64,000 nt of DNA from an uncultured Anaerolineales bacterium (lineage in GTDB: Bacteria > Chloroflexota > Anaerolineae > UBA1429), in contig CAYOUT010000003.1 in assembly GCA_964407215.1 (NCBI GenBank), positions 187,648 through 251,647 of the forward strand. Reading direction: 5' to 3'. Each line of letters begins with the position of its first letter. Positions within the stretch are counted from its first letter, which is position 1. The position numbers were made by a program, and so were the translations under genes. The notes under the pieces are model-generated. The model searched no databases. It had not been told where the DNA came from and saw only the letters and a program-made list of their open reading frames with translations. Below are positions 1 to 64,000 of the stretch, piece by piece.

Positions 1-278
1 TCAGGGCTTTGCCCCTCGATCCGCTCAAAGAAGGGGGACATTTCCGCTTGCCAGCGAGCGTTCACCTCGCGTTGCGCCATGCCGGCTCTCGCCGCCTCGA
101 AATCCTCGGTCTCCAGATAGCCAAAGAGCAGGCCGTCCTCTTGTAAAAAGAGGGAGTAGTTGTGCCAGCCCGTCTCACGTAGAGCCTGCTGCATATCTGG
201 CCAGACCGCTGCGTGGCGCCTCTTGTATTCCTCGATATGCTCTTTTTTGACCTTGAGAATGAATGCGATGCGCTCCAT
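1..278 (-). CDS. rhaM: L-rhamnose mutarotase family protein (3' end runs off the window)
   Basis: Not in the ORF track. Manual translation from ATG at 278 (RBS GGGAG): MERIAFILKVKKEHIEEYKRRHAAVWPDMQQALRETGWHNYSLFLQEDGLLFGYLETEDFEAARAGMAQREVNARWQAEMSPFF. The Y.RRH..VWP...GW.NYSLF and VN.RWQ..M motifs are typical of RhaM. Confidence 0.85.
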   Translation of the reverse strand, partial: MERIAFILKVKKEHIEEYKRRHAAVWPDMQQALRETGWHNYSLFLQEDGLLFGYLETEDFEAARAGMAQREVNARWQAEMSPFFERIEGQSP

Positions 279-384
279 GTTCTGTCTCCCTTGCGGTTTG
301 TATGTGTTGGGTACGTTCTGGCTCGTAGCCAGTCTCCCGGTGCGCCATCTTGGCGCAGAGGATGCGGTTGTACGGGGCGGTACT

Positions 385-1086
385 CTACCAATGATCGGAG
401 GGCGCAGACTGTGCCTTCTCAGCCAAGTTGCGTAGCTTGACTGTTGCCTCCGCCAGGCTCATCCCGTGCGTAAACAGGCTCGAAGTTCCACCTACCAGTA
501 AATTGGCTCCTGCGGCGACCATACGCGCCGCATTCTCCCAAGACACGTTGCCATCCACTTGGATATCCACCTGCAGGCCGTGCGAGTCGAACAGCCGGCG
601 CGCATCAGCGATCTTTTGCAGGGTGGCCGGCACCAGCCTCTGTCCCACAAAGCCGGGGTTGACTGTCATGATGAGCAAGAGATCGAGGTCCTCTAGCACA
701 TAGTCCAGTGTGTGTAGCGATGTAGCGGGATTCAGAGCCACACCGGCCTTGATTCCCAGGCTGCGGATGGCGGCCAGCGTGCGCTGAAGGTGAACGCAAG
801 CCTCCTGGTGCACCACGAGGATATCTGCACCGGCCTCCACAAAAGTCTCTAAATAGCGCTCTGGCCTCTCGATCATGAGGTGTACATCGAGGGGGATGGA
901 ACTGGAGCGATGCACAAGACGTGCGATGTCGGGGCTCAGTGCCAGATTGGGGACAAAGGTGCCGTCCATGACATCGATGTGCAAATAGTCCACGCCAGCC
1001 CTCTCCATAGCGCGCAGATCCCGTTCGAGGTGCAGGAAATCCGCGCAGGCCAACGAGGCGCAAATCCGGATTGGCGGGCGCGTCAC
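385..1086 (-). CDS. rpe: Ribulose-phosphate 3-epimerase family protein (Rpe/AlsE-like)
   Basis: Motifs SLACAD, HIDVMDGTFVPN, DVHLM, MTVNPGF, VDG. Substrate may differ from ribulose-5-P given the operon context. Confidence 0.88.
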   Translation of the reverse strand: MTRPPIRICASLACADFLHLERDLRAMERAGVDYLHIDVMDGTFVPNLALSPDIARLVHRSSSIPLDVHLMIERPERYLETFVEAGADILVVHQEACVHLQRTLAAIRSLGIKAGVALNPATSLHTLDYVLEDLDLLLIMTVNPGFVGQRLVPATLQKIADARRLFDSHGLQVDIQVDGNVSWENAARMVAAGANLLVGGTSSLFTHGMSLAEATVKLRNLAEKAQSAPSDHW

Positions 1087-2147
1087 GCGGTGTCCCTCGT
1101 GCTCTGAGGGTGTACGATGACCTTCATGCCCGCGTGCCCCTCCGCCGCAGCCAGAGCCTCGCCTATGCGCTCCAGTGGGAAGGTGTGGCTAATGTACTCT
1201 TTGCCCTGGATCACTCCGGCAGCGAGTAATTCCAGCGCTAAGCGATGTTGTCGGGGTACACTGCCATGGGAGCCGGTGACCATGAGCTCCTTATAGTGCA
1301 CTAGATTGCTATCCAGCTCGATGGGGGGCGATCCCTTGGGGAGTCCACCAAAGAAGTTGATGCGGCCGCGGTTGCACACCATTTGCAGGGCTTGTGCGTG
1401 GGTCTCCACCGATGAGTTGGCGGTGATCACCACGTCAGCGCCCTCGCCGCCCGTCGCTTCCAGCACCGCAGCAACGGGGTCCACGTCTTGCGTGCAGATC
1501 ACCTGGTCTGCGCCGCCCAGGCGGTAGGCCACATCCACACGCGCCCGCGATCGTTGCACCCCCAGCACACGCATGGCGCCAAAGGAACGCGCTAGTCGCA
1601 TCATCATGCACCCAGCAGGGCCCGCGCCGATCACTACCACCACATCGCCTAGTGTGATGTTGCAGAGCTCTAGGCCGTTGATACAACAAGCCAATGGTTC
1701 CGCCAGGGTGGCTTCATCGTAGCTCAGGCCGTCCGGGATATGGTGTACCGCCCCATAGCGCACAGTAGTGCCGTTCAGCGGCATACGTTCTGCAAAACCA
1801 CCGGGGAACTGGTAGCCGATGGCATAGTTGATGGCGCAATTATTGCCCAGCCCTTCACGGCACCAGCGACATTCGCCACAGGGAACGTCCGCACCGGTGG
1901 CTACGCGATCTCCCACTTTGAAGCGAGTCACTCGACTGCCGACGGCGATCACTTCGCCGGCGATCTCGTGCCCGATGATCTGAGGTGGTGTGACGCGCGG
2001 GTTGCCGTGGTGTAGAATACGGATATCCGATCCGCATACCGCACAGGCGTGCACCTTAAGAAGGAGGCTCTCCTCGTCCGGCAAGGTGGGGTCGGGCACC
2101 TCTCGAACGGCAATACGGTCCAGGCTCTCCAATACAGCGGCTTTCAT
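1083..2147 (-). CDS. Zn-dependent MDR alcohol/polyol dehydrogenase
   Basis: CGSD and GHE catalytic Zn ligands, structural Zn motif CGECRWC...C, GAGPAG Rossmann motif; ATGA overlap with the rpe-like gene. Confidence 0.92.
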   Translation of the reverse strand: MKAAVLESLDRIAVREVPDPTLPDEESLLLKVHACAVCGSDIRILHHGNPRVTPPQIIGHEIAGEVIAVGSRVTRFKVGDRVATGADVPCGECRWCREGLGNNCAINYAIGYQFPGGFAERMPLNGTTVRYGAVHHIPDGLSYDEATLAEPLACCINGLELCNITLGDVVVVIGAGPAGCMMMRLARSFGAMRVLGVQRSRARVDVAYRLGGADQVICTQDVDPVAAVLEATGGEGADVVITANSSVETHAQALQMVCNRGRINFFGGLPKGSPPIELDSNLVHYKELMVTGSHGSVPRQHRLALELLAAGVIQGKEYISHTFPLERIGEALAAAEGHAGMKVIVHPQSTRDTA

Positions 2148-2165
2148 CGTCGCTCAGTCCCCCTT

Positions 2166-3221
2166 CTAGGCTTTGTTGACCAACACCACCCGGTTGTAGA
2201 ATTCCACATGCGAGCGCATCATCTCCAGCGCGCTAACTCCTTCGGATAGAGGAACGCGGTGGGTGATGAGCGCCTTCAGGATCAGGCGTCCGGCCGCAAG
2301 CATTTCCAAGACCACGCGCCATTCATCCACTGGCAACGCGGCAAAGCGAGAGTTCCAGGTCCCCCTAATGGTGAGTTCTTTGCGTAGTATCTGAGACACT
2401 GTGGCTTGCGGCAGGGTGACGTCTCCAGCAGGGTTACCCATGAACACCACTCGCCCCAAAGGCCGCGCCATGCGCAGTGCTTGTTCGTAGGTCACACTGG
2501 CACCCGCTGCCTCGATCACCAGATCGGCGCCACGTCCGGCCGTCGCCTCCGAAACGACCGCTACCGGATCGCTCTCGCGCGCGTTGATGGCGTCTCCCAG
2601 GCTCATCTCTTCTACCACGCGCAGCTTGCAGGCGTCGATATCCACTAGCAGCACGCGCCCCGCGCCGGTCAATCGCGCCCACTGTGCGACGAGCAAGCCG
2701 ATGGGCCCCGCTCCCAGCACCACTACCGTATCGCCCGGCTCCGGATCGCCCTGGCGTATAGCGTGTAGGGCCACAGCGGCGGGCTCTGTGAGAGCGGCCT
2801 CCTCCAGATCGACGCCGTCGGGCAGCGGGATCAGGTTGGTCTGTGGCGCACGCACATACTCGGCAAAACCACCATCACTACGCGACCCCAAATAATCGTA
2901 GGCTATGCACTGGCCGTAGGCTCCGATCTCGCAGTAGGCGCACTGGCGACAGGGGATAAGGGGCTTGATGGTGACCCGCTCGCCCACATGTCGCGGACCG
3001 CTTCCTACAACTTGCTCCACCACTCCCGCCAGTTCGTGGCCGGGGATGAGTGGGAAGCGATAAGTGCCGTCCTCATAGACTCGTGGTAGATCCGAGCCGC
3101 ACACGCCGGCCGCCGCGACGCGTACCAATGCCTCCCCTTCGCGGGGCTCGGGCACTGGTACTCTCTCCAGTCGGAGATCACCGATGGTGTGGAGGACCAA
3201 GGCTTGCATCCGTTCGGGCAT
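2166..3221 (-). CDS. Zn-dependent MDR dehydrogenase, galactitol-1-phosphate 5-dehydrogenase (GatD)-like
   Basis: CGSD, PGHE, CRQCAYC...C, GAGPIG; the segment YDYLGSRSDGGFAEY resembles GatD-type enzymes. Confidence 0.88.
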   Translation of the reverse strand: MPERMQALVLHTIGDLRLERVPVPEPREGEALVRVAAAGVCGSDLPRVYEDGTYRFPLIPGHELAGVVEQVVGSGPRHVGERVTIKPLIPCRQCAYCEIGAYGQCIAYDYLGSRSDGGFAEYVRAPQTNLIPLPDGVDLEEAALTEPAAVALHAIRQGDPEPGDTVVVLGAGPIGLLVAQWARLTGAGRVLLVDIDACKLRVVEEMSLGDAINARESDPVAVVSEATAGRGADLVIEAAGASVTYEQALRMARPLGRVVFMGNPAGDVTLPQATVSQILRKELTIRGTWNSRFAALPVDEWRVVLEMLAAGRLILKALITHRVPLSEGVSALEMMRSHVEFYNRVVLVNKA

Positions 3222-3247
3222 TGACGGTCTCCCCTCGATGGTGTGGG

Positions 3248-4201
3248 CTAGGCCCTACGCCCTGGCTCGTGCTCGGCCAAGACATCGGGGCTCCAAGGGC
3301 CATCCACGGGCAAGAGCTGGCGCCAATACTCGGCTGACGCCTTGAGCTCCGGCACGACCAACGGCTCCACCTCGAACCGTTCGCGATGAGAGATCTCGAA
3401 AGCCAAAAAGACTTCTTCCGCGCCGCTCTCGTATAGCGTCGTCAGCGTGCGCAGGGGGTCGATGATGCCCTGGGCGTTGTATTCTGCAGTAAAAGGCCAA
3501 TGGCGGCTGTGCCCGTGTTCCGTTTGCTGCAGATGAACAATACCAGCATCGCGCCCTAACGCACTCAGCCAGTCGTACGGATCCCGCTCGCTCGGATGCG
3601 GCGCGTGACCGATATCCAGGCAAAAGCGCATCGGCACACCGGCATTCTCGTTGACGCGCTGCAAGAGCTCACGCGCCCCCGCGATGGTATCCCCCATCTC
3701 GCGTGGAATCGACATGGTCTCGAAAAAGATGTACTCCAACCCCACCTCGCTGGCATAATGTGACAACTCTTGCCAGAGGCGGATGGCATCGTCCACGCGT
3801 TGCCGATAGCTGGTGGGGTCGGCGAGATCCTCCACCGAGAGGATACCAAAGTGGCTGCCCACTGCCCGCGCCCCAAGGCGCGCCGCCAGGCTGGCAAAGC
3901 GCCGAAACCAATCGCGCCAAGCTCGCCTGAGCTCCGGATACGGATACATAAAGTGATTCACGCGGGTGTAGGTGCTGGTCATTAACGAGTGGACGCTGAT
4001 TCGATACCGATCGAGCGCCAGTTGAATCCGCTCCATCTCGGCCTCGAGCACGTATTCGGGCCAGAAGGGGTTGAGCAAATCAGCCACCAGCTGCACGCTG
4101 TACAGACCAAACTCCTCGGCCACGAGGCGCGCCCACTCATCGGGTTCTGGAAAGCGGTTAGTGGCAAAGCCGAGATTTGTTCCGAGGGTAAATGTTGTCA
4201 T
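3248..4201 (-). CDS. TIM-barrel sugar-phosphate epimerase, EryC (D-erythrulose-1-phosphate 3-epimerase)-like
   Basis: Start chosen at MTTFTLG (ATG 4201). Motifs NRFPEP, LNPFWP, TRVNHF, ETMSIPREMGDTI, LDIGH, HLQQ, HWPFTAEYNAQGIIDP parallel Brucella EryC as recalled. Confidence 0.75.
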   Translation of the reverse strand: MTTFTLGTNLGFATNRFPEPDEWARLVAEEFGLYSVQLVADLLNPFWPEYVLEAEMERIQLALDRYRISVHSLMTSTYTRVNHFMYPYPELRRAWRDWFRRFASLAARLGARAVGSHFGILSVEDLADPTSYRQRVDDAIRLWQELSHYASEVGLEYIFFETMSIPREMGDTIAGARELLQRVNENAGVPMRFCLDIGHAPHPSERDPYDWLSALGRDAGIVHLQQTEHGHSRHWPFTAEYNAQGIIDPLRTLTTLYESGAEEVFLAFEISHRERFEVEPLVVPELKASAEYWRQLLPVDGPWSPDVLAEHEPGRRA

Positions 4202-4461
4202 ACTATGTGCTAGACTCCACAATGAATGCGCCGCTAGAGGGTTCGTTAGCCTCCTGTAGGCTGTTGGCTCGCTCGGGGACTGTCAGGGCGAGCGATAAAG
4301 GGCTTCCCTCAGGATACACGATACATGTGCTCCATGCAAACTGCCATCTGTGAAAGAGCTTCATTTGACCTCCCTATATGCACAGGTACCATATACTCTA
4401 GCGATGTTGCTGCGGGTTCCTTATGCGGAAGCCGGCGAGTGTTGTTGGCCAGGAGCGGGTG

Positions 4462-5772
4462 ATGGTGGTGAAAAGAGCGTTTGCTGCGGGGCTTTTGCTG
4501 ATTGTGGCCATTCTCGTGCTGATTGCAGCAGGTAGCCTCCGTTACGGAGGCCCAGGAGGCCTATTGCTGCGCGTGCAGGCCGAGTTCAACCGGCGGCCGC
4601 AAGAGTTGCTTGTGCCGACACCTTTGCCCACCGCAGAAGTGCCCGCCCCTTCTGTTGCCCCCACGGAGTGCGCCTGCGGTGCCGCCTCGGCAACGCCCGT
4701 AGCTGCCAGCCCTTCGGCTACGATGGAAACACCTGCCGATCCGGAGGCGACCTCCACTACAGAGCTACCGACGATCACCGAGGAACCCAACCCCACTGCC
4801 GAGGCCACTCAGGCTGCAGCGGCTCCAGCTGTGGAACTCACCGGCTTTGCGCACGAGTGGCAGGGCTGGAACAACTGCGGCCCCGCCACGTTGGCAATGT
4901 ATCTGAGTTACTATGGGAACACAGAGAACCAGACCGATATCGCCAACGTCGTCAAAGAGAACAAGGATGATAAACACGTCGGTGCTGACGAGCTCGTCGA
5001 GTACGTGCGCTCTCGCGGCTTCCAAGCTATCCTTCGAGTGAACGGCGATGCCCAGAAGGTAAAATCGCTGCTGAACGAAGGAATCCCTGTGATGGTTGCA
5101 ACCTGGAACGAACAAGAGCCGGGTGACGGCGCGGGGCACTATCGCCTCATCACAGGCTATGATGACGCTTTGGGCGAGTGGATCCTGTACGACTCTCTCT
5201 TGGCTACTGCTAGAGGGATTACGACCCCTTACGAGGGCATTCGTATATCGTACGAAGAGCTAGATGAGCTGTGGGAGGTGCTGAACTACAAGTATATCCT
5301 GGTATACAGAGAGGATCATGCGGTTGCCGTGCCGAATATCCTGGGCGAGGACATGGATGATGCGCTCATGTGGGCTGATGCACTAGCGGCGTCGCAAGCT
5401 GCTGTCGAACAGCGGCCTGAGAACCCTTTTGTTTGGTTCAATCTGGGTACCAGTCTGGTGGCCGCTGAGCGATGGGACGAGGCGGCTGCAGCTTATGATC
5501 GCGCCCGCCAGATTGGCTTGCCCTGGAGGATGCTTTGGTACCAGTTCGAGCCGCTGCAAGCCTACTATGAAGCCGGCCGCTTACAGGAGGTTGTTGCCCT
5601 GGCTGACGCGACTATGGCACACACTAAGGATCTGGAGGAGCTTTATTACTGGAAAGGGATGGCCTTACAGGCGCTGGGCGATCCCGATAGCGCCCGCGCT
5701 AATCTGGAGCGCGCTACGCAGCTGAGGCCCAGTTTCACAAGCGCTTCGGAAGCTCTACAGGCGCTGGAGTAG
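4462..5772 (+). CDS. Membrane-anchored C39-like cysteine peptidase with C-terminal TPR repeats
   Basis: N-terminal TM helix, Pro/Thr/Ala linker, WNNCGPATLAM (catalytic Cys), GHYRLITGYD (His), YDS, then TPR-like helices (WFNLG..., LYYWKGMALQALG). Confidence 0.8.
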   Translation: MVVKRAFAAGLLLIVAILVLIAAGSLRYGGPGGLLLRVQAEFNRRPQELLVPTPLPTAEVPAPSVAPTECACGAASATPVAASPSATMETPADPEATSTTELPTITEEPNPTAEATQAAAAPAVELTGFAHEWQGWNNCGPATLAMYLSYYGNTENQTDIANVVKENKDDKHVGADELVEYVRSRGFQAILRVNGDAQKVKSLLNEGIPVMVATWNEQEPGDGAGHYRLITGYDDALGEWILYDSLLATARGITTPYEGIRISYEELDELWEVLNYKYILVYREDHAVAVPNILGEDMDDALMWADALAASQAAVEQRPENPFVWFNLGTSLVAAERWDEAAAAYDRARQIGLPWRMLWYQFEPLQAYYEAGRLQEVVALADATMAHTKDLEELYYWKGMALQALGDPDSARANLERATQLRPSFTSASEALQALE

Positions 5773-5826
5773 TTCGACTCGTCGGTGTGTTACGCCGTGT
5801 GACGCCCGCCCCAGCCGACCGCGTAG

Positions 5827-6588
5827 ATGTCGGCGCTCACAGTCAGCCAAAGAACGACACCACGGAGCCCTATGATTTCACCTTCCGGCACAGCCCCCGA
5901 GAGCATCGGTACACGCAAAGAGAACTCACTCCATGCCGCGCTCAAGACCTGGTACTCGCGGCCGGGTGACCTTCTCGAGGCCCCAGTGGATGATTTTATC
6001 GTCGATATTCTGCGGGGCGATACGATCATCGAGATCCAGACGCGCAACTTTGGGGCGCTGAGGGCCAAGCTTGCGCAGCTTTTGGAGCGATACCCCGTTC
6101 GTCTGATCCACCCCGTCGCGCACGAGAAATGGATTGTGCGGCTGGCTGCGGATGGCCACACTCGCTTAGGTCGTCGCAAATCTCCCAAGCGGGGATCGGC
6201 TTTGGAGGTGTTTCGCGAGTTGGTCTATCTGCCGGAACTCTTGCTTCATGCCAACTTTTCGCTCGAAATAGTGCTCACGCAGGAGGAGGAGGTTCGTTGC
6301 CAGGACGGGCGGGGCAGTTGGCGGCGCCAGGGGTGGAGCATCCTGGATCGACGGCTACTCCAAGTGGTCGATTGTGTGGAGCTGAAGGATGTCGGCGCCT
6401 GTCGGTGCCTCCTGCCATCGTCTCTGTCTCAGCCCTTCACGAGCAGCGATCTGGCAGAGGCCCTGGGAGAACGGCGCGCTTTGGCCCAGAAGATGCTCTA
6501 CTGCTTGCGCAAAATGCATGTGGTACACACAGCCGGCAAGCGCGGGCGCTATCGGCTCTACACCGTGATACAACACAAAGGGGTCTAG
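5827..6588 (+). CDS. Hypothetical protein, putative PD-(D/E)XK nuclease fold with C-terminal winged-helix-like segment
   Basis: SLHAALK...VDILRGDTIIEIQT (D...ExQ variant motif); C-terminal FTSSDLAEALG...LYCLRKM...GKRGR. Start uncertain (5827 or 5872). Confidence 0.55.
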   Translation: MSALTVSQRTTPRSPMISPSGTAPESIGTRKENSLHAALKTWYSRPGDLLEAPVDDFIVDILRGDTIIEIQTRNFGALRAKLAQLLERYPVRLIHPVAHEKWIVRLAADGHTRLGRRKSPKRGSALEVFRELVYLPELLLHANFSLEIVLTQEEEVRCQDGRGSWRRQGWSILDRRLLQVVDCVELKDVGACRCLLPSSLSQPFTSSDLAEALGERRALAQKMLYCLRKMHVVHTAGKRGRYRLYTVIQHKGV

Positions 6589-6680
6589 CAGATGAGGCGG
6601 CTGTAGCCAAGCTTTCGCCTACGCACGGGTGCCGCCGGTTGCCTGCCAGGCCCCTTTTATACGTGTTGTCGATGTAGAGT

Positions 6681-7700
6681 CTAGAGCGCAGCTATAATCG
6701 CTTCCGCCATCTCGCGGGTGCCTACTGCTGTAGGATCGTTGCGGTCGGTCTTTAGGTCGTAAGTAACCTGTTTCCCCTCTGCGATAACCTTCTCCACTGC
6801 TCGGTCGATCCGATCCGCCGCGTCAATCTCGCCCAAGAAGCGCAGCATCAGTGTCCCACTGCGGATGGTTGCTGTGGGGTTGACTTTGTTGCGCCCGGTG
6901 TATTTGGGGGCAGAGCCGTGCACCGGCTCGAACACAGCGATATCGTCGCCAATATTGGCTCCCGGGGTCACCCCCAAGCCACCCACTAACCCAGCGCATA
7001 CATCGCTCACGATATCGCCATACAGGTTGGGCAATACCAGCACATCGTATTCGTGCGGTCTCTGTACAAGCTGCATACACATATTGTCCACGATGCGATC
7101 GTTAAAGTCGATGTCGGGATACTCGGCCGCCACCTGACGCGCAGTGTTCAAGAACAGCCCGTCCGTCAGCTTCATGATGTTGGCTTTGTGCACCGCGGTC
7201 ACCAGCTTGCGGCCGTTGGCTTGGGCGTATTCGAAGGCAAAGCGTACGATGCGCTCGCTGGCCTTGTGCGTGATGATACGAATCGCTTCCGCGGCTTGGC
7301 CGGGAATCACATCGTGCTCGATGCCAGAGTACAAGCACTCGGTGTTCTCGCGCACGACGATGAGGTCTACGCCACGATAGGGTGCGGGCACCCCTTCGAA
7401 GCTCTTGGCGGGGCGCAAGTTGGCGTACAAGTCCAGCTCCTTGCGAATGGCCACGTTGACGCTGCGGAAACCCTTGCCCACTGGTGTGGTGATAGGCCCT
7501 TTAATACCCACGCGGTTGCGCCGGATGGAATCCAGCACGTGCTCAGGCAAGGGTGTGCCGTATTTGTCGATGACGGCCTCGCCAGCCTCCTGAACATCCC
7601 AGTCGATGCGCACACTCGTCGCCTCGATGACTCGCCGCATAGCATCGGCTACCTCGGGCCCGATGCCGTCGCCGGGGATTAGCGTTACCGTGTACGTCAT
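6681..7700 (-). CDS. icd: Isocitrate/isopropylmalate dehydrogenase family protein (probable NAD-dependent isocitrate dehydrogenase)
   Basis: [44 protein letters not shown] motifs; co-transcribed with aconitase. Confidence 0.8.
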
Positions 7701-7732
7701 AGCTCATCCTCTCTTGTTTCGAGACTGTGATC

Positions 7733-9658
7733 TCAGGCTGTCGCCTTGATATAGTTCAACAAGCCGCCCGCGAGTATGATCCCAGTCTGACGTGCAGACA
7801 GGTCATAGTGCACGGCGATGTCGAACCCCCGTGTTTCATTGCGCACCACCAACGGGGTGCCAGCCTGTAGAGACTCGCGCACCCCATTCACACGCAACAT
7901 GTCGCCCTGTTGGCAGCGATCGTAATCGGCGGGGTCGGCAAAGGTCAGCGGCAAAATGCCAAAGTTGATGAGATTGGCCTCGTGAATCCGCGCAAAGCTC
8001 TTGGTGAGCACCGCTTTGACGCCCAGGTACATCGGCACCAGGGCGGCATGTTCCCGGCTCGAGCCCTGGCCATAGTTCTCGCCGCCCAACACAAAGCCGC
8101 CCCCCACTCTTTTGGCGCGCGAGGCGAACTCGGCGTCCAGCCTAAAGAAGGCGAACTCGCTCATGGCAGGGATATTGGAGCGGAGTGGCAGCACTTGCGC
8201 GCCGGCGGGCATGATATCGTCCGTGGAGACGTTGTCTCCGGCCACTAGAAGGATCTCCCCTTGTAGCTCGCTCTCGAGTGGGCCGCGGGTGGGTAGCGGC
8301 TTGATGTTCGGTCCACGCACAATCTCCACGCTTGAGCCATTCGCCAAAGGCGGTACGACCATGTTGTCGTCGAGCAGGAAGGACGCCGAAACGGAGATAG
8401 CCGGTGGCTCGCCCAAGGAGCGCGGATCTGTGAACACGCCGCGAACGGCTGCAGCTGCACACACTTGGGCGCTCGCGAGGTATACTTGGGCGTCAGCAGT
8501 GCCGCTCCGCCCGCGAAAATTGCGGTTGAAAGATCGGAGCGAGACCGCGCCGCTGGCCGGGGCTTGCCCCATGCCGATGCATGGGCCGCACCCCGCATCG
8601 AGGATACGCGCGCCTGCCGCAATCAGATCGGTTAGGGCGCCGCTTTGGGAGATCATGGTCAGCACTTGTTTGCTACCGGGGCTTACAGTGAGCGATACAT
8701 CCGGATGAACCGATTGGCCGCGGAGCATGGCGGCCACTGTCTCAAGGTCCTCGATGGAGGAGTTGGTGCAGCTTCCGATGCACACCTGGTTCACGGGTTG
8801 ACCGATCAGGTCGCGCACTGGTACTACATTGTCGGGACTGTGCGGGCAAGCCACCAGCGGCTCCAGTTGAGAGAGGTCAATCTCTATGGTCTCGTCATAC
8901 AACGCATCCACATCGGCTGATAGAGGCCGCCAGTCGCTCTCGCGCCCTTGTGCGGCCAGGAACTGACGCGTGATCTGGTCGCTCGGAAAGATCGAACTGG
9001 TGGCGCCCAACTCGGCCCCCATATTGGTGATAGTTGCACGCTCAGGAACACTGAGAGTCGCCACACCCGGGCCACCATATTCGACCACTTTGCCCACCCC
9101 GCCTTTGACGGAGAGTCTGCGCAGCAATTCGAGGATCACATCCTTGGCTGCGACCCAGGGGGGTAGCTCGCCGAGCAGGCGTACGTGCAGCACTTTGGGT
9201 GTCGTGATATAGAACGGTGCGCCGGCCATGGCCACAGCCACGTCCAGGCCGCCCGCGCCGATGGCCAACATCCCCAAGCCGCCACCGGTGGGCGTGTGAC
9301 TGTCGGAACCCAAGAGGGTCTTGCCTGGTGCACCAAAGCGCTCCAGATGCACTTGGTGGCAGATGCCATTGCCGGGCCGCGAAAAGTATAGGCCATAATG
9401 GGCGGCCACCGTCTGGAGATAGCGATGGTCGTCGGCGTTGCGGTAATCGGCTTGCAGCATATTGTGGTCCACATAGCTTACCGACAACTCTGCCTTGACG
9501 CGATCCAGACCCAACGTCTCGAACTGAAGATAGGCCATGGTGCCCGTGGCATCCTGGGTGAGCGTCTGATCGATGCGCAAGCCCATTTCCGCTCCCGGCT
9601 CCATGCGGCCGGATACCAGATGCTCTCGTATGATCTTGTGCGTGAGATTGTGGCCCAT
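7733..9658 (-). CDS. Aconitate hydratase (single-chain, short type)
   Basis: Start at MGHNLTHK (ATG 9658). QDATG, DHN, GICHQVH, DSHT, IGSCTN and CGPCIG [4Fe-4S] ligands; swivel domain with NYGQGSSREHAA. Confidence 0.9.
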   Translation of the reverse strand: MGHNLTHKIIREHLVSGRMEPGAEMGLRIDQTLTQDATGTMAYLQFETLGLDRVKAELSVSYVDHNMLQADYRNADDHRYLQTVAAHYGLYFSRPGNGICHQVHLERFGAPGKTLLGSDSHTPTGGGLGMLAIGAGGLDVAVAMAGAPFYITTPKVLHVRLLGELPPWVAAKDVILELLRRLSVKGGVGKVVEYGGPGVATLSVPERATITNMGAELGATSSIFPSDQITRQFLAAQGRESDWRPLSADVDALYDETIEIDLSQLEPLVACPHSPDNVVPVRDLIGQPVNQVCIGSCTNSSIEDLETVAAMLRGQSVHPDVSLTVSPGSKQVLTMISQSGALTDLIAAGARILDAGCGPCIGMGQAPASGAVSLRSFNRNFRGRSGTADAQVYLASAQVCAAAAVRGVFTDPRSLGEPPAISVSASFLLDDNMVVPPLANGSSVEIVRGPNIKPLPTRGPLESELQGEILLVAGDNVSTDDIMPAGAQVLPLRSNIPAMSEFAFFRLDAEFASRAKRVGGGFVLGGENYGQGSSREHAALVPMYLGVKAVLTKSFARIHEANLINFGILPLTFADPADYDRCQQGDMLRVNGVRESLQAGTPLVVRNETRGFDIAVHYDLSARQTGIILAGGLLNYIKATA

Positions 9659-9899
9659 GAGGGGTCCTTTCCTGATTATGCTGCTCGCCGCAGCTCGGCC
9701 TACAGCGTGGCATGATGTGTTGCGGGTCGGTGGCGTCTCATGGGCCGCCACCAGATAGGTCAGCACACAGACGCGCTATAGGATCCGTGAAAACGGCGGG
9801 GGTTGATCCTCCACGACGAGGGCATGGATACGAATATGGCCAACCGAGGAGAAAAGCCACCGACCTATTATGCACGAGGGCACTACGGAGTACAAATTG

Positions 9900-9928
9900 G
9901 GTTCCCGAGCCGCTACGCCTCGGGAACC
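9900..9928. repeat. 10-bp perfect inverted repeat (hairpin) between anti-sigma gene and aconitase
   Basis: GGTTCCCGAG-N9-CTCGGGAACC; no strong U-tract. Confidence 0.5.
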
Positions 9929-9942
9929 ATGCGGGGCGGTTT

Positions 9943-10548
9943 TCAGTGAGCGCGACGCCCGAGAGACCAGACTCGTGAGACAGCCTCACTCACGCGGACT
10001 CCCAGCTCACGCCACCCCTGGCTTGCCCGCGTGTCCCATGAGCTGAGACTGAGCAGCAGGCCGAGCCCGGCGCACACTGCGAATAGGCCACTCCAGATGG
10101 CCCAGAGCACTTGGCTATCCCGCAGGTCGTGCAAGGATTCCAGCCATGCGACTGCGGTGCTCACCCAAATCCCCACAGACCCTGCGGCAAAAGTGCTCCA
10201 ACTCTCCGAGAGCAGGCGCGCTGGAGGCAGCATCAAGATGGTTGCCAAGGCGGTGAGCAAGGTCAAAAGAGGCACTAAGACAGACCACGGCAGAGGCTGC
10301 CACGTCTCCTCGGCGGCAGCACGTCGGCTTTTAATAGATCGCATGACTCTGGTGTGCAACTCCGGTGGGACAGACTCCAGAGGCATACCTCGCAATGCAT
10401 CTTCCATCAAGTAGATCTGATAGAGGCGCTGACGGCACTGCGGGCATTGTCGCACGTGGGCTCGCAGGTGTTCATAGCGGGCTGCGGTCGGCTCACCATC
10501 GGCCACAAACTGGAGCAGGCCCTGTTGGATGGCTTCACATGGGGGCAT
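9943..10548 (-). CDS. Zinc-binding anti-sigma factor (zf-HC2) with transmembrane helices
   Basis: Start at MPPCEAIQ (ATG 10548); HVRQCPQC = HxxxCxxC; hydrophobic C-terminal helices; overlaps the end of the ECF sigma gene. Confidence 0.85.
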   Translation of the reverse strand: MPPCEAIQQGLLQFVADGEPTAARYEHLRAHVRQCPQCRQRLYQIYLMEDALRGMPLESVPPELHTRVMRSIKSRRAAAEETWQPLPWSVLVPLLTLLTALATILMLPPARLLSESWSTFAAGSVGIWVSTAVAWLESLHDLRDSQVLWAIWSGLFAVCAGLGLLLSLSSWDTRASQGWRELGVRVSEAVSRVWSLGRRAH

Positions 10549-11149
10549 ACATATCTTCCTTTTCGAGACGCAGTGTTTTGGCCAGAATCTTGCGCGCCCG
10601 GTTGAGGTGGGCCTTGACGGTCCCGATAGGTATGGAAAGCAGCTCAGCGATCTCTCGATAGCCCAGTTGGTACCGATAGAACAATGCGATGACGAGTCGG
10701 TACTTTTCTGGCAATCGTCCGACGGCCGCCCAGATAGCCGCATCCCTCTCGCTACGCATGGCTACGTTGGCGGGATCGGGCTCCCGCGCCGCCAGATAAT
10801 CTAGTGCCTTGTCACTATCCACTACGTTGAGCTGTGCGCGCAGTGTGCGGTGCCTGTTCAGACAAGTGTTCACAGAGATCCGGTAGAGCCAGGTGCTGAA
10901 TTTCGAGTCGCCCCGAAAGGTGGGCAGAGCGCGCCAGACGCGCAAGTAGATCTCTTGCGCAGAGTCCAAGGCCTCATCCCGGTTGCGCAGGATGCCATAG
11001 GCCATGTTGTACACGCTCGTCTGCGTCTTGAGCACAAGCTCGGAAAACGCTATCTCGTCCCCTCGCTGGCAACGCGCCAACAACTCGGGAGAAGGATCGC
11101 TCACAGTGCCAGCCCCCGCCCGCCAATCATCGGGTATGAGAATAACCAC
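10535..11149 (-). CDS. ECF RNA polymerase sigma factor
   Basis: Region 2 (AQEIYLRVWRALPTFRGDSKFSTWLYRISVN) and region 4 (LPEKYRLVIALFYRYQLGYREIAELLSIPIGTVKAHLNRAR). Confidence 0.93.
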   Translation of the reverse strand: MVILIPDDWRAGAGTVSDPSPELLARCQRGDEIAFSELVLKTQTSVYNMAYGILRNRDEALDSAQEIYLRVWRALPTFRGDSKFSTWLYRISVNTCLNRHRTLRAQLNVVDSDKALDYLAAREPDPANVAMRSERDAAIWAAVGRLPEKYRLVIALFYRYQLGYREIAELLSIPIGTVKAHLNRARKILAKTLRLEKEDMYAPM

Positions 11150-11152
11150 ATA

Positions 11153-11626
11153 TTACTCGAACCGTCCCAGGCCTGGATCTTTCTCTATTGGAAGCTCACT
11201 GATCGCCCGAAAGAGATCCTCATGCTCTTTGAGCACGTCGGGCAGCTCTTCGTCCGCCATGGAGCCTGTCAAAGGCGCGTCCTTTTCGGGCACTGCGCTA
11301 GACGTCAGGAAGTAGATCAGGATCATACCCAACCCGACGAACAGCGGGATCAGCCCTCCCAACAGCCACGCGCCCGCTCCCAGAGTGGCCAGCCCCAGCA
11401 GCAGCGCTGCCCCGCTCATCGCGGTAATCACGCCGCCCCACAATACTCCTCGGCTTCCGTGCCGTCGCATGCTCGTGTGGCGGCTCAGATCCTCTAGGGA
11501 ATACCCCAACTGCGCCAGGGCGACGCGCTCTTTGTAAGCGATGTACCGATTCATCGTGATAAAGCCCAACGCCGCGATGAGCAGCAGCATGGGCATCAGG
11601 ACGACGATCACTAGTTCCGGAGTCAT
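11153..11626 (-). CDS. Membrane protein, DUF6249-like, first gene of the ECF operon
   Basis: TM helix followed by RYIAYKERVALAQLG, then two more TM helices (GLIPLFVGLGMILIYFL) and an acidic tail. Confidence 0.65.
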   Translation of the reverse strand: MTPELVIVVLMPMLLLIAALGFITMNRYIAYKERVALAQLGYSLEDLSRHTSMRRHGSRGVLWGGVITAMSGAALLLGLATLGAGAWLLGGLIPLFVGLGMILIYFLTSSAVPEKDAPLTGSMADEELPDVLKEHEDLFRAISELPIEKDPGLGRFE

Positions 11627-11692
11627 CCGGACCTCCTCTTAAGCGCCGATTGGCATCGTTACGTGGCGTATGCAGCACATACTCAACATATG

Positions 11693-11720
11693 AGACACGG
11701 CTCGATAGCCGAGGGTTACA
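11693..11720 (-). promoter_or_regulatory. Candidate ECF-sigma promoter of the DUF6249-sigma-antisigma operon
   Basis: Minus strand TGTAAC-N16-GTGTCT(CA); AAC to TCT spacing matches the sigmaE-type GGAACTT-N16-GTCTAA. Confidence 0.4.
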
Positions 11721-11727
11721 GATCAAC

Positions 11728-14196
11728 CTAGCTGAGCGATTCCTCCAGCAAGTCAAGCGGTACCGGGACCCCGCCATCTATAGGCAGCGCCAACGTGAAC
11801 ACCTCGTGCGCTCGTACGTCGTGGGTCCAGCAACGGTCCAGAGCGGGGGAGGTCAGCGTTATACGCGTCGGTTCACCCGACGCCTCGTACCCTCGCACCA
11901 GCAGGCGGTCTCCATCCTCTGCCAGCTTGACGGTGCTGAGCACGATACTCTCTGGGGCGGCTCGAAGAAGCGATAAAGTGTGCCACGGGCCCTCGTGTGG
12001 TGTGGCGGGAGCCGCTATCAAGGGCTCTTGCAGCTCGTAGCTGCGTCGCCCCGGCGAGACTGCACGCCAATCGCCCGTGTGAGGAATCAGGACGTAACGC
12101 ACCACTTGCTCGCCTTGATCGACGAAATGATATGAAACGCCGGGCACTACCCGTCGTGGATCGTGGAACGCGTAAATCGGGCTGCGAAGCACACTCAACC
12201 GTAGCTCGCCGTCCAACGCATCGTAGCCGTATTTGCTATCGTTCAGCAGGCAGAGGCCGCGGCGGCCGGAAGTGGCTTGGCCGGTGAGGTCCACCCAACC
12301 CTGGCAAGGCTCCTCCTCCCCGTTGGCCTGTCGCGACACCCAGCCGTAAGGCGCCGATGAGGCTACGACGCCCCCCGAGATGGCCAGCGGAAAGGCCAGC
12401 TTGAGCATCTTGAACTGCTCGTGCCAATCTACCGTCATAGTGACCTCGATGGCTGCTGATCCTGTACGTAGAGCGTACTCTTGCACGATGCTCGATGATC
12501 CCCACGTGCTGCGCACCCTCAACGCTGCTCCAGTGGGGCCGTTGTGGAGGAGTTCCGCTGGGCTTACAGACTGGAAGGAGCCGAGCACATCTCGGAAATT
12601 GACTATATCATGGCTCCAGGTATCGCTGTCGTCGTGGATTACTAGCGGCAGGCAGGCCGGGCCGGAGAGCAATTCCTCGTGTCGCTGCAAATCACGGATG
12701 CTCGCCAGCGCGCCCGTCTCGGGATCCACACGTAGGCGATAGTACTCGTTCTCGATGGTGTCAGCGAACACTGTCGGCGGCTCTTCTGCTGGCGGATCCG
12801 TCTCGGGGATCGAGACGTACAATGGGCAGGCTCCGAGCGCTGGCACCGTCACCAGGGCCTCGACGTGTGCGATGTATGTGTTGAGATCCAGCTCTACGTC
12901 TAGCAACTGGCAAGGCACCAGGTTGCCATCCGTATCCTCGATGCGCGGTGTGCCCGGATAGCGCTCTCCGCGAAAATCGTGGCGCCAACCGCCCATGGGT
13001 AGTGCCAACCGCACCGTATCGGTGCGTTCCCAGGGAAGAGTGTTCCACACCAGCACGGGGTGGTCGCGATCCAATACCTCAACCTTGGCCGCCAATGCGG
13101 TGAGAGCTTGGTTTTGTACCGAGATGGCTAAGGCTCTTGCGCGCTCATAGTCCTCCCAGGCTTCGTCGTACGACTCCCGGATGGACGTCCCGGCCATGAT
13201 GTCGTGGAACTGGTTGAACAGTACCTCCTCCCAGGCCTTTTGAAGCTGCGGCTGGGCGCTCGGTGTATCGCACAGCAGGGTGGCCCACGACGCCAGCCTC
13301 TCCGCCTGCATGAGGCCGTGCTCTGCGTAGCGGTTCTCTTGCTTCACTCGCGATAGGGCTGTGTAACACCCTCGCGCGTGGTGCTGCAGTTCGTCGTGCA
13401 ACACCGGCCAATCGCTGGACAGTTGCCGCACACGATCAAAATAGGCATCCGGCGAGGAGAATACAGGGATCGCCCCGACATCCGCGTCCAGGGTGTCGAC
13501 GAGAGCCTGTACATTGCGCCGCGTGGGCCCTCCGCCATGGTTGCCTACGCCGTAGAAACACATCACCATCGGCAAGCCCTCAGGCGCTTCGTCGGCCGCG
13601 GCGCGCATCCGCTCTAACACATCGGCATTGTCCGGGCTGCCATAGTGTAGCGGCGGGCGGCAAGCCAACACTCTCGCGCCTCCCGGCGCTTCCCACCAGA
13701 AGGGGCGATTCGGCAGGTCTTTCTCGTGGGGGCCTGGCCTAAAGAAAACATAGTGTTCTAGCCCCGCTAGCTTGAGGAGTTGTGGCAGCGTCCCCGCGTG
13801 CCCAAAGGAATCCACATTGTAGCCGACGCGTGCGCGCCGCCCAAAGTGCTCTTGTAGGAAGCGCTGTCCGTACAGGCCGTGGCGCGCAAAAGACTCTCCA
13901 CTGGGGATATTGCAGTCGGGCTGTAGCCACCAGCCGTTCACGAGCACCCAACGTCCCTCTGCCACGGCCTGTTGGATGGCGGCGTACAACTCCGGATCAT
14001 CTTCTTGCACCCAGCGGTAAGTGACAGCTCCACCGCTTGTGAAAACGTAAGCGTCGAACTCTCGAATCAGAGCGATGGCGGTGTGATAGGTGGATTGTAC
14101 CTCGGCGCGTCCCTCGCTGAGGGGCCATAGCCATACGGGGTCGATGTGAGCGTTGCCAACCATATGCACGGTGACTCGGTCCGGTCGTTCCGTCAT
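11728..14196 (-). CDS. GH38 alpha-mannosidase family glycoside hydrolase
   Basis: GNAHIDPVW (Zn ligands), NVDSFGH (nucleophile Asp), YGVGNHGGGPT, NQFHDIMAGTS; RBS GGAGGA before ATG 14196. Confidence 0.92.
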   Translation of the reverse strand: MTERPDRVTVHMVGNAHIDPVWLWPLSEGRAEVQSTYHTAIALIREFDAYVFTSGGAVTYRWVQEDDPELYAAIQQAVAEGRWVLVNGWWLQPDCNIPSGESFARHGLYGQRFLQEHFGRRARVGYNVDSFGHAGTLPQLLKLAGLEHYVFFRPGPHEKDLPNRPFWWEAPGGARVLACRPPLHYGSPDNADVLERMRAAADEAPEGLPMVMCFYGVGNHGGGPTRRNVQALVDTLDADVGAIPVFSSPDAYFDRVRQLSSDWPVLHDELQHHARGCYTALSRVKQENRYAEHGLMQAERLASWATLLCDTPSAQPQLQKAWEEVLFNQFHDIMAGTSIRESYDEAWEDYERARALAISVQNQALTALAAKVEVLDRDHPVLVWNTLPWERTDTVRLALPMGGWRHDFRGERYPGTPRIEDTDGNLVPCQLLDVELDLNTYIAHVEALVTVPALGACPLYVSIPETDPPAEEPPTVFADTIENEYYRLRVDPETGALASIRDLQRHEELLSGPACLPLVIHDDSDTWSHDIVNFRDVLGSFQSVSPAELLHNGPTGAALRVRSTWGSSSIVQEYALRTGSAAIEVTMTVDWHEQFKMLKLAFPLAISGGVVASSAPYGWVSRQANGEEEPCQGWVDLTGQATSGRRGLCLLNDSKYGYDALDGELRLSVLRSPIYAFHDPRRVVPGVSYHFVDQGEQVVRYVLIPHTGDWRAVSPGRRSYELQEPLIAAPATPHEGPWHTLSLLRAAPESIVLSTVKLAEDGDRLLVRGYEASGEPTRITLTSPALDRCWTHDVRAHEVFTLALPIDGGVPVPLDLLEESLS

Positions 14197-14281
14197 CTCT
14201 ACTGAATCCTCCATAGCACATGATGCGAATCATGGTGTCGAGGTCTAATACCTGAGGCTATTATACTTGATCACACTATCC

Positions 14282-14311
14282 TTGACACCTACAGGATGCT
14301 CAAAGTAGAAT
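14282..14311 (+). promoter_or_regulatory. Sigma70-type promoter for the RraA-family gene, back-to-back with a minus-strand TATAAT (14260-14265) for the GH38 gene
   Basis: TTGACA-N18-TAGAAT on +; ATTATA at 14260-14265 reads TATAAT on -. Confidence 0.6.
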
Positions 14312-14379
14312 CGCAGTGTTCTCGTCTTGTGCAGACTAGAACCACAGTGCGCGGCAACCACTCTAACCGGAGGACGGGC

Positions 14380-15087
14380 ATGTCGGAGAGCGAAAAAGAC
14401 TATTCGGTACTCGAATTGCAGGCTCGCTGGGACAAGATCCGTGTGGCCAACATCTATGACACGTTAGATAAAATGGGTTACAGCAATCAGTGTCTTGACC
14501 TGGGCATCCGCCCCCTTTTGCCGCATCAGCATCTGGCGGGGAAAGCAGTCACTGTCTCCGGCAGCCGCGACCCACGCACCAACGAGGAGATTCAGGCCCA
14601 GCAGGGCGAACCCGGCTTTGCCAGCCTGCAGGAACTGTTGTTCCCCGGCGCTGTGGTGGTGGTGGAGGGCGGGGGCGAGCCGTGGACTGGCAAGTTCGGC
14701 GAGATGACGAGCTGGCACCTCAAACAGGGAGGCGCCAAAGGGATCGTCATCGATGGCCATATCCGCGACTATCTCGGGCTCATCGAGATTCCAGATTACA
14801 CCGTCTGTGTGCGTGGCACTTCACCTGTCGAATCGTACCGTCGCTGGCGCATCCACCGCACCAACAAAGTCATCGCTCTGCCGGGAACCCTCACCAGCCA
14901 GGTGCGTGTAGCGCCCGGCGACTGGATCGTCGGTGAGGCCGACGGTGTCATAGTGATTCCCCAAGAGATATCCATGGAGGCCTTGATCAAAGCGGAAGAG
15001 ATAGAGAGGAAGGAAGAGGCAACTCGGCGCGATCTGGCTGCGGGTGTGCCCTTTGACGAGGTGTTCAGGCGTTACGGTAGGGCTTGA
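14380..15087 (+). CDS. RraA family protein / 4-hydroxy-4-methyl-2-oxoglutarate-type aldolase
   Basis: ANIYDTL, GEMTSW..KQGGAKGIVIDGHIRD, GDWIVGEADGVIVIP; RBS GGAGG before ATG 14380. Confidence 0.85.
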   Translation: MSESEKDYSVLELQARWDKIRVANIYDTLDKMGYSNQCLDLGIRPLLPHQHLAGKAVTVSGSRDPRTNEEIQAQQGEPGFASLQELLFPGAVVVVEGGGEPWTGKFGEMTSWHLKQGGAKGIVIDGHIRDYLGLIEIPDYTVCVRGTSPVESYRRWRIHRTNKVIALPGTLTSQVRVAPGDWIVGEADGVIVIPQEISMEALIKAEEIERKEEATRRDLAAGVPFDEVFRRYGRA

Positions 15088-15101
15088 CCCGTGAAAAGCA
15101 G

Positions 15102-15127
15102 AGGGCGGCTCTCGCGAGAGTCGCCCT
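15102..15127. terminator. Bidirectional terminator-like hairpin between convergent genes
   Basis: AGGGCGGCTCT-CGCG-AGAGTCGCCCT, flanked by AAAA upstream and TTGTATT downstream. Confidence 0.65.
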
Positions 15128-15184
15128 TGTATTCTGGCCCTATACCATTTGTATGTATCGATAGCGGGCTTGTGGCGCTGCGTT

Positions 15185-15442
15185 CTAACGCTCCTTGGTG
15201 CCGCATTCGGGCGCCAACAAGCTGTCCAGCAACGGCTGGAGTCCCGCTTGCCAACGAGCCCAATGCGTGGGTATCTCTTTGGGCTCGACGAGTTGAAAGA
15301 TCATTTCACCATCGGCGGGACGGCTGACGGGGAAAGGCACTCTTCCCGTGTAGCGATGGATCCAGTAGCAGACTCCCGCGATGAAGGCGATGGGTCCCAG
15401 CAATCCAAGAAGCACTCCTTTAACGAACTTGGCCACCTTCAA
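15185..15442 (-). CDS. Small single-TM hypothetical protein (85 aa), paralog of 15420-15635
   Basis: TTG start with GGGGG RBS; hydrophobic helix then YWIHRYTGRVPFP; overlaps the upstream small ORF. Confidence 0.65.
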   Translation of the reverse strand: MKVAKFVKGVLLGLLGPIAFIAGVCYWIHRYTGRVPFPVSRPADGEMIFQLVEPKEIPTHWARWQAGLQPLLDSLLAPECGTKER

Positions 15443-15635
15443 TCGCCCCCTCTATTCTGCTGACGAGCCTATCCACCTGTGCAGCCGCTTCGCCCACCTC
15501 CACCAAGACCCCTTTTGACAAGCATGGAATTACTACTTTCCCGGTGGACATATAGAGCCACAAGAAGGCCACCGGAAAGGCCAGGATGTTAGCCCCCGCC
15601 CACACGCCTGAGAGGAACCGTAATAGTTTGATCAT
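15420..15635 (-). CDS. Small single-TM hypothetical protein (71 aa)
   Basis: ATG 15635 preceded by GGAGG; MIKLLRFLSGVWAGANILAFPVAFLWLYMSTGKVVIP...; this is the C-terminal part of track ORF 15420..15998. Confidence 0.65.
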   Translation of the reverse strand: MIKLLRFLSGVWAGANILAFPVAFLWLYMSTGKVVIPCLSKGVLVEVGEAAAQVDRLVSRIEGAIEGGQVR

Positions 15636-16103
15636 ACGCCGCCTCCTGCCCCGGTTTGTATGTCCTCCAACTGACGGATAACTGATGAACGGTGCACTTT
15701 TCGCCCCTCGGGCGCGCCCTCCGCGATTGCGCTCATACCCGCCGGGATGTGCACGCCAAAGAACAGCTCGCTCGCCCCCGACAGGAAGAAGTCTTGTTGG
15801 CCTCAGCACCTTGTTAGCACCAAGGACGACATACTGCCGCTCATCAAAGCGTCGCGTGGATGTCAGAGCGAGTTCATCCGCCCCCGCTATCCATGTCAGA
15901 GCGTTATTCGTGTGAGCGCCTACACTGCTGATCGGTGTTGCATATTGCAGCACCGGTTGCGACGATCGCATCTTAACATGGCGCGGTGGGGCGGTCAAGC
16001 AGAGGGGAGGCTGTCATCGTGCCGGCCTTGCGGCTCGAACGCGGTTGCGCTAGGATGGTGTTCGTGAGATGACACGAATCATATCACCCCGGGAGTCAAT
16101 GCC

Positions 16104-17372
16104 ATGCCCGACCGTACCGAGATCGCGGATCTTCTCGTCAGGACCGAATCCTACCTAGTGGACGTGCTGCTGCCCTTCTGGATCGAGCGCTCGCCGGACC
16201 GCAAGATGGGCGGGTTCCTCACCTATTTCGATCGGCAAGGGTCCCCGACGGGCGAGACCACCAAAACCTTCCTGATGCAAATCCGGATGCTCTTCACCAT
16301 GGCCAGCGCCCACCGAGCGGGCTATGGCGGTGGGCGCTGTGCCGAACTCTCTGACATGGGGGCGGGTTTTGTTCTGGAGCATTATTGGGATCGCGAATAC
16401 GAGGGTTGGCTCTGGATCGCCGATCGCTATGGCCGCATAACCAACGCCAGCAAAGTGGGATATGGGCAGTGTTTCGGCGTCTATGCCTTTAGCGAATATG
16501 CCCTCGCTACGGGGGATTCGCGTGGCCGCGAGGCGGCGGAGCGAACCTACGCTGCGATAGCGAAACACATGGCCGACACGCGTTACGGCGGCTATCTGGA
16601 GATCATGCGCCCCGACTGGCAACCCGAACGCCCGGGCAGATACGGCGGCGATCGCAAGAGCTTTGATGTGCATATGCACATGATGGAGGCACTTACCACC
16701 CTGTACGAGTTGACCGGCAGCGCCACGCATCGCCGGCGCCTGCTGGAGGTCATCGATCTGCTTATCTATCGCATGCTGGAGCCGGAGGGGCGCGGCGGAT
16801 ATATGCAGTTTGGGCTCGATTTTCAACCCCTGCCGGCTATTCTCTTTGAGGTGGAGTGGGGCAGCGATGAGGAGCCGGTGGGCGGAGTCGCGCATCCGTT
16901 GGATCTGACATCCTACGGGCACAATATCGAGTTCGTCTGGTTGCTGCTGCACGCCGCCGACATACTGGGGATTCCTCGCACAAACTATGCGGAGATCGTG
17001 CGCAGGATCAGCGATCAATGCGTGCAATATGGTATCGACTGGGAATTCGGCGGTGTGTACGTCGATGGCCCCTTTGAGGGGATGGCGTCGAACCAGCACA
17101 AGCAATTCTGGCAGCACGCGGAGGTGCTGGTGGGAATGTTGGACGCCTACGCTCTGCTGGGGGATGAGCGATACTGGCAGGCGTTTCGCAATGTGTACGA
17201 TTTCGTCATGACCCGATTCATCAACCTGCCCGCGGGCGGCGAGTGGTATGCCCTGCTGGACCGTCAGGGCACCCCAGTGTGGGACTACTTGGGTCATGCG
17301 TGGAAGATCAGCTACCATACCGTGCGCTCCATGGTACAGGTGATCGCGCGCCTGCGAGCCCTGCTACAATGA
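16104..17372 (+). CDS. AGE family epimerase/isomerase (N-acylglucosamine 2-epimerase / cellobiose 2-epimerase-like)
   Basis: LLPFW, MQIRMLF (Arg), DVHMHMMEA, TSYGHNIEFVWLL, FWQHAE, WKISYHTVR: the conserved His/Glu/Arg set of the (alpha/alpha)6 AGE family. Confidence 0.9.
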   Translation: MPDRTEIADLLVRTESYLVDVLLPFWIERSPDRKMGGFLTYFDRQGSPTGETTKTFLMQIRMLFTMASAHRAGYGGGRCAELSDMGAGFVLEHYWDREYEGWLWIADRYGRITNASKVGYGQCFGVYAFSEYALATGDSRGREAAERTYAAIAKHMADTRYGGYLEIMRPDWQPERPGRYGGDRKSFDVHMHMMEALTTLYELTGSATHRRRLLEVIDLLIYRMLEPEGRGGYMQFGLDFQPLPAILFEVEWGSDEEPVGGVAHPLDLTSYGHNIEFVWLLLHAADILGIPRTNYAEIVRRISDQCVQYGIDWEFGGVYVDGPFEGMASNQHKQFWQHAEVLVGMLDAYALLGDERYWQAFRNVYDFVMTRFINLPAGGEWYALLDRQGTPVWDYLGHAWKISYHTVRSMVQVIARLRALLQ

Positions 17373-17403
17373 GATTGCGATACTATGACGACGCACATAA
17401 AAG

Positions 17404-17432
17404 TTGACACCGCGTCTTCACGCCCTTATAAT
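17404..17432 (+). promoter_or_regulatory. Consensus sigma70 promoter driving the FMN riboswitch leader
   Basis: Perfect TTGACA-N17-TATAAT about 20 nt upstream of the aptamer. Confidence 0.85.
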
Positions 17433-17453
17433 AGGCTCAACTGAATACGAACA

Positions 17454-17590
17454 GCCTTCGGGGCAGGGTGAGACATCATGTCAATTCCCGATCGGCGGTA
17501 TGGCAGAGCATCTCTGCCGAGCCCGCGAGCCAGTATTGGCAGATCCGGTGCAAAGCCGGAGCCGACGGTACAGTCCGGATGAGAGAAGGC
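17454..17590 (+). ncRNA. FMN riboswitch (RFN element)
   Basis: GCCTTCGGGGCAGGGTGA...ATTCCCGATCGGCGGTA...AGCCCGCGAGCC...GATCCGGTGCAAAGCCGGAGCCGACGGTACAGTCCGGATGAGAGAAGGC matches the RFN consensus; P1 GCCTTC/GAAGGC. Confidence 0.95.
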
Positions 17591-17623
17591 ACAGCGTCTA
17601 TCAAGGCGAATTGTGAGTGTGCG

Positions 17624-17654
17624 AGCCCCGTTGCTGTTCAGTAACGGGGTTTTT
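17624..17654 (+). terminator. Intrinsic terminator of the FMN riboswitch expression platform
   Basis: CCCCGTTGC-TGTTCA-GTAACGGGG followed by TTTTT. Confidence 0.85.
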
Positions 17655-17656
17655 CT

Positions 17657-18478
17657 ATGCGAGCAGTCGATAATTCCAAGGACCATGTGAGGCGTGTCTC
17701 AAAACAGCGCTGCGACCTCCGATCGAGCGGTGTACACGCCTTGATTCCGGCTGTGTTGCTCCTCCTAGTGTTGTTGTGGGAGCTTGTGGTTCGCTGGGCG
17801 GGCTACCCTGCTTTCTTTTTGCCCACACCAGGGCTCGTCTTTAGCCGATTCGTCTCGGCCTGGCAGAGTAACACGCTGCAGATCCATATCTGGATTACGC
17901 TGCGCGAAGTGTTTGGCGGCCTAGCGCTGGGGCTGTTCGTCGCCATCGTCTTGGGCTACCTACTGGCCAAGTCGCGCACGCTCGAGCGGATCGTAACACC
18001 GTATATTGTGTCCGCCCAGGCGATCCCTATCGTTGCCTTGGCGCCTCTCCTCGTGATCTGGTTCGGCACAGGCATCCTCTCGAAGGTGCTGGTGTGCGCT
18101 CTGACTCTCTTTTTCCCTGTGCTCATCAATACAATCGTCGGTGTGCGCAGTGTGGATCGTGAGCTGCTGGAGCTCATGCGCTCGCTCCAGGCCTCGCGCT
18201 GGCAGATCTTTCGTTATCTCGAGTTACCCGCCGCGCTTCCGGTGCTCTTGGGCGGACTCAAGGTAGGCGTGACCCTTTCGGTTATTGGCGCCGTGGTGGG
18301 CGAGTTTGTGGGTGCGGACCGCGGGCTGGGGTTCCTCGTCAACCTCGCCAGGGGTCTATTTGATACGCCTTTGATGTTCGTGGCTTTGTTCGTCCTCATG
18401 GCGATCGCCCTGGGGCTTTATCTGACCGTCTCGGTTTTGGAATCCCGGCTGTTACGATGGCGCTGGACTGAGGATTAG
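17657..18478 (+). CDS. ribX: ABC transporter permease (SsuC/TauC-like), probable riboflavin transporter RibX
   Basis: Six-TM BPD permease with EAA-like loop (ELMRSLQASRWQIFRYLELPAALP); first gene after the FMN riboswitch; start uncertain. Confidence 0.8.
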   Translation: MRAVDNSKDHVRRVSKQRCDLRSSGVHALIPAVLLLLVLLWELVVRWAGYPAFFLPTPGLVFSRFVSAWQSNTLQIHIWITLREVFGGLALGLFVAIVLGYLLAKSRTLERIVTPYIVSAQAIPIVALAPLLVIWFGTGILSKVLVCALTLFFPVLINTIVGVRSVDRELLELMRSLQASRWQIFRYLELPAALPVLLGGLKVGVTLSVIGAVVGEFVGADRGLGFLVNLARGLFDTPLMFVALFVLMAIALGLYLTVSVLESRLLRWRWTED

Positions 18479-18515
18479 CACGGTTCGGCCCAATCTCTGT
18501 GTTGTGGAGGATCCT

Positions 18516-19502
18516 GTGAAACGTTACCACATGTCGCTGTTGTCACTAGCTGTTCTGCTGTGTTTGCTCGCAGCGTGCAGCCCCGTCTCCGTGTCTCCCC
18601 AAGAAGAGGGGTATCGCGATGTGTCTATCGCGATGGGCTTTGTTCCCAACGTGCAATTCACACCCATGTACGTGGCCCTGGAGCGTGGGTACTTTGAGGA
18701 AGAAGGTCTCAATATCGAGCTGGATTATGGTATGGAGACCGACTTGCTACAACAAGTGGGGGCCAACAAGGTGCCTTTTGCTATTGTCAGCGGCGATCAG
18801 ACTATCTTGGCGCGGGGCAACGGCCTGCCGGTGACTTATGTCTTTAACTGGTATCGGCGCTTTCCTGTTTGTATCGTCTCTATGGCCAGCTCTGGCATTA
18901 CCGAGCCAGCGGATCTTGTGGGGCGCACGGTGGGCACCACAGCATTGGAGGGTGCTAGCTACTTGGGATGGCTCGCCTTCCTCAAACAGGTGGAAATCCC
19001 CGCTGCGGACATCGACCTACAGGTGATCGGTTACACTCAAGTGCCCAGCCTGGTCGAGGGCCGTGTGGATGCCGCCATCTCTTACGCTATGAACGAGCCT
19101 GTCCAGCTCAAAGCGGCCGGCCACGAGGTCAATGTGTTCTACCTCGATAGCTACACCCATCTCGTCTCAAACGGCATCGTGACCAACGATATGACTATCG
19201 AGGAAGAGCCCGAACTGGTGGAAAGAGTTGTGCGAGCCTTCCGGCGAGGCCTACAAGATACCATCGACGATCCCGATGCTGCGTTTGAGATCACCCGCAA
19301 GGCGATCCCCGAGATGGACGATGACACTGCTGTGCTGCAGCGGGCAGTGCTTGAGGAGTGTGTGGTGTTCTGGCGCGGTGATAACCTGGGCGCCAGTGTA
19401 CCGGAGCACTGGAAAGAGTCGGTGGAGCTGCTCCAGGAGATCGGTCTGCTCGAGATCGACGTAGATCCCGACGGATTGTACACTAACACCTTTGTCGAGT
19501 GA
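18516..19502 (+). CDS. ribY: NMT1/THI5-like substrate-binding lipoprotein, probable riboflavin-binding RibY
   Basis: GTG start after GGAGG; lipobox LLAAC; PNVQFTPMYVALERGYF THI5-type motif; FMN-riboswitch context. Confidence 0.8.
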   Translation: MKRYHMSLLSLAVLLCLLAACSPVSVSPQEEGYRDVSIAMGFVPNVQFTPMYVALERGYFEEEGLNIELDYGMETDLLQQVGANKVPFAIVSGDQTILARGNGLPVTYVFNWYRRFPVCIVSMASSGITEPADLVGRTVGTTALEGASYLGWLAFLKQVEIPAADIDLQVIGYTQVPSLVEGRVDAAISYAMNEPVQLKAAGHEVNVFYLDSYTHLVSNGIVTNDMTIEEEPELVERVVRAFRRGLQDTIDDPDAAFEITRKAIPEMDDDTAVLQRAVLEECVVFWRGDNLGASVPEHWKESVELLQEIGLLEIDVDPDGLYTNTFVE

Positions 19503-19505
19503 TGC

Positions 19506-20261
19506 ATGTCTCAGCCCATTCTCATCGCCAGGCACGTCCAGATGGTCTTTTCCTCGCCCGAAGCGGAGCTGGAGGCGCTGGCCGAGGCCGACTTGGCCGT
19601 GAACGCTAACGAGTTTGTGTGTGTCATCGGGCCGTCGGGGTGTGGCAAGTCCACTTTGCTTCGCATCCTCGGCGGCCTGGTGAGGCCCACCAGCGGGCAT
19701 GTGATATACAAGGGAAGGGCCTTGACGGAGCCGCAGCGGAGCATCGGCTATGTATTCCAGCGCTCCAACCTGATGCCCTGGCGCTCATCTTTGGCCAACG
19801 TGATGCTTCCGCTGGAGCTCGCCGGCACGCCGCGCGCTGTGGCCGAGGTGCGCGCGCGGGAGATGCTCGAGTTGGTGGGACTGACGGATTTCGTGCGTGC
19901 TCTACCACGCGATCTCTCGGGTGGTATGCGTCAGCGGGTGGCACTGGCCCGCGCTTTGATCCAGGATCCCGATGTGTTGTTGCTCGACGAGCCTTTTGGT
20001 GCGCTGGATGCGTTGACACGCGAGCGTATGACGTGGGAGTTGCTGCGCATCTGGCAGGCGCGTCGCAAGACGGTGATCATGGTGACGCACAATATCCAAG
20101 AGGCGGTCTTTTTGTCGGATCGTGTGCTGGCGATGAGTCCCCGGCCCGGACGTATCGAGGCCGAGGTGGTAATCGACCTCCCTCGACCGCGTTCCGAGGA
20201 AGACCTCTATACGAGGCGCTTCACCGAGTTGGCGCGCGTCCTACGCGACACGCTCCGCTAG
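19506..20261 (+). CDS. ABC transporter ATP-binding protein (SsuB/TauB-like)
   Basis: GPSGCGKST, LSGGMRQR, LLLDEPFGALD, VTH. Confidence 0.93.
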   Translation: MSQPILIARHVQMVFSSPEAELEALAEADLAVNANEFVCVIGPSGCGKSTLLRILGGLVRPTSGHVIYKGRALTEPQRSIGYVFQRSNLMPWRSSLANVMLPLELAGTPRAVAEVRAREMLELVGLTDFVRALPRDLSGGMRQRVALARALIQDPDVLLLDEPFGALDALTRERMTWELLRIWQARRKTVIMVTHNIQEAVFLSDRVLAMSPRPGRIEAEVVIDLPRPRSEEDLYTRRFTELARVLRDTLR

Positions 20262-20291
20262 CAACCCTGGCAAGGGCCCTCATCCGGCAGC

Positions 20292-21581
20292 CTAGGACTC
20301 GAGAGCGATCTCTCTTTGCTCCAGTCGCGGCTCGCGCACGCCCCAACGCATGGCGGCCCACCCCATCAACGACAGGAGCAAGGCGGCGACAAACATCACC
20401 TGGAACCCCAACCAATCTACCAACCAGCCCCCCAGGATGGGCGCCAACAACACTGGTACGGTCAAGAGGGTGTCTGCCAGCGCAGTAAAGGTGGGCAGAT
20501 CGTCGAGAGTGCTGAACTCCATGGTCATGCTAGTGTTCGCTACCATCATACCCGCCGATGCTGCGCTCATGAGCATGAATACGGCGTATAGCCATCCTAG
20601 GCTGGGGGCTATCAGGGTCAAGACGCCGGCAGCCGCAGCGATCAGGGTGCACAGCTCCGTGAGCCATTTGTGTCCGAGGCGGTCCGCCAGGGCGCCAAGA
20701 AGCGGCGTGCATGCAGTGACGCTAAAGAGTGCTGCGATCGTCAGGTTGCCAGCAAAGGCGTCCGTGGCGCCGAAAGCGCGACGGGCGTACACGATGTAAA
20801 AGAATGCGCCCATGCCACCGAGCGCTATGAGCGCTCGCCCCACCAGGTAGCGTACGAAATTTGGATTCCCTTTGAGCACATTCGGTAGGTTGTGCCAATA
20901 GTCCTTCAGTGGAAGCGCTTCTTTGACGGGCTCGAGAGCTGGCTCTCGGTTCAGGGTCAGGCTGACATAAGACAGCGCGTGAAATACAAAACAGAACAGG
21001 AAACAGATGCCGAATGAGATGGGGTAGGGATAGTTATCCAGGATTCTGCTGGACACAGCGGCACCAGCCATGCCCAATACGCCCCCCAGCGCCTGGCTGC
21101 CGCCGAACAACAGTCCTCGCTTTTGAAGAGGTACCACCTTGGCTAACATTGCTTTCCAAGCGGGCGCTGCCAGCCCCCCTGCCGCAGTAGCCACCGTAAG
21201 GTTCAGACTGAGAACCAGATAGGCGAGCCATCTCGGCGCACCGGGCCAGAGTAGGATGCCGAGGCCCACCACCAAGTAGGGCAAGCGCTCCATTACGCTG
21301 ATCTTCATGATCAAGGGTTTCTTGCGGGGTAGCCGCTCGGCCATGTGGGCCAGGAGCAGTTGAGGGATGCTAAAGCCCACGCTCTGTATCGCGGGGATGA
21401 GGCCGATCAGCACGGCAGAGCTGGTGAGATGGCTGGCGTAGAGTGATAGCACGGTGGCGCCATAGATGAAACTCATGGCCAAGTTGAAAAAGGTGAGGTC
21501 CAGGAAATTGGCTGTGAAATTCCAAGTCTGGTGCTTGCGTATGTGAGCCTGGTAGGCGCTCATCTGTGCAGAATCTGTCAT
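20292..21581 (-). CDS. MFS transporter
   Basis: About 12 hydrophobic helices; motif-A-like GALADRLGHK and AHMAERLPRKK; start 21581 or 21563. Confidence 0.85.
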   Translation of the reverse strand: MTDSAQMSAYQAHIRKHQTWNFTANFLDLTFFNLAMSFIYGATVLSLYASHLTSSAVLIGLIPAIQSVGFSIPQLLLAHMAERLPRKKPLIMKISVMERLPYLVVGLGILLWPGAPRWLAYLVLSLNLTVATAAGGLAAPAWKAMLAKVVPLQKRGLLFGGSQALGGVLGMAGAAVSSRILDNYPYPISFGICFLFCFVFHALSYVSLTLNREPALEPVKEALPLKDYWHNLPNVLKGNPNFVRYLVGRALIALGGMGAFFYIVYARRAFGATDAFAGNLTIAALFSVTACTPLLGALADRLGHKWLTELCTLIAAAAGVLTLIAPSLGWLYAVFMLMSAASAGMMVANTSMTMEFSTLDDLPTFTALADTLLTVPVLLAPILGGWLVDWLGFQVMFVAALLLSLMGWAAMRWGVREPRLEQREIALES

Positions 21582-21790
21582 CGAGATCCGATCTGCGCTG
21601 GAGGGGTTCACCCGTGCAATGTGCTCTGCGATGTCAAAGCGCTCGACGGCGCATCGTAACACGGCGACATCGGGCTGTCAAAACGTTGCCGTGTATGCTA
21701 CGGTTCTCTTGGCGAGTCATTTGCGCGGCTGCTCTAGAAGGGCTAGTATTGGCGTATTGAGATGACAGCGGAGGAGTGAGAGCAGGGAAT

Positions 21791-23080
21791 ATGCAGATCA
21801 GACTCGCGTACGGTCGCAGCGGCTTGGATGTGTCGGTGCCCGACGACGCCACCGTTTTATTGCCCCGGGCTCTGCCCAGCCTGGGTGACGAGGCACGCGC
21901 GCTCTCTACGGCGCTCGAACAGCCCATTGGCTGCCCTCCTCTGTCGTATCTTGTGCCTGAGGACGCTCGTGTAGTGATCGTCTTCAGCGATATCACTCGC
22001 CCCATGCCCAACGATCGAGTGTTGCCCGTGTTGCTGGCTGCCCTGGAGCATGTACCTAGTGAGCGGATCACGCTGCTCAACGGCTTGGGCACGCATCGCC
22101 CCAATACGCCTCAAGAGCTTGAAGAGATGCTGGGGCGAGCCACCGTGGAACGTTATCACATAGCACAACACAATGCGTGGGATAAGGCCAACCTCGTAAC
22201 GATCGGTATTAACAGCCTAGGTCGCCCAGTGCGCATCAACCGCACATATCAGGAAGCTGACGTCAAAATCCTGACCGGCTTCATCGAACCCCACATCTTT
22301 GCTGGTTTTAGCGGTGGCCCCAAAGCTGTGCTGCCTGCTGTGGCGGGTATCGATACCATTATGGACAACCACGGCTACAGCATGCTGAATCATCCTTCTG
22401 CCACTTGGGGGGTTACCGAGGGGAACCCGGTCTGGGAGGAGATGCGTGAGGCCGCGGCCATGACCGCACCGGATTTCCTGTTGAATGTGGCCTTGAACTG
22501 TGAACGGGCTATCACGGGGGTGTTCGCCGGAGATGTATGGCAGGCCCACGGTCGGGGGGTCGAGTTCGTGCGATCCACCGCTATGCGGCCGGTGGACCAC
22601 CTCTTTGACATCGCGATCACCACGAACAGTGGCTATCCTTTGGACATCAACCTGTATCAGGCCGTCAAAGGGATGTCGGCGGCGGCCGGCATCGTCAAGC
22701 CCGGCGGGAGTATCATCATTGCCGCTGAGTGTCGTGAAGGGATCCCCGATTATGGCGAGTACAAGGATATTATCCACGAGGGCGGCTCACTACAGGGGGT
22801 GCTGGACCTGATCAGCCAACCCGGCTACCATCGCCACGACCAATGGGAGGCACAGCTTCAGGTGGGCATCCAATCCAAGGCCGACGTTTATGTGTACAGT
22901 GATTACCTCTCGGATGAGCAGCTGGAGGGTATGTTGTTCAAACCTTGTAGCAATATAGAGGCCACCCTGACGGAATTGCTGCAACGCTATGGGCCCGAGG
23001 CCAGCATTTGCGTGCTGCCCGAGGGGCCGCAGACTGTACCCTATCTGAGTTCCGCTCAGAATCACGAGGAGGCGGAATGA
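21791..23080 (+). CDS. larA: Nickel-pincer (NPN)-dependent lactate racemase LarA family protein
   Basis: SDITRP, GTHRP, EPHIFAGFSGGPK, IMDNH, YQAVKG: all catalytic and cofactor-binding residues of LarA are present at the expected spacing. Confidence 0.9.
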   Translation: MQIRLAYGRSGLDVSVPDDATVLLPRALPSLGDEARALSTALEQPIGCPPLSYLVPEDARVVIVFSDITRPMPNDRVLPVLLAALEHVPSERITLLNGLGTHRPNTPQELEEMLGRATVERYHIAQHNAWDKANLVTIGINSLGRPVRINRTYQEADVKILTGFIEPHIFAGFSGGPKAVLPAVAGIDTIMDNHGYSMLNHPSATWGVTEGNPVWEEMREAAAMTAPDFLLNVALNCERAITGVFAGDVWQAHGRGVEFVRSTAMRPVDHLFDIAITTNSGYPLDINLYQAVKGMSAAAGIVKPGGSIIIAAECREGIPDYGEYKDIIHEGGSLQGVLDLISQPGYHRHDQWEAQLQVGIQSKADVYVYSDYLSDEQLEGMLFKPCSNIEATLTELLQRYGPEASICVLPEGPQTVPYLSSAQNHEEAE

Positions 23081-25149
23081 ACGTGCGAGACCATCCATTG
23101 CGCATACTTCCCGAGCCCAAGCAGGTGGTTTTGGAGGCCGGCTTTTTCCGGCTCGATGCGGATACGCGTATCGTCCTGTTACCGAGCGCCAATAACGCGG
23201 CATTTGGTGCAGCATCGAGCCTCCAGCGGGAGATCCAAGAGTCCACAAGCCTGTGTCCGCGTATCGAAAAAACGGCCGAACCGACAGGCCGTGTGAACGC
23301 GATTTTGCTCGCTGCAGATTACGGCGCTGCTCAGGCTTTCTTGGGGGAATTGCCTGAACAGCTCGCCCCAGGGCCTGCGGACCGGCAAGCGTACCGCATT
23401 CAGATTAGCTCAGACAGGGTGCTGGTTATAGGCGCGGGTGATGAGGGGTTGTATTACGCTATCCAGACTCTGCGTCAGATCTGTCGTTTGGAACACAGCC
23501 GTTGGCCAGCGCTGTTCATCGCCGATTGGCCGTCACTCTCATGCCGAGGATTGATGCTGGATGTGTCGAGGGGGAAGGTGCCCACGCTCGAGACGCTCAG
23601 GCTGCTGATTGATCACCTCAGCCTTTTCAAGGCCAACGTGCTGCAGCTCTATACCGAGCACACCTTTGTCTTTCCACATCACCCGCGCATTGGGGAGAGC
23701 GCGGGTTCGTTATCTGGTAACGACATCATGGAGCTGGATGCCTACGCGCGTGCGCACCATGTGGAGCTCATGCCGAACCTGAACTCGTTTGGGCACTGTG
23801 AGCACCTCCTCAGCCTGCCCGGGTATCGTGACTTGGCCGAATCAGCCGCGGCTTGGTCGCTTTGCCCGACCGATGAGCGGACCTACGAGCTGATAGACGA
23901 CCTGTACGGCGATCTGTTGCCAGCGTTCAGCTCGAAGACGTTGAATATCGGATGTGATGAGACGTACGATCTGGGCAAAGGACGCTCGAAAGAGGCGGTA
24001 GCTCATGAGGGCACTGGACGCTTGTATCTGCGCCATATCCTGCGACTTTACGAGATCGCTAGGCGCCGCGGCGCCAGGATTCAGCTCTGGGGTGATATCC
24101 TGTTGCATTACCCCGAGTTGGTCGGCGAGTTGCCCCAAGATATCACGCTGCTCGATTGGCACTATGAGGCTGCCGATGATTACCCGTCGGTGCGGGTCTT
24201 TGCCGAAAGTGGCAGGGAGTTCTGGGTGTGTCCCGGCACTTCGTCGTGGAACACCCTCTTTCCGCGCATCGAAAACTCGAACGCGAATATCAGGGCGCTT
24301 GCACGTACAGGGGTTGAACACGGCGCCAGAGGCTTGCTCAACACGGATTGGGGGGATTCGGGCCACTATCAACCCATTGGGCAGTGCTGGTATGGATATG
24401 CGTTCGGCGCCGCACAGGCTTGGTCGGGCGGTGTCACAGAGGACGCGGTGTTCGATGCCAGCTTTGCCCCTCTCTATTTCGGCGCGAGTGGCGATTCCGT
24501 GGTCAGCGGGATGCGCGCCTTGGGCAGGCTGAACACGCTGCCGGGCATGGCTCGCCCCAACGCAAGCCGGAGTATCCACGCCTTGCTCGACGAGCCGCTG
24601 GTTGGCCCTCTCGCCGACGAGATCCCCGCAGAAACCGCCCGGGAGCTCGTGCACCGCAGCGATGAAGCGGTGGTACAATTCTACGACGCTATGGCCATCT
24701 CGCGCGATCGGCGCTCATTGGAGGAAATGGCGCTCTCAGCTCAATTGATGGGGCTGGCGGGTCGCAAGCTGACGCTCTCTCGAGAAGTGAGAGCTCTGCT
24801 GGCACGGCCCATCGATGATACCGAACAGATGGCTGTGCAACTGGAGCGATCTGCCGACGCGTTCGCGGCGCTCAACTCGGAACTCGGCGCGCTCACGCTC
24901 TTGTTCCAGGAACAGTGGTTGCGGCGTGCCCGGGCATCGGAGATCGGCATCAGTCTCGGACACTTTGGCCGCCTCAGCGAGAGGCTTGAGGCGGCACGCG
25001 GCTGGCTGGCGCAACGCGCAGCACAACAAAGGGCGGGCAAGACCCCTGGAGATGGGCTGTCCGCCTATGCGCAAGAAGCTGAGAGCTACGAGTACCTTGG
25101 CCAGGGCTTTTTGTGCCGGTTCAGCGGGTTGGACATCGCTTGGGACTAG
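23077..25149 (+). CDS. GH20 family glycoside hydrolase (beta-N-acetylhexosaminidase-like)
   Basis: GH20 domain 2 (LPEPKQV...AYRIQIS...GLYYAIQTLRQ), RGLMLDVSRG, NIGCDE catalytic Asp-Glu, WGD, PGTSSWN; ATGA overlap with larA. Confidence 0.88.
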   Translation: MNVRDHPLRILPEPKQVVLEAGFFRLDADTRIVLLPSANNAAFGAASSLQREIQESTSLCPRIEKTAEPTGRVNAILLAADYGAAQAFLGELPEQLAPGPADRQAYRIQISSDRVLVIGAGDEGLYYAIQTLRQICRLEHSRWPALFIADWPSLSCRGLMLDVSRGKVPTLETLRLLIDHLSLFKANVLQLYTEHTFVFPHHPRIGESAGSLSGNDIMELDAYARAHHVELMPNLNSFGHCEHLLSLPGYRDLAESAAAWSLCPTDERTYELIDDLYGDLLPAFSSKTLNIGCDETYDLGKGRSKEAVAHEGTGRLYLRHILRLYEIARRRGARIQLWGDILLHYPELVGELPQDITLLDWHYEAADDYPSVRVFAESGREFWVCPGTSSWNTLFPRIENSNANIRALARTGVEHGARGLLNTDWGDSGHYQPIGQCWYGYAFGAAQAWSGGVTEDAVFDASFAPLYFGASGDSVVSGMRALGRLNTLPGMARPNASRSIHALLDEPLVGPLADEIPAETARELVHRSDEAVVQFYDAMAISRDRRSLEEMALSAQLMGLAGRKLTLSREVRALLARPIDDTEQMAVQLERSADAFAALNSELGALTLLFQEQWLRRARASEIGISLGHFGRLSERLEAARGWLAQRAAQQRAGKTPGDGLSAYAQEAESYEYLGQGFLCRFSGLDIAWD

Positions 25150-25180
25150 CGCGCGTTCGACCATAGCCACCGTTAGGGCG

Positions 25181-25450
25181 CTAGTTTTCGATGATGCGTT
25201 CGACGACGATAGTGCAGTTGGTTACCAGCGCAGCAAAGGCGCCAATAGCGGCCAACACTGGCGCAAAGACCACGCCCACAGCTGCCACTGTGAGCGGCAG
25301 CTCCATGATCGTCTCGCCTTCTTGCTTGATGACGATCCGACGCGTGTTCCCTTCGTGAACCAGTTCTTTGACCTTGTCGACGAGCTGCGAGCCGGAGACC
25401 TGAAACTCCTCGCGCTCCACCTTGGGCTCTTCGGGTGCTTGCTCTGTCAT
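25181..25450 (-). CDS. DUF4342 domain-containing protein
   Basis: EEFQVSGSQLVDKVKELVHEGNTRRIVIK...LPLTV....PVLAAIGAFAALVTNCTIVVER is characteristic of the family. Confidence 0.85.
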   Translation of the reverse strand: MTEQAPEEPKVEREEFQVSGSQLVDKVKELVHEGNTRRIVIKQEGETIMELPLTVAAVGVVFAPVLAAIGAFAALVTNCTIVVERIIEN

Positions 25451-25516
25451 ACGGATGTCTCCTTTTGCGCGGTAACGAGTTGCCCGCGCCTTTGTGTAAT
25501 GCGATTGCTCCTATCT

Positions 25517-25545
25517 CTATACGATGGCTATCCGAGTGGGTTGCG
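25517..25545 (-). promoter_or_regulatory. Candidate sigmaW-like ECF promoter upstream of DUF4342 gene
   Basis: Minus strand CGCAAC-N16-CGTATAG; same architecture at 61521-61549. Confidence 0.45.
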
Positions 25546-25615
25546 AGGTAATGACACCCTATCTACGAAACACCTTCCCAGTTAGTCGGCACCTGTGTAT
25601 GGAGGTCATCGAGTT

Positions 25616-26182
25616 ATGTGCCCAAATCCCGACCACACGGCTTCCCCGAGCGACACTACGCCGTCCGCTGGGGGGGGTGGCAGTTGGCTCATCGAGCTGG
25701 CGCGCACTTTTTTGCCCGCTGTGCTCATCGTGGTGAGCATCAATCTGTTTCTAGCTCAGCCACGCACGGTCCACGGCGAGAGTATGGAGCCGAATCTACA
25801 CGAGAACCAACGGGTGATTCTGGATCTCGTCAGCTACCGGTTCCGCGAACCGCAACGCGGAGAGATCGTGGTGATTCGGTTCCCCGGCGAGCGTAAAGAT
25901 CCACTAATCAAACGAGTTGTCGCGCTGGCCGGCGAGACGGTTGAGATACGATCCGGCGTGGTCTATGTTGATGGAGTCAAGCTTGATGAACCCTATCTCG
26001 ATTACAACGCCGGAGGTTCCATGGCCTCGCTGGTAGTTCCCGCCGACCACGTGTTCGTGTTGGGCGACAACCGTGGCCGCAGTAACGACTCTCGCTATTT
26101 CGGGGCTGTGTCCATGAGGAGCATTCTGGGGCGCGCGTGGTTGTGCTACTGGCCGCCCGACAAAATCGCGCTCTTGCATTGA
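25616..26182 (+). CDS. lepB: Signal peptidase I
   Basis: TM helix, GESM (catalytic Ser), PLIKRV (catalytic Lys), FVLGDNR..SNDSR. Confidence 0.93.
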   Translation: MCPNPDHTASPSDTTPSAGGGGSWLIELARTFLPAVLIVVSINLFLAQPRTVHGESMEPNLHENQRVILDLVSYRFREPQRGEIVVIRFPGERKDPLIKRVVALAGETVEIRSGVVYVDGVKLDEPYLDYNAGGSMASLVVPADHVFVLGDNRGRSNDSRYFGAVSMRSILGRAWLCYWPPDKIALLH

Positions 26183-26220
26183 TCCTCGCTCGTCCCTCCC
26201 CCGCGAGATACCTCACGGAA

Positions 26221-26249
26221 GGAACAACCTTCGCGAGCACACCGTCCTG
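26221..26249 (+). promoter_or_regulatory. Candidate ECF-sigma promoter upstream of PA14 gene
   Basis: GGAACAA-N16-GTCCTG. Confidence 0.35.
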
Positions 26250-26325
26250 GGATCGACGTGGCTGGCACGTTGCGGTCTCAGGCAGCGCATCGTCGAGGTC
26301 GGGCACTCTGCCTGGAGGATAACTC

Positions 26326-28005
26326 ATGAAGCCTATCGCCCGCTATGCTCTGGGGCTTGTAATGTTGGTGGGGCTGGTACTCTCGTTAACGTTTGGTACC
26401 CTGTGGGGCTCTCGAGATAGTGAAACGGATCAATGGGCCATCCCGCAGCGTCCTTCCGAGTTGGAGGAGGGTTCTATCGAGGCGCTATTCACCGCGCTCG
26501 AGTGGACGCAGCAGGGCGGACGATCTAGTTCCTGTGCTCGCTTGACCATTGACGAGACTCTGCGCCCGCACTATGCCCAGTGTGGGCAGGCCGGCGCCGT
26601 CGGAGCGCTATCTCCGGAAGAAATGCGAACCTATCTGATATACCTCGCGCGATACACCCCTTTCGATGAGGTCATACCAGGCGATGCCTCCATCGGTGCG
26701 AATGGCCTCGTGTTTGGGCTCCGGTTTCCCGGCCGGGGGAGCCGCCAACCCTCTTCGGAGGACCGGGCAGAGATCGCGCGTTGGGCGGCTCAGCTCTACG
26801 ATCGCCTGGCCCGAGAGCGGCGCGAGGGGGAGATCGTTGCTAGCGCGCGCACATTGTTGGCTCAGAGACTCGGCATCTCGCCCGACGACATCACCACCTA
26901 TAGCGTTGAGGCGATCACCTGGCCCAGCGCCTGCTTGGACATCCGCGTTAAGGGCATGGATTGCGCACAAGTGCGGACACCGGGATATCGCATCCTGCTT
27001 CAAGTCGATGATCTGGTCTACGAGTATCGCACAGATCTGTATGAAAAGGTGTACGGCCTCGAGACCGCCGTCAGGCTGAGGCTGCCGACGCCGCAAGCGA
27101 CGCCGCTACCGACTATCGCGACGCCCACCGCAACACCCACGACTACAGCCGCCCCCACCGCCACGGCTGTACCCACCAGCACGCCAATACAGATCACCGA
27201 GTGGCGCGGAAAGTACTATGCCAACCTCGATCTCAGCGGAGAGCCAGTTCTGGTGAGTAACGATAGCGCTGTGTCATTCGATTGGGGCCACGATGCACCC
27301 GCATATGGGCTGCCGCCGGATGGTTTCTCGGTGCGTTGGACGCGGCGCCTGCTTTTTGAGGAGGGATGGTACGACTTTCGGCTGCGCGGTGATGATGGCG
27401 TACGCTTGCGGCTCGACAGCCATGTGGTGATCGAGCGCTGGGAGGACGGTTGGTCGGACGATAGCGTCAAGCTGCATCTGTGGGCGGGGTACCACGATGT
27501 CGTGGTCGAGTTCTATGAGCATCGCGGCGTGGCAAGCGTCGACCTGCACTGGGAGGAGTTTGTTGCGCCTGCTAGTCCAACTCCAACCAGCGAGCCGACC
27601 GAAACCTTGCAGCGTGAAGCGGGTGACGAGGCTTGGACAGCGGTGTACTGGAACGAGCCAGAGCCAGAGGGGGAGCCGATTCTGACGCGGCTCGAAAGCC
27701 AGCTCGATCTGGATTGGGGCAGAGGCTCACCCGATGAAAGGGTACAGCGCGACCACTTTTCGGCTCGTTTCACTCGAGAGTTTGTTCTGCCCGAGAGACT
27801 CTACAGGCTGCGGGTACGCGCGAATGACAGGGTGCGCGTCTACGTGGACGATCAGCTGGTCATCGATGGCTGGCACGATGTCAGCCGTAAGCAGCTAACC
27901 GAGCGCTTGCGGCTGTCGGGACCACACACGTTCCGCATCGACTATGCCGAGATCACCGGCCGGGCATCGCTCTCGTTCTCGGTGGAGCGGGAGAGTAGTG
28001 AGTAA
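26326..28005 (+). CDS. Exported/membrane-anchored protein with two PA14 domains
   Basis: N-terminal hydrophobic helix, TWPSACL...CAQVRTPGY module, Pro/Thr linker, two repeats with FDWG...FSVRW...GDDGVRL..D and LDWG...FSARF...ANDRVRVYVD. Confidence 0.85.
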   Translation: MKPIARYALGLVMLVGLVLSLTFGTLWGSRDSETDQWAIPQRPSELEEGSIEALFTALEWTQQGGRSSSCARLTIDETLRPHYAQCGQAGAVGALSPEEMRTYLIYLARYTPFDEVIPGDASIGANGLVFGLRFPGRGSRQPSSEDRAEIARWAAQLYDRLARERREGEIVASARTLLAQRLGISPDDITTYSVEAITWPSACLDIRVKGMDCAQVRTPGYRILLQVDDLVYEYRTDLYEKVYGLETAVRLRLPTPQATPLPTIATPTATPTTTAAPTATAVPTSTPIQITEWRGKYYANLDLSGEPVLVSNDSAVSFDWGHDAPAYGLPPDGFSVRWTRRLLFEEGWYDFRLRGDDGVRLRLDSHVVIERWEDGWSDDSVKLHLWAGYHDVVVEFYEHRGVASVDLHWEEFVAPASPTPTSEPTETLQREAGDEAWTAVYWNEPEPEGEPILTRLESQLDLDWGRGSPDERVQRDHFSARFTREFVLPERLYRLRVRANDRVRVYVDDQLVIDGWHDVSRKQLTERLRLSGPHTFRIDYAEITGRASLSFSVERESSE

Positions 28006-28122
28006 CGCGGTTGCGCGCCCGCCAGCGCTACGCTGAGAATAAGAGAGCGTCTCAACAAAGCGCAAGCTGTAACCCCCGCTCTGACGGGCGTTCGACTCGC
28101 TCACAGCCAGCCGGGCCCTGTT

Positions 28123-28812
28123 TTAGACCGGCTCTATCAGGATGTCGTCCCCCAGCATGCCGGCATAGGCCCCCTGAGCCACAAGCTCCGTGGCGCCTGG
28201 GTGCACTATAAGCCATTTGTTCACGGCAAAGAGCAGCTTGCTCTCTCCTACACGAGGCGCTGCAAAGGGGAGCGGTTCATTTGTGCCCCGGGGCAAATAG
28301 ACCAACGCGGCAAAGCTGCCGCCCTTGCGCACATGGATCGGCGCAAAGTGCAGGTTCCAGGGAAAGAACTCTACAACGCTTCCCGCCGGCGCATAGAACG
28401 CGGCCACTTGCTCCGTGTCGTAGCGTATCTCCTCACCGTATACCACGTCCTGTACATCGCCCACCAGCAGGATCAGGTCACTCAGACAGACGTTCACCTC
28501 GCTGCCTTTGTGGTACTCCAAGCCGGACATTTGCAGGTTCTGGCCGTAACACCAGCCAACCTGTACGGGCATGCCTCCGAACACCTCCTGCGTAATGGCC
28601 GTCAGGAAACAGCTCTTTTCCTCCAAAGGGGGGATAGAAGGCTCATAGACTACGCCTTCTGAAGATGGTAGGAGCATTTTCGCTTGCGCGATCACTGCGC
28701 TGGCGTCGTAACGTGTCAACAACCTGCCGTACCGACGAAACGCGTCCGCTTCGACGGAGAGCAGATCGAGATGGGGATTCGCGCCCTGTAATGTGCGCAG
28801 AATGTCGTCCAT
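28123..28812 (-). CDS. DUF4867 family protein (cupin-like)
   Basis: Start MDDILRT (ATG 28812); FRRYGR, QVGWCYGQN..M.GLEYHKGSE, LHFAP, LFAVNKWLIVH. Confidence 0.8.
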   Translation of the reverse strand: MDDILRTLQGANPHLDLLSVEADAFRRYGRLLTRYDASAVIAQAKMLLPSSEGVVYEPSIPPLEEKSCFLTAITQEVFGGMPVQVGWCYGQNLQMSGLEYHKGSEVNVCLSDLILLVGDVQDVVYGEEIRYDTEQVAAFYAPAGSVVEFFPWNLHFAPIHVRKGGSFAALVYLPRGTNEPLPFAAPRVGESKLLFAVNKWLIVHPGATELVAQGAYAGMLGDDILIEPV

Positions 28813-28995
28813 GGTTCTCCTTGAGATAGCTCGACTGAGGCTCTGTTTTGATGACGATCGGATAATGTGCCCTCGGATACGGCTAGGATCCCATTGTAAC
28901 GTACCGTGACCGCGCACGCCAACGAGAAGAGAGACGGGCGCTAACCCCCGCTGCTGCTCGGAAGAAATGTGCTCGGCAAGGATGGCAGAGGGGAT

Positions 28996-29024
28996 TCGAC
29001 ACTTGTGACCCCCGAGCGTATAAT
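28996..29024 (+). promoter_or_regulatory. Sigma70-type promoter for the GNAT-fusion operon
   Basis: TCGACA-N17-TATAAT. Confidence 0.6.
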
Positions 29025-29094
29025 CGTCAACCTATGCGGCTGCCCCGCACATCAGGGGGCGCCGCCATTCTCAGCAGCGTACTGGAGTAACACC

Positions 29095-32000
29095 ATGTCC
29101 GATGTCGTCATACGCCCCCTTGATATAGATAGAGACGCTGCCCGTCTCGCTGCTATGTGGAACGATAGCGACGAGGAGTGGCCGAATAGTTTTGCGAGCG
29201 GCGTACCCATTACGGAGGAGATGATCCGCGAGTGGGACCAAGAGGATCGCATGCTGGTGGTCTTTGTGGCCGAGGTTGACGGCGAGATCGCCGGCTATTG
29301 CAGCTTTATGGGCGATCACCATGGACTCAAAAACGAGGGCTATGTGGGTTTGCTCAACGTCAGCCCAAAGTATCAGAAGCGGAGCATCGGGCGCCGCCTG
29401 ATTCAGGCTACCATCGAACGCTCGGTGCAGGAAGGATGGCGCCGGCAGACGCTGACTACTTGGTCAGCCAACCTTAAAGCTGTGCCCACCTATAAAAAGA
29501 CGGGCCATTTCTGGAAGCCCGACAGCTCAGTATGGATGGAGAACTATATCCCTGGGGCGCTTCAGTTGCCTCTCACCAAACCTTTTTTCGAACGCCACGA
29601 CTGGTATCGTACTATGGTACGCGACCTTGCGCAGCGCGAGGATGAGGAGGTCTGGGAGGGGCTCAAGGTTTACACGGAGCGTTGGGAAGCTGGCGATGAG
29701 GCGCTCATTATCCGCATCGACCGCGAGGCGCGCGCGCCGGTGGCTGTGGATACCGATACTGTGATGGTCGCGGTGATCGCTGACGAGATCGAGCCGTTGG
29801 CCGGCAGCAAGGTGACACTGCATTGGAGAGTAACCAACAAAGGCACTGAGACTATACAGATACACCTTCATGCTCTCGGAGACAAAGGACTGAGCATAGA
29901 CCATCGAGATGCTTGGAGTGTGCCCGCTGGGACGACCGTTGAGCGGACGGCGCAGGTCGAAGTTGCGGAGGATGCGCCCCGGAGCAAAGAGGATGGCTCG
30001 GCGCCCGCGGTGCGCTCGCTTTTGCGCGTGGACGATAGAGAGGTAGAACTCTTTGTGGGGTTGCGCGCGCGGAAGGCGATCAGCTTGGATACGGCGCCCG
30101 CCGCTATTACGGTGACGCCCGGAGTGCCCCAGTGTGTGAATCTCCAGTTGCACAGTGAGCTCGACAAGGCGCAGGGAGCTACGCTGTGGCTGACCCCTCC
30201 GGAGGGACTGACGCTCGACTGGACCCGACACGATGTAGAGATCTCTGCCAAGGCACACCTGAGCCTGCCACTGACCGTTGAGGCTGCGCGCGATGGCGTT
30301 TTCGCTCTGCCCGTGCGGGTGACATTCGATAATTCGAGTGCAAAGCCTCTCACGGAGGACCTGACAGTGTTCAGCCTGCCTATGGGCGGCCTGCTGGCGC
30401 ATCAGCAGGGCGACTCGGTACGGCTGGAAACGGATACACTGCGGATCACCGCATTGGCCAAGAACGGCAGTATTCGGGTGGAGCACAAAGCCGGCCGGTA
30501 CGAGATGGCCGTATTGGCGCCGCGTCTTGGACCTCCGTTCTATCCCTCAGAGTTCGAGGGCCAAACTTTCGACATGAGCCTCGAGACAAGTTCGGGATGT
30601 GCCATCGTGCACATGGCGGCTGAGGCCAAGAGCTATCGGGGGCTGTATTTGCATCAGGCTTTTTGTCTGTCTGTGGGCGGGATCGCTACAGTGGAGCATA
30701 TACTGGAGAATCGTGGCAACCAAGCTTATACTGTGCGCCCACGGCTCTGGGCTCGAAGCGGTGATTCGGAGCGAGAGGACTTGGTGTTGCCGCTGCGAGA
30801 GGGTTTGCTGAGGAGCCCCTCCAGCTCGCACGCGCTGGCCTGGTTGGATGTGCCGCGTAACCCGAGAGAGTATGCCGAACCCTGGATCGCTTGGACGCGA
30901 GAGCGAAGCACGGTGGGGCTCGCTTGGCCCGCAGCCGCGATGCGTATTTCTGTAGAGTGGAACGCGGCCATCGATATGGCAGAGGTCACCCTTGAGCCCG
31001 GACAGCGCTCGATCCCCACTCGTACTGCTGTGTACTTGGGAGAGGGTGACTGGCGCACGGCGCGTGCGGCTCTACAGCGGGCGATGGGATTTGCTGCCGC
31101 TCTCGAAGAGCCGTTTGATGAGCGCCCCGCTGCTTTGGCCGAGATGTGTCCTCGGATCATCGCGACGACGCGCCAACGCGTTGCGGCGCATCTGAGGGCC
31201 AGCAACGCAGCCAATCGCGCTTATGACGGCGAAGTGGCGGTGTGTCTGCCCGAGGGCTGTAACTCACAACCACAGACTCTGCCGATATACAATCTGAATC
31301 ACAGCCACCCTTGTGAACGGGAGATAGAGCTGACGCTGCCGGACGATCGGCTGGGAGTCTATACGGGGCAAGTGCGCCTTACACTGTGTCATGCAGAGGA
31401 GGAGCGTCCCTTTCACGTGTTGCGGCTGGGGACGGAGGCACCGGTCTATATTGAGGAGGGTATTCAGCATGGGCAGCCGGTGTGGACGCTGGAGAACGGG
31501 TCGAGCAGCTTCCAAGTGGCCCCAGCCTTTTGTGGGAGTGTGATCGCCTGGATGCGGGCTGGCGAGAACCAACTCGCCAGCTCTTTCCCAGATCCCGAGA
31601 GCTTTGGCTGGAGCTATCCCGTTTTCGGCGGCGTACAGCCGTGGCTCATATACCCAGGCACGGACGCTTGGGAGGGCTACTTGCACCGCGAGCCCATGCG
31701 AGCGGAAGAGCTGGAAGAACGTGACGCGCAGGGGCTCCCTTGGCGTGGTGTGCGGCTCAGCACTCGTCCCAAAAAGAAAGAACTCTCCGATCTGTTCGTC
31801 GAGTTGGACTATCTCACCCTGGGCTCTGCGGATATACTCAAGCTTGTCTATCGCATCCGAAACTTGCGCGGTACGGAGCAGAGCGCCCATGTGGGTTATC
31901 GTGTCATGGGTAGCTTGGGAGCCGGGCCTGCCGGCCTTACTCTGCGCGGCGAGGGATACGTGCGCAGGCCGAGCATAGTAGCCGCTTCAGTGGGCGGCAG

Positions 32001-32238
32001 GAGATGGGGGGCGCTCACTAACGACGCCAACGGCAAGACGATGTTGTTGGTGGCGCGTGGCCCTCACGTGACGCTGCACGATGGCGGACGGCACGGCCGC
32101 AGGCTGATCGTCAGCGATGAAGCCAGGTTGGCAGGTGGCGAGACGCGTGAGTATGTGCAGTATCTGGTCGCGGCAGAGTCTCTTGAGGCCGCATTGAGCT
32201 ACGTGATACTCCAGGACTATCAGGATTCATGTGAGTAG
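29095..32238 (+). CDS. Large protein (1047 aa) with N-terminal GNAT acetyltransferase domain and about 880 aa of uncharacterised beta-rich domains
   Basis: Start MSDVVIRP; GNAT motif A LLNVSPKYQKRSIGRRL, motif B NLKAVPTYKKTG; remainder not recognised. Confidence 0.75.
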   Translation: MSDVVIRPLDIDRDAARLAAMWNDSDEEWPNSFASGVPITEEMIREWDQEDRMLVVFVAEVDGEIAGYCSFMGDHHGLKNEGYVGLLNVSPKYQKRSIGRRLIQATIERSVQEGWRRQTLTTWSANLKAVPTYKKTGHFWKPDSSVWMENYIPGALQLPLTKPFFERHDWYRTMVRDLAQREDEEVWEGLKVYTERWEAGDEALIIRIDREARAPVAVDTDTVMVAVIADEIEPLAGSKVTLHWRVTNKGTETIQIHLHALGDKGLSIDHRDAWSVPAGTTVERTAQVEVAEDAPRSKEDGSAPAVRSLLRVDDREVELFVGLRARKAISLDTAPAAITVTPGVPQCVNLQLHSELDKAQGATLWLTPPEGLTLDWTRHDVEISAKAHLSLPLTVEAARDGVFALPVRVTFDNSSAKPLTEDLTVFSLPMGGLLAHQQGDSVRLETDTLRITALAKNGSIRVEHKAGRYEMAVLAPRLGPPFYPSEFEGQTFDMSLETSSGCAIVHMAAEAKSYRGLYLHQAFCLSVGGIATVEHILENRGNQAYTVRPRLWARSGDSEREDLVLPLREGLLRSPSSSHALAWLDVPRNPREYAEPWIAWTRERSTVGLAWPAAAMRISVEWNAAIDMAEVTLEPGQRSIPTRTAVYLGEGDWRTARAALQRAMGFAAALEEPFDERPAALAEMCPRIIATTRQRVAAHLRASNAANRAYDGEVAVCLPEGCNSQPQTLPIYNLNHSHPCEREIELTLPDDRLGVYTGQVRLTLCHAEEERPFHVLRLGTEAPVYIEEGIQHGQPVWTLENGSSSFQVAPAFCGSVIAWMRAGENQLASSFPDPESFGWSYPVFGGVQPWLIYPGTDAWEGYLHREPMRAEELEERDAQGLPWRGVRLSTRPKKKELSDLFVELDYLTLGSADILKLVYRIRNLRGTEQSAHVGYRVMGSLGAGPAGLTLRGEGYVRRPSIVAASVGGRRWGALTNDANGKTMLLVARGPHVTLHDGGRHGRRLIVSDEARLAGGETREYVQYLVAAESLEAALSYVILQDYQDSCE

Positions 32239-32322
32239 ACGGTGTGCTGTCCACAGGATGGCCCCGCCCATCGATATCTCTTAGGCCGGCGTGAGAGATC
32301 GACGCCATACAAGGAGGCCAAA

Positions 32323-33396
32323 ATGAATCTCCGCATTCCCGGCCCGACGCCGCTACCACCCGATGTGATGGCGGCTGTGGGTCAACAGATGATCAACCAC
32401 CGAGGGCCAGAGTTCGAGGCCCTGTTCCACGATGTGAGCGAGTGGTTGAAGGTTTTCTTTGAGACAGACAATGACGTTTACATCCTCACTGCGTCGGGGA
32501 CGGGCGGCATGGAAGCCGCTATCGTCAACACTCTGTCACCCGGCGATCGAGTGTTGGCTGCTACTGTCGGTGTTTTCGGGCAGCGTTTCGCCAAGATCGC
32601 TGAGGCTTACGGGGCCGACGTGACCCGACTCGAGTTCCCGTTGGGAAGCGCTGCGGATCCCCAAGTGGTCGCCGCCAAGATCGCAGAGGACGGGCCGTAC
32701 GCAGCCGTCTTGCTTACGCAGAACGAGACATCTAGCGGCGTAATCAACGATGTCGAGGCGCTCGCTGCGACTATCCGTAGCAACGATCCAGCGGCACTCA
32801 TTTTGGTCGATGGGATCAGCGGCTTGGGAGCGATTCGTCTGCGTATGGACGCTTGGGGTGTTGACGTGGTAGTGGCTGGGTCACAGAAGGCATGGATGAC
32901 ACCGCCTGGGTTGGCTATGGTCAGTATGAGCCCCCGGGCATGGGAGGCCTACGGGCGAGCCAAGATGCCCCGCTTCTACTTTGACCTGGGCGATGCGAGA
33001 AAATACGCCCAGCGCAACCAAACACCTGCCACGCCCAACGTGCCCGCCCTTTATGGGTTGCACGTTAGCCTGAAGCAGATGATAGACGAAGGGCTGGAAG
33101 CTGTTGTCGCTCGCCACGAGCGGATTGGGGCGTACTGCCGCCAGGGGATGTTGAAGCTGGGCTTGGGCCTGTTCGCTGACCCGGCGCACTATTCCAATAC
33201 GGTGACGGCTGCCACGTTACCCGAGGGCGCTAGAGCCGCTGATGTGTTGGATGCGTTGCGAGTGGACTATGACATCATTGTCGGCTCGAGCAAGGCACCG
33301 GGGCTGGAAGTGATTCGTATCGGGCATATGGGGTATATCAGCGAGGCCGATCTGGATCAGGTGTTTGACGCATTGGCCGAGATTCTCAGCAAGTAG
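32323..33396 (+). CDS. Class V PLP aminotransferase (alanine-glyoxylate / serine-pyruvate family)
   Basis: RIPGPTP, HRGPEF, SGTGGMEAA, NETSSG, VDGIS, GSQKAW (PLP Lys), RIGHMG. Confidence 0.92.
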   Translation: MNLRIPGPTPLPPDVMAAVGQQMINHRGPEFEALFHDVSEWLKVFFETDNDVYILTASGTGGMEAAIVNTLSPGDRVLAATVGVFGQRFAKIAEAYGADVTRLEFPLGSAADPQVVAAKIAEDGPYAAVLLTQNETSSGVINDVEALAATIRSNDPAALILVDGISGLGAIRLRMDAWGVDVVVAGSQKAWMTPPGLAMVSMSPRAWEAYGRAKMPRFYFDLGDARKYAQRNQTPATPNVPALYGLHVSLKQMIDEGLEAVVARHERIGAYCRQGMLKLGLGLFADPAHYSNTVTAATLPEGARAADVLDALRVDYDIIVGSSKAPGLEVIRIGHMGYISEADLDQVFDALAEILSK

Positions 33397-33482
33397 CGCC
33401 GGGTTGCGCGATGTTGCGTCGTGGCGGGTGGCGCTTTTGGCTAACCGCCTTTGGAGCCGCTATGCGGCTATAGGAGCCAAGC

Positions 33483-35168
33483 GTGTCCGAGGTTAGCCTG
33501 AGTGGTACAACGGATCCGCTCGCGGAAGCGGGCGGGTCCTCAGATATGGCCCCGCTCTCGCACGTTGGCCCCTCCGCAGACTCTGCCTCCGCCACACTCA
33601 ACGGAAGCGCCTCGGGAGAGATCGCGCGCGCTGCCGGGGTGAACTCGCTCGGCAATGTGGCCAGCCGCCTGTTGGGCCTGGTGCGCGAGACGGTGGTAGC
33701 GGGCATGTTTGGCGTGAGCGGTGCTACCGCTGCTTTTGATGCCATCAGCAGCGTGCCCAAGATGGTCTACGAGCTGCTCATTGGAGGCATGCTGAGCGCG
33801 GCTCTGGTGCCGGTGCTCAGTGAGTACGCTACCGAGGAGCGCCAAGATGAGCTGGAGCAGGTGCTCTCGGTGCTGCTCAGCCTGGCGGCCGTTACGCTGG
33901 TCGTCGTAGTCATTCTGTTGGAACTGGGAGCCCATTGGGTGGCGCCAGTACTGGTGGGCGGGTTCGATGACGAGTTGTTGGCGCTCGCTACACGGTTGAC
34001 GCGCCTCATCGTGCCCTCCATTCTGATTTACGGCATCTCGGGCATCTTGCAGGCTTATCACTATGCCCGAAAGCGTTTCGTCTACCCCTCCATGGGGGCG
34101 CCGGCCCACAACTTGGGACTTATCGTCGGCGTGTTGCTTTTGGCGCGCAAGCTCGATGTCGACAGCTTGAGCATCGCGATCCTCATTGCAGCCTCGGCGC
34201 AGTTGCTTTTACAGCTTCCGGGGCTGCGTACGGTGCGCCTTCGGTTTCGGCTCGATTGGCGACATCCTGTGGTGCGGCGGATTCTGCAGCTCTATGCCCC
34301 CGTAGTGCTGAGCATCGTGGTGGCCAATATCGGGGTCATTATCGATCGTAATCTGGCCTCTCGCACCGCGGAGCAGGCCATCACTTGGATGAACAAAGCC
34401 ACCTTTCTGATCCAGCTTCCCCTGGGCCTCGTCTCTATGGCCATCTCGCTGGCTGTGCTTCCCACCCTCTCGCAGATAGACGCTGTAGCGGAACTGGATC
34501 GCTTCAAGCGCACCTTCTGCTCCGCTTTGCGGCTGGTGTTGGTGGTGATCATCCCCGCAGGAGTGATGCTGGTGACGCTGGGGCGGCCGGGCATCGAGTT
34601 GTTCCTGGAGCATGGCCGCTTCACTCCGGAGGATACGCAGCGTACCTGGCAGGCTCTGCTGCTCTATCTGCCGGGAATGCCCTTCGCGGCCATCGACCTG
34701 CCGCTGGTTTTCGCCTTTTATGCGCAAAAGGATACCGTGACGCCGGTGATGGTGGGGATCATTACCGTGTTGATCTATGTGCTTGTTGGGAGTCTGTTGG
34801 CTTTCGGGCTCGGCATGGGCTACCTTGGGCTGGTCTTGGGCAATTCGGTGCAACTTGCCAGCCACGCCATCATCATGCTGGTGCTCTTTTGCAGGCGCTT
34901 TCGGGGTATGGGGGGGTACGGTGTAGCAGAGGCCACGGCCAAGGCATTGGCTGCGTCTGCAGGGATTGTCGTGTTGGGCTACGGAACCTACCGGCTAATC
35001 GAGCTGCTGGCGCTGCCGCAAAGTTTCCTAGTGCGCCTGGTAACCTTGGGGCTGTGTTCGGGCCTGTCGGGTTTGGGATACTTGGGTCTCTCGCGGTTCT
35101 TGCGGGTAGAGGAGCTGGAGCAACTCACGCTGGCCATCAAGCGGCGCTTCTCCCAACGCCCGATGTGA
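33483..35168 (+). CDS. murJ: Lipid II flippase MurJ (MviN)
   Basis: SRLLGLVRE, GGMLSAALVPV, QLPLGLVSMAISLAVLPTLS, FYAQKDTVTPV. Confidence 0.93.
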   Translation: MSEVSLSGTTDPLAEAGGSSDMAPLSHVGPSADSASATLNGSASGEIARAAGVNSLGNVASRLLGLVRETVVAGMFGVSGATAAFDAISSVPKMVYELLIGGMLSAALVPVLSEYATEERQDELEQVLSVLLSLAAVTLVVVVILLELGAHWVAPVLVGGFDDELLALATRLTRLIVPSILIYGISGILQAYHYARKRFVYPSMGAPAHNLGLIVGVLLLARKLDVDSLSIAILIAASAQLLLQLPGLRTVRLRFRLDWRHPVVRRILQLYAPVVLSIVVANIGVIIDRNLASRTAEQAITWMNKATFLIQLPLGLVSMAISLAVLPTLSQIDAVAELDRFKRTFCSALRLVLVVIIPAGVMLVTLGRPGIELFLEHGRFTPEDTQRTWQALLLYLPGMPFAAIDLPLVFAFYAQKDTVTPVMVGIITVLIYVLVGSLLAFGLGMGYLGLVLGNSVQLASHAIIMLVLFCRRFRGMGGYGVAEATAKALAASAGIVVLGYGTYRLIELLALPQSFLVRLVTLGLCSGLSGLGYLGLSRFLRVEELEQLTLAIKRRFSQRPM

Positions 35169-35180
35169 GCGTGGCTCTCA

Positions 35181-35741
35181 CTACTTGCTGAGAGGGCGCA
35201 CAGCCTTATAGGATTCTATGTAGGCGATAGCGGCTTCGGGAGTATCCGCTTCGTAGTAGAGCGAGCGGAGACTTGGCTTGGCAAACCGCCCGTTGAAAAT
35301 GCGCTCCAACTGGCCCAGGAGTGGCGTATAGAATGCCGACACGTTGAGCAACACAACAGCGCCTTCCAGATAGTGGAGTTGCTTGAGCGAGAGAACTTGT
35401 GATAGCTCCTCTAGGGTGCCGAGTCCGCCGGGCAGCGCAATAAAGGCATCAGCCAGACTCTCCATCAACGTTTTGCGTTCCGCTATGATCTCTGTCAGGA
35501 TTATCTCGTCCGCCTCGCGATACATCAGCCCCGATTCTGCCAGGCTCCGCGTGATAACACCCACCACTCGCCCGCCCTCACGCTTGGCGGCATCAGCGAC
35601 AATGCCCATGAGCCCGAGGCGCGTGCCACCGTAGATCAGCTCGTGGCCTCGCTCGGCGATGAGCTTCCCCAACGCTCGTGCACTCGTGGTATACAAAGCA
35701 TCGATCTCGGAGCTGGATGAGCAAAAGACACAGACTCTCAC
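35181..35741 (-). CDS. LOG family protein (TIGR00730-type nucleotide phosphoribohydrolase)
   Basis: GTG start at VRVCVFCSSS; IYGG...GLMG, RK..M, LPGGLGTLEEL (PGGxGTxxE). Confidence 0.88.
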   Translation of the reverse strand: MRVCVFCSSSSEIDALYTTSARALGKLIAERGHELIYGGTRLGLMGIVADAAKREGGRVVGVITRSLAESGLMYREADEIILTEIIAERKTLMESLADAFIALPGGLGTLEELSQVLSLKQLHYLEGAVVLLNVSAFYTPLLGQLERIFNGRFAKPSLRSLYYEADTPEAAIAYIESYKAVRPLSK

Positions 35742-35981
35742 AAGGCGCGATCCTTTGTGACGATAGCCGGGCTCTTTGCCAGCCCGGCTCTGTGGCGAGG
35801 TCGCAGAATCACCGAACGTAGCGCCTCGATTGTATATCGAGTACGCTAGGATAGCGGGCACAGTCTGCTCAAGGGGGCTCTCTACCCACACAGATAGTCT
35901 GGTGGTCGCCGGCGCCGATTCTCGGATCGGCCCGGCGACGGACACCCCTTTTCCTACTGGTGGCTTTACATCTCTGACGGG

Positions 35982-38045
35982 CTATGAGCGCTTTGCCTCA
36001 TAATCCATGACGGCCATCAGGTTGACAGCGATGGCGTCGGGCGGGATCACCATTCCACCATAGTAGCCAGTGGTGCTATTGTGCGTGTCTGCAAAGCAGT
36101 CGTCGAACGCCCCCTGCCGATAGAGCGGGTAAGTGGCGGGCAGGTTGTGCGGCAGCCAGTTCTCCTGCGTATGATCCACCATCCAGCGCAAAGCCGCCGT
36201 AGTGATGCCCTCGTGGTATGTGTGCCAATCCAACTCGGGATCTATCTCGCCCCAGTCTATGCCGAGCTGTACGGAGAGAACAAAGGTCTCAAGCACCTCC
36301 CACTGCACATGGTCGCGCACCCAATGGGCGAAATACCAGTCGCTGGAGCAGAGGCAGGGCTTTGTATTGTACATCATCGGCATGTTACGCGGTTGCCAAA
36401 GGTGCGTGAACGGCAGCAGTGCACGGATCCAGTGGATGGCTCTTTCGCGATACACCTCGCTGCCGAACTGCCTGTGCGCTAGGATGTAAGCAACGGCCGC
36501 GTGCCCAGCGGCGAACAGGTTGGGAGAGTGCAGCGGTGTCTCCCAAAAGTCACCCCCTTCAGGCCGTTGCATGGGAAGGCAATAGTCCAATGTGCGGCGC
36601 GCCGCCTCGCGAAAACGCGCTGCATCCACAGGGGCTGCGGTGTCGAGCTCATCCGCGAGCAGCAGCAGCTCTATGGCCGGGAGCACACAAATGTCCAACG
36701 CGGTGTCACCAGAGTGCCCCATGGGCTCTAGAAACTCGCGCGCTACGACAAAGTCGTCTTTGCGGTAGTGGCGGCCGTCCGGTTCAAAAGCAAACGACCC
36801 GTCCGCGCGTTGGTCTGCCAGGATCTTTTCTCCTCGCAGCTTGCACTCCTCGGGCGTGGCCGGCACCACGGGCTCACGCGGGCTGTGTCGCACGTTGGGT
36901 TGCTGCTCACACCAGGCGATCTTTTCGCGGAGCGAGGCAGCTACAGGCGAATCCGGGTAGCGGGCCAGGAACTCGCTAGCAAAGCGTGGCAACGTAGGCC
37001 GAGTGGCCCCCGACGATTGTGGTGTACCAAAGCCCTTGCCCTCGTGCCACAGATGCGTGGTGTAAGCGCACGCTATGCGCTCCAGTGCTTCGGGCAAAGG
37101 CCAACGCGGTGCTGGCGGGCGAGGCATACCATGGCGTTTGACCCAGTCAACCAACACGTCTAGGCTGCGACCTTGGCACAAAAAGACCTCAGCATCGAAC
37201 TCGACACGCTGTTCGGGGTGGAGCTCTAGCGGGGGCTCGGCCCAAGGTTGGTTCTCGTGGGCTTCAACATCCACGTCGGGCACCATCAGCCCCATCAGAT
37301 GGTTGTTACCGCGGTCCACAAAATTCGGCGAGGCGAACACCGGCTGTGGACCCTGGCGCCGGTAGTTGAACCACTGCGTGCCCCATTGTGTGGGATTCCA
37401 GGCCAGGCCGATGCCAGTACCGCCATGGCTCAAAGCCATGACGGGAGCGGTTACCTTGTTGGGATGGGGTACACAGCGCAGCGCCCAAGGATCTTTGAAC
37501 CAGTCTGTACCGCTGGACCACTCGTCGCCCAGAAGCCACTCGACGCCCGGCAGAATAGCGTCATCTTTGGCAGCGCCAAAAGCGTCTTGTCCCACTTTGA
37601 TCCAGGGGCCTCGCACGTAGCGGGCGTAGACATTCCCCTTGGCAACCAGTCGATAGGATAGGTGGAGGATGGGCCGATCTGGCTCAAGACGCAGGGTGAC
37701 TTGGCCCTCCATCACATGCTGCTCCAGTGGGTAGTTGATCCAATTCTCGAAAGACGTGCCCCGCAGCTTTTCCTGGACGATCAGTGAGCGTACCTGGAAC
37801 ACCAGTGTCTGGCCGTCCGGCCCCTCCTCGCGCTGTACGTCCTCGGCCTCCAGCCGCATTGGAATCTCTTGGTCGCGCAACATGATCTCGCCCAGGTGAT
37901 CTAGCACGGCGATGAACTCGTTCTTGCCGTTATAGACCTCGCCCCACCCCCAGCCTGTGAGGCGCTTGTGTACGTCCACACGCATGTGGGGATTCTCCAG
38001 TGTGATCGTCTCACCGCCATAGCTGGCCCGTTGGTATTGTGGCAT
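35982..38045 (-). CDS. Hypothetical protein (687 aa), cytoplasmic, possibly carbohydrate-active
   Basis: Long ORF with RBS GGAGAG and coding-like composition; beta-rich N-half, helical Trp/His-rich C-half; no family recognised. Confidence 0.7.
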   Translation of the reverse strand: MPQYQRASYGGETITLENPHMRVDVHKRLTGWGWGEVYNGKNEFIAVLDHLGEIMLRDQEIPMRLEAEDVQREEGPDGQTLVFQVRSLIVQEKLRGTSFENWINYPLEQHVMEGQVTLRLEPDRPILHLSYRLVAKGNVYARYVRGPWIKVGQDAFGAAKDDAILPGVEWLLGDEWSSGTDWFKDPWALRCVPHPNKVTAPVMALSHGGTGIGLAWNPTQWGTQWFNYRRQGPQPVFASPNFVDRGNNHLMGLMVPDVDVEAHENQPWAEPPLELHPEQRVEFDAEVFLCQGRSLDVLVDWVKRHGMPRPPAPRWPLPEALERIACAYTTHLWHEGKGFGTPQSSGATRPTLPRFASEFLARYPDSPVAASLREKIAWCEQQPNVRHSPREPVVPATPEECKLRGEKILADQRADGSFAFEPDGRHYRKDDFVVAREFLEPMGHSGDTALDICVLPAIELLLLADELDTAAPVDAARFREAARRTLDYCLPMQRPEGGDFWETPLHSPNLFAAGHAAVAYILAHRQFGSEVYRERAIHWIRALLPFTHLWQPRNMPMMYNTKPCLCSSDWYFAHWVRDHVQWEVLETFVLSVQLGIDWGEIDPELDWHTYHEGITTAALRWMVDHTQENWLPHNLPATYPLYRQGAFDDCFADTHNSTTGYYGGMVIPPDAIAVNLMAVMDYEAKRS

Positions 38046-38162
38046 CTCACTCTCTCCTGCCTGATGAGCCCGTAGCCTACGCCTATATCGTTACTACGGC
38101 AGCCAGTATACACTCGCAGATAGTTGCTTGGCAATCATCGGAGCCCCGGCCTCTTAATGCGC

Positions 38163-38190
38163 TTGACAGGTGCCCAGTTCCGGATAGAAT
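38163..38190 (+). promoter_or_regulatory. Sigma70-type promoter of the SAM riboswitch leader
   Basis: TTGACA-N16-TAGAAT about 30 nt upstream of the aptamer. Confidence 0.65.
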
Positions 38191-38221
38191 ATATCATAAT
38201 TGAATAGATTCTGTACGCGAG

Positions 38222-38392
38222 CTCTTATCCAGAGAGGTGGAGGGATCGGCCCTGTGAAACCTCGGCAACCGGGGCTCGAATGAGTTACTACGGCAGTTGC
38301 TTGCCGCCTCATCCGACACGATCGGCGACTCACTTCGAACCATAGGTGCCAATTCCGGCAGGCCCCCTGCGGGGGGGACTGAAAGATGAGAG
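38222..38392 (+). ncRNA. SAM-I (S-box) riboswitch
   Basis: CTCTTATCCAGAGAGGTGGAGGGATCGGCCCTGTGAAACCTCGGCAACC...GGTGCCAATTCCGGCAGG...CTGAAAGATGAGAG; P1 CTCTTATC/GATGAGAG; upstream of met genes. Confidence 0.96.
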
Positions 38393-38415
38393 GACGGGCA
38401 ACGCTACATTGCACG

Positions 38416-38453
38416 AGTCCTTCATCTGGCCCAGAGCCGATGAAGGACTTTTT
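38416..38453 (+). terminator. Terminator of the SAM riboswitch expression platform
   Basis: AGTCCTTCATC...GATGAAGGACT (11 bp perfect) plus TTTT; the 5' arm can pair with the P1 3' strand GATGAGAGGAC (antiterminator). Confidence 0.9.
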
Positions 38454-38466
38454 GCAAGCGAATAGT

Positions 38467-38501
38467 AGGGCCTCACCTCTGGAAGGAGCGTGAGGCCTTT
38501 T
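38467..38501 (+). terminator. Second terminator-like hairpin in the met leader
   Basis: AGGGCCTCAC-N13-GTGAGGCCTT-TT; short U-tract. Confidence 0.45.
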
Positions 38502-38519
38502 GGCTACGAGGAGGATACC

Positions 38520-39818
38520 ATGTTCACCGCCCCCCAACGTAGAGTTGCCAACCGCCAACTGTCCACAGAGAGTGTGCATGCCGGCGAGGTTAAGCGCAAG
38601 CCCTACGGCTCAGTGACTATGCCCATCGTGCAGACCTCGACCTACGCCTTTGAGGATTCGGCTGCCCTGGTGGAGCATATGCGCCGCAAAGAGGCGGGGC
38701 TCGAGTTGTTGCGGGGCGAGTACGGCCGCTACGGTAACCCCACTCAGGAGGTCGTCGAGCGCAAACTGGCGGCCCTGGAGGGAGGCGATCGTGCCATAGC
38801 TTTCTCCAGTGGTATGGCGGCGGTCACCTGCACGCTGTTGGCGCTTCTGTCGAGTGGTGATCACTATATCCTGACAGCCGACTGCTACCGAAAGACGCGC
38901 CAGTTCTCCCTAGAGTTCATGCGCAAGCTGGGCATCACGTGTAGCATGGTAGAGCCCGACGACTTTGAGGGCCTGGAGCGCGCTATCACCCCGCGTACGC
39001 GGCTGATTCTCACCGAATCACCCACCAACCCCTACTTGCGAGTGGTGGATCTGCCTCGCCTAGTTGATGTCGCACAGCGCCACGGGCTGCTGACAGCTAT
39101 AGACGCGACCTTTGCTTCGCCCTATAACCTGCGCCCTTTGGACTATGGCATAGATTTGGTGATTCACAGTGCCAGCAAGTATCTCGGCGGGCATAACGAT
39201 CTGCTTGCAGGGGTGACGGTTGGTGACGCGGAAACCATGGGCATTATTCAAGAGGCCAATTTCATGTTGGGGGCTATCAGCGAGCCACAGACTATGTACC
39301 TGCTGTTGCGCGGGCTCAAGACTCTCGCGTTGCGCATGCAGCGACATAACGAGAACGGCCAAAAGGTTGCGGGGTTTCTCTCGGTGCACCCAGCGGTGCG
39401 GCGCGTGTGGTATCCGGGGCTGCCCTCGCATCCCGACCACGCCGTCGCTCGTCGCCTGATGCGAGGCTACGGGGGCGTCGTGAGCTTTGAGCTGGATACG
39501 GACCTCGAGGGTACTGCACGCTTCATCGACGCTCTAGAGATTCCCTATATGGGGCCGAGCTTGGGCGGTGTGGAGAGTATCGTTGAACAGCCGGCGCTGA
39601 TGTCGCATTTCGCGCTGTCTGAGGAGGAGCGGGCGGCCATCGGCATCCGCGGGGAGTTGGTACGGTACGCGCTGGGCGTGGAAGATGCAGATGATCTGAT
39701 CGCCGATCTGGCGCAGGCCCTAGAGCGCGTGCCTGCCGGGCGATTGGCGACCGGCGAGTGGCAGCATACCACACAAAGGCGGGCTGGGTCGAACGAGGGG
39801 AGCGGCGGGGAATGCTAG
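38520..39818 (+). CDS. metB: Cystathionine gamma-synthase (Cys/Met metabolism PLP enzyme)
   Basis: YGRYGNPT, SSGMAA, ESPTNP, DATFASP, HSASKYLGGHND (PLP Lys), SLGGVES; SAM-riboswitch control. Confidence 0.85.
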   Translation: MFTAPQRRVANRQLSTESVHAGEVKRKPYGSVTMPIVQTSTYAFEDSAALVEHMRRKEAGLELLRGEYGRYGNPTQEVVERKLAALEGGDRAIAFSSGMAAVTCTLLALLSSGDHYILTADCYRKTRQFSLEFMRKLGITCSMVEPDDFEGLERAITPRTRLILTESPTNPYLRVVDLPRLVDVAQRHGLLTAIDATFASPYNLRPLDYGIDLVIHSASKYLGGHNDLLAGVTVGDAETMGIIQEANFMLGAISEPQTMYLLLRGLKTLALRMQRHNENGQKVAGFLSVHPAVRRVWYPGLPSHPDHAVARRLMRGYGGVVSFELDTDLEGTARFIDALEIPYMGPSLGGVESIVEQPALMSHFALSEEERAAIGIRGELVRYALGVEDADDLIADLAQALERVPAGRLATGEWQHTTQRRAGSNEGSGGEC

Positions 39819-41209
39819 TCATCAAGTTCGGTGGCAGCTCGGTGGGCAGTGCGGAACGCATCGTCGCGACAGCCGAGATCATCGAGGGGTTGGAGACCGA
39901 GGAGCTTGTTGTGGTAGTCTCGGCCATGGGGGGCGTTACCAGCTCCCTGATCAATGGCGCACGGGCGGCCGCTGTGGGCCAGGTGGATCGGTATCAGACC
40001 GTGCAAGCAGAGCTCCTCGCCAGACACTTGGGTACGGTGGATGCCCTTCTGGCTGGCTACACCGAGCGCACCCATGTAGCAGAGTATATCGAGGAGCGCT
40101 TGCACGACTATGAGCGACTCTGCCGCAGCATCGCCACTCTGGGCGAGCTTACAATGCGCGGTAGCGACGCCGTCGCCTCCATCGGCGAGGAGCTTTCGAG
40201 TCGCATTCTGGCCGCTCTGCTGTGTGTCCGCGGGCGCCGCGCGCAGGCGGTCAGCGCGACGACGCTGATACAGACGGACGACGCCTTTGGCGCAGCCACT
40301 CCCGATATGACGGCTACTCAGCAACGAACACGTCAGCGCCTTACACCTCTCCTTCGCCAAGAGATCCTGCCCATTGTGACGGGGTATGTCGGAGCCACAC
40401 CCGAAGGGGTCACCACGACGTTGGGGCGTGGGGGCAGCGACTATTCGGCCGCCATCCTTGGATCCGTTCTCGATGCGCGCGAAGTGTGGGTCTGGAGCGA
40501 CGTGGACGGCATCCTCACCGCCGATCCCAAGCTGGTGCCCGAGGCTAGGACGCTGCGAGAGCTATCGTACCAGGAGGCCACAGAACTGGCCTATTTCGGC
40601 GTGGATGTGCTCCACCCCAAGACCCTGGCGCCATTGGAAGCCCGTGGTGTTCCGCTTCGCATTCTGAACAGCTTTGCCCCACAGCGTCCGGGGACGCTCA
40701 TCTCATCAGAGCTCAGCGCAGTGCGCGATATCGCTCCGGCTATCATCTCCACCGAGGGGCTGAGCCTCATCGGTGTGCTGGGCAACGGCAGCGATTGGTC
40801 GCTGGATATGGCAAGCCGCGCGCTCCGAGCGCTGTCCGAGGCTGGGGTGGATGTGTTGATGTTTTCACAGTCGTTCTGTGAGCGCTGCTTGAACCTCGTT
40901 GTGCGCGAGCAGGATCAGGCGCACAGCGTGCGCTCGTTGCAGAACGCGTTCGACCACGACCTGCGCCTGGGGCTGTTGAGCCGCATCGGTGCGCAACAGG
41001 AAGTGGCCAGCATCTCCGTGGTGGGGCTGCCCAATGCATCGGCGGGGGCGATAGCATCACAGGCTTTTTCGGCGCTGGGAGAGCTGGGATTGCGGATCAT
41101 CGCAGTGGCTCAGGCGGCCTCGTCTAACAGCGTGTCCTTTGTGATCGCGGAGCGTGATGTGGCCCGCGCGGTGCCGTTCATCCACGATCGCCTCGAGTTG
41201 CTGCGATAG
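39812..41209 (+). CDS. lysC: Aspartate kinase with C-terminal ACT domains
   Basis: VIKFGGSSVG, VVVSAMGGVT, GEELS, TTTLGRGGSDYSAA, WSDVDGILTADPK, two ACT-like repeats; overlaps the metB stop. Confidence 0.9.
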   Translation: MLVIKFGGSSVGSAERIVATAEIIEGLETEELVVVVSAMGGVTSSLINGARAAAVGQVDRYQTVQAELLARHLGTVDALLAGYTERTHVAEYIEERLHDYERLCRSIATLGELTMRGSDAVASIGEELSSRILAALLCVRGRRAQAVSATTLIQTDDAFGAATPDMTATQQRTRQRLTPLLRQEILPIVTGYVGATPEGVTTTLGRGGSDYSAAILGSVLDAREVWVWSDVDGILTADPKLVPEARTLRELSYQEATELAYFGVDVLHPKTLAPLEARGVPLRILNSFAPQRPGTLISSELSAVRDIAPAIISTEGLSLIGVLGNGSDWSLDMASRALRALSEAGVDVLMFSQSFCERCLNLVVREQDQAHSVRSLQNAFDHDLRLGLLSRIGAQQEVASISVVGLPNASAGAIASQAFSALGELGLRIIAVAQAASSNSVSFVIAERDVARAVPFIHDRLELLR

Positions 41210-41380
41210 GTCACCAGGCAGCCGTGCGCACCGAACATTGGGGCGCTCGAGGTTACGGGCCCTGCCAACGTACCCCGCGGAGAGCCTACGGCAGGCGGAA
41301 CGTTAGTGAGCGAGTGGGTTTTTGCGCCGTCGCTTTCGCGAGGGCGGCGTCCACGATACGCGGATCATCTATCGGCGGGG

Positions 41381-42391
41381 CTACCCCATCTCTGGCGGTC
41401 CCCACCAAGCCTCGAAAAAAGCGCGCACGTTCTCCAAAGGGCAATCCTTATTGAACTCGGCCTGGCCGATACAGCCGCCGCGGTCATCCCACAGCGCATC
41501 TTTTACTCGGGCTACGGCGGCGCGTACGTCATCCGGGGTGCCAAAGGGGAGCACGTTTTGGCGATCCAGCTCTCCCCAGAAGGTGATTCGCCCCTTGAAC
41601 CGCCGTCCGATCTCCTCGATAGGCATAGTGAAGAGCTGTGAGTTGATGGCGTCCACACCCAGTTCGATGAGGTGCTCATAGATCGCCATGATATAGCCGT
41701 CCGAGTGCATCAACACGAACTTGTTGTGGGCTTTGGCCAGGTCACAATAGTCCTTGTAGAGCGGTTTGAAATACTCGACCCACATCTGCGGCGAGATCAG
41801 TAAGGCTCTGCTGGAACCCCAGTCATCCATAAAGGTCACTGCATCCACATCGGTTTTAACGACATACTCGAGGTGCCGCATATAGTAATCGTGGATCATG
41901 TCCAGCAGAGCGAACACCTCGCTGACGCCCCAGGCCAGATCCAGGTAGACATTCTGTGAACCCCGCACGAACTGCAAGCGCTCAAAAGGGCGCGGAAGGC
42001 CCAGGGTGGTGAACTTGGTGCTTTCAGCACAGGTGCGGTTCACGTTCTCAAAACCGACGCCGAGCAGGTCGTAGGGCGGCCTCCAGGTGGCCAGTTTGCT
42101 CCAGTCATCGATGGCGGGATGTTTGACCTCGCCGATCATGCCAGCCTGGATGTTGACCCAACGGCTGCCCCAAGCGTCGGTCCACTCGCCGGGCTCGTAG
42201 AGAGGCGACTCGTCCGCTGGGTCGCGGTACCCGCTGGACCCAAAGTCGCTAGGGTACTGACGTAAAATGATCTTCAAAGACTCCTCGCGCCCGTAAAAAG
42301 CAGCGGGCAGGAGCCAAATGTCTCTCCCAGGCCGGTCCACCCCTTCAAAGCGCAGCGTGCGGGAAATCCGTTCTCTGGATGTGAGCCCCAT
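41381..42391 (-). CDS. Uroporphyrinogen decarboxylase / MtaA-CmuA methyltransferase-like family protein
   Basis: TSRERI..TLRFE..DR, DAWG..W, FERLQFVRG, FMDDWG....LLISP..W....KP.Y, MHSDG, ITFWGELDRQ..LPFGTP..V. Confidence 0.8.
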   Translation of the reverse strand: MGLTSRERISRTLRFEGVDRPGRDIWLLPAAFYGREESLKIILRQYPSDFGSSGYRDPADESPLYEPGEWTDAWGSRWVNIQAGMIGEVKHPAIDDWSKLATWRPPYDLLGVGFENVNRTCAESTKFTTLGLPRPFERLQFVRGSQNVYLDLAWGVSEVFALLDMIHDYYMRHLEYVVKTDVDAVTFMDDWGSSRALLISPQMWVEYFKPLYKDYCDLAKAHNKFVLMHSDGYIMAIYEHLIELGVDAINSQLFTMPIEEIGRRFKGRITFWGELDRQNVLPFGTPDDVRAAVARVKDALWDDRGGCIGQAEFNKDCPLENVRAFFEAWWGPPEMG

Positions 42392-42622
42392 CCTCGACCT
42401 CCTCGATTGTGACGAAATGCCGTCAACTTTAAGAGTAACCTAGTTCGGTTCCCTTGTCGACAAAAGTTGTGATACAGCCGGCGAGAGCCCCATTGCCACA
42501 GCCTATTGGCATTGCTTTGCCCAGCTGCCCATCTGTCGTACTATGGTATGCGATGTTCGGGCGCTCGGTAGCGCACTCGGTGGCCGGAGTCGCTGATCAC
42601 CTTTGTTTCAAAGGAGGCCCGT

Positions 42623-42994
42623 ATGGATTTTGAAGAGCTGTATGAAATAGCCAAAGCAACCTTGAATCCGCGTGATCTATCGGCGTCGTCTTCAGCCGGG
42701 GGCGTGGCGGCTGCGCTGATCACCGACAAAGGAAATGTGTATCGAGGCGTCTGTATCGACACCCCGAGCTCCATGGGATTCTGTGCGGAGCACGCTGCCA
42801 TCGCGGCTATGGTCACCGCCGGGGAGAACCGGATTACCAAGATCGTCGCCGTCAGTACAGAGGGCGTGCTGCCGCCTTGTGGGCGCTGTAGAGAGTTTAT
42901 GTACCAGATCCACCATGGGAATCTGGACTGTGAGGTCATGCTGAGAGACCGGGTGGTCCGACTCTGCGACCTGCTGCCAGACCGATGGAACTGA
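42623..42994 (+). CDS. cdd: Cytidine deaminase family protein
   Basis: FCAEHAAI and PPCGRCRE Zn-binding motifs; RBS AGGAGG. Confidence 0.9.
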
Positions 42995-43073
42995 TCCGAG
43001 CCCCGACATTCTCGTACTTGCCGACAGCAAAGATGACGTACAGCAGGCGCTGCTTGCGTGAGATCGAGGGTCC

Positions 43074-43109
43074 GCGGGGTGGAGGCTCTGTATAGAGCCT
43101 CCACCCCGC
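43074..43109. terminator. 16-bp perfect hairpin between convergent cdd and GH38 genes
   Basis: GCGGGGTGGAGGCTCT-GTAT-AGAGCCTCCACCCCGC. Confidence 0.7.
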
Positions 43110-43137
43110 CGATATAACGCGAGTCGGATAAGCAAGC

Positions 43138-46047
43138 CTATTCGCCGTCCTCTGCGATGCGGATCAGCCAACTGCCGAGCCCGTGAGCGGGTATGCCGAT
43201 CGAGGCGAACCCATCTTTGGCGTCGCATACCTCGCCGATTGGGCGCTCCATGAGGTCGACTGCTTGGGCCGATAGCACGGTGCCCAGTGCCGGCGCGCAT
43301 GCCAACCTGACGCCCGCCAGCGTGCTCGTCGAGTTCGCCAGCCGGATGACGAGCCCTTCGCCCGACTCGGCCCACTTGATGCCGCAGATCGTCGCGCCCT
43401 CTCCCTCCAATATTAACAGGCTGCCCACTGCGGGCAAGTGGCCATTGTGAGGGTCTGTGCCGATCGCCAACAAGGGCTGTTCGTGGGCGGCGGCCAAGGC
43501 GGCAAGTTGCGTATCGGGCGTCGAGGCATCCGGTGAGAGTAAGGCCAGTCGCACAGGGTGCCGATCGACGTCGGGCAGATAGTCGGGATCGTAGCTCGAC
43601 CGCACCAGATTCAACCGAAGCGTTGCGCCGTCCACAGCGTGTCCATGCTTGCAGTCGTTCAGGAGGACTACCGAAGCGCTTCCCTGGCTCGCTTGGCCGG
43701 AAAGCTTGGCCCAACGCAATGCCGGCACTTCCTGGTCGGATCCTGCCGGCCGTTCCAGCGTGCTAAAGGGGATCTCGTAACATGCCGTTACGCCCCGCAA
43801 AGCCGTGGGCACAACCAGCCGCAGATTGGGCACTCCCGTGGAGGCATCGCCTCGCTCGAACCAGTCGATTTCCAGAGCGATGCGCAGGGCGGCCTCACCA
43901 GCGTGGAGCTCGTATCGTGCGCGAATGGTGGAGGCCTGCACACCGTACCGGAGCGTTAGCTCGGCCACATGGGGGCCGTCCGCAATCTCATCCACCTGCA
44001 AAAGCTTTGGCTGTTGTGGCAGGTCGCTGTTCTCTATGATCCAGGCGCTCATCGAGTGCGGGCGCTCCACACTGAACTCGAAACCCACGCCCCCTTCGGA
44101 GGCGTCGATCCGTTCCTCGTTTGCGGTCTTGTCGTAAAACGACACGATCCGTCCGGTCTTGGGGTCGAAAGCAACCGATAGACGGTCGTTCTCCAATCCG
44201 ATGACGTCACGATCGACGTGTGAGTAGCGGCAGTGGTGCTTATGGCGAGTGAGCCAAGAGCCCCGGGGCGCAGCAGGCGGGTCCATACTCTCACTCAGCG
44301 CCACAGTGGTGTAGCCCAGGGCGGGTACAGTAACCGGGACCGCCAGTGTTTGATAGAGATGCCCCCACTCGGAGCCCTTGTCCACCACTTGGACCGGCAA
44401 TGTTTTACCCGAGGCGTCGCGCGCCTCAAATATCTTGTCGTGGAATGGCACTGGTGTGCCGAGCGGCTCCCGGTCCCAGATCGTCAATCGCACCACCTCG
44501 CTCCGCTCGACTTGTGTCGGGTTGTACAGCACAAAGGGGCGCACGGGCGATACTCCGTGTCGATCAGCTAGACTGATACGCCCCTCTTCGGCGCGAATCC
44601 CCGCCCCCGCCCCTTGCCCCCCGGAATTAAAGAGTGCTGGGACTCGGCTCGGCGCCCCGATAGGCCCGGTTACCGAGGCGGTATCCACCTGTGAGGCCAC
44701 GCTTCGTAACGCGCGAGTGGTCAACACCGCCGTGCTGGCCACCGTCTCTTGAAACATGCCGTGCGCATAGGTACGGGTGTCGCGCACACCAGAGCCGGGC
44801 AGGATGTCGTGAAAGTGAGAGAACAGCGTTCGCCGCCAGTTCGCTGCGAGGGTCTCCCCCGGATATGCGGCAGCGTTGGCCAGTCGATCCGCGACACACG
44901 CGAACTCGGCATCCGCTAGGCGCGCCTCTGCCAGGCGATTGGCGCGCTTGATGAGCGACTGCGATGTAAAGCACCCAGAGAACTCGTAGTTTAGTTCACC
45001 CCGGAGCACAGGCAGCTCGTCGCCGGCTTTGCCCAGCTTGTGATAGAAAGCCTGGGCTGGTGCGAACACAAGCGTGGGGAAGACCGGCCAGGTGCTCATC
45101 TCGCGCGCCGCGAGCAGGTCACGGCGCGTGGGCCCGCCGCCGTGGTCGCCCACTCCGTACACCAGCATAGCAAAGCCGAGCCCCACCGACTGGTGCATCG
45201 ACTCCAGTGCTTCGAGAACCTCGTTGGGGTGGATCGAGCAGTTGTAGCCGCGCTTCTGATCGTTGCGCACCAGCACCCGTGAGCCGTCTGGCCCCTCCCA
45301 CCAGAAAGCTTCGGGGACAGGCTGTTGTGCCACGCCCGGTCGGTGAAGGTAGAGATAGCGCACACCGCCTTGGTTCAGATAGGTCGGCACTGTCGCAGCG
45401 TGACCGAATGTATCGGGTGCCCAGTCGATGGCCACGTCCTCGGGCTTGAGGCCGAACAGCCGCTCCATGGCAGCTCTCGTATATAGGAGGTGCCGGCAGA
45501 GTGCCTCACCGCCCACCATGTTTTTGTCCGTCTCTACCCAGTGGCTTGCCGTTACTTCCCAGCGCCCGTCCCGTATGAACTGTGCGATGCGCGGAAGCAA
45601 CTCGGGCTCAAAGGTTTCGGCGATGGCGTACACACTCGCCTGGCTCTGGGAAAAATAGAACTCGGGGAACTCTTCAAGGAGCTCGAGTATCGTGTGAAAG
45701 GTATCAAGAGTGACCGCCACCGTCTCGGGCCACGACCACATCCAGTTCATGTCGATGTGCGCATGGCCGACCAAGTAGAGCGCCCGAGCTTTGGCCGCCC
45801 CGGCCATCGGTGCAAGCGCTGTCTCGACCTGCGCCACCAGTTGAGGCCAGTCAACCCCGCCAGGCGCCAGGGCCTCGGCTATCACATTCTTGGCCTGCTC
45901 GATCGCGTCGGGCCAACCCGCTCCAGGCGCGGCTTCTGTGGCCGCGAGGTGCTCTGCAAACCGGATCTGAGAGCGTATCCGCATCCAGGCCGAATCGCGC
46001 CACATCGTGTTGACGTGTGCCAATCGCTTCAACTGCATCATGTTCAT
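43138..46047 (-). CDS. GH38 alpha-mannosidase family glycoside hydrolase (second copy, 969 aa)
   Basis: GHAHIDMNWMW, APDTFGH, YGVGDHGGGPT, SHFHDILPGSG, LLNDCKHGH. Confidence 0.92.
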   Translation of the reverse strand: MNMMQLKRLAHVNTMWRDSAWMRIRSQIRFAEHLAATEAAPGAGWPDAIEQAKNVIAEALAPGGVDWPQLVAQVETALAPMAGAAKARALYLVGHAHIDMNWMWSWPETVAVTLDTFHTILELLEEFPEFYFSQSQASVYAIAETFEPELLPRIAQFIRDGRWEVTASHWVETDKNMVGGEALCRHLLYTRAAMERLFGLKPEDVAIDWAPDTFGHAATVPTYLNQGGVRYLYLHRPGVAQQPVPEAFWWEGPDGSRVLVRNDQKRGYNCSIHPNEVLEALESMHQSVGLGFAMLVYGVGDHGGGPTRRDLLAAREMSTWPVFPTLVFAPAQAFYHKLGKAGDELPVLRGELNYEFSGCFTSQSLIKRANRLAEARLADAEFACVADRLANAAAYPGETLAANWRRTLFSHFHDILPGSGVRDTRTYAHGMFQETVASTAVLTTRALRSVASQVDTASVTGPIGAPSRVPALFNSGGQGAGAGIRAEEGRISLADRHGVSPVRPFVLYNPTQVERSEVVRLTIWDREPLGTPVPFHDKIFEARDASGKTLPVQVVDKGSEWGHLYQTLAVPVTVPALGYTTVALSESMDPPAAPRGSWLTRHKHHCRYSHVDRDVIGLENDRLSVAFDPKTGRIVSFYDKTANEERIDASEGGVGFEFSVERPHSMSAWIIENSDLPQQPKLLQVDEIADGPHVAELTLRYGVQASTIRARYELHAGEAALRIALEIDWFERGDASTGVPNLRLVVPTALRGVTACYEIPFSTLERPAGSDQEVPALRWAKLSGQASQGSASVVLLNDCKHGHAVDGATLRLNLVRSSYDPDYLPDVDRHPVRLALLSPDASTPDTQLAALAAAHEQPLLAIGTDPHNGHLPAVGSLLILEGEGATICGIKWAESGEGLVIRLANSTSTLAGVRLACAPALGTVLSAQAVDLMERPIGEVCDAKDGFASIGIPAHGLGSWLIRIAEDGE

Positions 46048-46436
46048 CCTCTTGGTCCTCTCTGTGAAAGTAAAGGTTTCAGCTCAACTACAGTGTTCGA
46101 TGCTCACCCAACGGGCGGGTGTCCGTATACAGTGTTGGTGCGCCCCTTTCGGGAAGCATCCACCTCGGGCGCACTACGATTGCTTCCACGCCTGGGTGGA
46201 CACTATCGCCAAGCACCCACGGCGCTCAATCCTGTGGTGTTACAGATAAAAGCCCTATCGCGCCCCTAGGGAGCGGGCCGCCCAGCCGATGGGCCGGATA
46301 CACCTGCTCTTGTGGAAAAGCTGCCGAGAAGAGCGTACCACCTTGCTTCGCGTCCGTAAAGGCAACGGGCGTGCTTCTCTCCTGGGGCAACCAGAAGCGT
46401 GGACACTTGCAGGAGTGTCGCCGGTATCGCCCTGAT

Positions 46437-46465
46437 TTGCGCCGTTTGGCGTTCCATGCTATACT
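46437..46465 (+). promoter_or_regulatory. Sigma70-type promoter of rpsO
   Basis: TTGCGC-N17-TATACT with extended -10 TG. Confidence 0.6.
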
Positions 46466-46507
46466 TGCGTCGGATTTGAGCACAGCAGTAGGAAGGGGCA
46501 CTAGGCC

Positions 46508-46777
46508 ATGGCGTTGACCAAGAGTGAAAAAGATTCGATAGTGAGTGTCTATCATCGGCACGAAGCTGATACCGGGTCTCCCGAGGTTCAGGTGGCCATC
46601 CTAACCACGCGTATCAATCGGCTGACTGAGCATCTCAAAGAGCACAAGAGCGATGAACACTCTCGTCGTGGCCTGCTCAAGCTGGTTGGGCAACGTCGGC
46701 GACATCTGAACTATCTGAGCAAGAAGGATGAGGAAAAGTACAGGGAGATCTTGGCGCGTCTTGGTCTGCGTCGCTAG
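46508..46777 (+). CDS. rpsO: 30S ribosomal protein S15
   Basis: [50 protein letters not shown]. Confidence 0.99.
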
Positions 46778-46823
46778 CCTCTGCTGTCTCTGTCATAGTA
46801 ACACAGCAACCAAGTGGTCGGAG

Positions 46824-46858
46824 GAGTAGATGGTTGTATAGTGCCATCTACTCTTTTT
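46824..46858 (+). terminator. Intrinsic terminator after rpsO
   Basis: GAGTAGATGG-N10-CCATCTACTC-TTTTT. Confidence 0.85.
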
Positions 46859-46897
46859 CATTATCGGAGCGCGTCGGTTCGCGCTTGGCAAATTGGA

Positions 46898-46989
46898 GGG
46901 AGTCGCGCCGGGTTGCGCAGGAATTGGGGTATGCGCCTCACACGTGGTGAGACTTATCCCCCAATCCCTGGACAACTCGCCGATCTCCC
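46898..46989 (+). promoter_or_regulatory. Long imperfect stem-loop in the pnp 5' leader (putative RNase III / autoregulatory element)
   Basis: GGGAG/CTCCC, TCG/CGA, CGGGTTG/CAACTCG, CAGG/CCTG, ATTGGGG/CCCCAAT, ATG/TAT, CTCAC/GTGAG stack into a hairpin of about 92 nt ending 28 nt before the pnp ATG. Confidence 0.65.
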
Positions 46990-47017
46990 GAACTCACAAA
47001 CGGGAGAGTGTAACAGT

Positions 47018-49225
47018 ATGAGTCAGGTAAAACAGTATAGGGTCACCCTCGGTGGCGAGGAGGTCCTGATCGAGACCGGCAAGCTGGCGTTTCAAGCTGG
47101 TGGGGCGGTTACGGTCAGGCTCGGAGACTCGATGGTTCTCGTCACAGCCACCGCGAGCAAGGAGCCGCGAGAAGGCATCGATTTCTTTCCTTTGACTGTG
47201 GACTTTGAGGAGCGCCGGGCATCGGCGGGCAAGATCCCGGGCGGCTTTTTCAAACGGGAGGGTAGACCCTCGACCGAATCGATCCTCCTTGCCCGCAACG
47301 TGGACCGCCCGATCCGCCCGCTTTTCCCCGACGGCTATCACAACGACGTCCAGATCGTGATCACCCCGCTATCCACCGATGGCGAGCACCAGCTCGACGT
47401 GCTCTCCGCCATAGGTGCATCTGCGGCTCTCACGATCTCGGAAGTGCCGTTTCAGGGCCCCACAGCAGCTGTGCGTGTGGGCTATATCGACGGTGATTAT
47501 GTGGTAAACCCCACGCTGAGCCAGATGGACGGCAGCACACTGGATCTGCTCGTAGCTGGCACGGCCGACTCTGTGCTGATGATCGAGGCCGGCGCTGGCG
47601 AGTTCGACGAGGACAAAATACTCGAGGCGACCCGCCGCGGACATGAGGCGATGCAGGATCTCATCGCGATACAGCGCCGCATGGGTGAAGAGATTGGTAA
47701 AGACAAGTTCTACGGTGGCTCGAACGCTATCGACGAGCAGCTGTTGGCGCGCGTCCGCGCGATCGCCGGTGCGCCGCTGACGGACTTGGTGGCACAAGGG
47801 TTATCCAGAGAGGAGCGGAGGGCTCGAGAGGCGACTCTTGAAGCTGATGCAATGGAGGCCCTCGGAGAGGATGTTGATCACACTGCGGCTGCCGCGGCTT
47901 TTGAGAAGGTGCTGCAGGATGCTATGCGACAGCGGATTCTTGACGCGGGCGTCCGTATCGATGGGCGCGATACCCGCACTATTCGCGAGCTCGAGGCTGA
48001 GGCCGGCCTGCTTCCGCGCACACATGGCTCCGGCCTGTTCCGCCGAGGCGAAACCCAGGTGTTGACGACCGTCACCCTGGGGACTGCTGCCGACGAACAG
48101 ACCATCGAGCACATCAGCGGTGAAGAGAGCTCTGAGCGGTACATGCACCACTATAACTTTCCTCCCTACAGCACCGGCGAGACCCGTCCGTTGCGCGGCC
48201 CCAGGCGCCGCGAGATCGGCCATGGCGCGCTGGCGCAACGTGCGTTAGAGCCCGTGCTCCCGGGCGAGGAGACCTTCCCGTACACTATCCGTGCCGTGTC
48301 GGAGGTGTTGTCATCCAACGGATCGACTTCTATGGCCAGTGTGTGTGCTTCAACGCTGGCGCTGTTGGATGCGGGCGTTCCGCTGACGGCGGCGGTCGCA
48401 GGTATTGCCATGGGCGTCATCACTGAGGGGGATCGCTGGTCCGTCCTTACTGACATCCAAGGGCTGGAGGATCACCTAGGCGACATGGATTTCAAGGTGG
48501 CGGGCACCGAGCGCGGCATTACCGCCATCCAGCTCGACGTCAAGATCCCGGGCTTGCGTTGGGAGATCATCAACGAAACCCTAGCGCAGGCGCGTGAGGC
48601 GCGACTCAGAATACTCGAGGTGATACGAGGGGCTATCGCGGGGCCGAGGGAGGACCTCTCGCCCTATGCACCGCGCATCCAGTCACTCAAGATCCCTGTG
48701 GAGAAAATCGGTGCCCTGATCGGCCCGGGCGGCAAGATGATTCGGAGCATCATCGAGGAGACGGGCGTCAGTATCGATGTAGAGGATGATGGCACGGTGC
48801 TGGTGGCTTCGAACAACGGCGAGGCATCGCGGCGCGCCATTGAACGCATCACAGAACTCACCGCAGTGCCCGAGATCGGCCGCATCTACACGGGCAAAGT
48901 GGTTCGCACAACGGACTTTGGTGCCTTTGTAGAGTTCTTGCCCGGCCAGGACGGGCTTGTCCATATCTCTCAGTTGGCCGACTATCGAGTTCCTCAGGTG
49001 GAGGACGTCGTTCAGGTGGGCGACGAGATCATGGTAATGGTGATCGGTATCGACTCTGAGGGCAAGGTCAAGCTGTCTCGCCAGGCCGTTCTTGAAGGCT
49101 GGACGGCCGAGGAGGCGCGCGAGCGCGACCAAAGGCCCAGCCGGCCGAGGAGCAGCGGAGGCCCTCGCCGACAGGACGGAGGGCGCCCAAGGCGGCCGGG
49201 AGGCGATGGCCGCAGCCAAAGATAG
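47018..49225 (+). CDS. pnp: Polyribonucleotide nucleotidyltransferase (PNPase)
   Basis: Start MSQVKQY; ETGKLAFQAGG, FFPLTVDF, RIDGR, RRREIGHG, SNGSTSMASVC, DMDFKVAG, KH and S1 domains. Confidence 0.99.
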   Translation: MSQVKQYRVTLGGEEVLIETGKLAFQAGGAVTVRLGDSMVLVTATASKEPREGIDFFPLTVDFEERRASAGKIPGGFFKREGRPSTESILLARNVDRPIRPLFPDGYHNDVQIVITPLSTDGEHQLDVLSAIGASAALTISEVPFQGPTAAVRVGYIDGDYVVNPTLSQMDGSTLDLLVAGTADSVLMIEAGAGEFDEDKILEATRRGHEAMQDLIAIQRRMGEEIGKDKFYGGSNAIDEQLLARVRAIAGAPLTDLVAQGLSREERRAREATLEADAMEALGEDVDHTAAAAAFEKVLQDAMRQRILDAGVRIDGRDTRTIRELEAEAGLLPRTHGSGLFRRGETQVLTTVTLGTAADEQTIEHISGEESSERYMHHYNFPPYSTGETRPLRGPRRREIGHGALAQRALEPVLPGEETFPYTIRAVSEVLSSNGSTSMASVCASTLALLDAGVPLTAAVAGIAMGVITEGDRWSVLTDIQGLEDHLGDMDFKVAGTERGITAIQLDVKIPGLRWEIINETLAQAREARLRILEVIRGAIAGPREDLSPYAPRIQSLKIPVEKIGALIGPGGKMIRSIIEETGVSIDVEDDGTVLVASNNGEASRRAIERITELTAVPEIGRIYTGKVVRTTDFGAFVEFLPGQDGLVHISQLADYRVPQVEDVVQVGDEIMVMVIGIDSEGKVKLSRQAVLEGWTAEEARERDQRPSRPRSSGGPRRQDGGRPRRPGGDGRSQR

Positions 49226-49278
49226 ATTAGTCTGGCGCGGGTCTGCGAGGGCGGGCCCGCGTCTGTCTTGGGAGTCTC

Positions 49279-49830
49279 ATGGGCGAGCAGTCGGACGGAA
49301 AAGGGCAGTTGGAGGAGGCCAAGTCGTGGTTGCACGATCTGCTTGAGGCCCTGATACCTGCTCTAGTGATCGTGCTGGTGGTGAACGTCTTTTTGGCGCA
49401 GGCTACGCGCGTCGAGGGACAGAGCATGGCACCCAGCTTACACCCGAGCGAACGCCTCATCGTCGAAAAGATATCCTATCGGTTTCATCAGCCGCAACGT
49501 GGCGATATCGTGGTGCTCGAATCGCCTCGTCGCAACTCGGATCCACTCATCAAGCGGGTTATAGGCCTTCCTGGTGAGACGATTGAAATCCGCGGTAGTG
49601 CTGTGTTTATCGATGGAACACAGCTGTACGAACCCTATCTCACGCAGCCCACGGTGGGTGACTTTTCTCTGCAGCTCATACCCGAAGAGCATGTCTTTGT
49701 GATGGGAGATAATCGAGGGTCGAGTAACGACTCGCGGGCTTTCGGTGTGGTTCCCTTGGGCGATGTGATCGGAAGAGCGTGGCTGCGTTACTGGCCACCC
49801 TCTGAGGTAGGTTTCATGAGCGCGCCGTGA
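49279..49830 (+). CDS. lepB: Signal peptidase I (second paralog)
   Basis: GQSM, PLIKRVIGLPG, FVMGDNR..SNDSR. Confidence 0.93.
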   Translation: MGEQSDGKGQLEEAKSWLHDLLEALIPALVIVLVVNVFLAQATRVEGQSMAPSLHPSERLIVEKISYRFHQPQRGDIVVLESPRRNSDPLIKRVIGLPGETIEIRGSAVFIDGTQLYEPYLTQPTVGDFSLQLIPEEHVFVMGDNRGSSNDSRAFGVVPLGDVIGRAWLRYWPPSEVGFMSAP

Positions 49831-49996
49831 GCTGAATTCACAAGGTCGATGAAGGCCGGCAATTGCTCCCCAAAATCCTTGACCAGTAGTCCGTCCTGTG
49901 GTATCATTCGATTGGATTCTGAATCCGTTCTCGTGGTTGGGTGTAAAAGCCGAGTCAGACTAGACGTTGCCACACAACGAAGGAGGTCTTTTGGGC

Positions 49997-50770
49997 ATGA
50001 AGCATCGTGCCCAGAGCGTCTTGGTAGCACGCGCCGTCCTAGTCCTTGCGATGTTGCTCGTTGTAGGTTGCCAGCGAGCCAAGCCCCCACGGACGGTGTT
50101 CGCGCCTGAGCATAGAACACCGGCTCTGGCGCGTCTCGAAGCTGCACAGGGCCCTGTGGAAGAGATGCCGACAACCTCCTCGCCAATCGCTGAGGAGCTG
50201 GAAGAGCCCACGCTCGCTCCTACAGCTCAGCCTGAGGAGATATCGGAAGAGGCCCCGACCGCGACGCCTGGTCCTCCTCTGGAGACGGAAGAGGTCCAGT
50301 ACGTCGTTAAAGTGGGGGACACGCTACTTGATATCGCTATCCGGTTCGATACAACCACCGAAGCGCTCATGACGCGCAACAATCTGGCCGATCCGGATAG
50401 GCTTTCAGTGGGGCAGGCACTCTGGATCCCCACGACCGTGACGGTATCCTCCGGCGCTGGCAGCACTATCAGACACACTGTTGAGGCATCGGATTCGTTG
50501 GTGTCTATCGCCTTGGCGTATCGCACCACGGTGTTAGAGATTCTGCGAGCAAACTCTTTCGGGCTCAATTCCCAAGGCCTCGAAGAGGGCACTGTGATCC
50601 AAGTGCCGGTGGACACACACCCATCGGTGCGCACCCATACCGTCAATGCGGGAGAGAATCTGGGAGAAATCGCCCAAGAATATGGCGTGACAGCACAAGA
50701 TGTGGTCAATGCCAGTGGGCTGCTGGACCCCGATAGACTGGATGTCGGACAAGTGTTGCTAATCCCCTAG
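49997..50770 (+). CDS. LysM peptidoglycan-binding lipoprotein (three LysM domains)
   Basis: Lipobox LVVGC, Pro/Thr/Glu linker, YVVKVGDTLLDIA, HTVEASDSLVSIA, HTVNAGENLGEIA repeats. Confidence 0.9.
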   Translation: MKHRAQSVLVARAVLVLAMLLVVGCQRAKPPRTVFAPEHRTPALARLEAAQGPVEEMPTTSSPIAEELEEPTLAPTAQPEEISEEAPTATPGPPLETEEVQYVVKVGDTLLDIAIRFDTTTEALMTRNNLADPDRLSVGQALWIPTTVTVSSGAGSTIRHTVEASDSLVSIALAYRTTVLEILRANSFGLNSQGLEEGTVIQVPVDTHPSVRTHTVNAGENLGEIAQEYGVTAQDVVNASGLLDPDRLDVGQVLLIP

Positions 50771-50957
50771 GTGGTGCGGTTCTCGCTCATCGATATGGCG
50801 TGGCGGCTCCCAGGTGCCTTGACATAAGGCCCGATTGATAGGGGGGTCGTGTCGTTCTGGGCGGCAGACTGCAAAGTGTATCAGTTCGAGTTCTCTCACA
50901 GCGGTGTTTCTGGCGTATAGCCCGGGCTGCTGTGATTCTTTCTTTTACGGTGGCGTC

Positions 50958-52634
50958 ATGTCCAGAAACTCGTGGATCGCACTGATCATCGCGTTGGTTT
51001 TACTCTGTATGATCAGTGCAGTGGCTGTACCGGCCGCATATGTAGCCTATCATGCACTGATACGTCCCACGACCGAGATGAGCAGCGCGCAGCCCAGCCC
51101 GGCGCGACCTACCACTCCCGGGGCCTCCGGAGCAGAAGTCTCGAGCGGAGGGACATTACGCTTGGCGGGCGCCCTGCCACCAACCCTGGACCCAGCGATG
51201 GCACAGGATACGACCTCTGCTGAGTACATTGTGCACCTCTTCAGTGGGCTGGTGGGGCTCGATAGCGATTTGGAGGTCATACCGGATCTCGCATCGGGCT
51301 GGGATACCAGCGAGGATGGGCGAACTTATACGTTTCACCTGTTGCCCGGCGCGGTTTTCGGGGACGGCAAACGTATCACCTCCGAGGATATCATCTATTC
51401 ACTGGAGAGAGCTTGTGCCCCTACCCTGGGCTCGCCCGTCGCTGCGTCGTATCTGGGGGATATCGTCGGTGTTGACGAGATGATCGCGGGCCAAGCCGAG
51501 CACATTTCTGGCCTGCGTGCCGTTGACGAGCACACCATCGAGATCACCATCGATGCGCCCAAGGCGTACTTTTTGGCCAAACTCACGTATCCTACGGCTT
51601 TTGTGGTAGATCGTGCACAGATCGAGCGCGAGGGCGACTCTTGGATGCTCCATCCCAACGGCAGCGGGCCGTTCGTGCTCGAAAGCATCGATCGCGACCG
51701 CATGGTGCTCACCAGAAACCCCAATTATTACCGTCAACCGGCCAAGCTGTACCGTGTCGAGTACCTGTTCACGGCTGGCGTGCCCATTACGATGTACGAG
51801 AACGATGAGTTGGACATCGTGGGCGTCTCACCGGCTGAGATCGAGAGAGTTCAGGACCCTAGCAACCCGCTCCACAACGAGCTTTACATCAACCCGGAGC
51901 TCAGCGTGAGTTACCTCGGCCTGAACGTGACACTCCCGCCCTTTGACGATCCGTTGGTGAGACAGGCCTTTGCCTATGCGCTGGATAAGCGCAAGATCGC
52001 TGATCTGGTGCTCAACGGCACCTCTCTGCCGGCTGATCAGATCCTGCCTCCTGTTCTGCCGGACTATGACAACGAGTTTGAGGGGATACCCTATGATCCG
52101 GCAAAAGCCCAGACGCTATTGGCTGCTTCGCGCTACGGCGGGGCAGATGCCATGCCAGAGGTTGTGCTCTCGATCAGTGGCGTCAGTGGATTCATGGACG
52201 GGATGACCCAAGCGATCGTCGCCATGCTGGAAGAGAGCCTGGGGATCGATGTTATGGTGGAACAAGTCGACTGGTCTGACTTTTTGGATGATATGAACCG
52301 CAACCGCTATCAGCTCTTTTCCGCGGGGTGGTTTGGTGACTATCCGGACTCGCAGAACTTTCTAGACCTACTATTTCACAGCGGGAGTGCACAGAACCAT
52401 ATGGGGTACAGTAACCCCGAGGTGGATCTCCTGCTGAAGCAGGCCCGTACGGAGTTGGACCCCCAGCAGCGTACGGATCTCTATCGTCAGGCGCAGCGCC
52501 TCATCGTGATGGACGCCTCTTGGATACCGCTTACGCATGGGATAGACTTTACTCTCGTCAAGCCTCATGTGGCTGGATACCAAACTAATGCAGTTATGTA
52601 TCCTTGGCTAAAAGAGGTATACTTGACTGATTAG
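50958..52634 (+). CDS. Peptide/nickel ABC transporter substrate-binding protein (family 5)
   Basis: N-terminal anchor; TLDPA, LFSGLV..D....PDLA..W..S.DG.TYTF.L, GSGPF, W.GDYPD. Confidence 0.92.
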   Translation: MSRNSWIALIIALVLLCMISAVAVPAAYVAYHALIRPTTEMSSAQPSPARPTTPGASGAEVSSGGTLRLAGALPPTLDPAMAQDTTSAEYIVHLFSGLVGLDSDLEVIPDLASGWDTSEDGRTYTFHLLPGAVFGDGKRITSEDIIYSLERACAPTLGSPVAASYLGDIVGVDEMIAGQAEHISGLRAVDEHTIEITIDAPKAYFLAKLTYPTAFVVDRAQIEREGDSWMLHPNGSGPFVLESIDRDRMVLTRNPNYYRQPAKLYRVEYLFTAGVPITMYENDELDIVGVSPAEIERVQDPSNPLHNELYINPELSVSYLGLNVTLPPFDDPLVRQAFAYALDKRKIADLVLNGTSLPADQILPPVLPDYDNEFEGIPYDPAKAQTLLAASRYGGADAMPEVVLSISGVSGFMDGMTQAIVAMLEESLGIDVMVEQVDWSDFLDDMNRNRYQLFSAGWFGDYPDSQNFLDLLFHSGSAQNHMGYSNPEVDLLLKQARTELDPQQRTDLYRQAQRLIVMDASWIPLTHGIDFTLVKPHVAGYQTNAVMYPWLKEVYLTD

Positions 52635-52659
52635 TATTCCCTAGTTCGGAGGCTTTGTT

Positions 52660-53648
<989 letters not shown>

Positions 53649-53652
<4 letters not shown>

Positions 53653-54647
53653 GCCAGGCAAACGGTGCTCTTGTACATATAGCGAATCTCGGCATGTATT
53701 TCCCCATCACCCGGGGGGTTATCGTTCAGCGACACATCGGGGATATCAAAGCAGTCGATGGCCTGACGTTTGACATTCGCCGCGGTGAAACGCTGGGTCT
53801 GGTGGGCGAGAGCGGCTGCGGCAAATCGACCACTGGAAGAGCCATTTTGCAGCTGTATCGCCCCACGCAGGGAGAGGTCTTCTACGATGGGAAGGATCTC
53901 GTAAAAATGCGCGGTGAGCGCTTGCGTCAAATGCGCCGGCGCATGCAGATGATCTTCCAAGATCCTTATGCTTCTTTGAACCCGCGTATGACTGTGGGGA
54001 ATATCGTTGGCGAGCCCCTCGAGGTACACAACTTGATGCCCAGAAGGGAGCGCCGCGAGCGCGTGCAGGAGCTTTTGCGAATCGTTGGATTGAATCCATA
54101 CTTTGTAAACCGCTATCCGCACGAGTTCTCTGGCGGGCAGCGCCAGCGCATCGGTATCGCTCGCGCGTTGGCTGTAGAGCCCGAGTTCATTGTGTGCGAC
54201 GAGCCGATCTCAGCACTGGACGTCTCTATCCAGGCACAGATCATCAACCTGTTGGAGGAGTTGCAGGCGCAATTCGGCCTGACCTATCTGTTCATAGCAC
54301 ACGATCTGTCGGTGGTACGGCACATCAGCGATCGGATCGCCGTGATGTACCTCGGCAAGCTGGCCGAGCTAGCGGATCGCAAGACGCTTTACGATAACCC
54401 GCTGCATCCATACACCCAGGCACTGCTGTCGGCCGTGCCCATTCCCGATCCGGTGGTTGAAGCGAAGCGGCAGCGTATCATTCTGCAAGGCGATGTGCCG
54501 AGCCCGGCCAATCCGCCTGCCGGCTGCAATTTCCGTACTCGTTGCCCCTATGCGACGGAAATCTGTATGCAAGAGCCAAGCTGGCGTGATGTCGGAGGCA
54601 ACCACTGGGTGGCCTGTCATCACGCCCCGGTGGCGCAGCAGGTATAA
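53649..54647 (+). CDS. oppF: Oligopeptide ABC transporter ATP-binding protein
   Basis: [47 protein letters not shown]; ATGA overlap with oppD. Confidence 0.93.
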
Positions 54648-54665
54648 CAGAGACCCGATCTTTAT

Positions 54666-54695
54666 CAAAGGGGAGCGCCACAGGCGCCCCCCTTT
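54666..54695. terminator. Bidirectional terminator-like hairpin
   Basis: CAAAGGGG-A-GCGCC-ACA-GGCGC-CCCCTTTG between convergent oppF and small membrane gene. Confidence 0.65.
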
Positions 54696-54719
54696 GCTGC
54701 CGCTACCGCATCATGCTCT

Positions 54720-55067
54720 CTATGTGCGCGAACGCCACCACAGTATCAGTCCGGTCACGAGCGCCAGCAACGCGCCCGCCGAGACGCCCAATATGATTCC
54801 CTCTCGGTACGGGCGAGGGTACTCGATGATCAGGCCCGATACTCTTCCCTCGGCGGCCACCGAGAGGTTGCTGCGCAGGTGCTCGCGGAAACGCAGTGAG
54901 GGTTCCACGGACGGGAACGCATGTATCACCGCGCTCTCCAGCTCCTCCAGTTCCTTTTGAGGCGGGGCGGCTGTGATCATGGCTTCCAGATGGCGATTCA
55001 GAGAGTGCCACCTCTCTGTGAGCGGGTGCAACCGCTCGCTCGGTACGGCCGTAGACTCTTCTGTCAT
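54720..55067 (-). CDS. Small membrane protein, candidate anti-sigma factor
   Basis: 115 aa; VEPSLRFREHL segment, single C-terminal TM helix; its start overlaps the sigma stop (TGATG). Confidence 0.6.
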   Translation of the reverse strand: MTEESTAVPSERLHPLTERWHSLNRHLEAMITAAPPQKELEELESAVIHAFPSVEPSLRFREHLRSNLSVAAEGRVSGLIIEYPRPYREGIILGVSAGALLALVTGLILWWRSRT

Positions 55068-55621
55068 CAGATCGCCACCCCTTTCTTCGAGAGCTCTTTG
55101 CGCAGTGCTAGCAGCGTACGATGGTAAAGCGACTTGATGGCTCCCTCACTACGCCCCATGATCTCGCCGATTTCGGCGTTCGAAAGCCCCCTTGAGACCT
55201 TGAGCAGCAAAAGCTCCTGCCGGGCGGGGTCGAGCTTGCTAATGGCCTCCATGAGATGGCGCGCATCGTCATTCGCTTCCGCGAGCGATTCGGGGTGCTC
55301 ATCCACTCGCGTGCCGATCACTATGTCTTCTAGCGAGACTAGAGGCTTTCGACTCCGGTCGCGGTGCCAGTTCGCGACGAGATTGTGGGCGATACGGTAC
55401 AGCCAAGCCGAAAACGGCAGGCCTTTGTCCACATAGGTACCCAGATGCGACAGCGCCCGGAAAAAAGTGCGCGATGTGAGGTCCTCCGCATCATGGACAT
55501 TGCCTACACGGTGAAAGATGTAGCTGTAGATGCGATTTACATAACGCTCATAGATTTCTCCAAAGGCAGCGGGATCGTTCTTGGCAGCCGCAATCAGTGC
55601 TTTGTCATCTGGCTCGGTCAT
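55067..55621 (-). CDS. ECF RNA polymerase sigma factor
   Basis: AEDLTSRTFFRAL, FSAWLYRIAHN, LSNAEIGEIMGRSEGAIKSLYHR; start MTEPDD. Confidence 0.93.
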   Translation of the reverse strand: MTEPDDKALIAAAKNDPAAFGEIYERYVNRIYSYIFHRVGNVHDAEDLTSRTFFRALSHLGTYVDKGLPFSAWLYRIAHNLVANWHRDRSRKPLVSLEDIVIGTRVDEHPESLAEANDDARHLMEAISKLDPARQELLLLKVSRGLSNAEIGEIMGRSEGAIKSLYHRTLLALRKELSKKGVAI

Positions 55622-55650
55622 GCATACTCCCTTTTGCCACTCCATACACT

Positions 55651-55678
55651 AGAACACTTGGGTGCTATCGAAGTTGCG
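55651..55678 (-). promoter_or_regulatory. Candidate autoregulatory ECF promoter of the second sigma gene
   Basis: Minus strand CGCAACTT...TTCTAG (GCAACTT is 6/7 of sigmaE -35 GGAACTT; same AAC-N19-TCT spacing). Confidence 0.4.
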
Positions 55679-55790
55679 AACCCGCTCCCTGTGCCGCGGA
55701 AACGATCGCTTGCCGCCAGCTCTTCTCTCTCGGATGTTGGCATGAGTCTAGTAGGCGCAAGGGGGACCTGTCAAAACGGTACTATATGCT

Positions 55791-55819
55791 TTGCTCACAG
55801 CTTGGAGTTGTGGTAAACT
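55791..55819 (+). promoter_or_regulatory. Sigma70-type promoter
   Basis: TTGCTC-N17-TAAACT with extended -10 TG. Confidence 0.5.
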
Positions 55820-55851
55820 CGATAGCCAGCTGTACAAAACAAGGAGTGGCG

Positions 55852-56556
55852 ATGCGGAAACAGGCGATCCTCCTCACTCTGGCAGCCATTGCGGTTCTAC
55901 TGCCATGGGGTATGGTGCATGCTGGGCCCCTGGCGCAGGACAGCCTGGTGCAGGTTACGTCTCCCGAGGTTAGCGCCGAGGTGCGTGGCCTGGTATCGAT
56001 CAGGGGATCTGCCTCGGTGCCCGACTTTCAATTCTACAAGATCGAGTTCGGTGTGGGATCAAACCCGGACCAATGGGCCCTTATCGGCACGATGCATGAG
56101 GCCTCGGTGGTGAACGGGCAGCTCGAGGTATGGGATACCACTTTGGTGCCAGACGGTGTGTACAGCATACGGTTACACGCCGTCAGGGCGGACGGCAACT
56201 ACGAAGAGTTCCATGTGCGGCAGATCGTGGTGGCGAACTCTATGCCGACGCCCACGCCCACGGAGGAGGAGACGCCAACACCCGATGGGGTAACGACGCC
56301 AGAGGCTTCAACACCCAGCCCGGGTGAGGACGAGGTACCACCTGAGCCGCAGGCGACGGCGACCGTACAGATTATCGCCCCTTCCACAGCGTTAGCAGTC
56401 CCCACCGCAACGCCCACACTGAGCCGACCGTCGGGGCAGCAGGATCTGCCAGTGGATCCAGAGGGCTGGAAGCAGTCGCTTGTGTACGGCGCAGTGGCCA
56501 TGGGGGCGGTATTTGTCGTCTTGGGGGCCGTGTTGGGGTTGCGCCGCTTGATCTGA
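55852..56556 (+). CDS. Exported protein with Ig-like domain, Pro/Thr linker and C-terminal membrane anchor
   Basis: Signal peptide (VHA|G), ITSP-like VTSP...V.I.GSA...F.FYKIEFG...WDTT.VPDG.Y..RL, PT-rich linker, C-terminal TM plus RRLI. Confidence 0.75.
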   Translation: MRKQAILLTLAAIAVLLPWGMVHAGPLAQDSLVQVTSPEVSAEVRGLVSIRGSASVPDFQFYKIEFGVGSNPDQWALIGTMHEASVVNGQLEVWDTTLVPDGVYSIRLHAVRADGNYEEFHVRQIVVANSMPTPTPTEEETPTPDGVTTPEASTPSPGEDEVPPEPQATATVQIIAPSTALAVPTATPTLSRPSGQQDLPVDPEGWKQSLVYGAVAMGAVFVVLGAVLGLRRLI

Positions 56557-56601
56557 TGCAGCTCTATTGCAGTGTAGAGCCCGCGGGCATTCAGAACGAT
56601 T

Positions 56602-56630
56602 AGGGGCTAGTCGCTCAGATTAGCCCTTTG
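56602..56630 (+). terminator. Terminator-like hairpin
   Basis: AGGGGCTAG-N9-TTAGCCCTT-TG. Confidence 0.45.
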
Positions 56631-56702
56631 TGCTGTTGTTGAGGAGTGCATGGTATGATGAGGTTTCTGAAAGCTGCCCGGGATCGGCGGGTTGATACTG
56701 AT

Positions 56703-57284
56703 ATGATGCGCTACCTGATTGTGGGCCTGGGTAACCCTGGCATACGGTACGCTAAGACGCGTCATAATATAGGTTTTCGGTGTGTCGAGCGATTGGCTAG
56801 CGCCCATGGGATAGACGTCCGCAGGCAACGCTTTGAGTCGTTGCTTGGGGAGGGCGAGGTGCAAGGCAAGCGCGTGGTGCTGCTCGAGCCCCAGACGTTC
56901 ATGAACGATAGCGGGCGCGCAGTGGCCCCCGCAAGTAGGTGGTATAAAATCCCCCCTGAGCGGGTATTGGTGGCCCATGATGACCTGGACCTTCCGCTGG
57001 GTAGGCTGCGATTGCGACCGGGGGGAAGCAGCGGTGGGCACAAAGGGATCGAGTCGATCATCCAAGTCTTGGGCACGAACGAGTTCCCACGACTTCGCCT
57101 GGGCATTGGACGGCCCGAGCACGGCGACCCCATCGACTATGTCCTGGCACGCTTCACGGAGGGTGAGGAGCAGGCGGTGGGCGCCATCTGCGATCTCATG
57201 CTCGAAATCACACGTTGTTTCATGGAGCAGGGGATCGAGGCCGCGATGAACGCCTACAACGGGACGGTTGTTGAGATCCGCTAG
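56703..57284 (+). CDS. pth: Peptidyl-tRNA hydrolase
   Basis: LIVGLGNPG..Y..TRHNIGF, PQTFMNDSG, HDDLDLP, GGHKG, DYVL. Confidence 0.97.
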   Translation: MMRYLIVGLGNPGIRYAKTRHNIGFRCVERLASAHGIDVRRQRFESLLGEGEVQGKRVVLLEPQTFMNDSGRAVAPASRWYKIPPERVLVAHDDLDLPLGRLRLRPGGSSGGHKGIESIIQVLGTNEFPRLRLGIGRPEHGDPIDYVLARFTEGEEQAVGAICDLMLEITRCFMEQGIEAAMNAYNGTVVEIR

Positions 57285-57316
57285 CTGGCCGCCCCGCCTT
57301 CTTACAAGGTTGTACA

Positions 57317-60300
57317 GTGAAACTCAGAGGTTTGACCCAGCTTCTGCGCAGTAATACCCGCTACCAAGAAATGCTCGGCCAGCTTGGCAGCTTGGCGGAT
57401 AACAGTCCCGATGGCTCGAGCCGGGGGCTCATGGCGCTGGGTGTCCTCGAGGCGGCACGCCCCTTTGTGGTTGCCGCTTTACAGGAGGATTGGCTGGCGC
57501 CGATGCTCGTTCTGTGCAGTACGCCGGAGAGCGCCCGCCAACTGGCCGATCAAGTGCGTGTCTGGGCCGCACAACCCGATGATGTGCTCTACTTTCACGC
57601 CCCCGACGCGACATTCTACGACCGCACGTCGTGGGATCGGGAGACGATTCACTCTCGGGCCAGCGTTTTGGCCCGCCTCGTGCGGCTCAGAGATGAAGGG
57701 TCGCAGGGGGCAGGCCACGGCCTGGTGATCATCGCATCCGTTTGGTCGCTTATGGCCAAGAGCGCCCCCCCTATGGCCCTACGACGGGCTGTGCGCACAC
57801 TGCGCTTGGGAGACCTCCTGTCGCCTTATGAGCTACTGGCCCATCTGGTGCACGCTGGCTACGAGGCTGAAGTGACGGTAGAGACTCGGGGTACGTTTGG
57901 CCATCGGGGCAGCATCGTAGACGTCTACCCGCCCAATCTCCCAAGCCCGATACGCATCGATTTTTTCGGCGATCAGATCGACACGATCCGTGTCTTTGAC
58001 CCGACCACGCAACGCTCCGCTCAACAGCTGGAGCAGGTTACTGTGGTGCCGGCGAGTGAAGCCCTTCCGGAGTGGGGCAAACAAGCAGCATCGGAGCTAC
58101 GAGCTATAGGGCTCAAAGATTGCCAGGCCGCGACACGCGCACGCATGCTGGACGAAATCGATGCATTGGCCCGGGGCGAGCATTTCGCTGGCATCGAGTT
58201 CTACCTCCCCTACCTGTACCCGCGCCCCGGCACATTGCTGGATTTCCTGCCACAGGGGGCGCTCGTGGCGGTTGACGACTCGATAGGCGCAGCATCCGCT
58301 GCCTTGAGCTTGGAGAACCAAGCCCAGGGTCTGCGGGCCGATATGATCGCTCACGGGCATCTGCCAGCGGATTTCACGGTACCCTACTTGACGTGGAGCG
58401 ACCTCTATGCGCGGCTTGTGACGCGCGGAGCGATCACCTTGGGGTACGCCGAGGACGATACACCCCCTTTCTACGGCGAGAAGGGCTTTCTTCCAGCGGC
58501 GCAGTATGGGGGCCAACTGCAACACGCGCTCGAGGATGTCGTGAATCTACAGCGTGAATCGAGGCGCGTCGTCGTCGTGACGCGCCAGGCCGAGCGCCTC
58601 GCAGATTTGTTGCAGGACCTCAATGTGTATACCTCGCCTCTAGAGGAGCTGTCGACCCCTCCGGCTCTCGGCACTGTCAGCCTGGTCAATGGCATCGCCT
58701 CAGAGGGCTGGTCGTTTGATTCTTCCGATTTGGTAGTACTGACCGATGCAGAGATCTTTGGCTGGGCGCGCATTCGGAGGCGATCGACGGTGCGCCGGCG
58801 GGCTGCCTCGCCGGAGGCCCTTTTTGCCGACTTGCAGGTTGGCGACTATGTAGTTCACGTAGAATATGGCATCGGCCGCTATCACGGGATGGTGCATAAG
58901 ACTATCGGCCACTTGGAGCGCGAGTATTTGGAGCTCGAGTACGCATCGGGCGATCGCCTGTATGTGCCGATATACCAGGCGGATCGAGTCAGTCGCTATC
59001 TGGGGGCCGATGATCGAGAGCCTTATCTGCATCGGCTGGGCGGTGCCGAGTGGCGCACTGCACGCACCCGGGCAGAGCGGGCCGTGCGCGATATGGCTGT
59101 CGAACTCCTCGAACTGTACGCGGCGCGCGAGATCGCGCCTGGGTACGCGTTTTCGCCCGATGTAGCTTGGCAACGCGAGCTCGAAGCCTCTTTCCCTTAC
59201 GAAGAAACTCCGGATCAGCTTCGTGCTTTGGAGGAAGTCAAGCGCGATATGGCGCAGCCGCGGCCGATGGACCGCCTGATCTGCGGTGACGTTGGCTATG
59301 GCAAAACCGAGGTCGCGTTGAGGGCGGCCTTTAAAGCGGTCATGGATAACAAGCAGGCAGCTGTATTGGTGCCCACGACCGTTCTGGCGCAACAGCACTT
59401 TCACACGTTTCGCCGCCGTCTGAGGGCGTTTCCCGTCGCGGTGGAGATGCTCTCTCGCTTTTTGTCGCCACGCGAGCAGGATGAGGTTATAGAGGGGCTC
59501 ACGGCGGGGCGCGTCGACATCGTCATTGGCACGCACCGCCTGCTCTCCAAGGATGTGGCCTTTAAGGACCTTGGCCTGCTGATCATCGATGAAGAGCAAC
59601 GGTTTGGCGTAGGCCACAAAGAGCAGCTCAAGCAGATGCGGCGTGAGGTGGACGTGTTGACTCTGACAGCCACGCCGATACCGCGTACGCTCTACCTCGC
59701 CCTGAGCGGCGCCCGCGATATGAGCGTCATCGATACGCCGCCCGAGGATCGGTTGCCTGTACACACTGTGGTGACCGCGCACGACGAATCGCTGATTCGC
59801 AACGGTATCTTGCGCGAGATTGACCGTGGAGGGCAGGTCTACTTTGTCCACAATCGGGTGGAGGACATTTATCATGTGGCAGACCAGTTGCAGCGTCTCG
59901 TCCCCGAGGCGTCGCTCACGGTGGGCCACGGCCAGATGGACGAGGACGAGTTGGCGCAGGTGATGCTCGGTTTTGCACAAGGAGAGTACGACGTGTTGGT
60001 GTGCACCACCATCATCGAGTCGGGGCTGGACATCCCTAACGTCAATACGATCCTGATCGATAGAGCCGATACCTTTGGCCTGGCGCAGTTGTACCAGCTC
60101 CGTGGACGCGTCGGGCGCGGCACGAACAGGGCTTATGCCTATTTGTTCTATAACCCAGGGGCCCCGCTCTCCGAGGTGGCGCGTAAACGGCTGCAGACCA
60201 TTCAGGAGGCGAGCGAGCTGGGGGCTGGCTATCGCGTGGCCATGCGAGACATGGAGATACGTGGCGCAGGCGAGATCCTCGGCGCGGAACAGCACGGGCA

Positions 60301-60889
60301 TATTGTGGCGATAGGGTTCGATCTCTATCTGCGCCTACTCAAAGGGGCCGTGGAGGAGCTGCGTGCGGCGATAGGGGCGGGAGTGGGTGCGCCCTCGGTG
60401 GCTATTCAGCGCGCGCAAGAGAGGGTGGCCGCCAGCCTGACGCCGCTTGGCGTGGCTCCCAGTATCGACCTACCGCTCTCTGCCTACTTGCCGGAAGCTT
60501 TTATGCCCGATAACCAACTGCGACTGCGTTTCTATCGGCGCCTGGCGCAGATAGATAGCGATGAGATGGTGGATGAACTCGCTCAGGAGCTGCACGATCG
60601 CTTTGGCGATCTGCCCAAACCCGTGGTGAACTTGCTCTATCTGCTGCGTGTGCGAGCCTTGGCGATGCGGGCCGATGTCGAGGCGATCAGCTCGGAGGAT
60701 CAGCGCATTGCTGTCGCCCTACCGCACGCATTGCCGCCCTCTCTGGCGCGCCAACTCGAGGCAGAGCAGCCGGGAGTTCGTGCGCGCGGTACCCGAGCGT
60801 GGCTTTCCGCTAAAGAGGCCTGGCAGCCTGCGTTGGAGAACCTGTTGCGATGCCTCACAGAGCTGAGCACGGTGATCCCCCGCTCTTAA
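57317..60889 (+). CDS. mfd: Transcription-repair coupling factor
   Basis: UvrB-homology module, RID ([14 protein letters not shown]), [35 protein letters not shown] motif [16 protein letters not shown]. Confidence 0.98.
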
Positions 60890-60934
60890 CAGGGCGTCTG
60901 CGGCGGGAACGCATCTCTTCGTGGTGGCTTGATG

Positions 60935-61480
60935 TCAGTCGCGTAACCCGGGGCCCGGGCGGCGGGTCAGGCCGCCGAGAATGATCAACAGGCCCATGAG
61001 AATCAACGCTATCGGCGCCAAGAGGCGCAGAATCCCTCCAAAGGCCGAGGCAAAGATCACGAAAAAGATGACCCCTATACCACCCACGATAGCTGCAGCC
61101 ACCAGCAGACCGGCAGGGCGGTTTCGCAACAGGTAGAGCAGCATCAGCCCCACTCCCACGGAAACTGGCTCCAAGGCCCACAGATAGGACCAGCTCCTCC
61201 AATTGCCCGTCAGGTTTTGGTAGCTCAGGATGAGGCCGTTCGTGATGATGATAGTGCCGGGGATCGCCAGGCCGGCGAGTTTGGCGCGATCCTCCCACCA
61301 GATGCCGATGGGCAGCAGGAACGCCGCTCCCGCGAACAGGATCAGCCAAGGCCAGACGGTTCGCCAGCCGATACGCAGCCCCAGTGGCGAGAGCAAAACC
61401 TCGCCCCATTGGGCGGCCATAAAGATGCCCCCCAACATAATGAGTAGAACCCCAGTGTAGAGTGCTCCTCTGTCTTTCAT
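60935..61480 (-). CDS. Multi-TM hypothetical membrane protein (LiaF/DUF5668-like)
   Basis: G..LI.LG, W...WP..LI repeats, six hydrophobic segments; RBS AAGGGA. Confidence 0.65.
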   Translation of the reverse strand: MKDRGALYTGVLLIMLGGIFMAAQWGEVLLSPLGLRIGWRTVWPWLILFAGAAFLLPIGIWWEDRAKLAGLAIPGTIIITNGLILSYQNLTGNWRSWSYLWALEPVSVGVGLMLLYLLRNRPAGLLVAAAIVGGIGVIFFVIFASAFGGILRLLAPIALILMGLLIILGGLTRRPGPGLRD

Positions 61481-61520
61481 GATATCCCTTTGCTAGCAGG
61501 TGTACGCCGCCTCATATCTG

Positions 61521-61549
61521 CTATACGCGGCTCGCAGTGGAGGGTAGCA
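61521..61549 (-). promoter_or_regulatory. Candidate sigmaW-like ECF promoter upstream of the LiaF-like gene
   Basis: Minus strand TGCTAC-N16-CGTATAG, parallel to 25517-25545. Confidence 0.4.
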
Positions 61550-61578
61550 GGGATTGGCGACATTTGTTTGTAGGGACG

Positions 61579-61611
61579 AAAAAAGGCCCTCACAACGCAT
61601 GTGAGGGCCTT
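61579..61611 (-). terminator. Intrinsic terminator after lon
   Basis: AAGGCCCTCACA-N5-TGTGAGGGCCTT followed by a T6 tract on the minus strand. Confidence 0.9.
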
Positions 61612-61624
61612 GTAGAGCGAACGG

Positions 61625-63997
61625 CTATTCTGTGATACGTGGAAGCGCTCTGTCGTGCACCTGATTGGAGAGGGCTACAGGCAGCACCTGATCCATCGAG
61701 TTGACGAACACGAGCTGCAGTCCTTTGCGCAGCTTCCGGGGAACATCGGACATGTCTCGCTGGTTCAGCTTGGGCAGTAACATCGTTCGCAGCCCCGCCC
61801 GCCGCGCGGCGAGAATCTTTTCGCGAAGCCCACCGATGGGCAGGACTCGCCCTCGCAGGGTGATCTCGCCCGTCATAGCAACGTCGTGATACACTGGTCG
61901 ACCGGTCAGCGCAGAGATCAGAGCGGTTGCGATGGTGATGCCAGCCGATGGGCCGTCCTTGGGCACAGCACCCTCGGGCACGTGAATGTGAATGTCGATC
62001 TTGTCGAAATCCAGATCGTCTATACCCAAGTCTTCGGCCCGGGAGCGTGTATAGCTCAGTGCAGCTTGTGCTGATTCCTGCATGATCTCGCCGAGCTGGC
62101 CGGTGAGCAGCAGGTTCCCCTTGCCGTTCATGATCGTCACTTCGATGGACAGTGTGTCACCGCCCGCTTCTGTCCAGGCGAGGCCCGTCGCCACGCCCAC
62201 TTCGTCGGTCTCTTCGGCCACGCCAAAATCATACCTCGGTGGCCCCAGATACTTGCTGAGCGACTGCTTCAGGATCGTCTTGGGCGCGGGCTTGTGTTCC
62301 GCCACCCGGCGCGCCGCCTTGCGACAGATGTTGGCGATCTCGCGGTCAAAGTTCCGCACACCTGCTTCGTGAGTATACTCGCGGATCAACGATTGCAGAG
62401 CGCCCTCTGTGAACTGGAGCGACGTGAGCCCGTTCTGCTCAAGTTGGTGTGGGATGAGGAACCTGCGTGCGATCTCGAGCTTTTCCTCCTCGACGTAGCC
62501 TGGGAATTCGATTACTTCCATACGATCCAACAAAGCTGGCGGGATAGAGTCAAGCATGTTACAGGTGGTGATGAACATCACCTTGGATAGGTCGAACGGC
62601 AGCTCCAGATAGTGATCCGAGAAAGCATAGTTCTGCTCGGGGTCCAACACCTCCAACAACGCCGATGCCGGATCTCCGCGAAAGTCCATGCCGAGCTTGT
62701 CGATTTCGTCGAGCATAAAGACCGGGTTTTTACTCCCCGCACGCCGCATAGTCTGAAGGATGCGGCCCGGAAGTGCCCCAACATAGGTGCGCCGATGGCC
62801 GCGAATCTCGGCTTCGTCCCGGATGCCGCCAAGGCTCACGCGAACGAAAGCACGCCCCAACGCCTCCGCGATGGACTTGCCCAGGGATGTCTTGCCTGTT
62901 CCTGGGGGCCCCACGAAGCACAGGATCGGGTTCTTCATCTTGTCTGCCGCCAACTGGCGCACAGCAAGATGCTCTAGAATGCGCTCCTTGGCTTTGGGCA
63001 ACCCATAGTGTGTAGCGTCCAGGATCTGTGCTGCCTCGCGGATGTCGAGCTTGTCCTCGGTGGCCTCGCTCCACGGCAGCGAGATGATCCAATCCAAGTA
63101 GGTGCGGATCACTGCCACCTCGGGCGCACTGGATGGCATACTGCTCAGCCGCGCCAGCTCTTTCTCAGCGCGTTCGGCCGTTTCTTCCGGCAGCTCCATG
63201 CCAGCGAGCTTGTCGCGCAGCTCGTTTATATCCTGTAGGTGCGGGTCGCCCTCGCCCAGCTCGTTCTGGATGGCTCGCATCTGTTCGCGCAGGAAATACT
63301 CGCGTTGGCTCTTGTCCACCTCTTGCTGCACCTGCGACTGGATACGATTTTCAAGCTCCAACACGTCCAGCTCAGATGCCAGAATGATGCTGATCTTTTG
63401 CAGGCGCTGAGTGCAGTCCGTCATCTCGAGCAGTTCCTGGCGTTTGGTGATGTCAAGATCCAAGATCGACGCTACCAAGTCCGCCAGCCAACCCGGGTCG
63501 TCAGCGTTCATCGCAGCGACATAGGCGTCGTCGGGGATGTTGCGGCTGTACTGCACCACCTTCTCAAAAAGCGCCAGCACTGCACGCATCAATGCCTCGG
63601 TAGATAAGCCCTCTTCGGAGGTCTCCCCCAATGGGGTTACCTCAGCCGCGATATGAGGCCGCATCTGCGTGTAGCGCATCACCTGTACACGACGCTGCCC
63701 TTGCACCCAGATGCTGGTTGTGCCGTCTGGCATACGCAACATCCGACCGATATACACCTCGGTGCCTGTGGTGTATAGGTCGTCCGAGCCCGGTTCCTCC
63801 ATGTCCTCGTCATGTTGGGCAATAGCGACGATACGCTGATTGCCAGCCATGGCCGCCTCAATGGACTTGACTGAGCGGTCGCGACCGACGAATAGCGGGG
63901 CCACCATGTGCGGGTAGATCACCGTATCCCGCAATGGAAGCACCGGAAACTCTTCTACATCAAAGTCCTCGGTGATGGACTCGAAATCCTCCCCCAA
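61625..63997 (-). CDS. lon: ATP-dependent protease La (5' end probably beyond the window)
   Basis: PVLPLRD N-domain, GPPGTGKTS Walker A, DEIDK, RRTYVGALPG, PKDGPSAG (catalytic Ser), IGGLREK (catalytic Lys). Confidence 0.98.
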   Translation of the reverse strand: MGEDFESITEDFDVEEFPVLPLRDTVIYPHMVAPLFVGRDRSVKSIEAAMAGNQRIVAIAQHDEDMEEPGSDDLYTTGTEVYIGRMLRMPDGTTSIWVQGQRRVQVMRYTQMRPHIAAEVTPLGETSEEGLSTEALMRAVLALFEKVVQYSRNIPDDAYVAAMNADDPGWLADLVASILDLDITKRQELLEMTDCTQRLQKISIILASELDVLELENRIQSQVQQEVDKSQREYFLREQMRAIQNELGEGDPHLQDINELRDKLAGMELPEETAERAEKELARLSSMPSSAPEVAVIRTYLDWIISLPWSEATEDKLDIREAAQILDATHYGLPKAKERILEHLAVRQLAADKMKNPILCFVGPPGTGKTSLGKSIAEALGRAFVRVSLGGIRDEAEIRGHRRTYVGALPGRILQTMRRAGSKNPVFMLDEIDKLGMDFRGDPASALLEVLDPEQNYAFSDHYLELPFDLSKVMFITTCNMLDSIPPALLDRMEVIEFPGYVEEEKLEIARRFLIPHQLEQNGLTSLQFTEGALQSLIREYTHEAGVRNFDREIANICRKAARRVAEHKPAPKTILKQSLSKYLGPPRYDFGVAEETDEVGVATGLAWTEAGGDTLSIEVTIMNGKGNLLLTGQLGEIMQESAQAALSYTRSRAEDLGIDDLDFDKIDIHIHVPEGAVPKDGPSAGITIATALISALTGRPVYHDVAMTGEITLRGRVLPIGGLREKILAARRAGLRTMLLPKLNQRDMSDVPRKLRKGLQLVFVNSMDQVLPVALSNQVHDRALPRITE

Positions 63998-64000
63998 CCA

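Follow-up and report, generated by a model that had tools for sequence, protein, structure and literature searches.

An epimerase and dehydrogenase cassette from an uncultured Anaerolineae bacterium that probably serves an undescribed L-rhamnose route

Organization and transcription of the operon

Which sugar is degraded by a bacterial operon that joins an EryC-like epimerase, two MDR dehydrogenases, an Rpe/AlsE-family epimerase and a RhaM-family mutarotase? A preliminary description of this DNA had named these five families, noted that no known pathway combines them, and proposed a hexitol, pentitol or rare sugar as the substrate. The family assignments hold (PF01261/EryC, two ADH_N/ADH_zinc_N MDRs with the first closest to GatD, PF00834 and PF05336), and full-text literature searches likewise returned no characterised pathway that combines them. 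Its choice of substrate and its redox scheme are probably wrong: the genes accompanying the cassette are L-rhamnose genes, not polyol transporters, PTS or polyol kinases. Since L-rhamnose genes adjoin it in half of the species, the cassette is probably an undescribed route for L-rhamnose, a common plant sugar, rather than a polyol pathway.

The window, the whole 64,000-nt stretch analysed here, comes from an uncultured Anaerolineae bacterium of sludge and bioreactors. ORF calling and the coordinates place five co-oriented genes on the minus strand in the 5' to 3' order EryC-like, MDR-A, MDR-B, Rpe/AlsE family and RhaM family (Table 1). As described before, they run off the left edge, which cuts rhaM (92 of its 106 codons lie inside; the full length is present on the identical public contigs L001 and L002). 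The spacers measure 26 nt between the EryC-like gene and MDR-A (3222–3247), 18 nt between the two MDRs (2148–2165) and 106 nt before rhaM (279–384), in agreement with the earlier values. The overlap of MDR-B with the Rpe/AlsE-family gene at 1083–1086 had been given as ATGA but reads GTGA, a GTG start over a TGA stop. The five-gene set is a real, transcribed operon: all four of its gene junctions are bridged by sludge metatranscriptome contigs.

Table 1. Features of the operon and its upstream region in the window.
Feature	Position	Strand	Characteristics
Upstream intergenic region	4202..4422		Between the operon and a divergent gene at 4423-5772
EryC-like TIM-barrel epimerase, first gene of the operon	3248..4201	-	317 aa; PF01261 at 56 bits
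MDR-A, GatD-like zinc dehydrogenase	2166..3221	-	351 aa; ADH_N + ADH_zinc_N; NAD-type Rossmann motif LLVDID
MDR-B, zinc MDR	1083..2147	-	354 aa; ADH_N + ADH_zinc_N; NADP-type motif GVQRSRAR
Rpe/AlsE-family 3-epimerase	385..1086	-	233 aa; GTG start; PF00834 at 230 bits
RhaM-family mutarotase, last gene of the operon	1..278	-	PF05336 (rhaM), 104 bits, cut-off 23.4

The EryC-like gene starts with the ATG at 4201, with an alternative in-frame TTG at 4222. Transcript contigs extend upstream of the operon to 4264–4286, and a search of the minus strand across the upstream region found no sigma-70-like site. A 53-codon ORF on the same strand (4203–4364) ends one base before the EryC-like ATG; two public contigs annotate it as a gene, and it has zero Pfam matches. 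Just past position 1, an identical public contig carries a PGM/PMM-family mutase in convergent orientation and an FGGY kinase. The preliminary description was correct that the window holds neither kinase nor transporter and had suggested looking for both to the left of position 1; the kinase is there, but no transporter lies nearby. The kinase adjoining window-type loci is XylB-like (219 bits) and not RhaB.

Two 3-epimerases of different families

By its sequence, the first gene product clearly belongs to the same subfamily as EryC. It clusters with this enzyme and not with unrelated xylose-isomerase-like proteins, an outcome that the preliminary description had considered. Brucella EryC (PDB 4k3z) is by far its closest solved relative and its only strong PDB match (E 3.7e-55), the alignment being colinear with 35% identity over 292 residues. 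The family alignment (A1) shows no variation at residues E161, D196, H223 and E269, which correspond to E, D, H and E in 4k3z; from knowledge of the superfamily, we take them to be the putative metal/catalytic residues. The enzyme is predicted to be a ketose 1-phosphate 3-epimerase.

The second epimerase passes the Rpe equivalog model TIGR01163 (238 bits, cut-off 212.6) and stays below the AlsE model NF007266 (198 bits, cut-off 271). Its identity is 38% to E. coli Rpe and 36% to E. coli AlsE, and with these nearly equal distances it forms a separate clade. It reads PGFVGQ, VDGN and GGTSSLF where Rpe has PGFGGQ, VDGG and a short GSA[IV]F loop after beta8, and its N-terminal motif holds a Cys, as that of AlsE does. 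The beta8 loop is one residue longer than in E. coli Rpe and in five canonical Rpe structures (including 1tqj, 7u5y and 7sbj), and its length and GTSxLF pattern are those of E. coli AlsE. AlsE-type motifs and loop length are present in all 49 cassette epimerases, and in one locus a true AlsE relative (54% identity) occupies the epimerase slot. Chan et al. reportedly described in 2008 that a beta8 loop longer than that of Rpe accommodates hexulose 6-phosphates and determines specificity. The AlsE-type loops of the cassette enzyme thus point to a hexulose 6-phosphate as its probable substrate.

Two dehydrogenases with opposite cofactor motifs

The top NCBIfam and PDB match of MDR-A is galactitol-1-phosphate 5-dehydrogenase (PDB 4a2c, E 4e-63), and the protein is 35% identical to E. 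coli GatD. The GatD model NF007642 gives 240 bits for MDR-A and 106 bits for MDR-B, both below the equivalog cut-off of 550. The ligands of the catalytic and structural zinc of MDR-A (C41, H62, E63, E146 and C91, C94, C97, C105, respectively) are invariant and also present in GatD. The NAD-type Asp after beta2 is found in both MDR-A (VDID) and GatD (IDIS), and 52 of the 55 MDR-A orthologues have an Asp at the end of beta2. We predict from these features that MDR-A is a hexitol-phosphate 5-dehydrogenase.

MDR-B is the most conserved member of the cassette, with 52–78% identity across phyla. Its best matches are IolM, Tdh and sorbitol-dehydrogenase-like proteins, all with scores far below the cut-offs. 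The pattern [QN]RS.xR without an Asp is found in 43 of 47 orthologues, and the protein is predicted to act as a ketose or ketose-phosphate reductase.

Every cassette encodes one NAD-type and one NADP-type MDR; in three loci the motifs are swapped, still with one of each. Such a pair suggests one reduction and one oxidation rather than the two oxidations proposed earlier, a proposal that runs against the opposite motifs seen in nearly all cassettes (Asp in MDR-A, QRSRxR in MDR-B).

Conservation of the cassette and its linkage to L-rhamnose genes

The last gene of the operon is the only rhamnose-specific gene of the window and the best clue to the operon's substrate. Its product is 36% identical to E. 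coli RhaM, and the motif EEYKRRH aligns with EEYQRRH, which holds Tyr18 and His22, presumably the catalytic residues of the E. coli enzyme. At full length, it scores 80.7 bits on TIGR02625, below the equivalog cut-off of 99.6.

Of 81 related loci, 48 carry the first four genes, hereafter the cassette, in an unchanged order; they represent about 48 bacterial species of Chloroflexota, Bacillota (Paenibacillus/Cohnella and Clostridia), Treponema and Armatimonadota. The same order in so many loci of four phyla argues that the clustering is not due to chance. L-rhamnose genes (RhaA or RhaI, RhaB, RhaM, GH78 rhamnosidase) lie within 10 kb of 24 of the 48 cassettes, often inside the same operon, as compared to 0 of 10 and 2 of 14 loci in the other two EryC-like contexts; around the remaining 24 cassettes, no rhamnose gene lies this close. 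RhaM had first been treated as an odd extra, but in the neighbourhood analysis of homologues RhaI, RhaB, RhaA, GH78 and RhaM all travel with the cassette.

RhaI comes after the epimerase in ten loci of Cohnella/Paenibacillus, with TIGR02635 scores of 625 and 612 bits against a cut-off of 531. RhaB is located within the operon in five loci: it scores 545 bits in a Faecalicatena locus (cut-off 528) and 498 bits in the Anaerolineae locus L009, and the RhaB of three other Anaerolineae loci is 84–97% identical to that of L009. In L043 the cassette encloses RhaA (590 bits), whereas in L051, L030 and L057 RhaA follows the cassette; a GH78 rhamnosidase is encoded directly upstream in four Paenibacillus loci, and RhaM occurs in the window and in L013, L027 and L043. 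Sixteen cassettes have a neighbouring regulator of the DeoR type, a family whose members usually respond to sugar phosphates. A URO-D-like gene also recurs at cassette loci.

Aldolases of the RhaD, GatY and FbaB types were found in none of the related loci examined, nor was RhaEW, and the PF00596+SDR fusion was absent among the Pfam-annotated neighbours of cassette loci; RhaD or RhaEW may be encoded elsewhere in these genomes, outside the loci examined. Our full-text searches found no paper describing the four-gene cassette, and its enzymes are mentioned neither in a comparative study of rhamnose regulons (PMC3870299) nor in a 2024 review (PMC11485043).

A proposed route from L-rhamnulose 1-phosphate

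We estimate a probability of about 40% that the four-enzyme core is a widespread uncharacterised cassette of L-rhamnose (6-deoxy-L-hexose) catabolism that works by the following mechanism. RhaM would provide the right anomer of L-rhamnose, and an isomerase and a kinase encoded elsewhere would make L-rhamnulose 1-phosphate. The EryC-like enzyme would invert C3 of this compound, as EryC does with erythrulose 1-phosphate, and the NADP-type MDR-B would reduce the C2 keto group to give a 6-deoxyhexitol 1-phosphate. Oxidation at C5 by the NAD-type, GatD-like MDR-A would then flip the molecule end for end into 1-deoxy-D-psicose 6-phosphate, and inversion of C3 by the AlsE-like epimerase would yield 1-deoxy-D-fructose 6-phosphate. 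The module would take the place of the RhaD/RhaEW aldolase step, and L-lactaldehyde would be avoided.

We infer the substrate, its phosphorylation at entry, the order of the steps and the product. There are precedents for such steps: EryC acts on a ketose 1-phosphate, GatD oxidises C5 of a hexitol 1-phosphate, and the L-sorbose pathway leads from L-sorbose 1-phosphate through glucitol 6-phosphate to fructose 6-phosphate. Conversion of L-rhamnulose 1-phosphate to the D-fructo configuration would require exactly one epimerisation before the redox flip and one after it, a fit that was found post hoc. Several points count against the scheme. RhaM, the sole rhamnose-specific gene of the window, stays below its equivalog cut-off, half of the cassettes lack a nearby rhamnose gene, the second epimerase passes the Rpe cut-off, and an aldolase route may be encoded elsewhere in these genomes. 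The nearest characterised relatives of MDR-B act on unphosphorylated substrates, four enzymes in place of one aldolase offer no proven advantage, and no enzyme that would use 1-deoxy-fructose 6-phosphate was found near the cassette. The XylB-like kinase next to window-type loci also counts against the rhamnose reading, although non-orthologous FGGY rhamnulokinases are known (RhaK; PMC3870299).

It is possible, albeit rather doubtful, that the cassette constitutes a third, aldolase-independent bacterial L-rhamnose route, from L-rhamnulose 1-phosphate to 1-deoxy-D-fructose 6-phosphate with no L-lactaldehyde. If so, a new deoxy-sugar phosphate would enter metabolism, and its cleavage could be a natural role of FSA/short transaldolase-type enzymes or of the URO-D-like gene. 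Such a route would have a wide distribution among anaerobic Chloroflexota, Clostridia, Paenibacillaceae and termite-gut Treponema.

Alternative substrates

It is unlikely that the operon serves a polyol or rare sugar, such as allitol, altritol, galactitol or a pentitol, with two oxidations and two C3 epimerisations leading to fructose 6-phosphate or xylulose 5-phosphate. RhaM and the rhamnose isomerases would have been recruited for side activities, e.g., from D-allose to D-allulose, in keeping with the broad specificity of P. stutzeri-type rhamnose isomerases (PMC11485043). An AlsE-type epimerase would turn allulose 6-phosphate directly into fructose 6-phosphate, MDR-A is nearest to GatD, both MDRs resemble sorbitol, xylitol and arabinitol dehydrogenases, and half of the cassettes have no rhamnose gene nearby. 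However, none of the annotated loci combines the cassette with a PTS, a polyol transporter or a polyol kinase, the opposed NAD and NADP motifs speak against two oxidations, and RhaA, GH78, RhaM and a RhaB that scores above its equivalog cut-off are specific for rhamnose.

It is also improbable that the cassette handles unphosphorylated sugars, with the EryC-like enzyme and the MDRs turning free L-rhamnulose via a 6-deoxyhexitol into a 1-deoxy-ketohexose, which the neighbouring XylB-like FGGY kinase would phosphorylate at C6 for the AlsE-like enzyme. RhaB, the maker of the 1-phosphate, lies within the operon in five loci; conversely, the Cohnella/Paenibacillus operons have RhaI and no kinase, and XylB-like FGGY kinases recur beside cassettes or their variants (L004, L010, L011, L013, L019, L020, L027, L038 and L069). 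1-Deoxy-D-xylulose is a substrate of E. coli XylB, and D-tagatose 3-epimerase forms 6-deoxy-L-psicose from L-rhamnulose, both of which speak for such a course, as does the resemblance of MDR-B to ketose reductase and sorbitol dehydrogenase. On the other side, EryC and GatD, the closest characterised relatives of two members, use phosphorylated substrates, and the usual ligands of DeoR regulators are sugar phosphates.

A tetritol or tetrulose pathway, with the first gene a true EryC (D-erythrulose 1-phosphate 3-epimerase) and an MDR in place of EryB, is very unlikely: EryC is the only close characterised relative, JGI and UniRef give several homologues that enzyme's name and an FGGY kinase is nearby, but the first gene product shares only 35% identity with EryC, four-carbon sugars leave no role for an AlsE-type epimerase, the genomic context is that of rhamnose, and the EryA, EryB, EryD, TpiA2 (tpiA2/eryH) and RpiB (rpiB/eryI) families were not seen in the annotated neighbourhoods of any cassette locus. 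We give equally little credence to a pentose route in which L-lyxose or L-xylulose 1-phosphate (formed by RhaA and RhaB) would pass through L-ribulose 1-phosphate and ribitol phosphate to D-ribulose 5-phosphate, and a true Rpe would form D-xylulose 5-phosphate; the Rpe cut-off is passed, the product requires no additional special enzyme and E. coli mutants use their rhamnose enzymes on L-lyxose (PMC11485043), but the beta8 loop and motifs are AlsE-type, L-xylulose 1-phosphate could reach xylulose 5-phosphate via xylitol phosphate with neither epimerase needed, L-lyxose is rare in nature, and GH78 and RhaM point to rhamnose.

Comparison with known pathways

Compared gene for gene, the set differs from the erythritol, galactitol, allose and canonical rhamnose operons. 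With the canonical phosphorylated L-rhamnose pathway (RhaM, RhaA/RhaI, RhaB and RhaD or RhaEW) the window operon shares RhaM, but it lacks the isomerase, the kinase and the aldolase. In related genomes RhaA or RhaI, RhaB and GH78 are found in or beside the cassette; these loci hold an isomerase or a kinase but never a RhaD-type aldolase, at whose usual place stand four enzymes foreign to that pathway.

In the L-sorbose pathway, SorE (L-sorbose-1-phosphate reductase) and then glucitol-6-phosphate dehydrogenase flip an L-ketose phosphate into a D-ketose phosphate, the end-for-end flip being a reduction at C2 plus an oxidation at the penultimate carbon, and the fungal L-arabinose route alternates NADPH reductions with NAD+ oxidations. 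The same flip logic is proposed for the cassette, with an NADP-type and NAD-type pair like that of the fungal route. The cassette is set apart by the two different 3-epimerases on either side of its redox pair, by the link to a 6-deoxy sugar and by the lack of a sorbose PTS.

The reaction proposed for MDR-A is that of GatD in the E. coli galactitol pathway (a hexitol 1-phosphate is oxidised at C5, which yields a ketose 6-phosphate), but the annotated neighbours include no gat PTS, and tagatose-bisphosphate aldolase is missing, with no GatY-type match in any locus. With AlsE, the D-allulose-6-phosphate 3-epimerase of the E. coli D-allose pathway, the cassette epimerase has in common a GFxGQ motif in which x is not Gly, the N-terminal Cys and the longer beta8 loop, whereas alsK, alsB, alsA, alsC and rpiB are not found near it. 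The pentitol-phosphate operons of Listeria and Enterococcus combine two MDR arabitol/xylitol-phosphate dehydrogenases, both of which oxidise, with an Rpe-family epimerase, RpiB, transketolase and a PTS. The cassette likewise clusters two MDRs with an Rpe-family epimerase but differs in its opposite cofactor motifs, EryC-like epimerase, rhamnose genes and lack of a PTS.

EryC of the Brucella/Rhizobium erythritol pathway (EC 5.1.3.38) belongs to the same subfamily of xylose-isomerase-like TIM barrels as the first cassette enzyme, and the predicted chemistry, C3 inversion of a 2-ketose 1-phosphate, is alike. The cassette enzyme, however, is accompanied by two MDRs and an AlsE-like epimerase, and its likely substrate is a six-carbon deoxy sugar. 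The Paenibacillus/Cohnella genomes that carry the cassette also contain a paralogous trio of an EryC-like protein, a PfkB and a FucI-like protein.

Organization and expression of the operon

The operon occupies the left 4.2 kb of the window and is read from position 4201 down to position 1. Pfam and NCBIfam searches bore out the family assignments that the preliminary description had made for its proteins, and the spacers of 26, 18 and 106 nt agree with the figures given there; the overlap at 1083-1086, reported as ATGA, reads GTGA instead. Three public contigs identical to the window sequence (L001, L002 and L003) show that the full RhaM-like gene has 106 codons. Beyond it, in the flank where a kinase or transporter had been thought worth seeking, they carry a convergent PGM/PMM-family mutase and FGGY kinase. 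Upstream of the operon, a divergent peptidase-C39/TPR gene starts at 4423. Flanked by these genes on either side, the operon therefore comprises five genes and lacks a regulator, transporter, isomerase and kinase of its own.

The nearest relatives of the operon come from metagenome-assembled Anaerolineae genomes, with an identity of 76% and lower, and its sequence is present in bioreactor, sludge, wastewater and biogas metagenomes. All five genes, and every junction between them, are spanned by contigs of four sludge metatranscriptomes; the operon is therefore expressed in situ and probably co-transcribed, with DNA carry-over in such libraries a possible source of these contigs. A promoter and terminator scan returned nothing above chance. 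A 53-codon ORF that stops one base short of the EryC-like start codon (ATG) has no Pfam match and is annotated as coding in two public contigs; it may encode a leader peptide or be spurious. The right-flank genes have no connection with the operon, and the flank is not kept in relatives.

Coordinates of the window operon, its flanks and related features in public loci (L handles)
Feature	Locus	Position	Strand
EryC-like xylose-isomerase-like TIM-barrel protein, 317 aa	window	3248-4201	minus
MDR-A, zinc MDR dehydrogenase, 351 aa	window	2166-3221	minus
MDR-B, zinc MDR dehydrogenase, 354 aa	window	1083-2147	minus
Rpe-family epimerase, 233 aa, GTG start	window	385-1086	minus
RhaM-family protein, first 92 codons	window	1-278	minus
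53-codon ORF	window	4203-4364	minus
Right flank, whole	window	4423-9766	
Peptidase-C39-like/TPR protein, 449 aa, N-terminal region Pro/Ala/Thr-rich	window	from 4423	divergent
DUF8091 protein	window	5827-6588	
Isocitrate/isopropylmalate dehydrogenase-family gene	window	6681-7700	
Putative aconitase-like protein, from translation alone	window	7733-9766	
Mutase/kinase convergent operon	window	left of position 1	
Mutase/kinase convergent operon	L002	8851-10919	
Mutase/kinase convergent operon	L004	13741-17553	
Mutase/kinase convergent operon	L091	14040-17847	
URO-D/MtaA-like gene	window	41381-42391	
URO-D/MtaA-like gene	L089	13024-14034	
URO-D/MtaA-like gene	L004	16546-17553	
URO-D/MtaA-like gene	L013	7101-8183	
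URO-D/MtaA-like gene	L043	17615-18778	
URO-D/MtaA-like gene	L051, L053, L064, L086, L087		
C-terminal FGGY kinase fragment, 128 aa	L043	12431-12817	
GHL6/alpha-L-fucosidase-like glycosidase, 690 aa	L068	4653-6725	
GHL6/alpha-L-fucosidase-like glycosidase, 690 aa	L083	7942-9996	
PfkB trio	L041, L058, L067, L071, L073, L074, L079, L080, L081, L084		

A conserved four-gene cassette

Scanning one genome per species with a profile yielded 192 relatives of the EryC-like protein. The best 80 loci of the 192 were kept, the window proteins and marker proteins were mapped onto the loci by tblastn, and 81 non-redundant loci were counted. The full cassette of EryC-like gene, MDR-A, MDR-B and epimerase was found in 48 of the 81, nearly always in the same order; its carriers belong to Chloroflexota, Bacillota (Cohnella, Paenibacillus, Clostridia, Oscillospiraceae, Christensenellaceae and Lachnospiraceae), Treponema and one Armatimonadota genome. 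Nine further loci hold a partial cassette, several owing to contig ends, and 14 have the EryC-like gene alone, in an uninformative context (e.g., L099).

The remaining context, present in 10 loci, all from Paenibacillus or Cohnella, joins the EryC-like gene to a 409-aa PfkB-family kinase and a FucI-like isomerase that weakly matches the sulfoquinovose isomerase SftI. This PfkB trio is probably another uncharacterised route from an aldose through a ketose phosphate to its 3-epimer. Cassette and trio co-exist in one genome in three cases (L065/L067, L066/L081 and L049/L084), so that the EryC-like family has diverged into paralogues, each with partners of its own. Variant clusters with one or two MDRs beside the EryC-like gene, lacking the Rpe-like gene, were seen in three loci (L038, L042 and L063), the first of which also has an ABC transporter, a XylB-like kinase and a distant RhaM-like gene.

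Enzyme families of the cassette

Among solved structures, the EryC-like protein is closest to Brucella EryC (4k3z, E 3.7e-55, 35% identity, colinear over 292 residues), an enzyme whose substrate is a 2-ketose 1-phosphate. The only other relative with a solved structure is a putative xylose isomerase (3qxb, E 3e-27), and UlaE, psicose epimerase, IolI, IolE or any other characterised PF01261 enzyme gave no match among the solved structures at E 0.01. Across the family alignment, E161, D196, H223 and E269 never vary, and EryC has the same residues.

Both dehydrogenases keep the catalytic and structural zinc ligands. MDR-A is nearest to galactitol-1-phosphate 5-dehydrogenase (4a2c, E 4e-63; 35% identity to E. 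coli GatD), far under the equivalog cut-off, and the nearest matches of MDR-B are uncharacterised MDRs together with proteins of the IolM, Tdh and sorbitol-dehydrogenase types. GatD oxidises a hexitol 1-phosphate at C5 to a ketose 6-phosphate. Asp closes the second Rossmann strand in 52 of 55 MDR-A orthologues (V-D-I-D, like GatD), and the same strand end bears [Q/N]-R-S-R-x-R without Asp in 43 of 47 MDR-B orthologues; in three loci MDR-A and MDR-B have exchanged motifs, one of each still being present. In Rossmann folds, Asp denotes NAD and Arg/Ser, exemplified by the NADP-dependent ketose reductase 1e3j, denotes NADP. Under this rule, the opposite motifs suggest one NADPH-dependent reduction and one NAD+-dependent oxidation, instead of the two oxidations put forward in the preliminary description, and the pair points to a redox-neutral isomerisation via a polyol. 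In the swapped loci, from rabbit-gut Oscillospiraceae/Lachnospiraceae (L072, L075 and L085), the epimerases are also the most divergent (PG[FY]SGQ, [AV]DG[HY]), and another locus (L053) has Asp in both MDRs.

The cassette epimerase passes the NCBIfam Rpe model. Compared with E. coli Rpe and five canonical Rpe structures, all 49 cassette copies examined share with E. coli AlsE the motifs GF[A/V/T/Q/S]GQ (not GFGGQ) and VDGN (not VDGG), a Cys in the N-terminal substrate-lid motif and a beta8 loop longer by one residue. AlsE reportedly takes hexulose 6-phosphate thanks to the extra residue in this loop, a result ascribed to Chan et al. 2008. Identity is about 38% to Rpe and 37% to AlsE, and with these near-equal values the cassette epimerases form a clade of their own; the annotation “ribulose-phosphate 3-epimerase” is probably wrong for them. 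At one locus (L078), a true AlsE relative (54%) takes the epimerase slot.

The RhaM-like protein passes Pfam and aligns with Tyr18 and His22 of E. coli RhaM, scoring 80.7 bits against an NCBIfam cut-off of 99.6. A RhaM gene comes last in the operon, both in the window and in the public loci L013 and L027/L091, and it is the sole tie of the window operon to rhamnose.

Association with rhamnose genes

A rhamnose-specific gene lies within 10 kb of 24 of the 48 cassettes, as compared with none of the 10 PfkB trios and 2 of the 14 lone EryC-like genes. The rhamnose isomerase RhaI directly follows the epimerase in 10 Cohnella/Paenibacillus loci (TIGR02635, 625 and 612 bits; cut-off 531), and a GH78 alpha-L-rhamnosidase gene lies directly upstream of the cassette in four Paenibacillus loci. 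In Faecalicatena contorta, the cassette comes after an ABC sugar transporter and before a rhamnulokinase (545 bits, cut-off 528). RhaB follows the cassette in four Anaerolineae loci (498 bits in L009, the others being 84-97% identical to it) and stands at the contig end in a fifth. The isomerase RhaA follows the cassette in L051, L030 and L057; in the Clostridia locus L043, it lies between the EryC-like gene and MDR-A (PF06134, 590 bits), with RhaM after the epimerase. The half of the cassettes with no rhamnose gene nearby stand alone with a regulator, and flanking regulators are of DeoR type in 16 loci and GntR-PBP in 13.

From this context and by inference from the enzyme families, we assign the cassette to L-rhamnose or a closely related 6-deoxy-L-hexose, with a probability of about 0.65. 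No PTS or polyol-specific genes were seen near the cassettes. Searches with E. coli queries (tblastn) found no RhaD-, GatY- or FbaB-type aldolase in any locus, and the class II aldolase-SDR fusion RhaEW (PMC3870299) was absent among Pfam-annotated cassette neighbours; RhaD or RhaEW may be encoded elsewhere in these genomes.

Two minor observations concern individual loci. Between RhaA and MDR-A, L043 carries an FGGY kinase fragment, 31% identical to E. coli RhaB, which could be what is left of a rhamnulokinase or else an assembly artefact. In termite-gut Treponema, a glycan containing deoxyhexose may be the source of the substrate, as hinted by the GHL6/alpha-L-fucosidase-like glycosidase gene immediately upstream of the cassette in L068 and L083.

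A possible route from L-rhamnose

L-rhamnose is a major sugar in pectin, bacterial cell walls and plant glycosides. Its established routes are of two kinds, the phosphorylated RhaA-RhaB-RhaD/EW route and non-phosphorylated oxidative routes. The former leads, in anaerobes, to L-lactaldehyde and 1,2-propanediol, products that shape cross-feeding in gut and digester (propionate formation, microcompartments).

The scheme we propose would start from L-rhamnulose 1-phosphate, which in Fischer projection has its C3 hydroxyl on the right and those of C4 and C5 on the left. Reduction at C2 and oxidation at C5 would flip the carbon chain from end to end, giving a 1-deoxy-2-ketohexose 6-phosphate, with the old C4 as the new C3 and the old C3 as the new C4; without epimerases, this product would have the D-sorbo configuration. 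If the EryC-like enzyme, acting on the 1-phosphate, inverted the old C3 before the flip, 1-deoxy-D-psicose 6-phosphate would result, and inversion of the new C3 after the flip by the AlsE-like enzyme, acting on the 6-phosphate, would give 1-deoxy-D-fructose 6-phosphate. Cleavage of that product to glyceraldehyde 3-phosphate and hydroxyacetone by an FSA/short transaldolase-type enzyme would be chemically plausible, and a possible benefit is the avoidance of L-lactaldehyde. For an L-fucose-type substrate, the first epimerase alone would be enough by the same stereochemical argument (cf. the variant clusters L038, L042 and L063).

The four activities would be exactly those required to bring a rhamnose-derived ketose phosphate to the D-fructo configuration, a fit found after the fact and not a proof. 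This specific conversion of L-rhamnulose 1-phosphate is tentative and, in our estimate, somewhat more likely wrong than right. The same conversions could instead take place on unphosphorylated sugars, with the XylB-like kinase then phosphorylating the 1-deoxy-ketose. Such an FGGY kinase, together with the convergent mutase, adjoins the cassette in eight Anaerolineae loci, including the window type, often with a URO-D-like gene; the same pair also adjoins the EryC-like gene alone, with MDRs and epimerase absent, in L010 and L011/L093. The mutase left of the window falls under every NCBIfam cut-off. Non-orthologous FGGY rhamnulokinases are documented, as in the case of RhaK (PMC3870299). In the scheme on sugar phosphates, the substrate type proposed for each cassette enzyme would be that of its closest characterised relative.

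FSA/transaldolase-size genes and aldolases were sought near the cassettes as the final cleavage enzyme, and none was found. Candidates of suitable size were rejected as an ECF transporter component, RNase HII, cupins and the like, and the sole class II aldolase-family gene, in the L009 group, is an AraD-type L-ribulose-5-phosphate 4-epimerase in a convergent operon.

Comparison with known pathways

The cassette lacks EryA, B, D, H and I of the erythritol pathway (its first protein being 35% identical to EryC) and the PTS and aldolase of the galactitol pathway; it is likewise neither the allose pathway nor, lacking the aldolase, the canonical rhamnose operon. The L-sorbose route runs from ketose 1-phosphate through hexitol 6-phosphate to fructose 6-phosphate, and a fungal route alternates NADPH and NAD+ steps. 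Their redox logic is similar, but the cassette adds two different 3-epimerases around it. No description of the cassette was found in open-access papers or bioRxiv, and neither a comparative study of rhamnose regulons (PMC3870299) nor a 2024 review (PMC11485043) mentions it. All enzymes of this sugar catabolic module belong to known families, and it represents a widespread gap in a well-studied pathway.

If the aldolase is indeed replaced in about 48 species, genome-based prediction of rhamnose use would change for gut, termite, soil and sludge bacteria. Genes annotated generically as “sugar phosphate isomerase/epimerase”, two “alcohol dehydrogenases” and “ribulose-phosphate 3-epimerase” would gain functions, and the new deoxy-sugar phosphate chemistry might be useful in rare-sugar synthesis. 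Even with another substrate, the cassette, its NAD/NADP pairing and the third Rpe/AlsE epimerase clade are concrete targets, for which Cohnella phaseoli, Paenibacillus baekrokdamisoli and Faecalicatena contorta are suitable cultured strains.

Other genes near the cassette

Downstream of RhaB, L009, L012, L015 and L016 carry NagA (322 bits, above cut-off) and then a bicupin; NagA, the “amidohydrolase” of L009, is probably unrelated to the cassette. The cupin after it and a 413-aa gene of L038 gave no informative match against the PDB. In the same four loci, a 568-aa uridine-kinase/PRK-like protein is encoded beside the AraD-type epimerase. Genes for URO-D/MtaA-like TIM-barrel proteins recur in or beside cassettes of several phyla, within the operon itself in L089; the window homologue is 32% identical and lies 37 kb from the operon. 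A CdhD-like corrinoid-protein gene was observed near the cassette of L057.

Follow-up and report, generated by a model that had tools for sequence, protein, structure and literature searches.

Glycoside hydrolases of family GH38 are recognized by a metal-binding HxD motif, a nucleophilic Asp within D-x-F-G-H and a QFHD motif, and MngB, the mannosylglycerate-phosphate hydrolase, is a member of the same family. For RraA-like proteins, Mazurkewich et al. reportedly established in 2014 that D-X20-R-D (or G-X20-R-D-X2-E/D) is the metal-binding and catalytic motif. The PDB entries 8H1K-8H1N, whose title says only “N-acylglucosamine 2-epimerase”, are taken here to represent the mannose 2-epimerase of Runella slithyformis. 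A catabolic RraA-family protein has been described in Flavobacterium sp. UMI-01, where FlDet serves as a 2-keto-3-deoxy-glucarate dehydratase/decarboxylase (PMC8563752). Meanwhile, in vitro work has demonstrated that mannose can be degraded oxidatively via mannonate and KDG (PMC6901390), and in haloarchaeal mannan clusters an RraA gene adjoins the ManD genes (PMC10963439).

The locus described here belongs to a window of 64,000 nucleotides (the whole stretch of DNA that was analysed) from an uncultured Anaerolineales bacterium, and harbours genes for a GH38 alpha-mannosidase, an RraA-like protein and an AGE-superfamily enzyme. A sequence-only reading had assigned the three to one dedicated pathway.

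Organization of the locus

Table 1. Features of the locus and its flanks (window positions).
Feature	Position	Strand	Basis or remark
Left-hand synteny block travelling with GH38: DUF6249, ECF sigma, zinc anti-sigma, aconitase	7733..11626	-	Pfam
GH38 alpha-mannosidase, short form	11728..14214	-	828 aa as ORF; Pfam domains and motifs
Overlapping divergent sigma-70-like promoter candidates, GH38 (-) / RraA (+)	14260..14311		Consensus scan
Long-form RraA-like protein, 235 aa	14380..15087	+	PF03737; predicted divalent-metal 2-keto-3-deoxy-aldonate aldolase
Membrane microprotein gene, 85 aa (micro85), convergent with RraA	15185..15442	-	ORF and ribosome-binding site
Paralogous microprotein gene, 71 aa (micro71), divergent from AGE	15420..15635	-	ORF and ribosome-binding site
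AGE-superfamily enzyme, mannose 2-epimerase-like clade by sequence, 422 aa, monocistronic	16104..17372	+	PF07221
Right-hand boundary: consensus promoter 17404-17432, FMN riboswitch 17450-17594	17404..17594	+	Promoter 12/12; RF00050, 99.6 bits
NMT1-type ABC transporter genes, driven by promoter and FMN riboswitch	17657-20261	+	Transporter domains

The ORFs and domains of the three enzymes were found as previously claimed (Table 1), with refined start codons for two of them. For GH38, Met7 (ATG 14196), which has GGAGGA ahead of it, is the most likely start, and the homologues align from residues 7-13; the RraA-like protein most likely starts at ATG 14380, likewise behind GGAGGA, which yields a product of 235 aa, the homologues being 231-243 aa long. 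The N-termini of all three enzymes were inspected by eye and no hydrophobic signal-like segment was seen in any of them, in agreement with the absence of signal peptides noted before.

The GH38 and RraA genes are divergent, and the gap from RraA to AGE is occupied by two microprotein genes and ∼470 bp. Both microproteins that had been placed ahead of AGE are real ORFs; they are, however, encoded on the minus strand. Since opposite-strand genes split RraA from AGE, and since AGE is followed by a separate promoter and riboswitch, the three enzyme genes constitute three transcription units and not one operon.

The overlapping divergent promoter candidates were placed by the consensus scan exactly where they had been proposed. 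TTGACA-18-TAGAAT lies at 14282-14311(+) and GTGTCA-17-TATAAT at 14288-14260(-), scoring 11/12 and 10/12, respectively, and their -35 boxes overlap; altogether five promoter-like sites were found in the region versus 1.6 expected. Comparison of the intergenic regions of the genomes sharing the GH38-RraA arrangement showed no shared or conserved operator, a CTTGAC-like box alone recurring in three of the five.

The GH38 and AGE-family enzymes

All four GH38 Pfam domains, namely Glyco_hydro_38N (PF01074, 197.9 bits), Alpha-mann_mid (PF09261, 68.2), 38C (PF07748, 111.8) and 38C2 (PF17677, 27.9), score above cut-off, and the motifs H23-I-D25 (HID), D135-SFGH and Q345-FHD are present. Judging from family and motifs, the enzyme would hydrolyse alpha-mannosides in the cytoplasm. 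Its best solved relatives are the cytosolic Ams1/MAN2C1-type mannosidases (PDB 6LZ1, 7VQO), with which it shares the catalytic N-terminal, middle and C-terminal domains (E 1e-62 to 1e-68) and a predicted cytoplasmic location. Unlike them, it lacks the N-terminal region of ∼280 residues (828 vs ∼1100 aa), the alignment beginning at about residue 280 of their sequences. As to mannosylglycerate, which had been suggested as an example of the substrate, the MngB equivalog NF007331 gave 104.5 bits where its cut-off is 1138, with a match limited to residues 14-499, and the genome, 95% complete, yielded no mannosyl-3-phosphoglycerate synthase (PF09488).

The AGE-family protein (PF07221, 151.7 bits) aligns with 8H1K over 414 residues, i.e. 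over the full length with one small gap (465 bits, E 2.7e-138), and shares with it the GHN-EF and YH catalytic-histidine motifs and an N-terminal Arg. Cellobiose 2-epimerases score no more than 153 bits, the EpiA, AGE and mannose-isomerase equivalogs remain far under their cut-offs, and proteins 69-73% identical to the window enzyme carry the JGI name “mannose 2-epimerase”. By sequence, the enzyme thus belongs to a mannose 2-epimerase-like clade and not to the cellobiose 2-epimerase, GlcNAc 2-epimerase or mannose isomerase type, and its closeness to the 8H1K clade suggests that it would interconvert D-mannose and D-glucose. It differs from the presumed Runella enzyme in the phylum of its source and in having no conserved partner genes: AGE orthologs occur in five of the 25 genomes of the family, and elsewhere they lie next to MutS, a racemase, an ion exchanger and an MFS gene. 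The proposed sugar epimerisation is in keeping with the clade.

The RraA-like protein and its genomic partners

The AlphaFold model of the RraA-like protein (pLDDT 79) predicts an RraA-like fold with long-form N- and C-terminal helices, and a Foldseek search retrieved 3NOJ, 3K4I, 5X15 and 2C5Q at TM 0.68-0.73, short RraAs reaching only ∼0.5. The resemblance to HMG/CHA aldolase (3NOJ) extends over the full-length fold (TM ∼0.68) and includes an acidic C-terminal helix as well as the aligned Arg-Asp dyad with a carboxylate 21 residues before it. The metal/catalytic motif [D/E]-X20-R-D is thus kept, E108-X20-R129-D130 aligning with D102...R123-D124 of the aldolase, and divalent-metal pyruvate-enolate chemistry is predicted for the window protein too. 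However, the two share only ∼22% identity, the first metal-site position is held by Glu instead of Asp, and the orthologs are surrounded by aldonate dehydratase and sugar transporter genes, not by those of aromatic ring cleavage. The score for the LigK/PcmE equivalog is far below its cut-off (TIGR02798, 60.2 vs 304.5), that for NF006731 is below cut-off as well (67.7 vs 179), and no lig or pcm genes were found in any of the 84 ortholog neighbourhoods.

These 84 species-level loci were examined within a subfamily of at least 120 sequence clusters, and the metal/catalytic motif is invariant across all of their RraA orthologs. In 51 of them a sugar-acid dehydratase gene, either of the enolase superfamily (28 loci) or of the UxuA family (23 loci), is located immediately upstream on the same strand, with gaps of 3 nt to ∼300 nt. 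Within the dehydratase-linked set, 86 positions are invariant at a level of 97% or more, and the window protein keeps 80 of these. Aldonate dehydratases and sugar ABC transporters are the conserved partners of the orthologs, and glycoside-forming enzymes are not among them. No dehydratase was found within 10 kb of the window gene, and the orthologs of both types sit elsewhere in the genome (UxuA at G000:C1:331649-332632, enolase type at C19:38920-40059).

The window protein does appear to be a genuine class II aldolase or lyase serving sugar catabolism. Because of the dehydratase upstream in 51 of the 84 loci and the preserved motif, we predict it to be a metal-dependent 2-keto-3-deoxy-aldonate aldolase rather than one acting on a keto-acid aglycone. 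It would act as a divalent-metal pyruvate-forming lyase, converting 2-keto-3-deoxy-aldonates (KDG-type) to pyruvate and an aldehyde, where Glu108 and Asp130 would bind the metal and Arg129 would stabilise the enolate of pyruvate. The earlier idea that this protein is an aldolase is in part borne out; the dehydratase context suggests another reaction than the one once proposed, and nothing points to aglycone cleavage.

By described function, FlDet is comparable in that it too belongs to the RraA family and has a 2-keto-3-deoxy sugar acid as its catabolic substrate (PMC8563752). Its substrate is nevertheless dicarboxylic and becomes decarboxylated, whereas the orthologs considered here are partnered with aldonate dehydratases, which makes aldol cleavage more likely for the window protein. 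The ortholog loci also parallel the non-phosphorylative Entner-Doudoroff-type and oxidative mannose routes (Thermoplasma AldT-ManD-KDG aldolase; PMC6901390), as a dehydratase is followed by an aldolase that would release pyruvate and an aldehyde. The known KDG aldolases, however, are class I enzymes of the DHDPS/NAL family, not metal-dependent proteins of the RraA fold, and in the window the dehydratase is not adjacent. One must also bear in mind that the genome encodes a KDG-kinase-like protein next to an Eda-type aldolase, so that a further aldolase would not be indispensable.

Conservation of gene order

Gene order was compared in 25 genomes of the family and 80 further species. RraA orthologs are present in 14 and GH38 orthologs in 16 of the family genomes, GH38 occurring without RraA in six and RraA without GH38 in four, but the GH38-RraA-AGE trio is adjacent only in the genome of the window, which, together with the three transcription units, disagrees with a dedicated pathway. 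The GH38 and RraA genes adjoin each other in only four of the 25 family genomes and in one additional locus (L044), which contains the whole block except AGE. In the RraA tree, these five loci all belong to a single clade of nine rows, the remaining four of which have a broken pair, and the pair is absent from ∼70 other RraA loci with long flanks. Conservation of the pair, proposed earlier as a check, is thus weak and does not extend beyond close kin.

The flanking genes show a similar mosaic. The micro85 gene has been kept in 13 loci on the downstream side of the RraA ortholog and adjoins GH38 where RraA is missing (L121, L124); micro71 lies beside AGE in one relative (G014, L113), and AGE adjoins microprotein genes in three genomes only. 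The DUF6249/sigma/aconitase side, which is kept in nearly all genomes, is found next to GH38 orthologs in L118-L126, L021, L027, L031 and L044. Such patterns probably reflect an ancestral block of the order aconitase / anti-sigma / sigma / DUF6249 / GH38 / RraA / micro85 / micro71 / (AGE) / FMN-riboswitch ABC transporter that would have been broken at every junction, in differing relatives.

Discussion

The explanation that we consider reasonably probable is that GH38, RraA and AGE, with the functions predicted above, are neighbouring cytoplasmic carbohydrate genes, transcribed separately and kept together by gene order inherited within one Anaerolineae family, and do not represent a pathway unit.

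Several observations count against gene order as the only factor. A short GH38 (40% identical) resides within UxuA-RraA-AKR operons of three species (L085, L109, L112), an independent arrangement; proximity of GH38 and RraA has thus come about on at least two occasions, a hint that the two are functionally linked. Co-regulation could act through the overlapping divergent promoters, and a mannose-related role can be read into each of the three enzymes. A possible, although distinctly less probable, alternative is a loose but real mannose-use module, in which GH38 would free mannose, AGE would turn a part of it into glucose, and a further part would proceed by oxidation to mannonate, to KDG by a UxuA-type dehydratase and to cleavage by RraA, with GH38 and RraA co-regulated from the divergent promoter region. 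Consistent with it, seven of the UxuA-RraA-AKR operons begin with a GH99-like gene that matches endo-alpha-mannosidase structures (E 1e-15), the UxuA-like partner matches only mannonate dehydratases in the PDB, and the clade of AGE, the RraA-ManD neighbours of haloarchaea (PMC10963439) and the in vitro route (PMC6901390) fit as well. The module is, however, difficult to reconcile with the frequent separation of GH38 from RraA, four of the nine closest lineages included, with the lack of a conserved operator, and with a window that contains neither a dehydratase nor a sugar dehydrogenase. Moreover, as these genomes carry up to seven GH38 genes, it is not very unlikely that the two genes came together twice by chance. 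If a mannose link exists, RraA would likely act on a 2-keto-3-deoxy acid derived from the sugar itself.

More doubtful still is a broader proposal, according to which the Anaerolineae long-form RraA orthogroup would be an undescribed metal-dependent KDG-type aldolase that completes a kinase-free oxidative mannose route (release by GH38/GH99-like enzymes, then mannose to mannonate, KDG, and pyruvate plus glyceraldehyde), the GH38-RraA pair of the window being a co-regulated remnant.

That the RraA-like protein regulates an RNase E/G-type ribonuclease, as does E. coli RraA or Streptomyces RraAS2, seems highly improbable. Its top sequence match among solved structures is indeed S. coelicolor RraAS2 (5X15), but the RraA equivalog NF006875 gave 33.4 bits against a cut-off of 136, the protein is longer than RraA (235 vs ∼160 aa), the metal/catalytic motif is invariant, and operons behind dehydratases would be unexpected for a global RNA-decay regulator. 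Least credible of all is the original mannosyl-conjugate model (mannosylglycerate or a mannosyl sugar acid, with the aldolase cleaving the keto-acid aglycone and the epimerase taking the released sugar), for although GH38 includes MngB and none of the three proteins has a signal peptide by eye, it is contradicted by the MngB score, the missing synthase, the non-conserved trio and the partners of the RraA orthologs.

The cluster does not hold as a three-gene pathway and is itself ordinary. The RraA-like subfamily, on the other hand, is well populated and highly conserved, and in over half of the loci examined the gene is tied to a preceding aldonate dehydratase gene from one of two unrelated superfamilies. 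The result is a concrete substrate hypothesis, cheap to test, for a family whose function, apart from aromatic catabolism and the regulation of RNase E, has long been unclear; if true, it would bring a class II aldolase into the non-phosphorylative routes for sugar acids.

Organisation of the GH38, RraA and AGE genes

The source, an Anaerolineae MAG (G000; 3.47 Mb in 41 contigs, 95% complete), carries the three genes as they had been described in the sequence-only reading: the GH38, RraA-like and AGE domains were all found, and the starts of the first two genes were refined to 14196 and 14380. The best solved relatives of the GH38 protein, in which the HID, DSFGH and QFHD motifs were found, are cytosolic alpha-mannosidases of the Ams1 type; since these are aligned only from about their residue 280, the window enzyme represents a short form. 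Homologue alignments begin at residues 7–13 and GGAGGA lies ahead of Met7, hence the true start of this gene is probably that at 14196. The assignment of the RraA-like gene is based on the same GGAGGA sequence ahead of its ATG and on the length of its homologues (231–243 aa). When judged by eye, none of the three N-termini is signal-peptide-like, in agreement with the earlier description. A second GH38 paralog, with 33% identity in the N-terminal domain and an open frame of 981 aa, was observed in the window (∼44659–45783, minus strand), and a second, more distant RraA-like gene is located elsewhere in the genome (G000:C2:210240-210701; PF03737, 58 bits).

Features of the GH38/RraA/AGE region and candidate partner genes on other contigs (C#) of the source genome
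Feature	Position	Strand	Remarks
GH38 alpha-mannosidase, short form	11728-14214	-	four GH38 domains, all present
Promoter candidate GTGTCA-17-TATAAT	14288-14260	-	promoter scan
Promoter candidate TTGACA-18-TAGAAT	14282-14311	+	promoter scan
RraA-like gene, 235 aa	14380-15087	+	ORF originally from 14296; GGAGGA before ATG 14380
Microprotein gene	15185-15442	-	ORF with ribosome-binding site, between RraA and AGE
Microprotein gene	15420-15635	-	ORF with ribosome-binding site, between RraA and AGE
AGE-superfamily gene	16104-17372	+
Consensus promoter, 12/12	17404-17432	+	downstream of AGE
FMN riboswitch, 99.6 bits	17450-17594	+	Rfam; after 17404-17432 promoter
Best enolase-type ortholog	C19:38920-40059		48%
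Best UxuA ortholog	C1:331649-332632		59%
PfkB kinase-like gene next to Eda-type aldolase	C2:75302-77042

GH38 and RraA are divergently oriented, and the promoter scan placed a site for each strand exactly where an overlapping divergent promoter region had been proposed. A comparison of the spacers of five genomes (∼140–380 bp long, columns 39% identical on average) revealed no conserved operator, with only a −35-like box recurring. The AGE gene had been said to follow two microprotein genes; these are indeed present, but both lie on the minus strand, and ∼470 bp of non-coding DNA separates them from AGE. The latter is followed by the promoter and FMN riboswitch that drive an NMT1-type ABC transporter, the riboswitch being the only match in the Rfam search of 11000–18000. 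It follows that AGE is monocistronic and stands apart from the genes downstream, and the region of the three genes is not an operon. The downstream segment (17404–20261) comprises, in this order, the promoter, the FMN riboswitch, a permease, an NMT1/THI5-type binding protein and an ATPase, and probably encodes a riboswitch-controlled, riboflavin-related ABC importer.

Conservation of gene order

Neighbourhood conservation, put forward as the decisive check of the proposed pathway, was assessed in 24 genomes of the same family beside G000. RraA orthologs (62–78% identical) were found in 13 of these, GH38 orthologs (53–63% identical) in 15 and AGE orthologs (68–70% identical) in 4. The adjacent divergent GH38-RraA pair is present in only three (G003, G009 and G022), and all three genes are adjacent only in G000 among the genomes compared. 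In G001, G012, G015 and G021 the GH38 and RraA genes reside on separate contigs, with kilobases of flanking sequence devoid of the partner, while G002, G008, G014, G017, G018 and G024 harbour GH38 without an RraA ortholog and G004, G007, G010 and G011 harbour RraA without a GH38 ortholog. Adjacency of GH38 to a block of DUF6249, ECF sigma, zinc anti-sigma and aconitase genes (window 7733–14214; extracted loci L118–L126), which adjoins it almost always, is stabler than its adjacency to RraA.

A synteny hub is formed by the pair of paralogous genes for membrane microproteins. They lie beside RraA in 13 loci, directly flank GH38 with no RraA between in G008 and G002 (L121, L124), and adjoin AGE, in differing orientations, in G000, G001 and G014 (L113). 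Elsewhere, the neighbours of AGE are MutS, Asp/Glu racemase, Na/Ca exchanger, GNAT and MFS genes. A locus of a further species (L044) retains the full block in window order, with aconitase at one end and the ABC transporter and MFS gene at the other, but lacks AGE. The overall picture is of one ancestral block that has since been broken at every junction. With divergent genes, microproteins on the opposite strand and a gene order broken in relatives, a three-gene pathway unit is not supported.

A wider scan, limited to one genome per species, yielded 80 loci with RraA orthologs (60–78% identical), nearly all from Anaerolineae or Chloroflexota. A divergent GH38 ortholog lies beside RraA in three of them (L033, L040, L044) and AGE was found nearby once; in L085, L109 and L112 a distant short GH38 (∼40% identical) is located on the same strand, 1.8–2.7 kb downstream of RraA. 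In the maximum-likelihood tree the divergent arrangements fall within one clade of nine rows, the other four of which have lost the adjacency, while the co-directional ones fall within a separate, well-supported clade. Thus GH38-RraA proximity, though rare, arose at least twice. Since a single genome of this group may hold as many as seven GH38 genes, this repeated proximity is weak evidence of a functional tie. Five of the RraA orthologs (L047, L050, L052, L063, L099; 63–69% identical to the window protein) are on contigs binned as Bathyarchaeia, Verrucomicrobia and Solibacteraceae, which are probably mis-binned Chloroflexota sequences or recent transfers.

Dehydratase partners of RraA orthologs

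ORFs of the loci were clustered, representatives were annotated and genes were counted by tblastn in 84 loci, namely the 80 scan loci, three that the family search contributed, with at least one of them repeating a locus of the scan, and the window. Two ORF families (F5 and F17) were rejected as neighbour genes, being antisense shadows of RraA and UxuA. Immediately upstream of RraA and on the same strand, 28 of the 84 loci encode an enolase-superfamily acid-sugar dehydratase, which comes closest to the NCBIfam models of galactonate and gluconate/galactonate dehydratases, and 23 encode a UxuA-family dehydratase, whose PDB matches are mannonate dehydratases only. Between dehydratase and RraA, the spacing varies from an overlap of 3 nt to ∼300 nt.

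The enolase-type loci (n = 28) also contain a GntR/FCD regulator (13), a sugar-binding protein (23) and a fused ABC permease (24). The UxuA-type loci (n = 26) form a longer operon with an aldo/keto reductase (24), a creatininase-family hydrolase (18), a flavodoxin-like protein and an APH-like kinase (16 each) and, less often, a divergent enolase-type dehydratase (11), a KDG-kinase-like PfkB protein (10), a sulfatase (8), a GH99-like protein (7) that matches bacterial endo-alpha-mannosidase structures (E 1e-15), or a short GH38 (3).

Such pairing, with two dehydratase families that are unrelated and in many cases nothing more than a transporter and a regulator added, classically marks a dehydratase-aldolase route. 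On the grounds of this pairing, the RraA-like protein is predicted to be a metal-dependent 2-keto-3-deoxy-aldonate aldolase yielding pyruvate and an aldehyde.

In six loci (L061, L075, L104, L085, L109, L112; ∼7000–17500) the operon, conserved in these other Anaerolineae, comprises GH99-like, in some cases URO-D-like, UxuA-like, RraA-like and aldo/keto reductase genes, continues with a creatininase-family hydrolase or a 287-aa protein, sometimes the short GH38, and the flavodoxin-like and APH-like kinase genes, and is accompanied by the divergent enolase-type dehydratase, KDG-kinase-like gene and sulfatase. It is a candidate for an undescribed glycan and sugar-acid route.

Sequence and fold of the RraA-like and AGE proteins

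In the profile alignment with the HMG/CHA aldolase 3NOJ, Glu108 of the RraA-like protein falls on Asp102, and its Arg129-Asp130 pair coincides with Arg123-Asp124. We take D-X20-R-D to be the metal and catalytic motif of that aldolase (Wang 2010, Mazurkewich 2014); the window protein differs from it in having Glu for Asp at the first position, a conservative change. The motif and a further 86 positions hardly vary among the dehydratase-linked orthologs, and the window protein keeps 80 of the 86, the six changes being conservative and confined to the C-terminal helices. Its AlphaFold model (pLDDT 79) matches the long-form structures 3K4I, 3NOJ, 5X15 and 2C5Q over the full length and short RraAs over the core only. 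All equivalog models, including RraA and LigK/PcmE, were far under their cut-offs.

A literature search for an RraA-family 2-keto-3-deoxy-aldonate aldolase found none, only FlDet, an RraA-family enzyme acting on 2-keto-3-deoxy-glucarate (PMC8563752), and an unassigned RraA gene adjoining ManD genes in haloarchaeal mannan clusters (PMC10963439). The two offer some precedent for the predicted activity.

The AGE protein belongs to a clade spread over several phyla at 67–70% identity, and proteins 69–73% identical to it bear the JGI name "mannose 2-epimerase". It aligns over 414 residues (465 bits) with PDB 8H1K, presumably the mannose 2-epimerase of Runella slithyformis, as against at most 153 bits with cellobiose 2-epimerases, and falls far short of the cellobiose 2-epimerase, GlcNAc 2-epimerase and mannose isomerase equivalog models.

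Possible partners in the source genome and the proposed role of the RraA-like protein

In G000 the RraA-like gene stands apart from its usual dehydratase partners. With 17 enolase-superfamily matches, four UxuA-like genes and seven GH38 matches in 3.5 Mb, the investment of this genome in sugar-acid dehydratases and mannosidases is unusually heavy. Around the best UxuA ortholog (L136, G000:C1:323000-341000, at 2232–14712) lie genes for a Gfo/Idh/MocA oxidoreductase, an aldehyde dehydrogenase, an MBL-fold protein and a pair of aldo/keto reductases, of which one carries fused 4Fe-4S domains. This stretch of L136 lacks an aldolase, and the RraA-like enzyme could serve its UxuA gene set in trans. 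Five families of the UxuA-type operon (UxuA, creatininase-like, F13, sulfatase, PfkB kinase) are represented by homologues dispersed over different contigs, the GH99-like protein has a weak match only (28%), and no homologue of the aldo/keto reductase, flavodoxin-like or APH-like families was found in G000 at the thresholds used.

The proposal that the region processes a mannosyl-conjugate such as mannosylglycerate, with RraA cleaving a keto-acid aglycone, is disfavoured. The notion that RraA has a real substrate survives in altered form: its ortholog context is that of a real sugar-catabolic lyase, and the protein would act on a 2-keto-3-deoxy acid formed from the sugar itself by dehydratases encoded elsewhere. 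Mannose may be the common theme.

Follow-up and report, generated by a model that had tools for sequence, protein, structure and literature searches.

A predicted lactate-type LarA racemase and a predicted cytoplasmic GH20 hexosaminidase form a two-gene operon in an Anaerolineae lineage

In the 64-kb stretch of DNA analysed here (the window), a gene for a nickel-pincer-nucleotide-dependent racemase (larA) runs directly into a gene for a GH20 glycoside hydrolase, and an MFS transporter gene diverges from the pair. Why should a racemase and a hexosaminidase be encoded together? Genomic context is the main tool for guessing the substrates of LarA-superfamily enzymes (PMC7583248), and an initial annotation of this locus had read the arrangement as an import-hydrolyse-epimerise module. 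On balance, we consider it probable, though far from assured, that an ordinary LarA and an ordinary GH20 are encoded in a vertically inherited operon, and that GH20 is not the direct source of the LarA substrate. Our literature search found no paper tying LarA to a hexosaminidase or describing a larA-GH20 pairing. The features of the locus are as follows.

20292..21581 (−): MFS transporter gene, 429 aa (Pfam MFS_1, 107.7 bits), divergent from larA
21582..21790 (no strand): divergent intergenic gap between the MFS gene and larA, 209 nt, read from the sequence
21653..21681 (−): TTGACA-17-TACGAT plus TG extension, resembling a sigma-70 promoter of the MFS gene (consensus scan, 10/12; a pattern match only)
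21791..23080 (+): larA, predicted nickel-pincer-nucleotide-dependent 2-hydroxy-acid racemase of the lactate/short-chain type, 429 aa (Lar_N and LarA_C, NF033504)
23066..23072 (+): GAGGAGG, Shine-Dalgarno sequence of GH20, within the larA 3' end, read from the sequence
23077..23080 (+): ATGA stop/start overlap of larA and GH20, read from the sequence; the same 4-nt overlap was called on the contig L243
23077..25149 (+): GH20, predicted cytoplasmic, three-domain exo-beta-N-acetylhexosaminidase of the GH20C/GcnA type, 690 aa (Pfam, PDB profile, AF2 fold)
25181..25450 (−): small DUF4342 gene, 89 aa (Pfam DUF4342, 102.7 bits), convergent with GH20; context, not an operon member

The TGA stop codon of larA (23078-23080) overlaps the ATG of GH20 (23077-23079), just as the initial annotation had described, and larA followed by GH20 forms a two-gene operon. 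In related loci, the spacing between the two genes ranges from an overlap to about 180 nt, and is mostly between an overlap and ~60 nt. The genes would be co-transcribed and, in the window, also translationally coupled. Overlaps of this 4-nt ATGA type are common in operons, and the one seen here is by itself statistically unremarkable.

The MFS gene does diverge from larA, across a gap that we read as 209 nt and not the 210 nt given previously. Its ORF spans 20292-21662 (−), where the probable ATG start at 21581 yields a protein of 429 aa, and an independent gene call on the Logan contig L243 gave the same 429-aa product. The gap (21582..21790) contained no Rfam family match and no motif in common with the DNA upstream of larA in 20 related loci. 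A PDB search with the MFS protein returned no relative, and a comparison with the MFS genes adjoining unlinked GH20 detected no homology. Among the loci listed, tblastn placed this MFS gene next to larA in no more than about four genomes (the window, L011/L099, L087, and L004), and a three-gene larA-GH20-MFS synteny does not hold. The MFS gene is no conserved partner of the larA-GH20 pair; it is an unrelated divergent neighbour.

The pair itself is widely shared. We sampled 25 loci of the GH20 clade, the last of which (L098) ends inside GH20, leaving 24 that could be evaluated for an upstream larA; in all 24, larA lies directly upstream of GH20. At least 25 species-level genomes of Anaerolineae share the pair, so it is not unique to this genome. 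Outside the clade, none of the 55 GH20 homologue loci listed had larA within ~10 kb. From the larA side, only two of the 78 orthologue loci listed (49-69% identical to the window LarA) carried a linked GH20, and 76 were unlinked. No independent recurrence of the pairing in an unrelated lineage appeared among these 55 outside GH20 loci and 76 other larA loci. In both trees, built by neighbour-joining only, the linked copies group in a single clade; the locus counts, obtained from genome scans, are lower bounds. The two genes were joined once, in the ancestor of one Anaerolineae lineage, and the pair has probably been passed on by vertical descent since then within a larger gene-order block. Two genomes nested within the linked clade (L003 and L004) have kept larA and are missing GH20.

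The DUF4342 gene is a marker of this conserved gene-order block, of which the pair forms the left edge. By tblastn, it follows closely after GH20 in 17 related GH20-anchored loci, directly after larA in L003, and ~700 nt downstream of larA in L004; the genes flanking the pair in related genomes are heterogeneous. The pair was retained in 24/24 evaluable clade GH20 loci, compared with about 17/22 for DUF4342, at divergences down to ~50% amino-acid identity. This stronger retention hints at selection for co-expression, and at some functional tie for which the reading of two ordinary enzymes does not account.

The identity of LarA was examined by profile and structure-based comparisons. Pfam assigned the domains Lar_N (PF09861, 209.5 bits) and LarA_C (PF21113, 99.5 bits). 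The protein scored 484.4 bits against the NCBIfam lactate-racemase equivalog NF033504 (cut-off 460), and fell well under the cut-offs of the NCBIfam malate-racemase and LarAH10 models. Its best PDB match was I. pallida LarA (9eid, 289 bits, full length), and it also aligned over its full length with 2yjg and 5huq. D67/R70, H102, H168, K178, H194, Y289, and Q290/K293 align with documented residues of solved LarA structures, and all are invariant across the 31 relatives compared; the full catalytic set reported in the initial annotation is thus confirmed. H102 and H168 align with the catalytic histidines of the I. pallida enzyme and are equivalent to H108 and H174 of L. plantarum LarA. The cofactor-tethering K178, the nickel ligand H194, and D67/R70 correspond to K184, H200, and D72 and R75 of the latter. 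The reaction would follow the usual proton-coupled hydride transfer, with a pair of catalytic histidines, a cofactor tethered to Lys, and His as the nickel ligand.

The LAR pocket signature consists of F, F, W, and E/Q at the positions of LarA1 F175, F176, W358, and T359 (PMC11770544 section 6). The corresponding residues of the window LarA are I169, F170, W352, and E353, which fit the signature at three of four positions; the first is Ile where the signature has Phe. Most linked LarA sequences have Ile or Leu at this position, and Phe is found in four linked copies and in most unlinked orthologues. Additionally, Arg347/His349 are often present in the linked clade. Together with Ile/Leu at position 169, they could shift the substrate preference of LarA. 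The catalytic and binding residues are identical between linked and unlinked LarA, and the pocket is essentially the same. Judged by its residues, it appears to be of the lactate/short-chain type, not the sugar-acid type. Interconversion of D- and L-lactate would be the most likely activity, and glycerate or 2-hydroxybutyrate may serve as side substrates. Around the unlinked larA orthologues, the genes seen most often encode FAD-linked oxidases resembling GlcD/D-lactate dehydrogenase (5/136), and the context is otherwise not conserved.

Isosphaera pallida LarA (LarAIp, formerly LarAH2/Sar; PDB 9EID/9EIA) is a short-chain 2-hydroxy-acid racemase with lactate and 2-hydroxybutyrate as its best substrates (PMC11851776). 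It belongs to the same two-domain fold family as the window LarA, and the Arg, the two catalytic His, the Lys, the nickel His, the Tyr, the Gln, and the second Lys all align. The pockets differ, with L174, M175, W356, and Q357 in LarAIp in place of I169, F170, W352, and E353, which brings the window LarA nearer to the LAR signature. Leu at the first position is a feature of the broader-spectrum LarAIp, which falls outside the whole Chloroflexota/Planctomycetota/Spirochaetia orthologue group in the neighbour-joining tree. To our knowledge, LarAIp has no GH20 neighbour. Against L. plantarum LarA (5HUQ) and Thermoanaerobacterium thermosaccharolyticum LarA (2YJG), the window LarA scored 229-231 bits. 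Both have Phe as the first pocket residue, where the window LarA has Ile, and the DQWEAQ motif and the FAGFSGGxK loop are common to the window LarA and 2YJG. The L. plantarum larA is in an operon with larB, larC, and larE, whereas the window larA has no lar cofactor gene nearby.

Both Pfam domains of GH20, Glyco_hydro_20b (PF02838, 60.3 bits) and Glyco_hydro_20 (PF00728, 56.1 bits), scored above their cut-offs, and a PDB profile search retrieved S. pneumoniae GH20C (5a69, E 4e-23). The AF2 model (pLDDT 90.8) matched GH20C and GcnA in Foldseek with TM 0.72 (query) and 0.80 (target) over ~640-680 columns (E 1e-27), a full-length fold match that includes the C-terminal helical domain. The D294-E295 pair, part of the motif GCDET, does not vary among the 34 sequences and lines up with the catalytic DE residues of S. 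pneumoniae GH20C. On inspection only, the N-terminus (MNVRDHPLRILPEPKQ) showed no hydrophobic segment and hence no signal peptide, and in the model the domain begins at residue 16, with its first strand spanning residues 16-25. The retained Asp-Glu pair and the lack of a signal peptide both agree with the initial annotation. GH20 would trim terminal beta-GlcNAc or beta-GalNAc from imported or recycled amino-sugar oligosaccharides in the cytoplasm, by substrate-assisted catalysis through the Asp-Glu pair. In comparison with its unlinked homologues, 106 positions are conserved in both groups and only seven are clade-specific, none of them catalytic.

The top profile and fold matches, S. pneumoniae GH20C (5A69 and related entries) and S. 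gordonii GcnA (2EPK), are only ~17% identical to the window GH20, and their genes do not adjoin larA. S. pneumoniae GH20C is an exo-beta-hexosaminidase from a glycan-processing locus with a GH38 and a ROK kinase (PMC5215778). GH38 genes occur in the window 9 kb and 18 kb away, and are not conserved with the larA-GH20 pair. The unlinked Chloroflexota GH20 (loci L106-L162) belong to the same family, with 37-51% identity and all catalytic motifs in common with the window GH20. Their neighbours include Gfo/Idh/MocA oxidoreductases (12/71) as well as NagA-like, SIS, ROK, LacI, sugar-MFS, and AnmK genes, and no larA.

Both active sites are those of the unlinked orthologues, so LarA and GH20 probably perform their usual tasks, and known family functions suffice to annotate the two genes. 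A single joining event inside a gene-order block, combined with unchanged active sites, is weak evidence for a shared pathway, and we infer that GH20 would not hand a product directly to LarA. The initial annotation had proposed such a hand-over, in which the MFS transporter imports a lactyl- or glycerate-linked hexosaminide, GH20 cleaves it, and LarA inverts the released 2-hydroxy acid. The tight operon with its translational coupling and the conservation of the pair in at least 25 genomes are compatible with this route, as is a small-substrate LarA pocket that would take lactate or glycerate (PMC11770544). We nevertheless regard the route as highly improbable, since the MFS gene adjoins larA in so few genomes, neither active site is different from that of unlinked orthologues, and the two genes came together only once, inside a conserved gene-order block. 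A sugar-acid substrate would conflict with the lactate/short-chain pocket (PMC11770544, PMC11851776), and a specialised GH20 with the near absence of clade-specific positions. Conserved adjacency does not establish a module when the pair arose once and two nested genomes carry larA without GH20. The initial interpretation therefore stands as regards the genes identified, the operon, and the intactness of the active sites, whereas the import-hydrolyse-epimerise module is unsupported, given an MFS gene that is not conserved, a lactate-type pocket, a GH20 without retooling, and a single origin. Nothing points to a hexosaminide carrying an alpha-hydroxy acid as aglycone, and no natural glycoside of this kind is known to us. 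Above all, the case illustrates the limits of substrate guessing from genomic context.

MurNAc-derived D-lactate is the sole sub-option of the initial annotation that survives, weakly and as an indirect link, which is possible because distant GH20 relatives adjoin anmK and nagA-like genes. A NagZ-like GH20 would act on GlcNAc-(anhydro)MurNAc or muropeptide disaccharides, AnmK/MurK and then a MurQ-type etherase encoded elsewhere would yield D-lactate, and LarA would interconvert D- and L-lactate and thereby make it usable, so that the two ends of an amino-sugar/peptidoglycan salvage route would be co-expressed from the operon. The release of D-lactate from MurNAc-6-phosphate by MurQ is established chemistry that favours this scheme. 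Furthermore, an AnmK gene (Pfam AnmK, 338 bits) lies 3 nt upstream of a distant GH20 homologue in L147 and ~170 nt upstream in L146, genes for SIS, a NagA-like amidohydrolase, and GH20 follow one another in this order at L139 and L140 of Thermomicrobium, ROK and BadF-type kinases recur near distant homologues, and the pair is kept slightly better than the background gene order. We still consider it unlikely, as searches of the 64-kb window and of 90 genes around the pair in related genomes revealed no anmK, murQ/SIS, nagA, or nagB, anmK adjoins GH20 in only 2-3 of ~55 loci, all without larA, the usual muropeptide glucosaminidases are not GH20 (NagZ is GH3), and two genomes inside the clade lost GH20 and kept larA. 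If the two enzymes were metabolically tied, lactate-type racemases would gain a physiological role in uncultured Anaerolineae, through cell-wall/glycan amino-sugar recycling. A bolder version, which seems quite doubtful, is an unrecognised salvage route with a racemase dedicated to D-lactate or a small 2-hydroxy acid from cytoplasmic amino-sugar glycan breakdown. The source would be peptidoglycan MurNAc or a still unknown HexNAc-O-hydroxy-acid conjugate, and LarA would then have a defined role in cell-wall or necromass recycling in Anaerolineae. The preferred reading, two ordinary enzymes in an inherited operon, takes LarA to be supplied with its cofactor. The opposite view, that the genome lacks larB, larC, and larE and that larA is a relic or has a cofactor-independent role, strikes us as barely credible. 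It draws on the lack of any larB, larC, or larE domain in the scanned ORFs of the 64-kb window, which the initial annotation had also noted, on the lack of lar cofactor genes within ~10 kb of the pair in related genomes, and on the lack of a pair-bearing genome among the LarE matches listed (genome scan; protein search, best 120 matches). However, all 20 full-length linked sequences compared, with pairwise identities of 51-91%, have the same tether Lys, nickel His, pair of catalytic His, and carboxylate-binding Arg/Gln/Lys, which argues for purifying selection on the holoenzyme, and LarE (TIGR00268, 314 bits) and LarC are encoded in sister Chloroflexota with an orthologous larA (L031, L056, and the genome of L034).

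The larA and GH20 genes lie in tandem on the forward strand, and an MFS gene diverges from larA. The ORF map and translations confirmed all three genes as initially annotated:

20292-21662, reverse strand: ORF of the MFS gene, with the ATG start most likely at 21581 (429 aa; Pfam MFS_1, 107.7 bits)
21681-21653, reverse strand: sigma-70-like promoter match before the MFS gene, TTGACA-17-TACGAT (a pattern match)
21582-21790: MFS-larA intergenic gap, 209 nt
21791-23080, forward strand: larA (429 aa)
23077-23080: ATGA overlap, in which the stop codon of larA (TGA) shares bases with the start codon of GH20 (ATG)
23077-25149, forward strand: GH20 (690 aa)

An independent gene call on L243, a second contig from run SRR8925752 with identical proteins, likewise gave an MFS product of 429 aa. 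A GAGGAGG Shine-Dalgarno sequence is located within larA, four bases 5' of the GH20 overlap, and no intrinsic terminator-like site was found between the two genes. An Rfam scan of the larA leader and the operon detected no riboswitch or other element, and no operator-like motif common to the larA upstream regions of 21 loci was found. The ORF at 24815-25585 (forward strand) was discarded as spurious, as it has no Pfam match, overlaps the GH20 end, and is antisense to a conserved DUF4342 gene. The G+C content of the window is ~60%, and the closest protein relatives are from metagenome-assembled genomes of Anaerolineae (Chloroflexota).

LarA contains the Pfam domains Lar_N (209.5 bits) and LarA_C (99.5 bits). 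It scored 484.4 bits on the NCBI lactate-racemase equivalog model NF033504 (cut-off 460) and fell far under the thresholds of the models for malate racemase, LarAH10, and hexonate epimerase. Among solved structures, it matched Isosphaera pallida LarA (LarAIp; 9eid, 289 bits), T. thermosaccharolyticum LarA (2yjg, 231 bits), L. plantarum LarA (5huq, 229 bits), and the malate racemase Mar2 (6d6z, 224 bits). The functional residues of LarAIp and LarA comprise carboxylate-binding, catalytic, and cofactor-tethering plus nickel-binding groups (PMC11851776). D67/R70, H102, H168, K178, H194, Y289, Q290, and K293 align with these residues and are invariant in an alignment with 31 relatives; therefore, the catalytic set listed in the initial annotation is correct.

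Substrate preference in this family is predicted from the equivalents of LarA1 F175, F176, W358, and T359, which are usually F, F, W, and E/Q in lactate racemases (PMC11770544). The structure and relative alignments place I169, F170, W352, and E353 at these positions, as compared with L, M, W, and Q in the broad-spectrum LarAIp. As predicted from its sequence, the pocket is small, hydrophobic, and lactate-type. In the lactate-type group, the preferred substrate of characterized enzymes is lactate, and glycerate or 2-hydroxybutyrate can serve instead (PMC11770544, PMC11851776). We rejected a gluconate- or malate-type enzyme, as the pocket carries neither the E, V, A, H nor the H/Q + K signature (PMC11770544). 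We also reasoned that MurNAc itself would not serve as a substrate, because its lactyl group is ether-linked and offers no free 2-hydroxyl for hydride transfer.

In the GH20 protein, Pfam detected GH20b (60.3 bits) and a portion of the catalytic domain (56.1 bits). When 34 homologues were combined into a profile, its best match was S. pneumoniae GH20C (E 4e-23), an exo-beta-hexosaminidase whose gene lies in a pneumococcal locus for glycan processing, with genes for a ROK kinase and a GH38 enzyme beside it (PMC5215778). The motif GCDET aligns with GMDEA of GH20C, which identifies D294-E295, both invariant, as the catalytic pair. The AlphaFold2 model (mean pLDDT 90.8, pTM 0.91) resembles full-length GH20C and S. 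gordonii GcnA (TM 0.72/0.80 over ~640-680 columns), including the C-terminal helical domain. The enzyme is considered cytoplasmic, since the N-terminus lacks a hydrophobic segment and the first domain strand of the model starts from residue 16.

We then compared copies in which larA and GH20 are adjacent (linked) with homologues that have no such partner beside them (unlinked). All of the catalytic and binding residues are common to linked and unlinked LarA orthologues. The main differences are Ile/Leu versus Phe at position 169 and variable residues at 347 and 349, and the combinations found in linked copies also occur among unlinked ones. For GH20, the comparison covered 23 linked and 47 unlinked sequences; the two groups have 106 conserved positions in common, and the linked clade has only 7 of its own, none of them in the catalytic motifs. 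Thus, neither protein is altered in a way that suggests a new reaction.

The distribution of the pair was determined by two reciprocal scans, anchored on LarA and on GH20, with one genome per species; the locus counts are lower bounds. These alignment-based scans replaced a first single-protein LarA scan of species genomes, which gave two distant matches. The LarA-anchored scan recovered at least 78 orthologue loci (L003-L082), with 49-69% identity to the window LarA. Among those listed, GH20 follows larA only in L005 and L011, and no neighbouring gene family occurs in more than 8 loci. Most of the pair-carrying genomes were seen only through the GH20-anchored scan (at least 80 loci), in which 25 loci (L083-L105, L130, and L132; 51-63% identity) form one GH20 clade. 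A larA gene (57-70% identical) lies directly upstream on the same strand in 24/24 evaluable loci of this clade; the contig of L098 starts inside GH20. The other 55 GH20 homologue loci listed (37-51% identity) have no larA within ~10 kb, and several out-of-clade genomes carry the two genes on different contigs (L018/L128, L020/L152, and L039/L118). Among metagenome matches, 13 LarA-GH20 pairs agree in the length of the longest contig, and two look-ups, which proved to concern the L104 and L083 genomes, also confirmed the adjacency. The spacing ranges from overlap to ~60 nt in most loci and is ~160-180 nt in three, indicating conservation of the operon arrangement but not of the exact ATGA overlap. 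The larA frame of three related genomes stays open for ~290-360 nt beyond the inferred start of GH20, which is read in another frame (L005/L100, 11277-11563; L093 and L097, about 9974-10335). Either the usual stop codon may have been lost from these larA genes, with a long GH20 overlap, or the assemblies may contain frame errors.

In neighbour-joining trees of trimmed alignments, the linked LarA sequences form one clade and the linked GH20 sequences form another with no unlinked member within it. Therefore, larA and GH20 were joined once. Pairwise identities within the clade are 51-91% for LarA and 48-90% for GH20. Two members of the linked LarA clade, L003 (nested inside) and L004 (at the edge), have no GH20. 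In L003, larA is followed directly by the convergent DUF4342 gene that elsewhere comes after GH20, and in L004 this gene lies ~700 nt downstream of larA, indicating that GH20 was lost while larA was kept.

The pair forms the left edge of a longer conserved block, present in the window, L244, L245, L099, and other loci, in which GH20 is followed by DUF4342 (convergent), signal peptidase I, PA14 or GH95, DUF4867, a GNAT protein of ~1050-1090 aa, and a class-V aminotransferase:

25181-33396 in the window and 13.3-21.3 kb in L244 and L245, both strands: conserved block of mixed functions downstream of GH20

The region upstream of larA is variable, with an integrase, csbD, MFS, or other genes. The DUF4342 gene, on the opposite strand, still adjoins GH20 in about 17/22 evaluable loci, which implies a high background of gene-order conservation in this lineage. 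The larA-GH20 adjacency (24/24 evaluable loci) is only somewhat better kept than that of DUF4342. The ORFs in related loci were called by a simple greedy procedure that left a few antisense artefacts. The block order is kept across genomes with only about 60% protein identity; the DUF4342 protein has 89 aa and a C-terminal hydrophobic helix, and the ~1050-1090-aa protein has an N-terminal GNAT domain.

Initially, a module was proposed in which the MFS protein imports a substrate, GH20 releases a 2-hydroxy acid, and LarA inverts it. The expected larA-GH20-MFS synteny held for larA and GH20 but not for the transporter, which adjoins larA in about four genomes (the window, L011/L099, L087 (partial), and L004 among the loci listed). 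The MFS protein showed no significant similarity to the MFS found upstream of unlinked GH20, and no solved-structure relative of it was found. The import-hydrolyse-epimerise scheme is not supported, given the lack of transporter conservation, a LarA pocket that is not of a sugar-acid type, the absence of retooling in either active site, and a linkage that goes back to a single event. The best-supported interpretation is that a predicted ordinary lactate-type racemase and a predicted ordinary cytoplasmic hexosaminidase came together a single time, as an operon of one Anaerolineae lineage, and were inherited vertically. The literature search, including full text and supplements, found no described link of LarA with a hexosaminidase or with MurNAc and no paper on the larA-GH20 pairing.

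An indirect tie between the two genes through D-lactate from MurNAc catabolism is possible. It is established chemistry that MurNAc-6-phosphate etherase releases D-lactate. PMC5061867 and PMC6165865 are background literature. In favour of the tie, relatives of the window GH20 adjoin anmK: in L147 (Thermalbibacter longus; 8730-9995), only 3 nt separate GH20 from an upstream gene for anhydro-MurNAc kinase (AnmK, 338 bits), and another lies close upstream in L146 (uncultured Thermomicrobium MAG; 8167-9753). In L139 (Bacterium HR28; 7576-9863) and L140 (Thermomicrobium sp. CFH 73360; 7531-9855), a SIS-domain gene and a NagA-like amidohydrolase gene precede GH20. This context suggests a NagZ-like role for the GH20 family in these four organisms. 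Around the larA-GH20 pair itself, none of the 90 neighbours is a nag, mur, or lar pathway gene.

The immediate neighbours of unlinked GH20 homologues include Gfo/Idh/MocA oxidoreductases (12/71), BadF-type ATPases, ROK kinases, LacI regulators, and sugar MFS transporters. These neighbours are more informative than those of unlinked larA and assign the family to cytoplasmic amino-sugar catabolism and, in a few genomes, to peptidoglycan sugar recycling. A Gfo/Idh/MocA gene (420-500 aa) often lies within ~100 nt downstream of larA-less GH20 (L112, L113, L115, L117, L122, L127, L133, L136, and others). It is thus a second recurring partner of GH20, and its product may be an NAD-dependent glycosidase similar to GH109 or else a sugar dehydrogenase. 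The commonest neighbour of unlinked larA orthologues is an FAD-linked oxidase of the GlcD/D-lactate-dehydrogenase type (5/136 immediate neighbours), the rest being scattered. This context weakly fits lactate metabolism; otherwise, larA appears as a stand-alone gene.

As initially reported, larB, larC, and larE are absent from the window: none of the ORFs scanned over the 64 kb contains a domain of LarB (AIR carboxylase-like), LarC, or LarE. A six-frame regular-expression search of all loci detected only LarE in the Anaerolineae locus L031 (TIGR00268, 314 bits), 9 kb from an unlinked larA, and LarC in the Dehalococcoidia locus L056, 9 kb from larA; both genomes lack the pair. With the L031 LarE as a query in protein and genome searches, the matches listed included the genomes of L034, L119, and L123 and no pair-carrying genome. 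The tether Lys and nickel-ligand His are unchanged across the clade, which argues that the genome makes the nickel-pincer cofactor. In L031 (17794-21241), LarE comes immediately after a lon protease gene, with which it overlaps. A lon gene also closes the window (61625-63997, reverse strand), and no match to LarE or any other Pfam family was obtained for its downstream ORFs (60855-61480).

Several other features of the window were assigned:

11728-14214 and 43138-46047, reverse strand: two GH38 alpha-mannosidase genes
16104-17372, forward strand: N-acylglucosamine-2-epimerase-family gene
17450-17594, forward strand: FMN riboswitch (Rfam RF00050, 99.6 bits), directly upstream of the ABC transporter
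17657-20261, forward strand: three-gene ABC transporter (permease, NMT1/THI5-type binding protein, and ATPase)
38222-38392, forward strand: SAM riboswitch (RF00162, 79.9 bits), upstream of the genes at 38490-41209 (forward strand)

In L004 and L011, too, these ABC genes lie ahead of the MFS gene. We excluded the transporter as a module member because it follows an FMN riboswitch and resembles a riboflavin importer; on sequence grounds, the best interpretation is a riboflavin-related importer with no connection to larA-GH20. Riboflavin-related importers of this type have been predicted in Chloroflexi. The candidate ORFs at 35982-38045 (reverse), 5827-6588 (forward), 55597-56556 (forward), and 42692-43714 (reverse), of up to 687 aa, gave no Pfam match at E 0.01. 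The GH38 genes and the epimerase-family gene hint at mannoside or N-glycan catabolism and are not conserved with larA-GH20. The genes at 38490-41209 encode a PLP enzyme of Cys/Met metabolism and, after it, an amino-acid kinase that contains ACT domains and is probably an aspartokinase.
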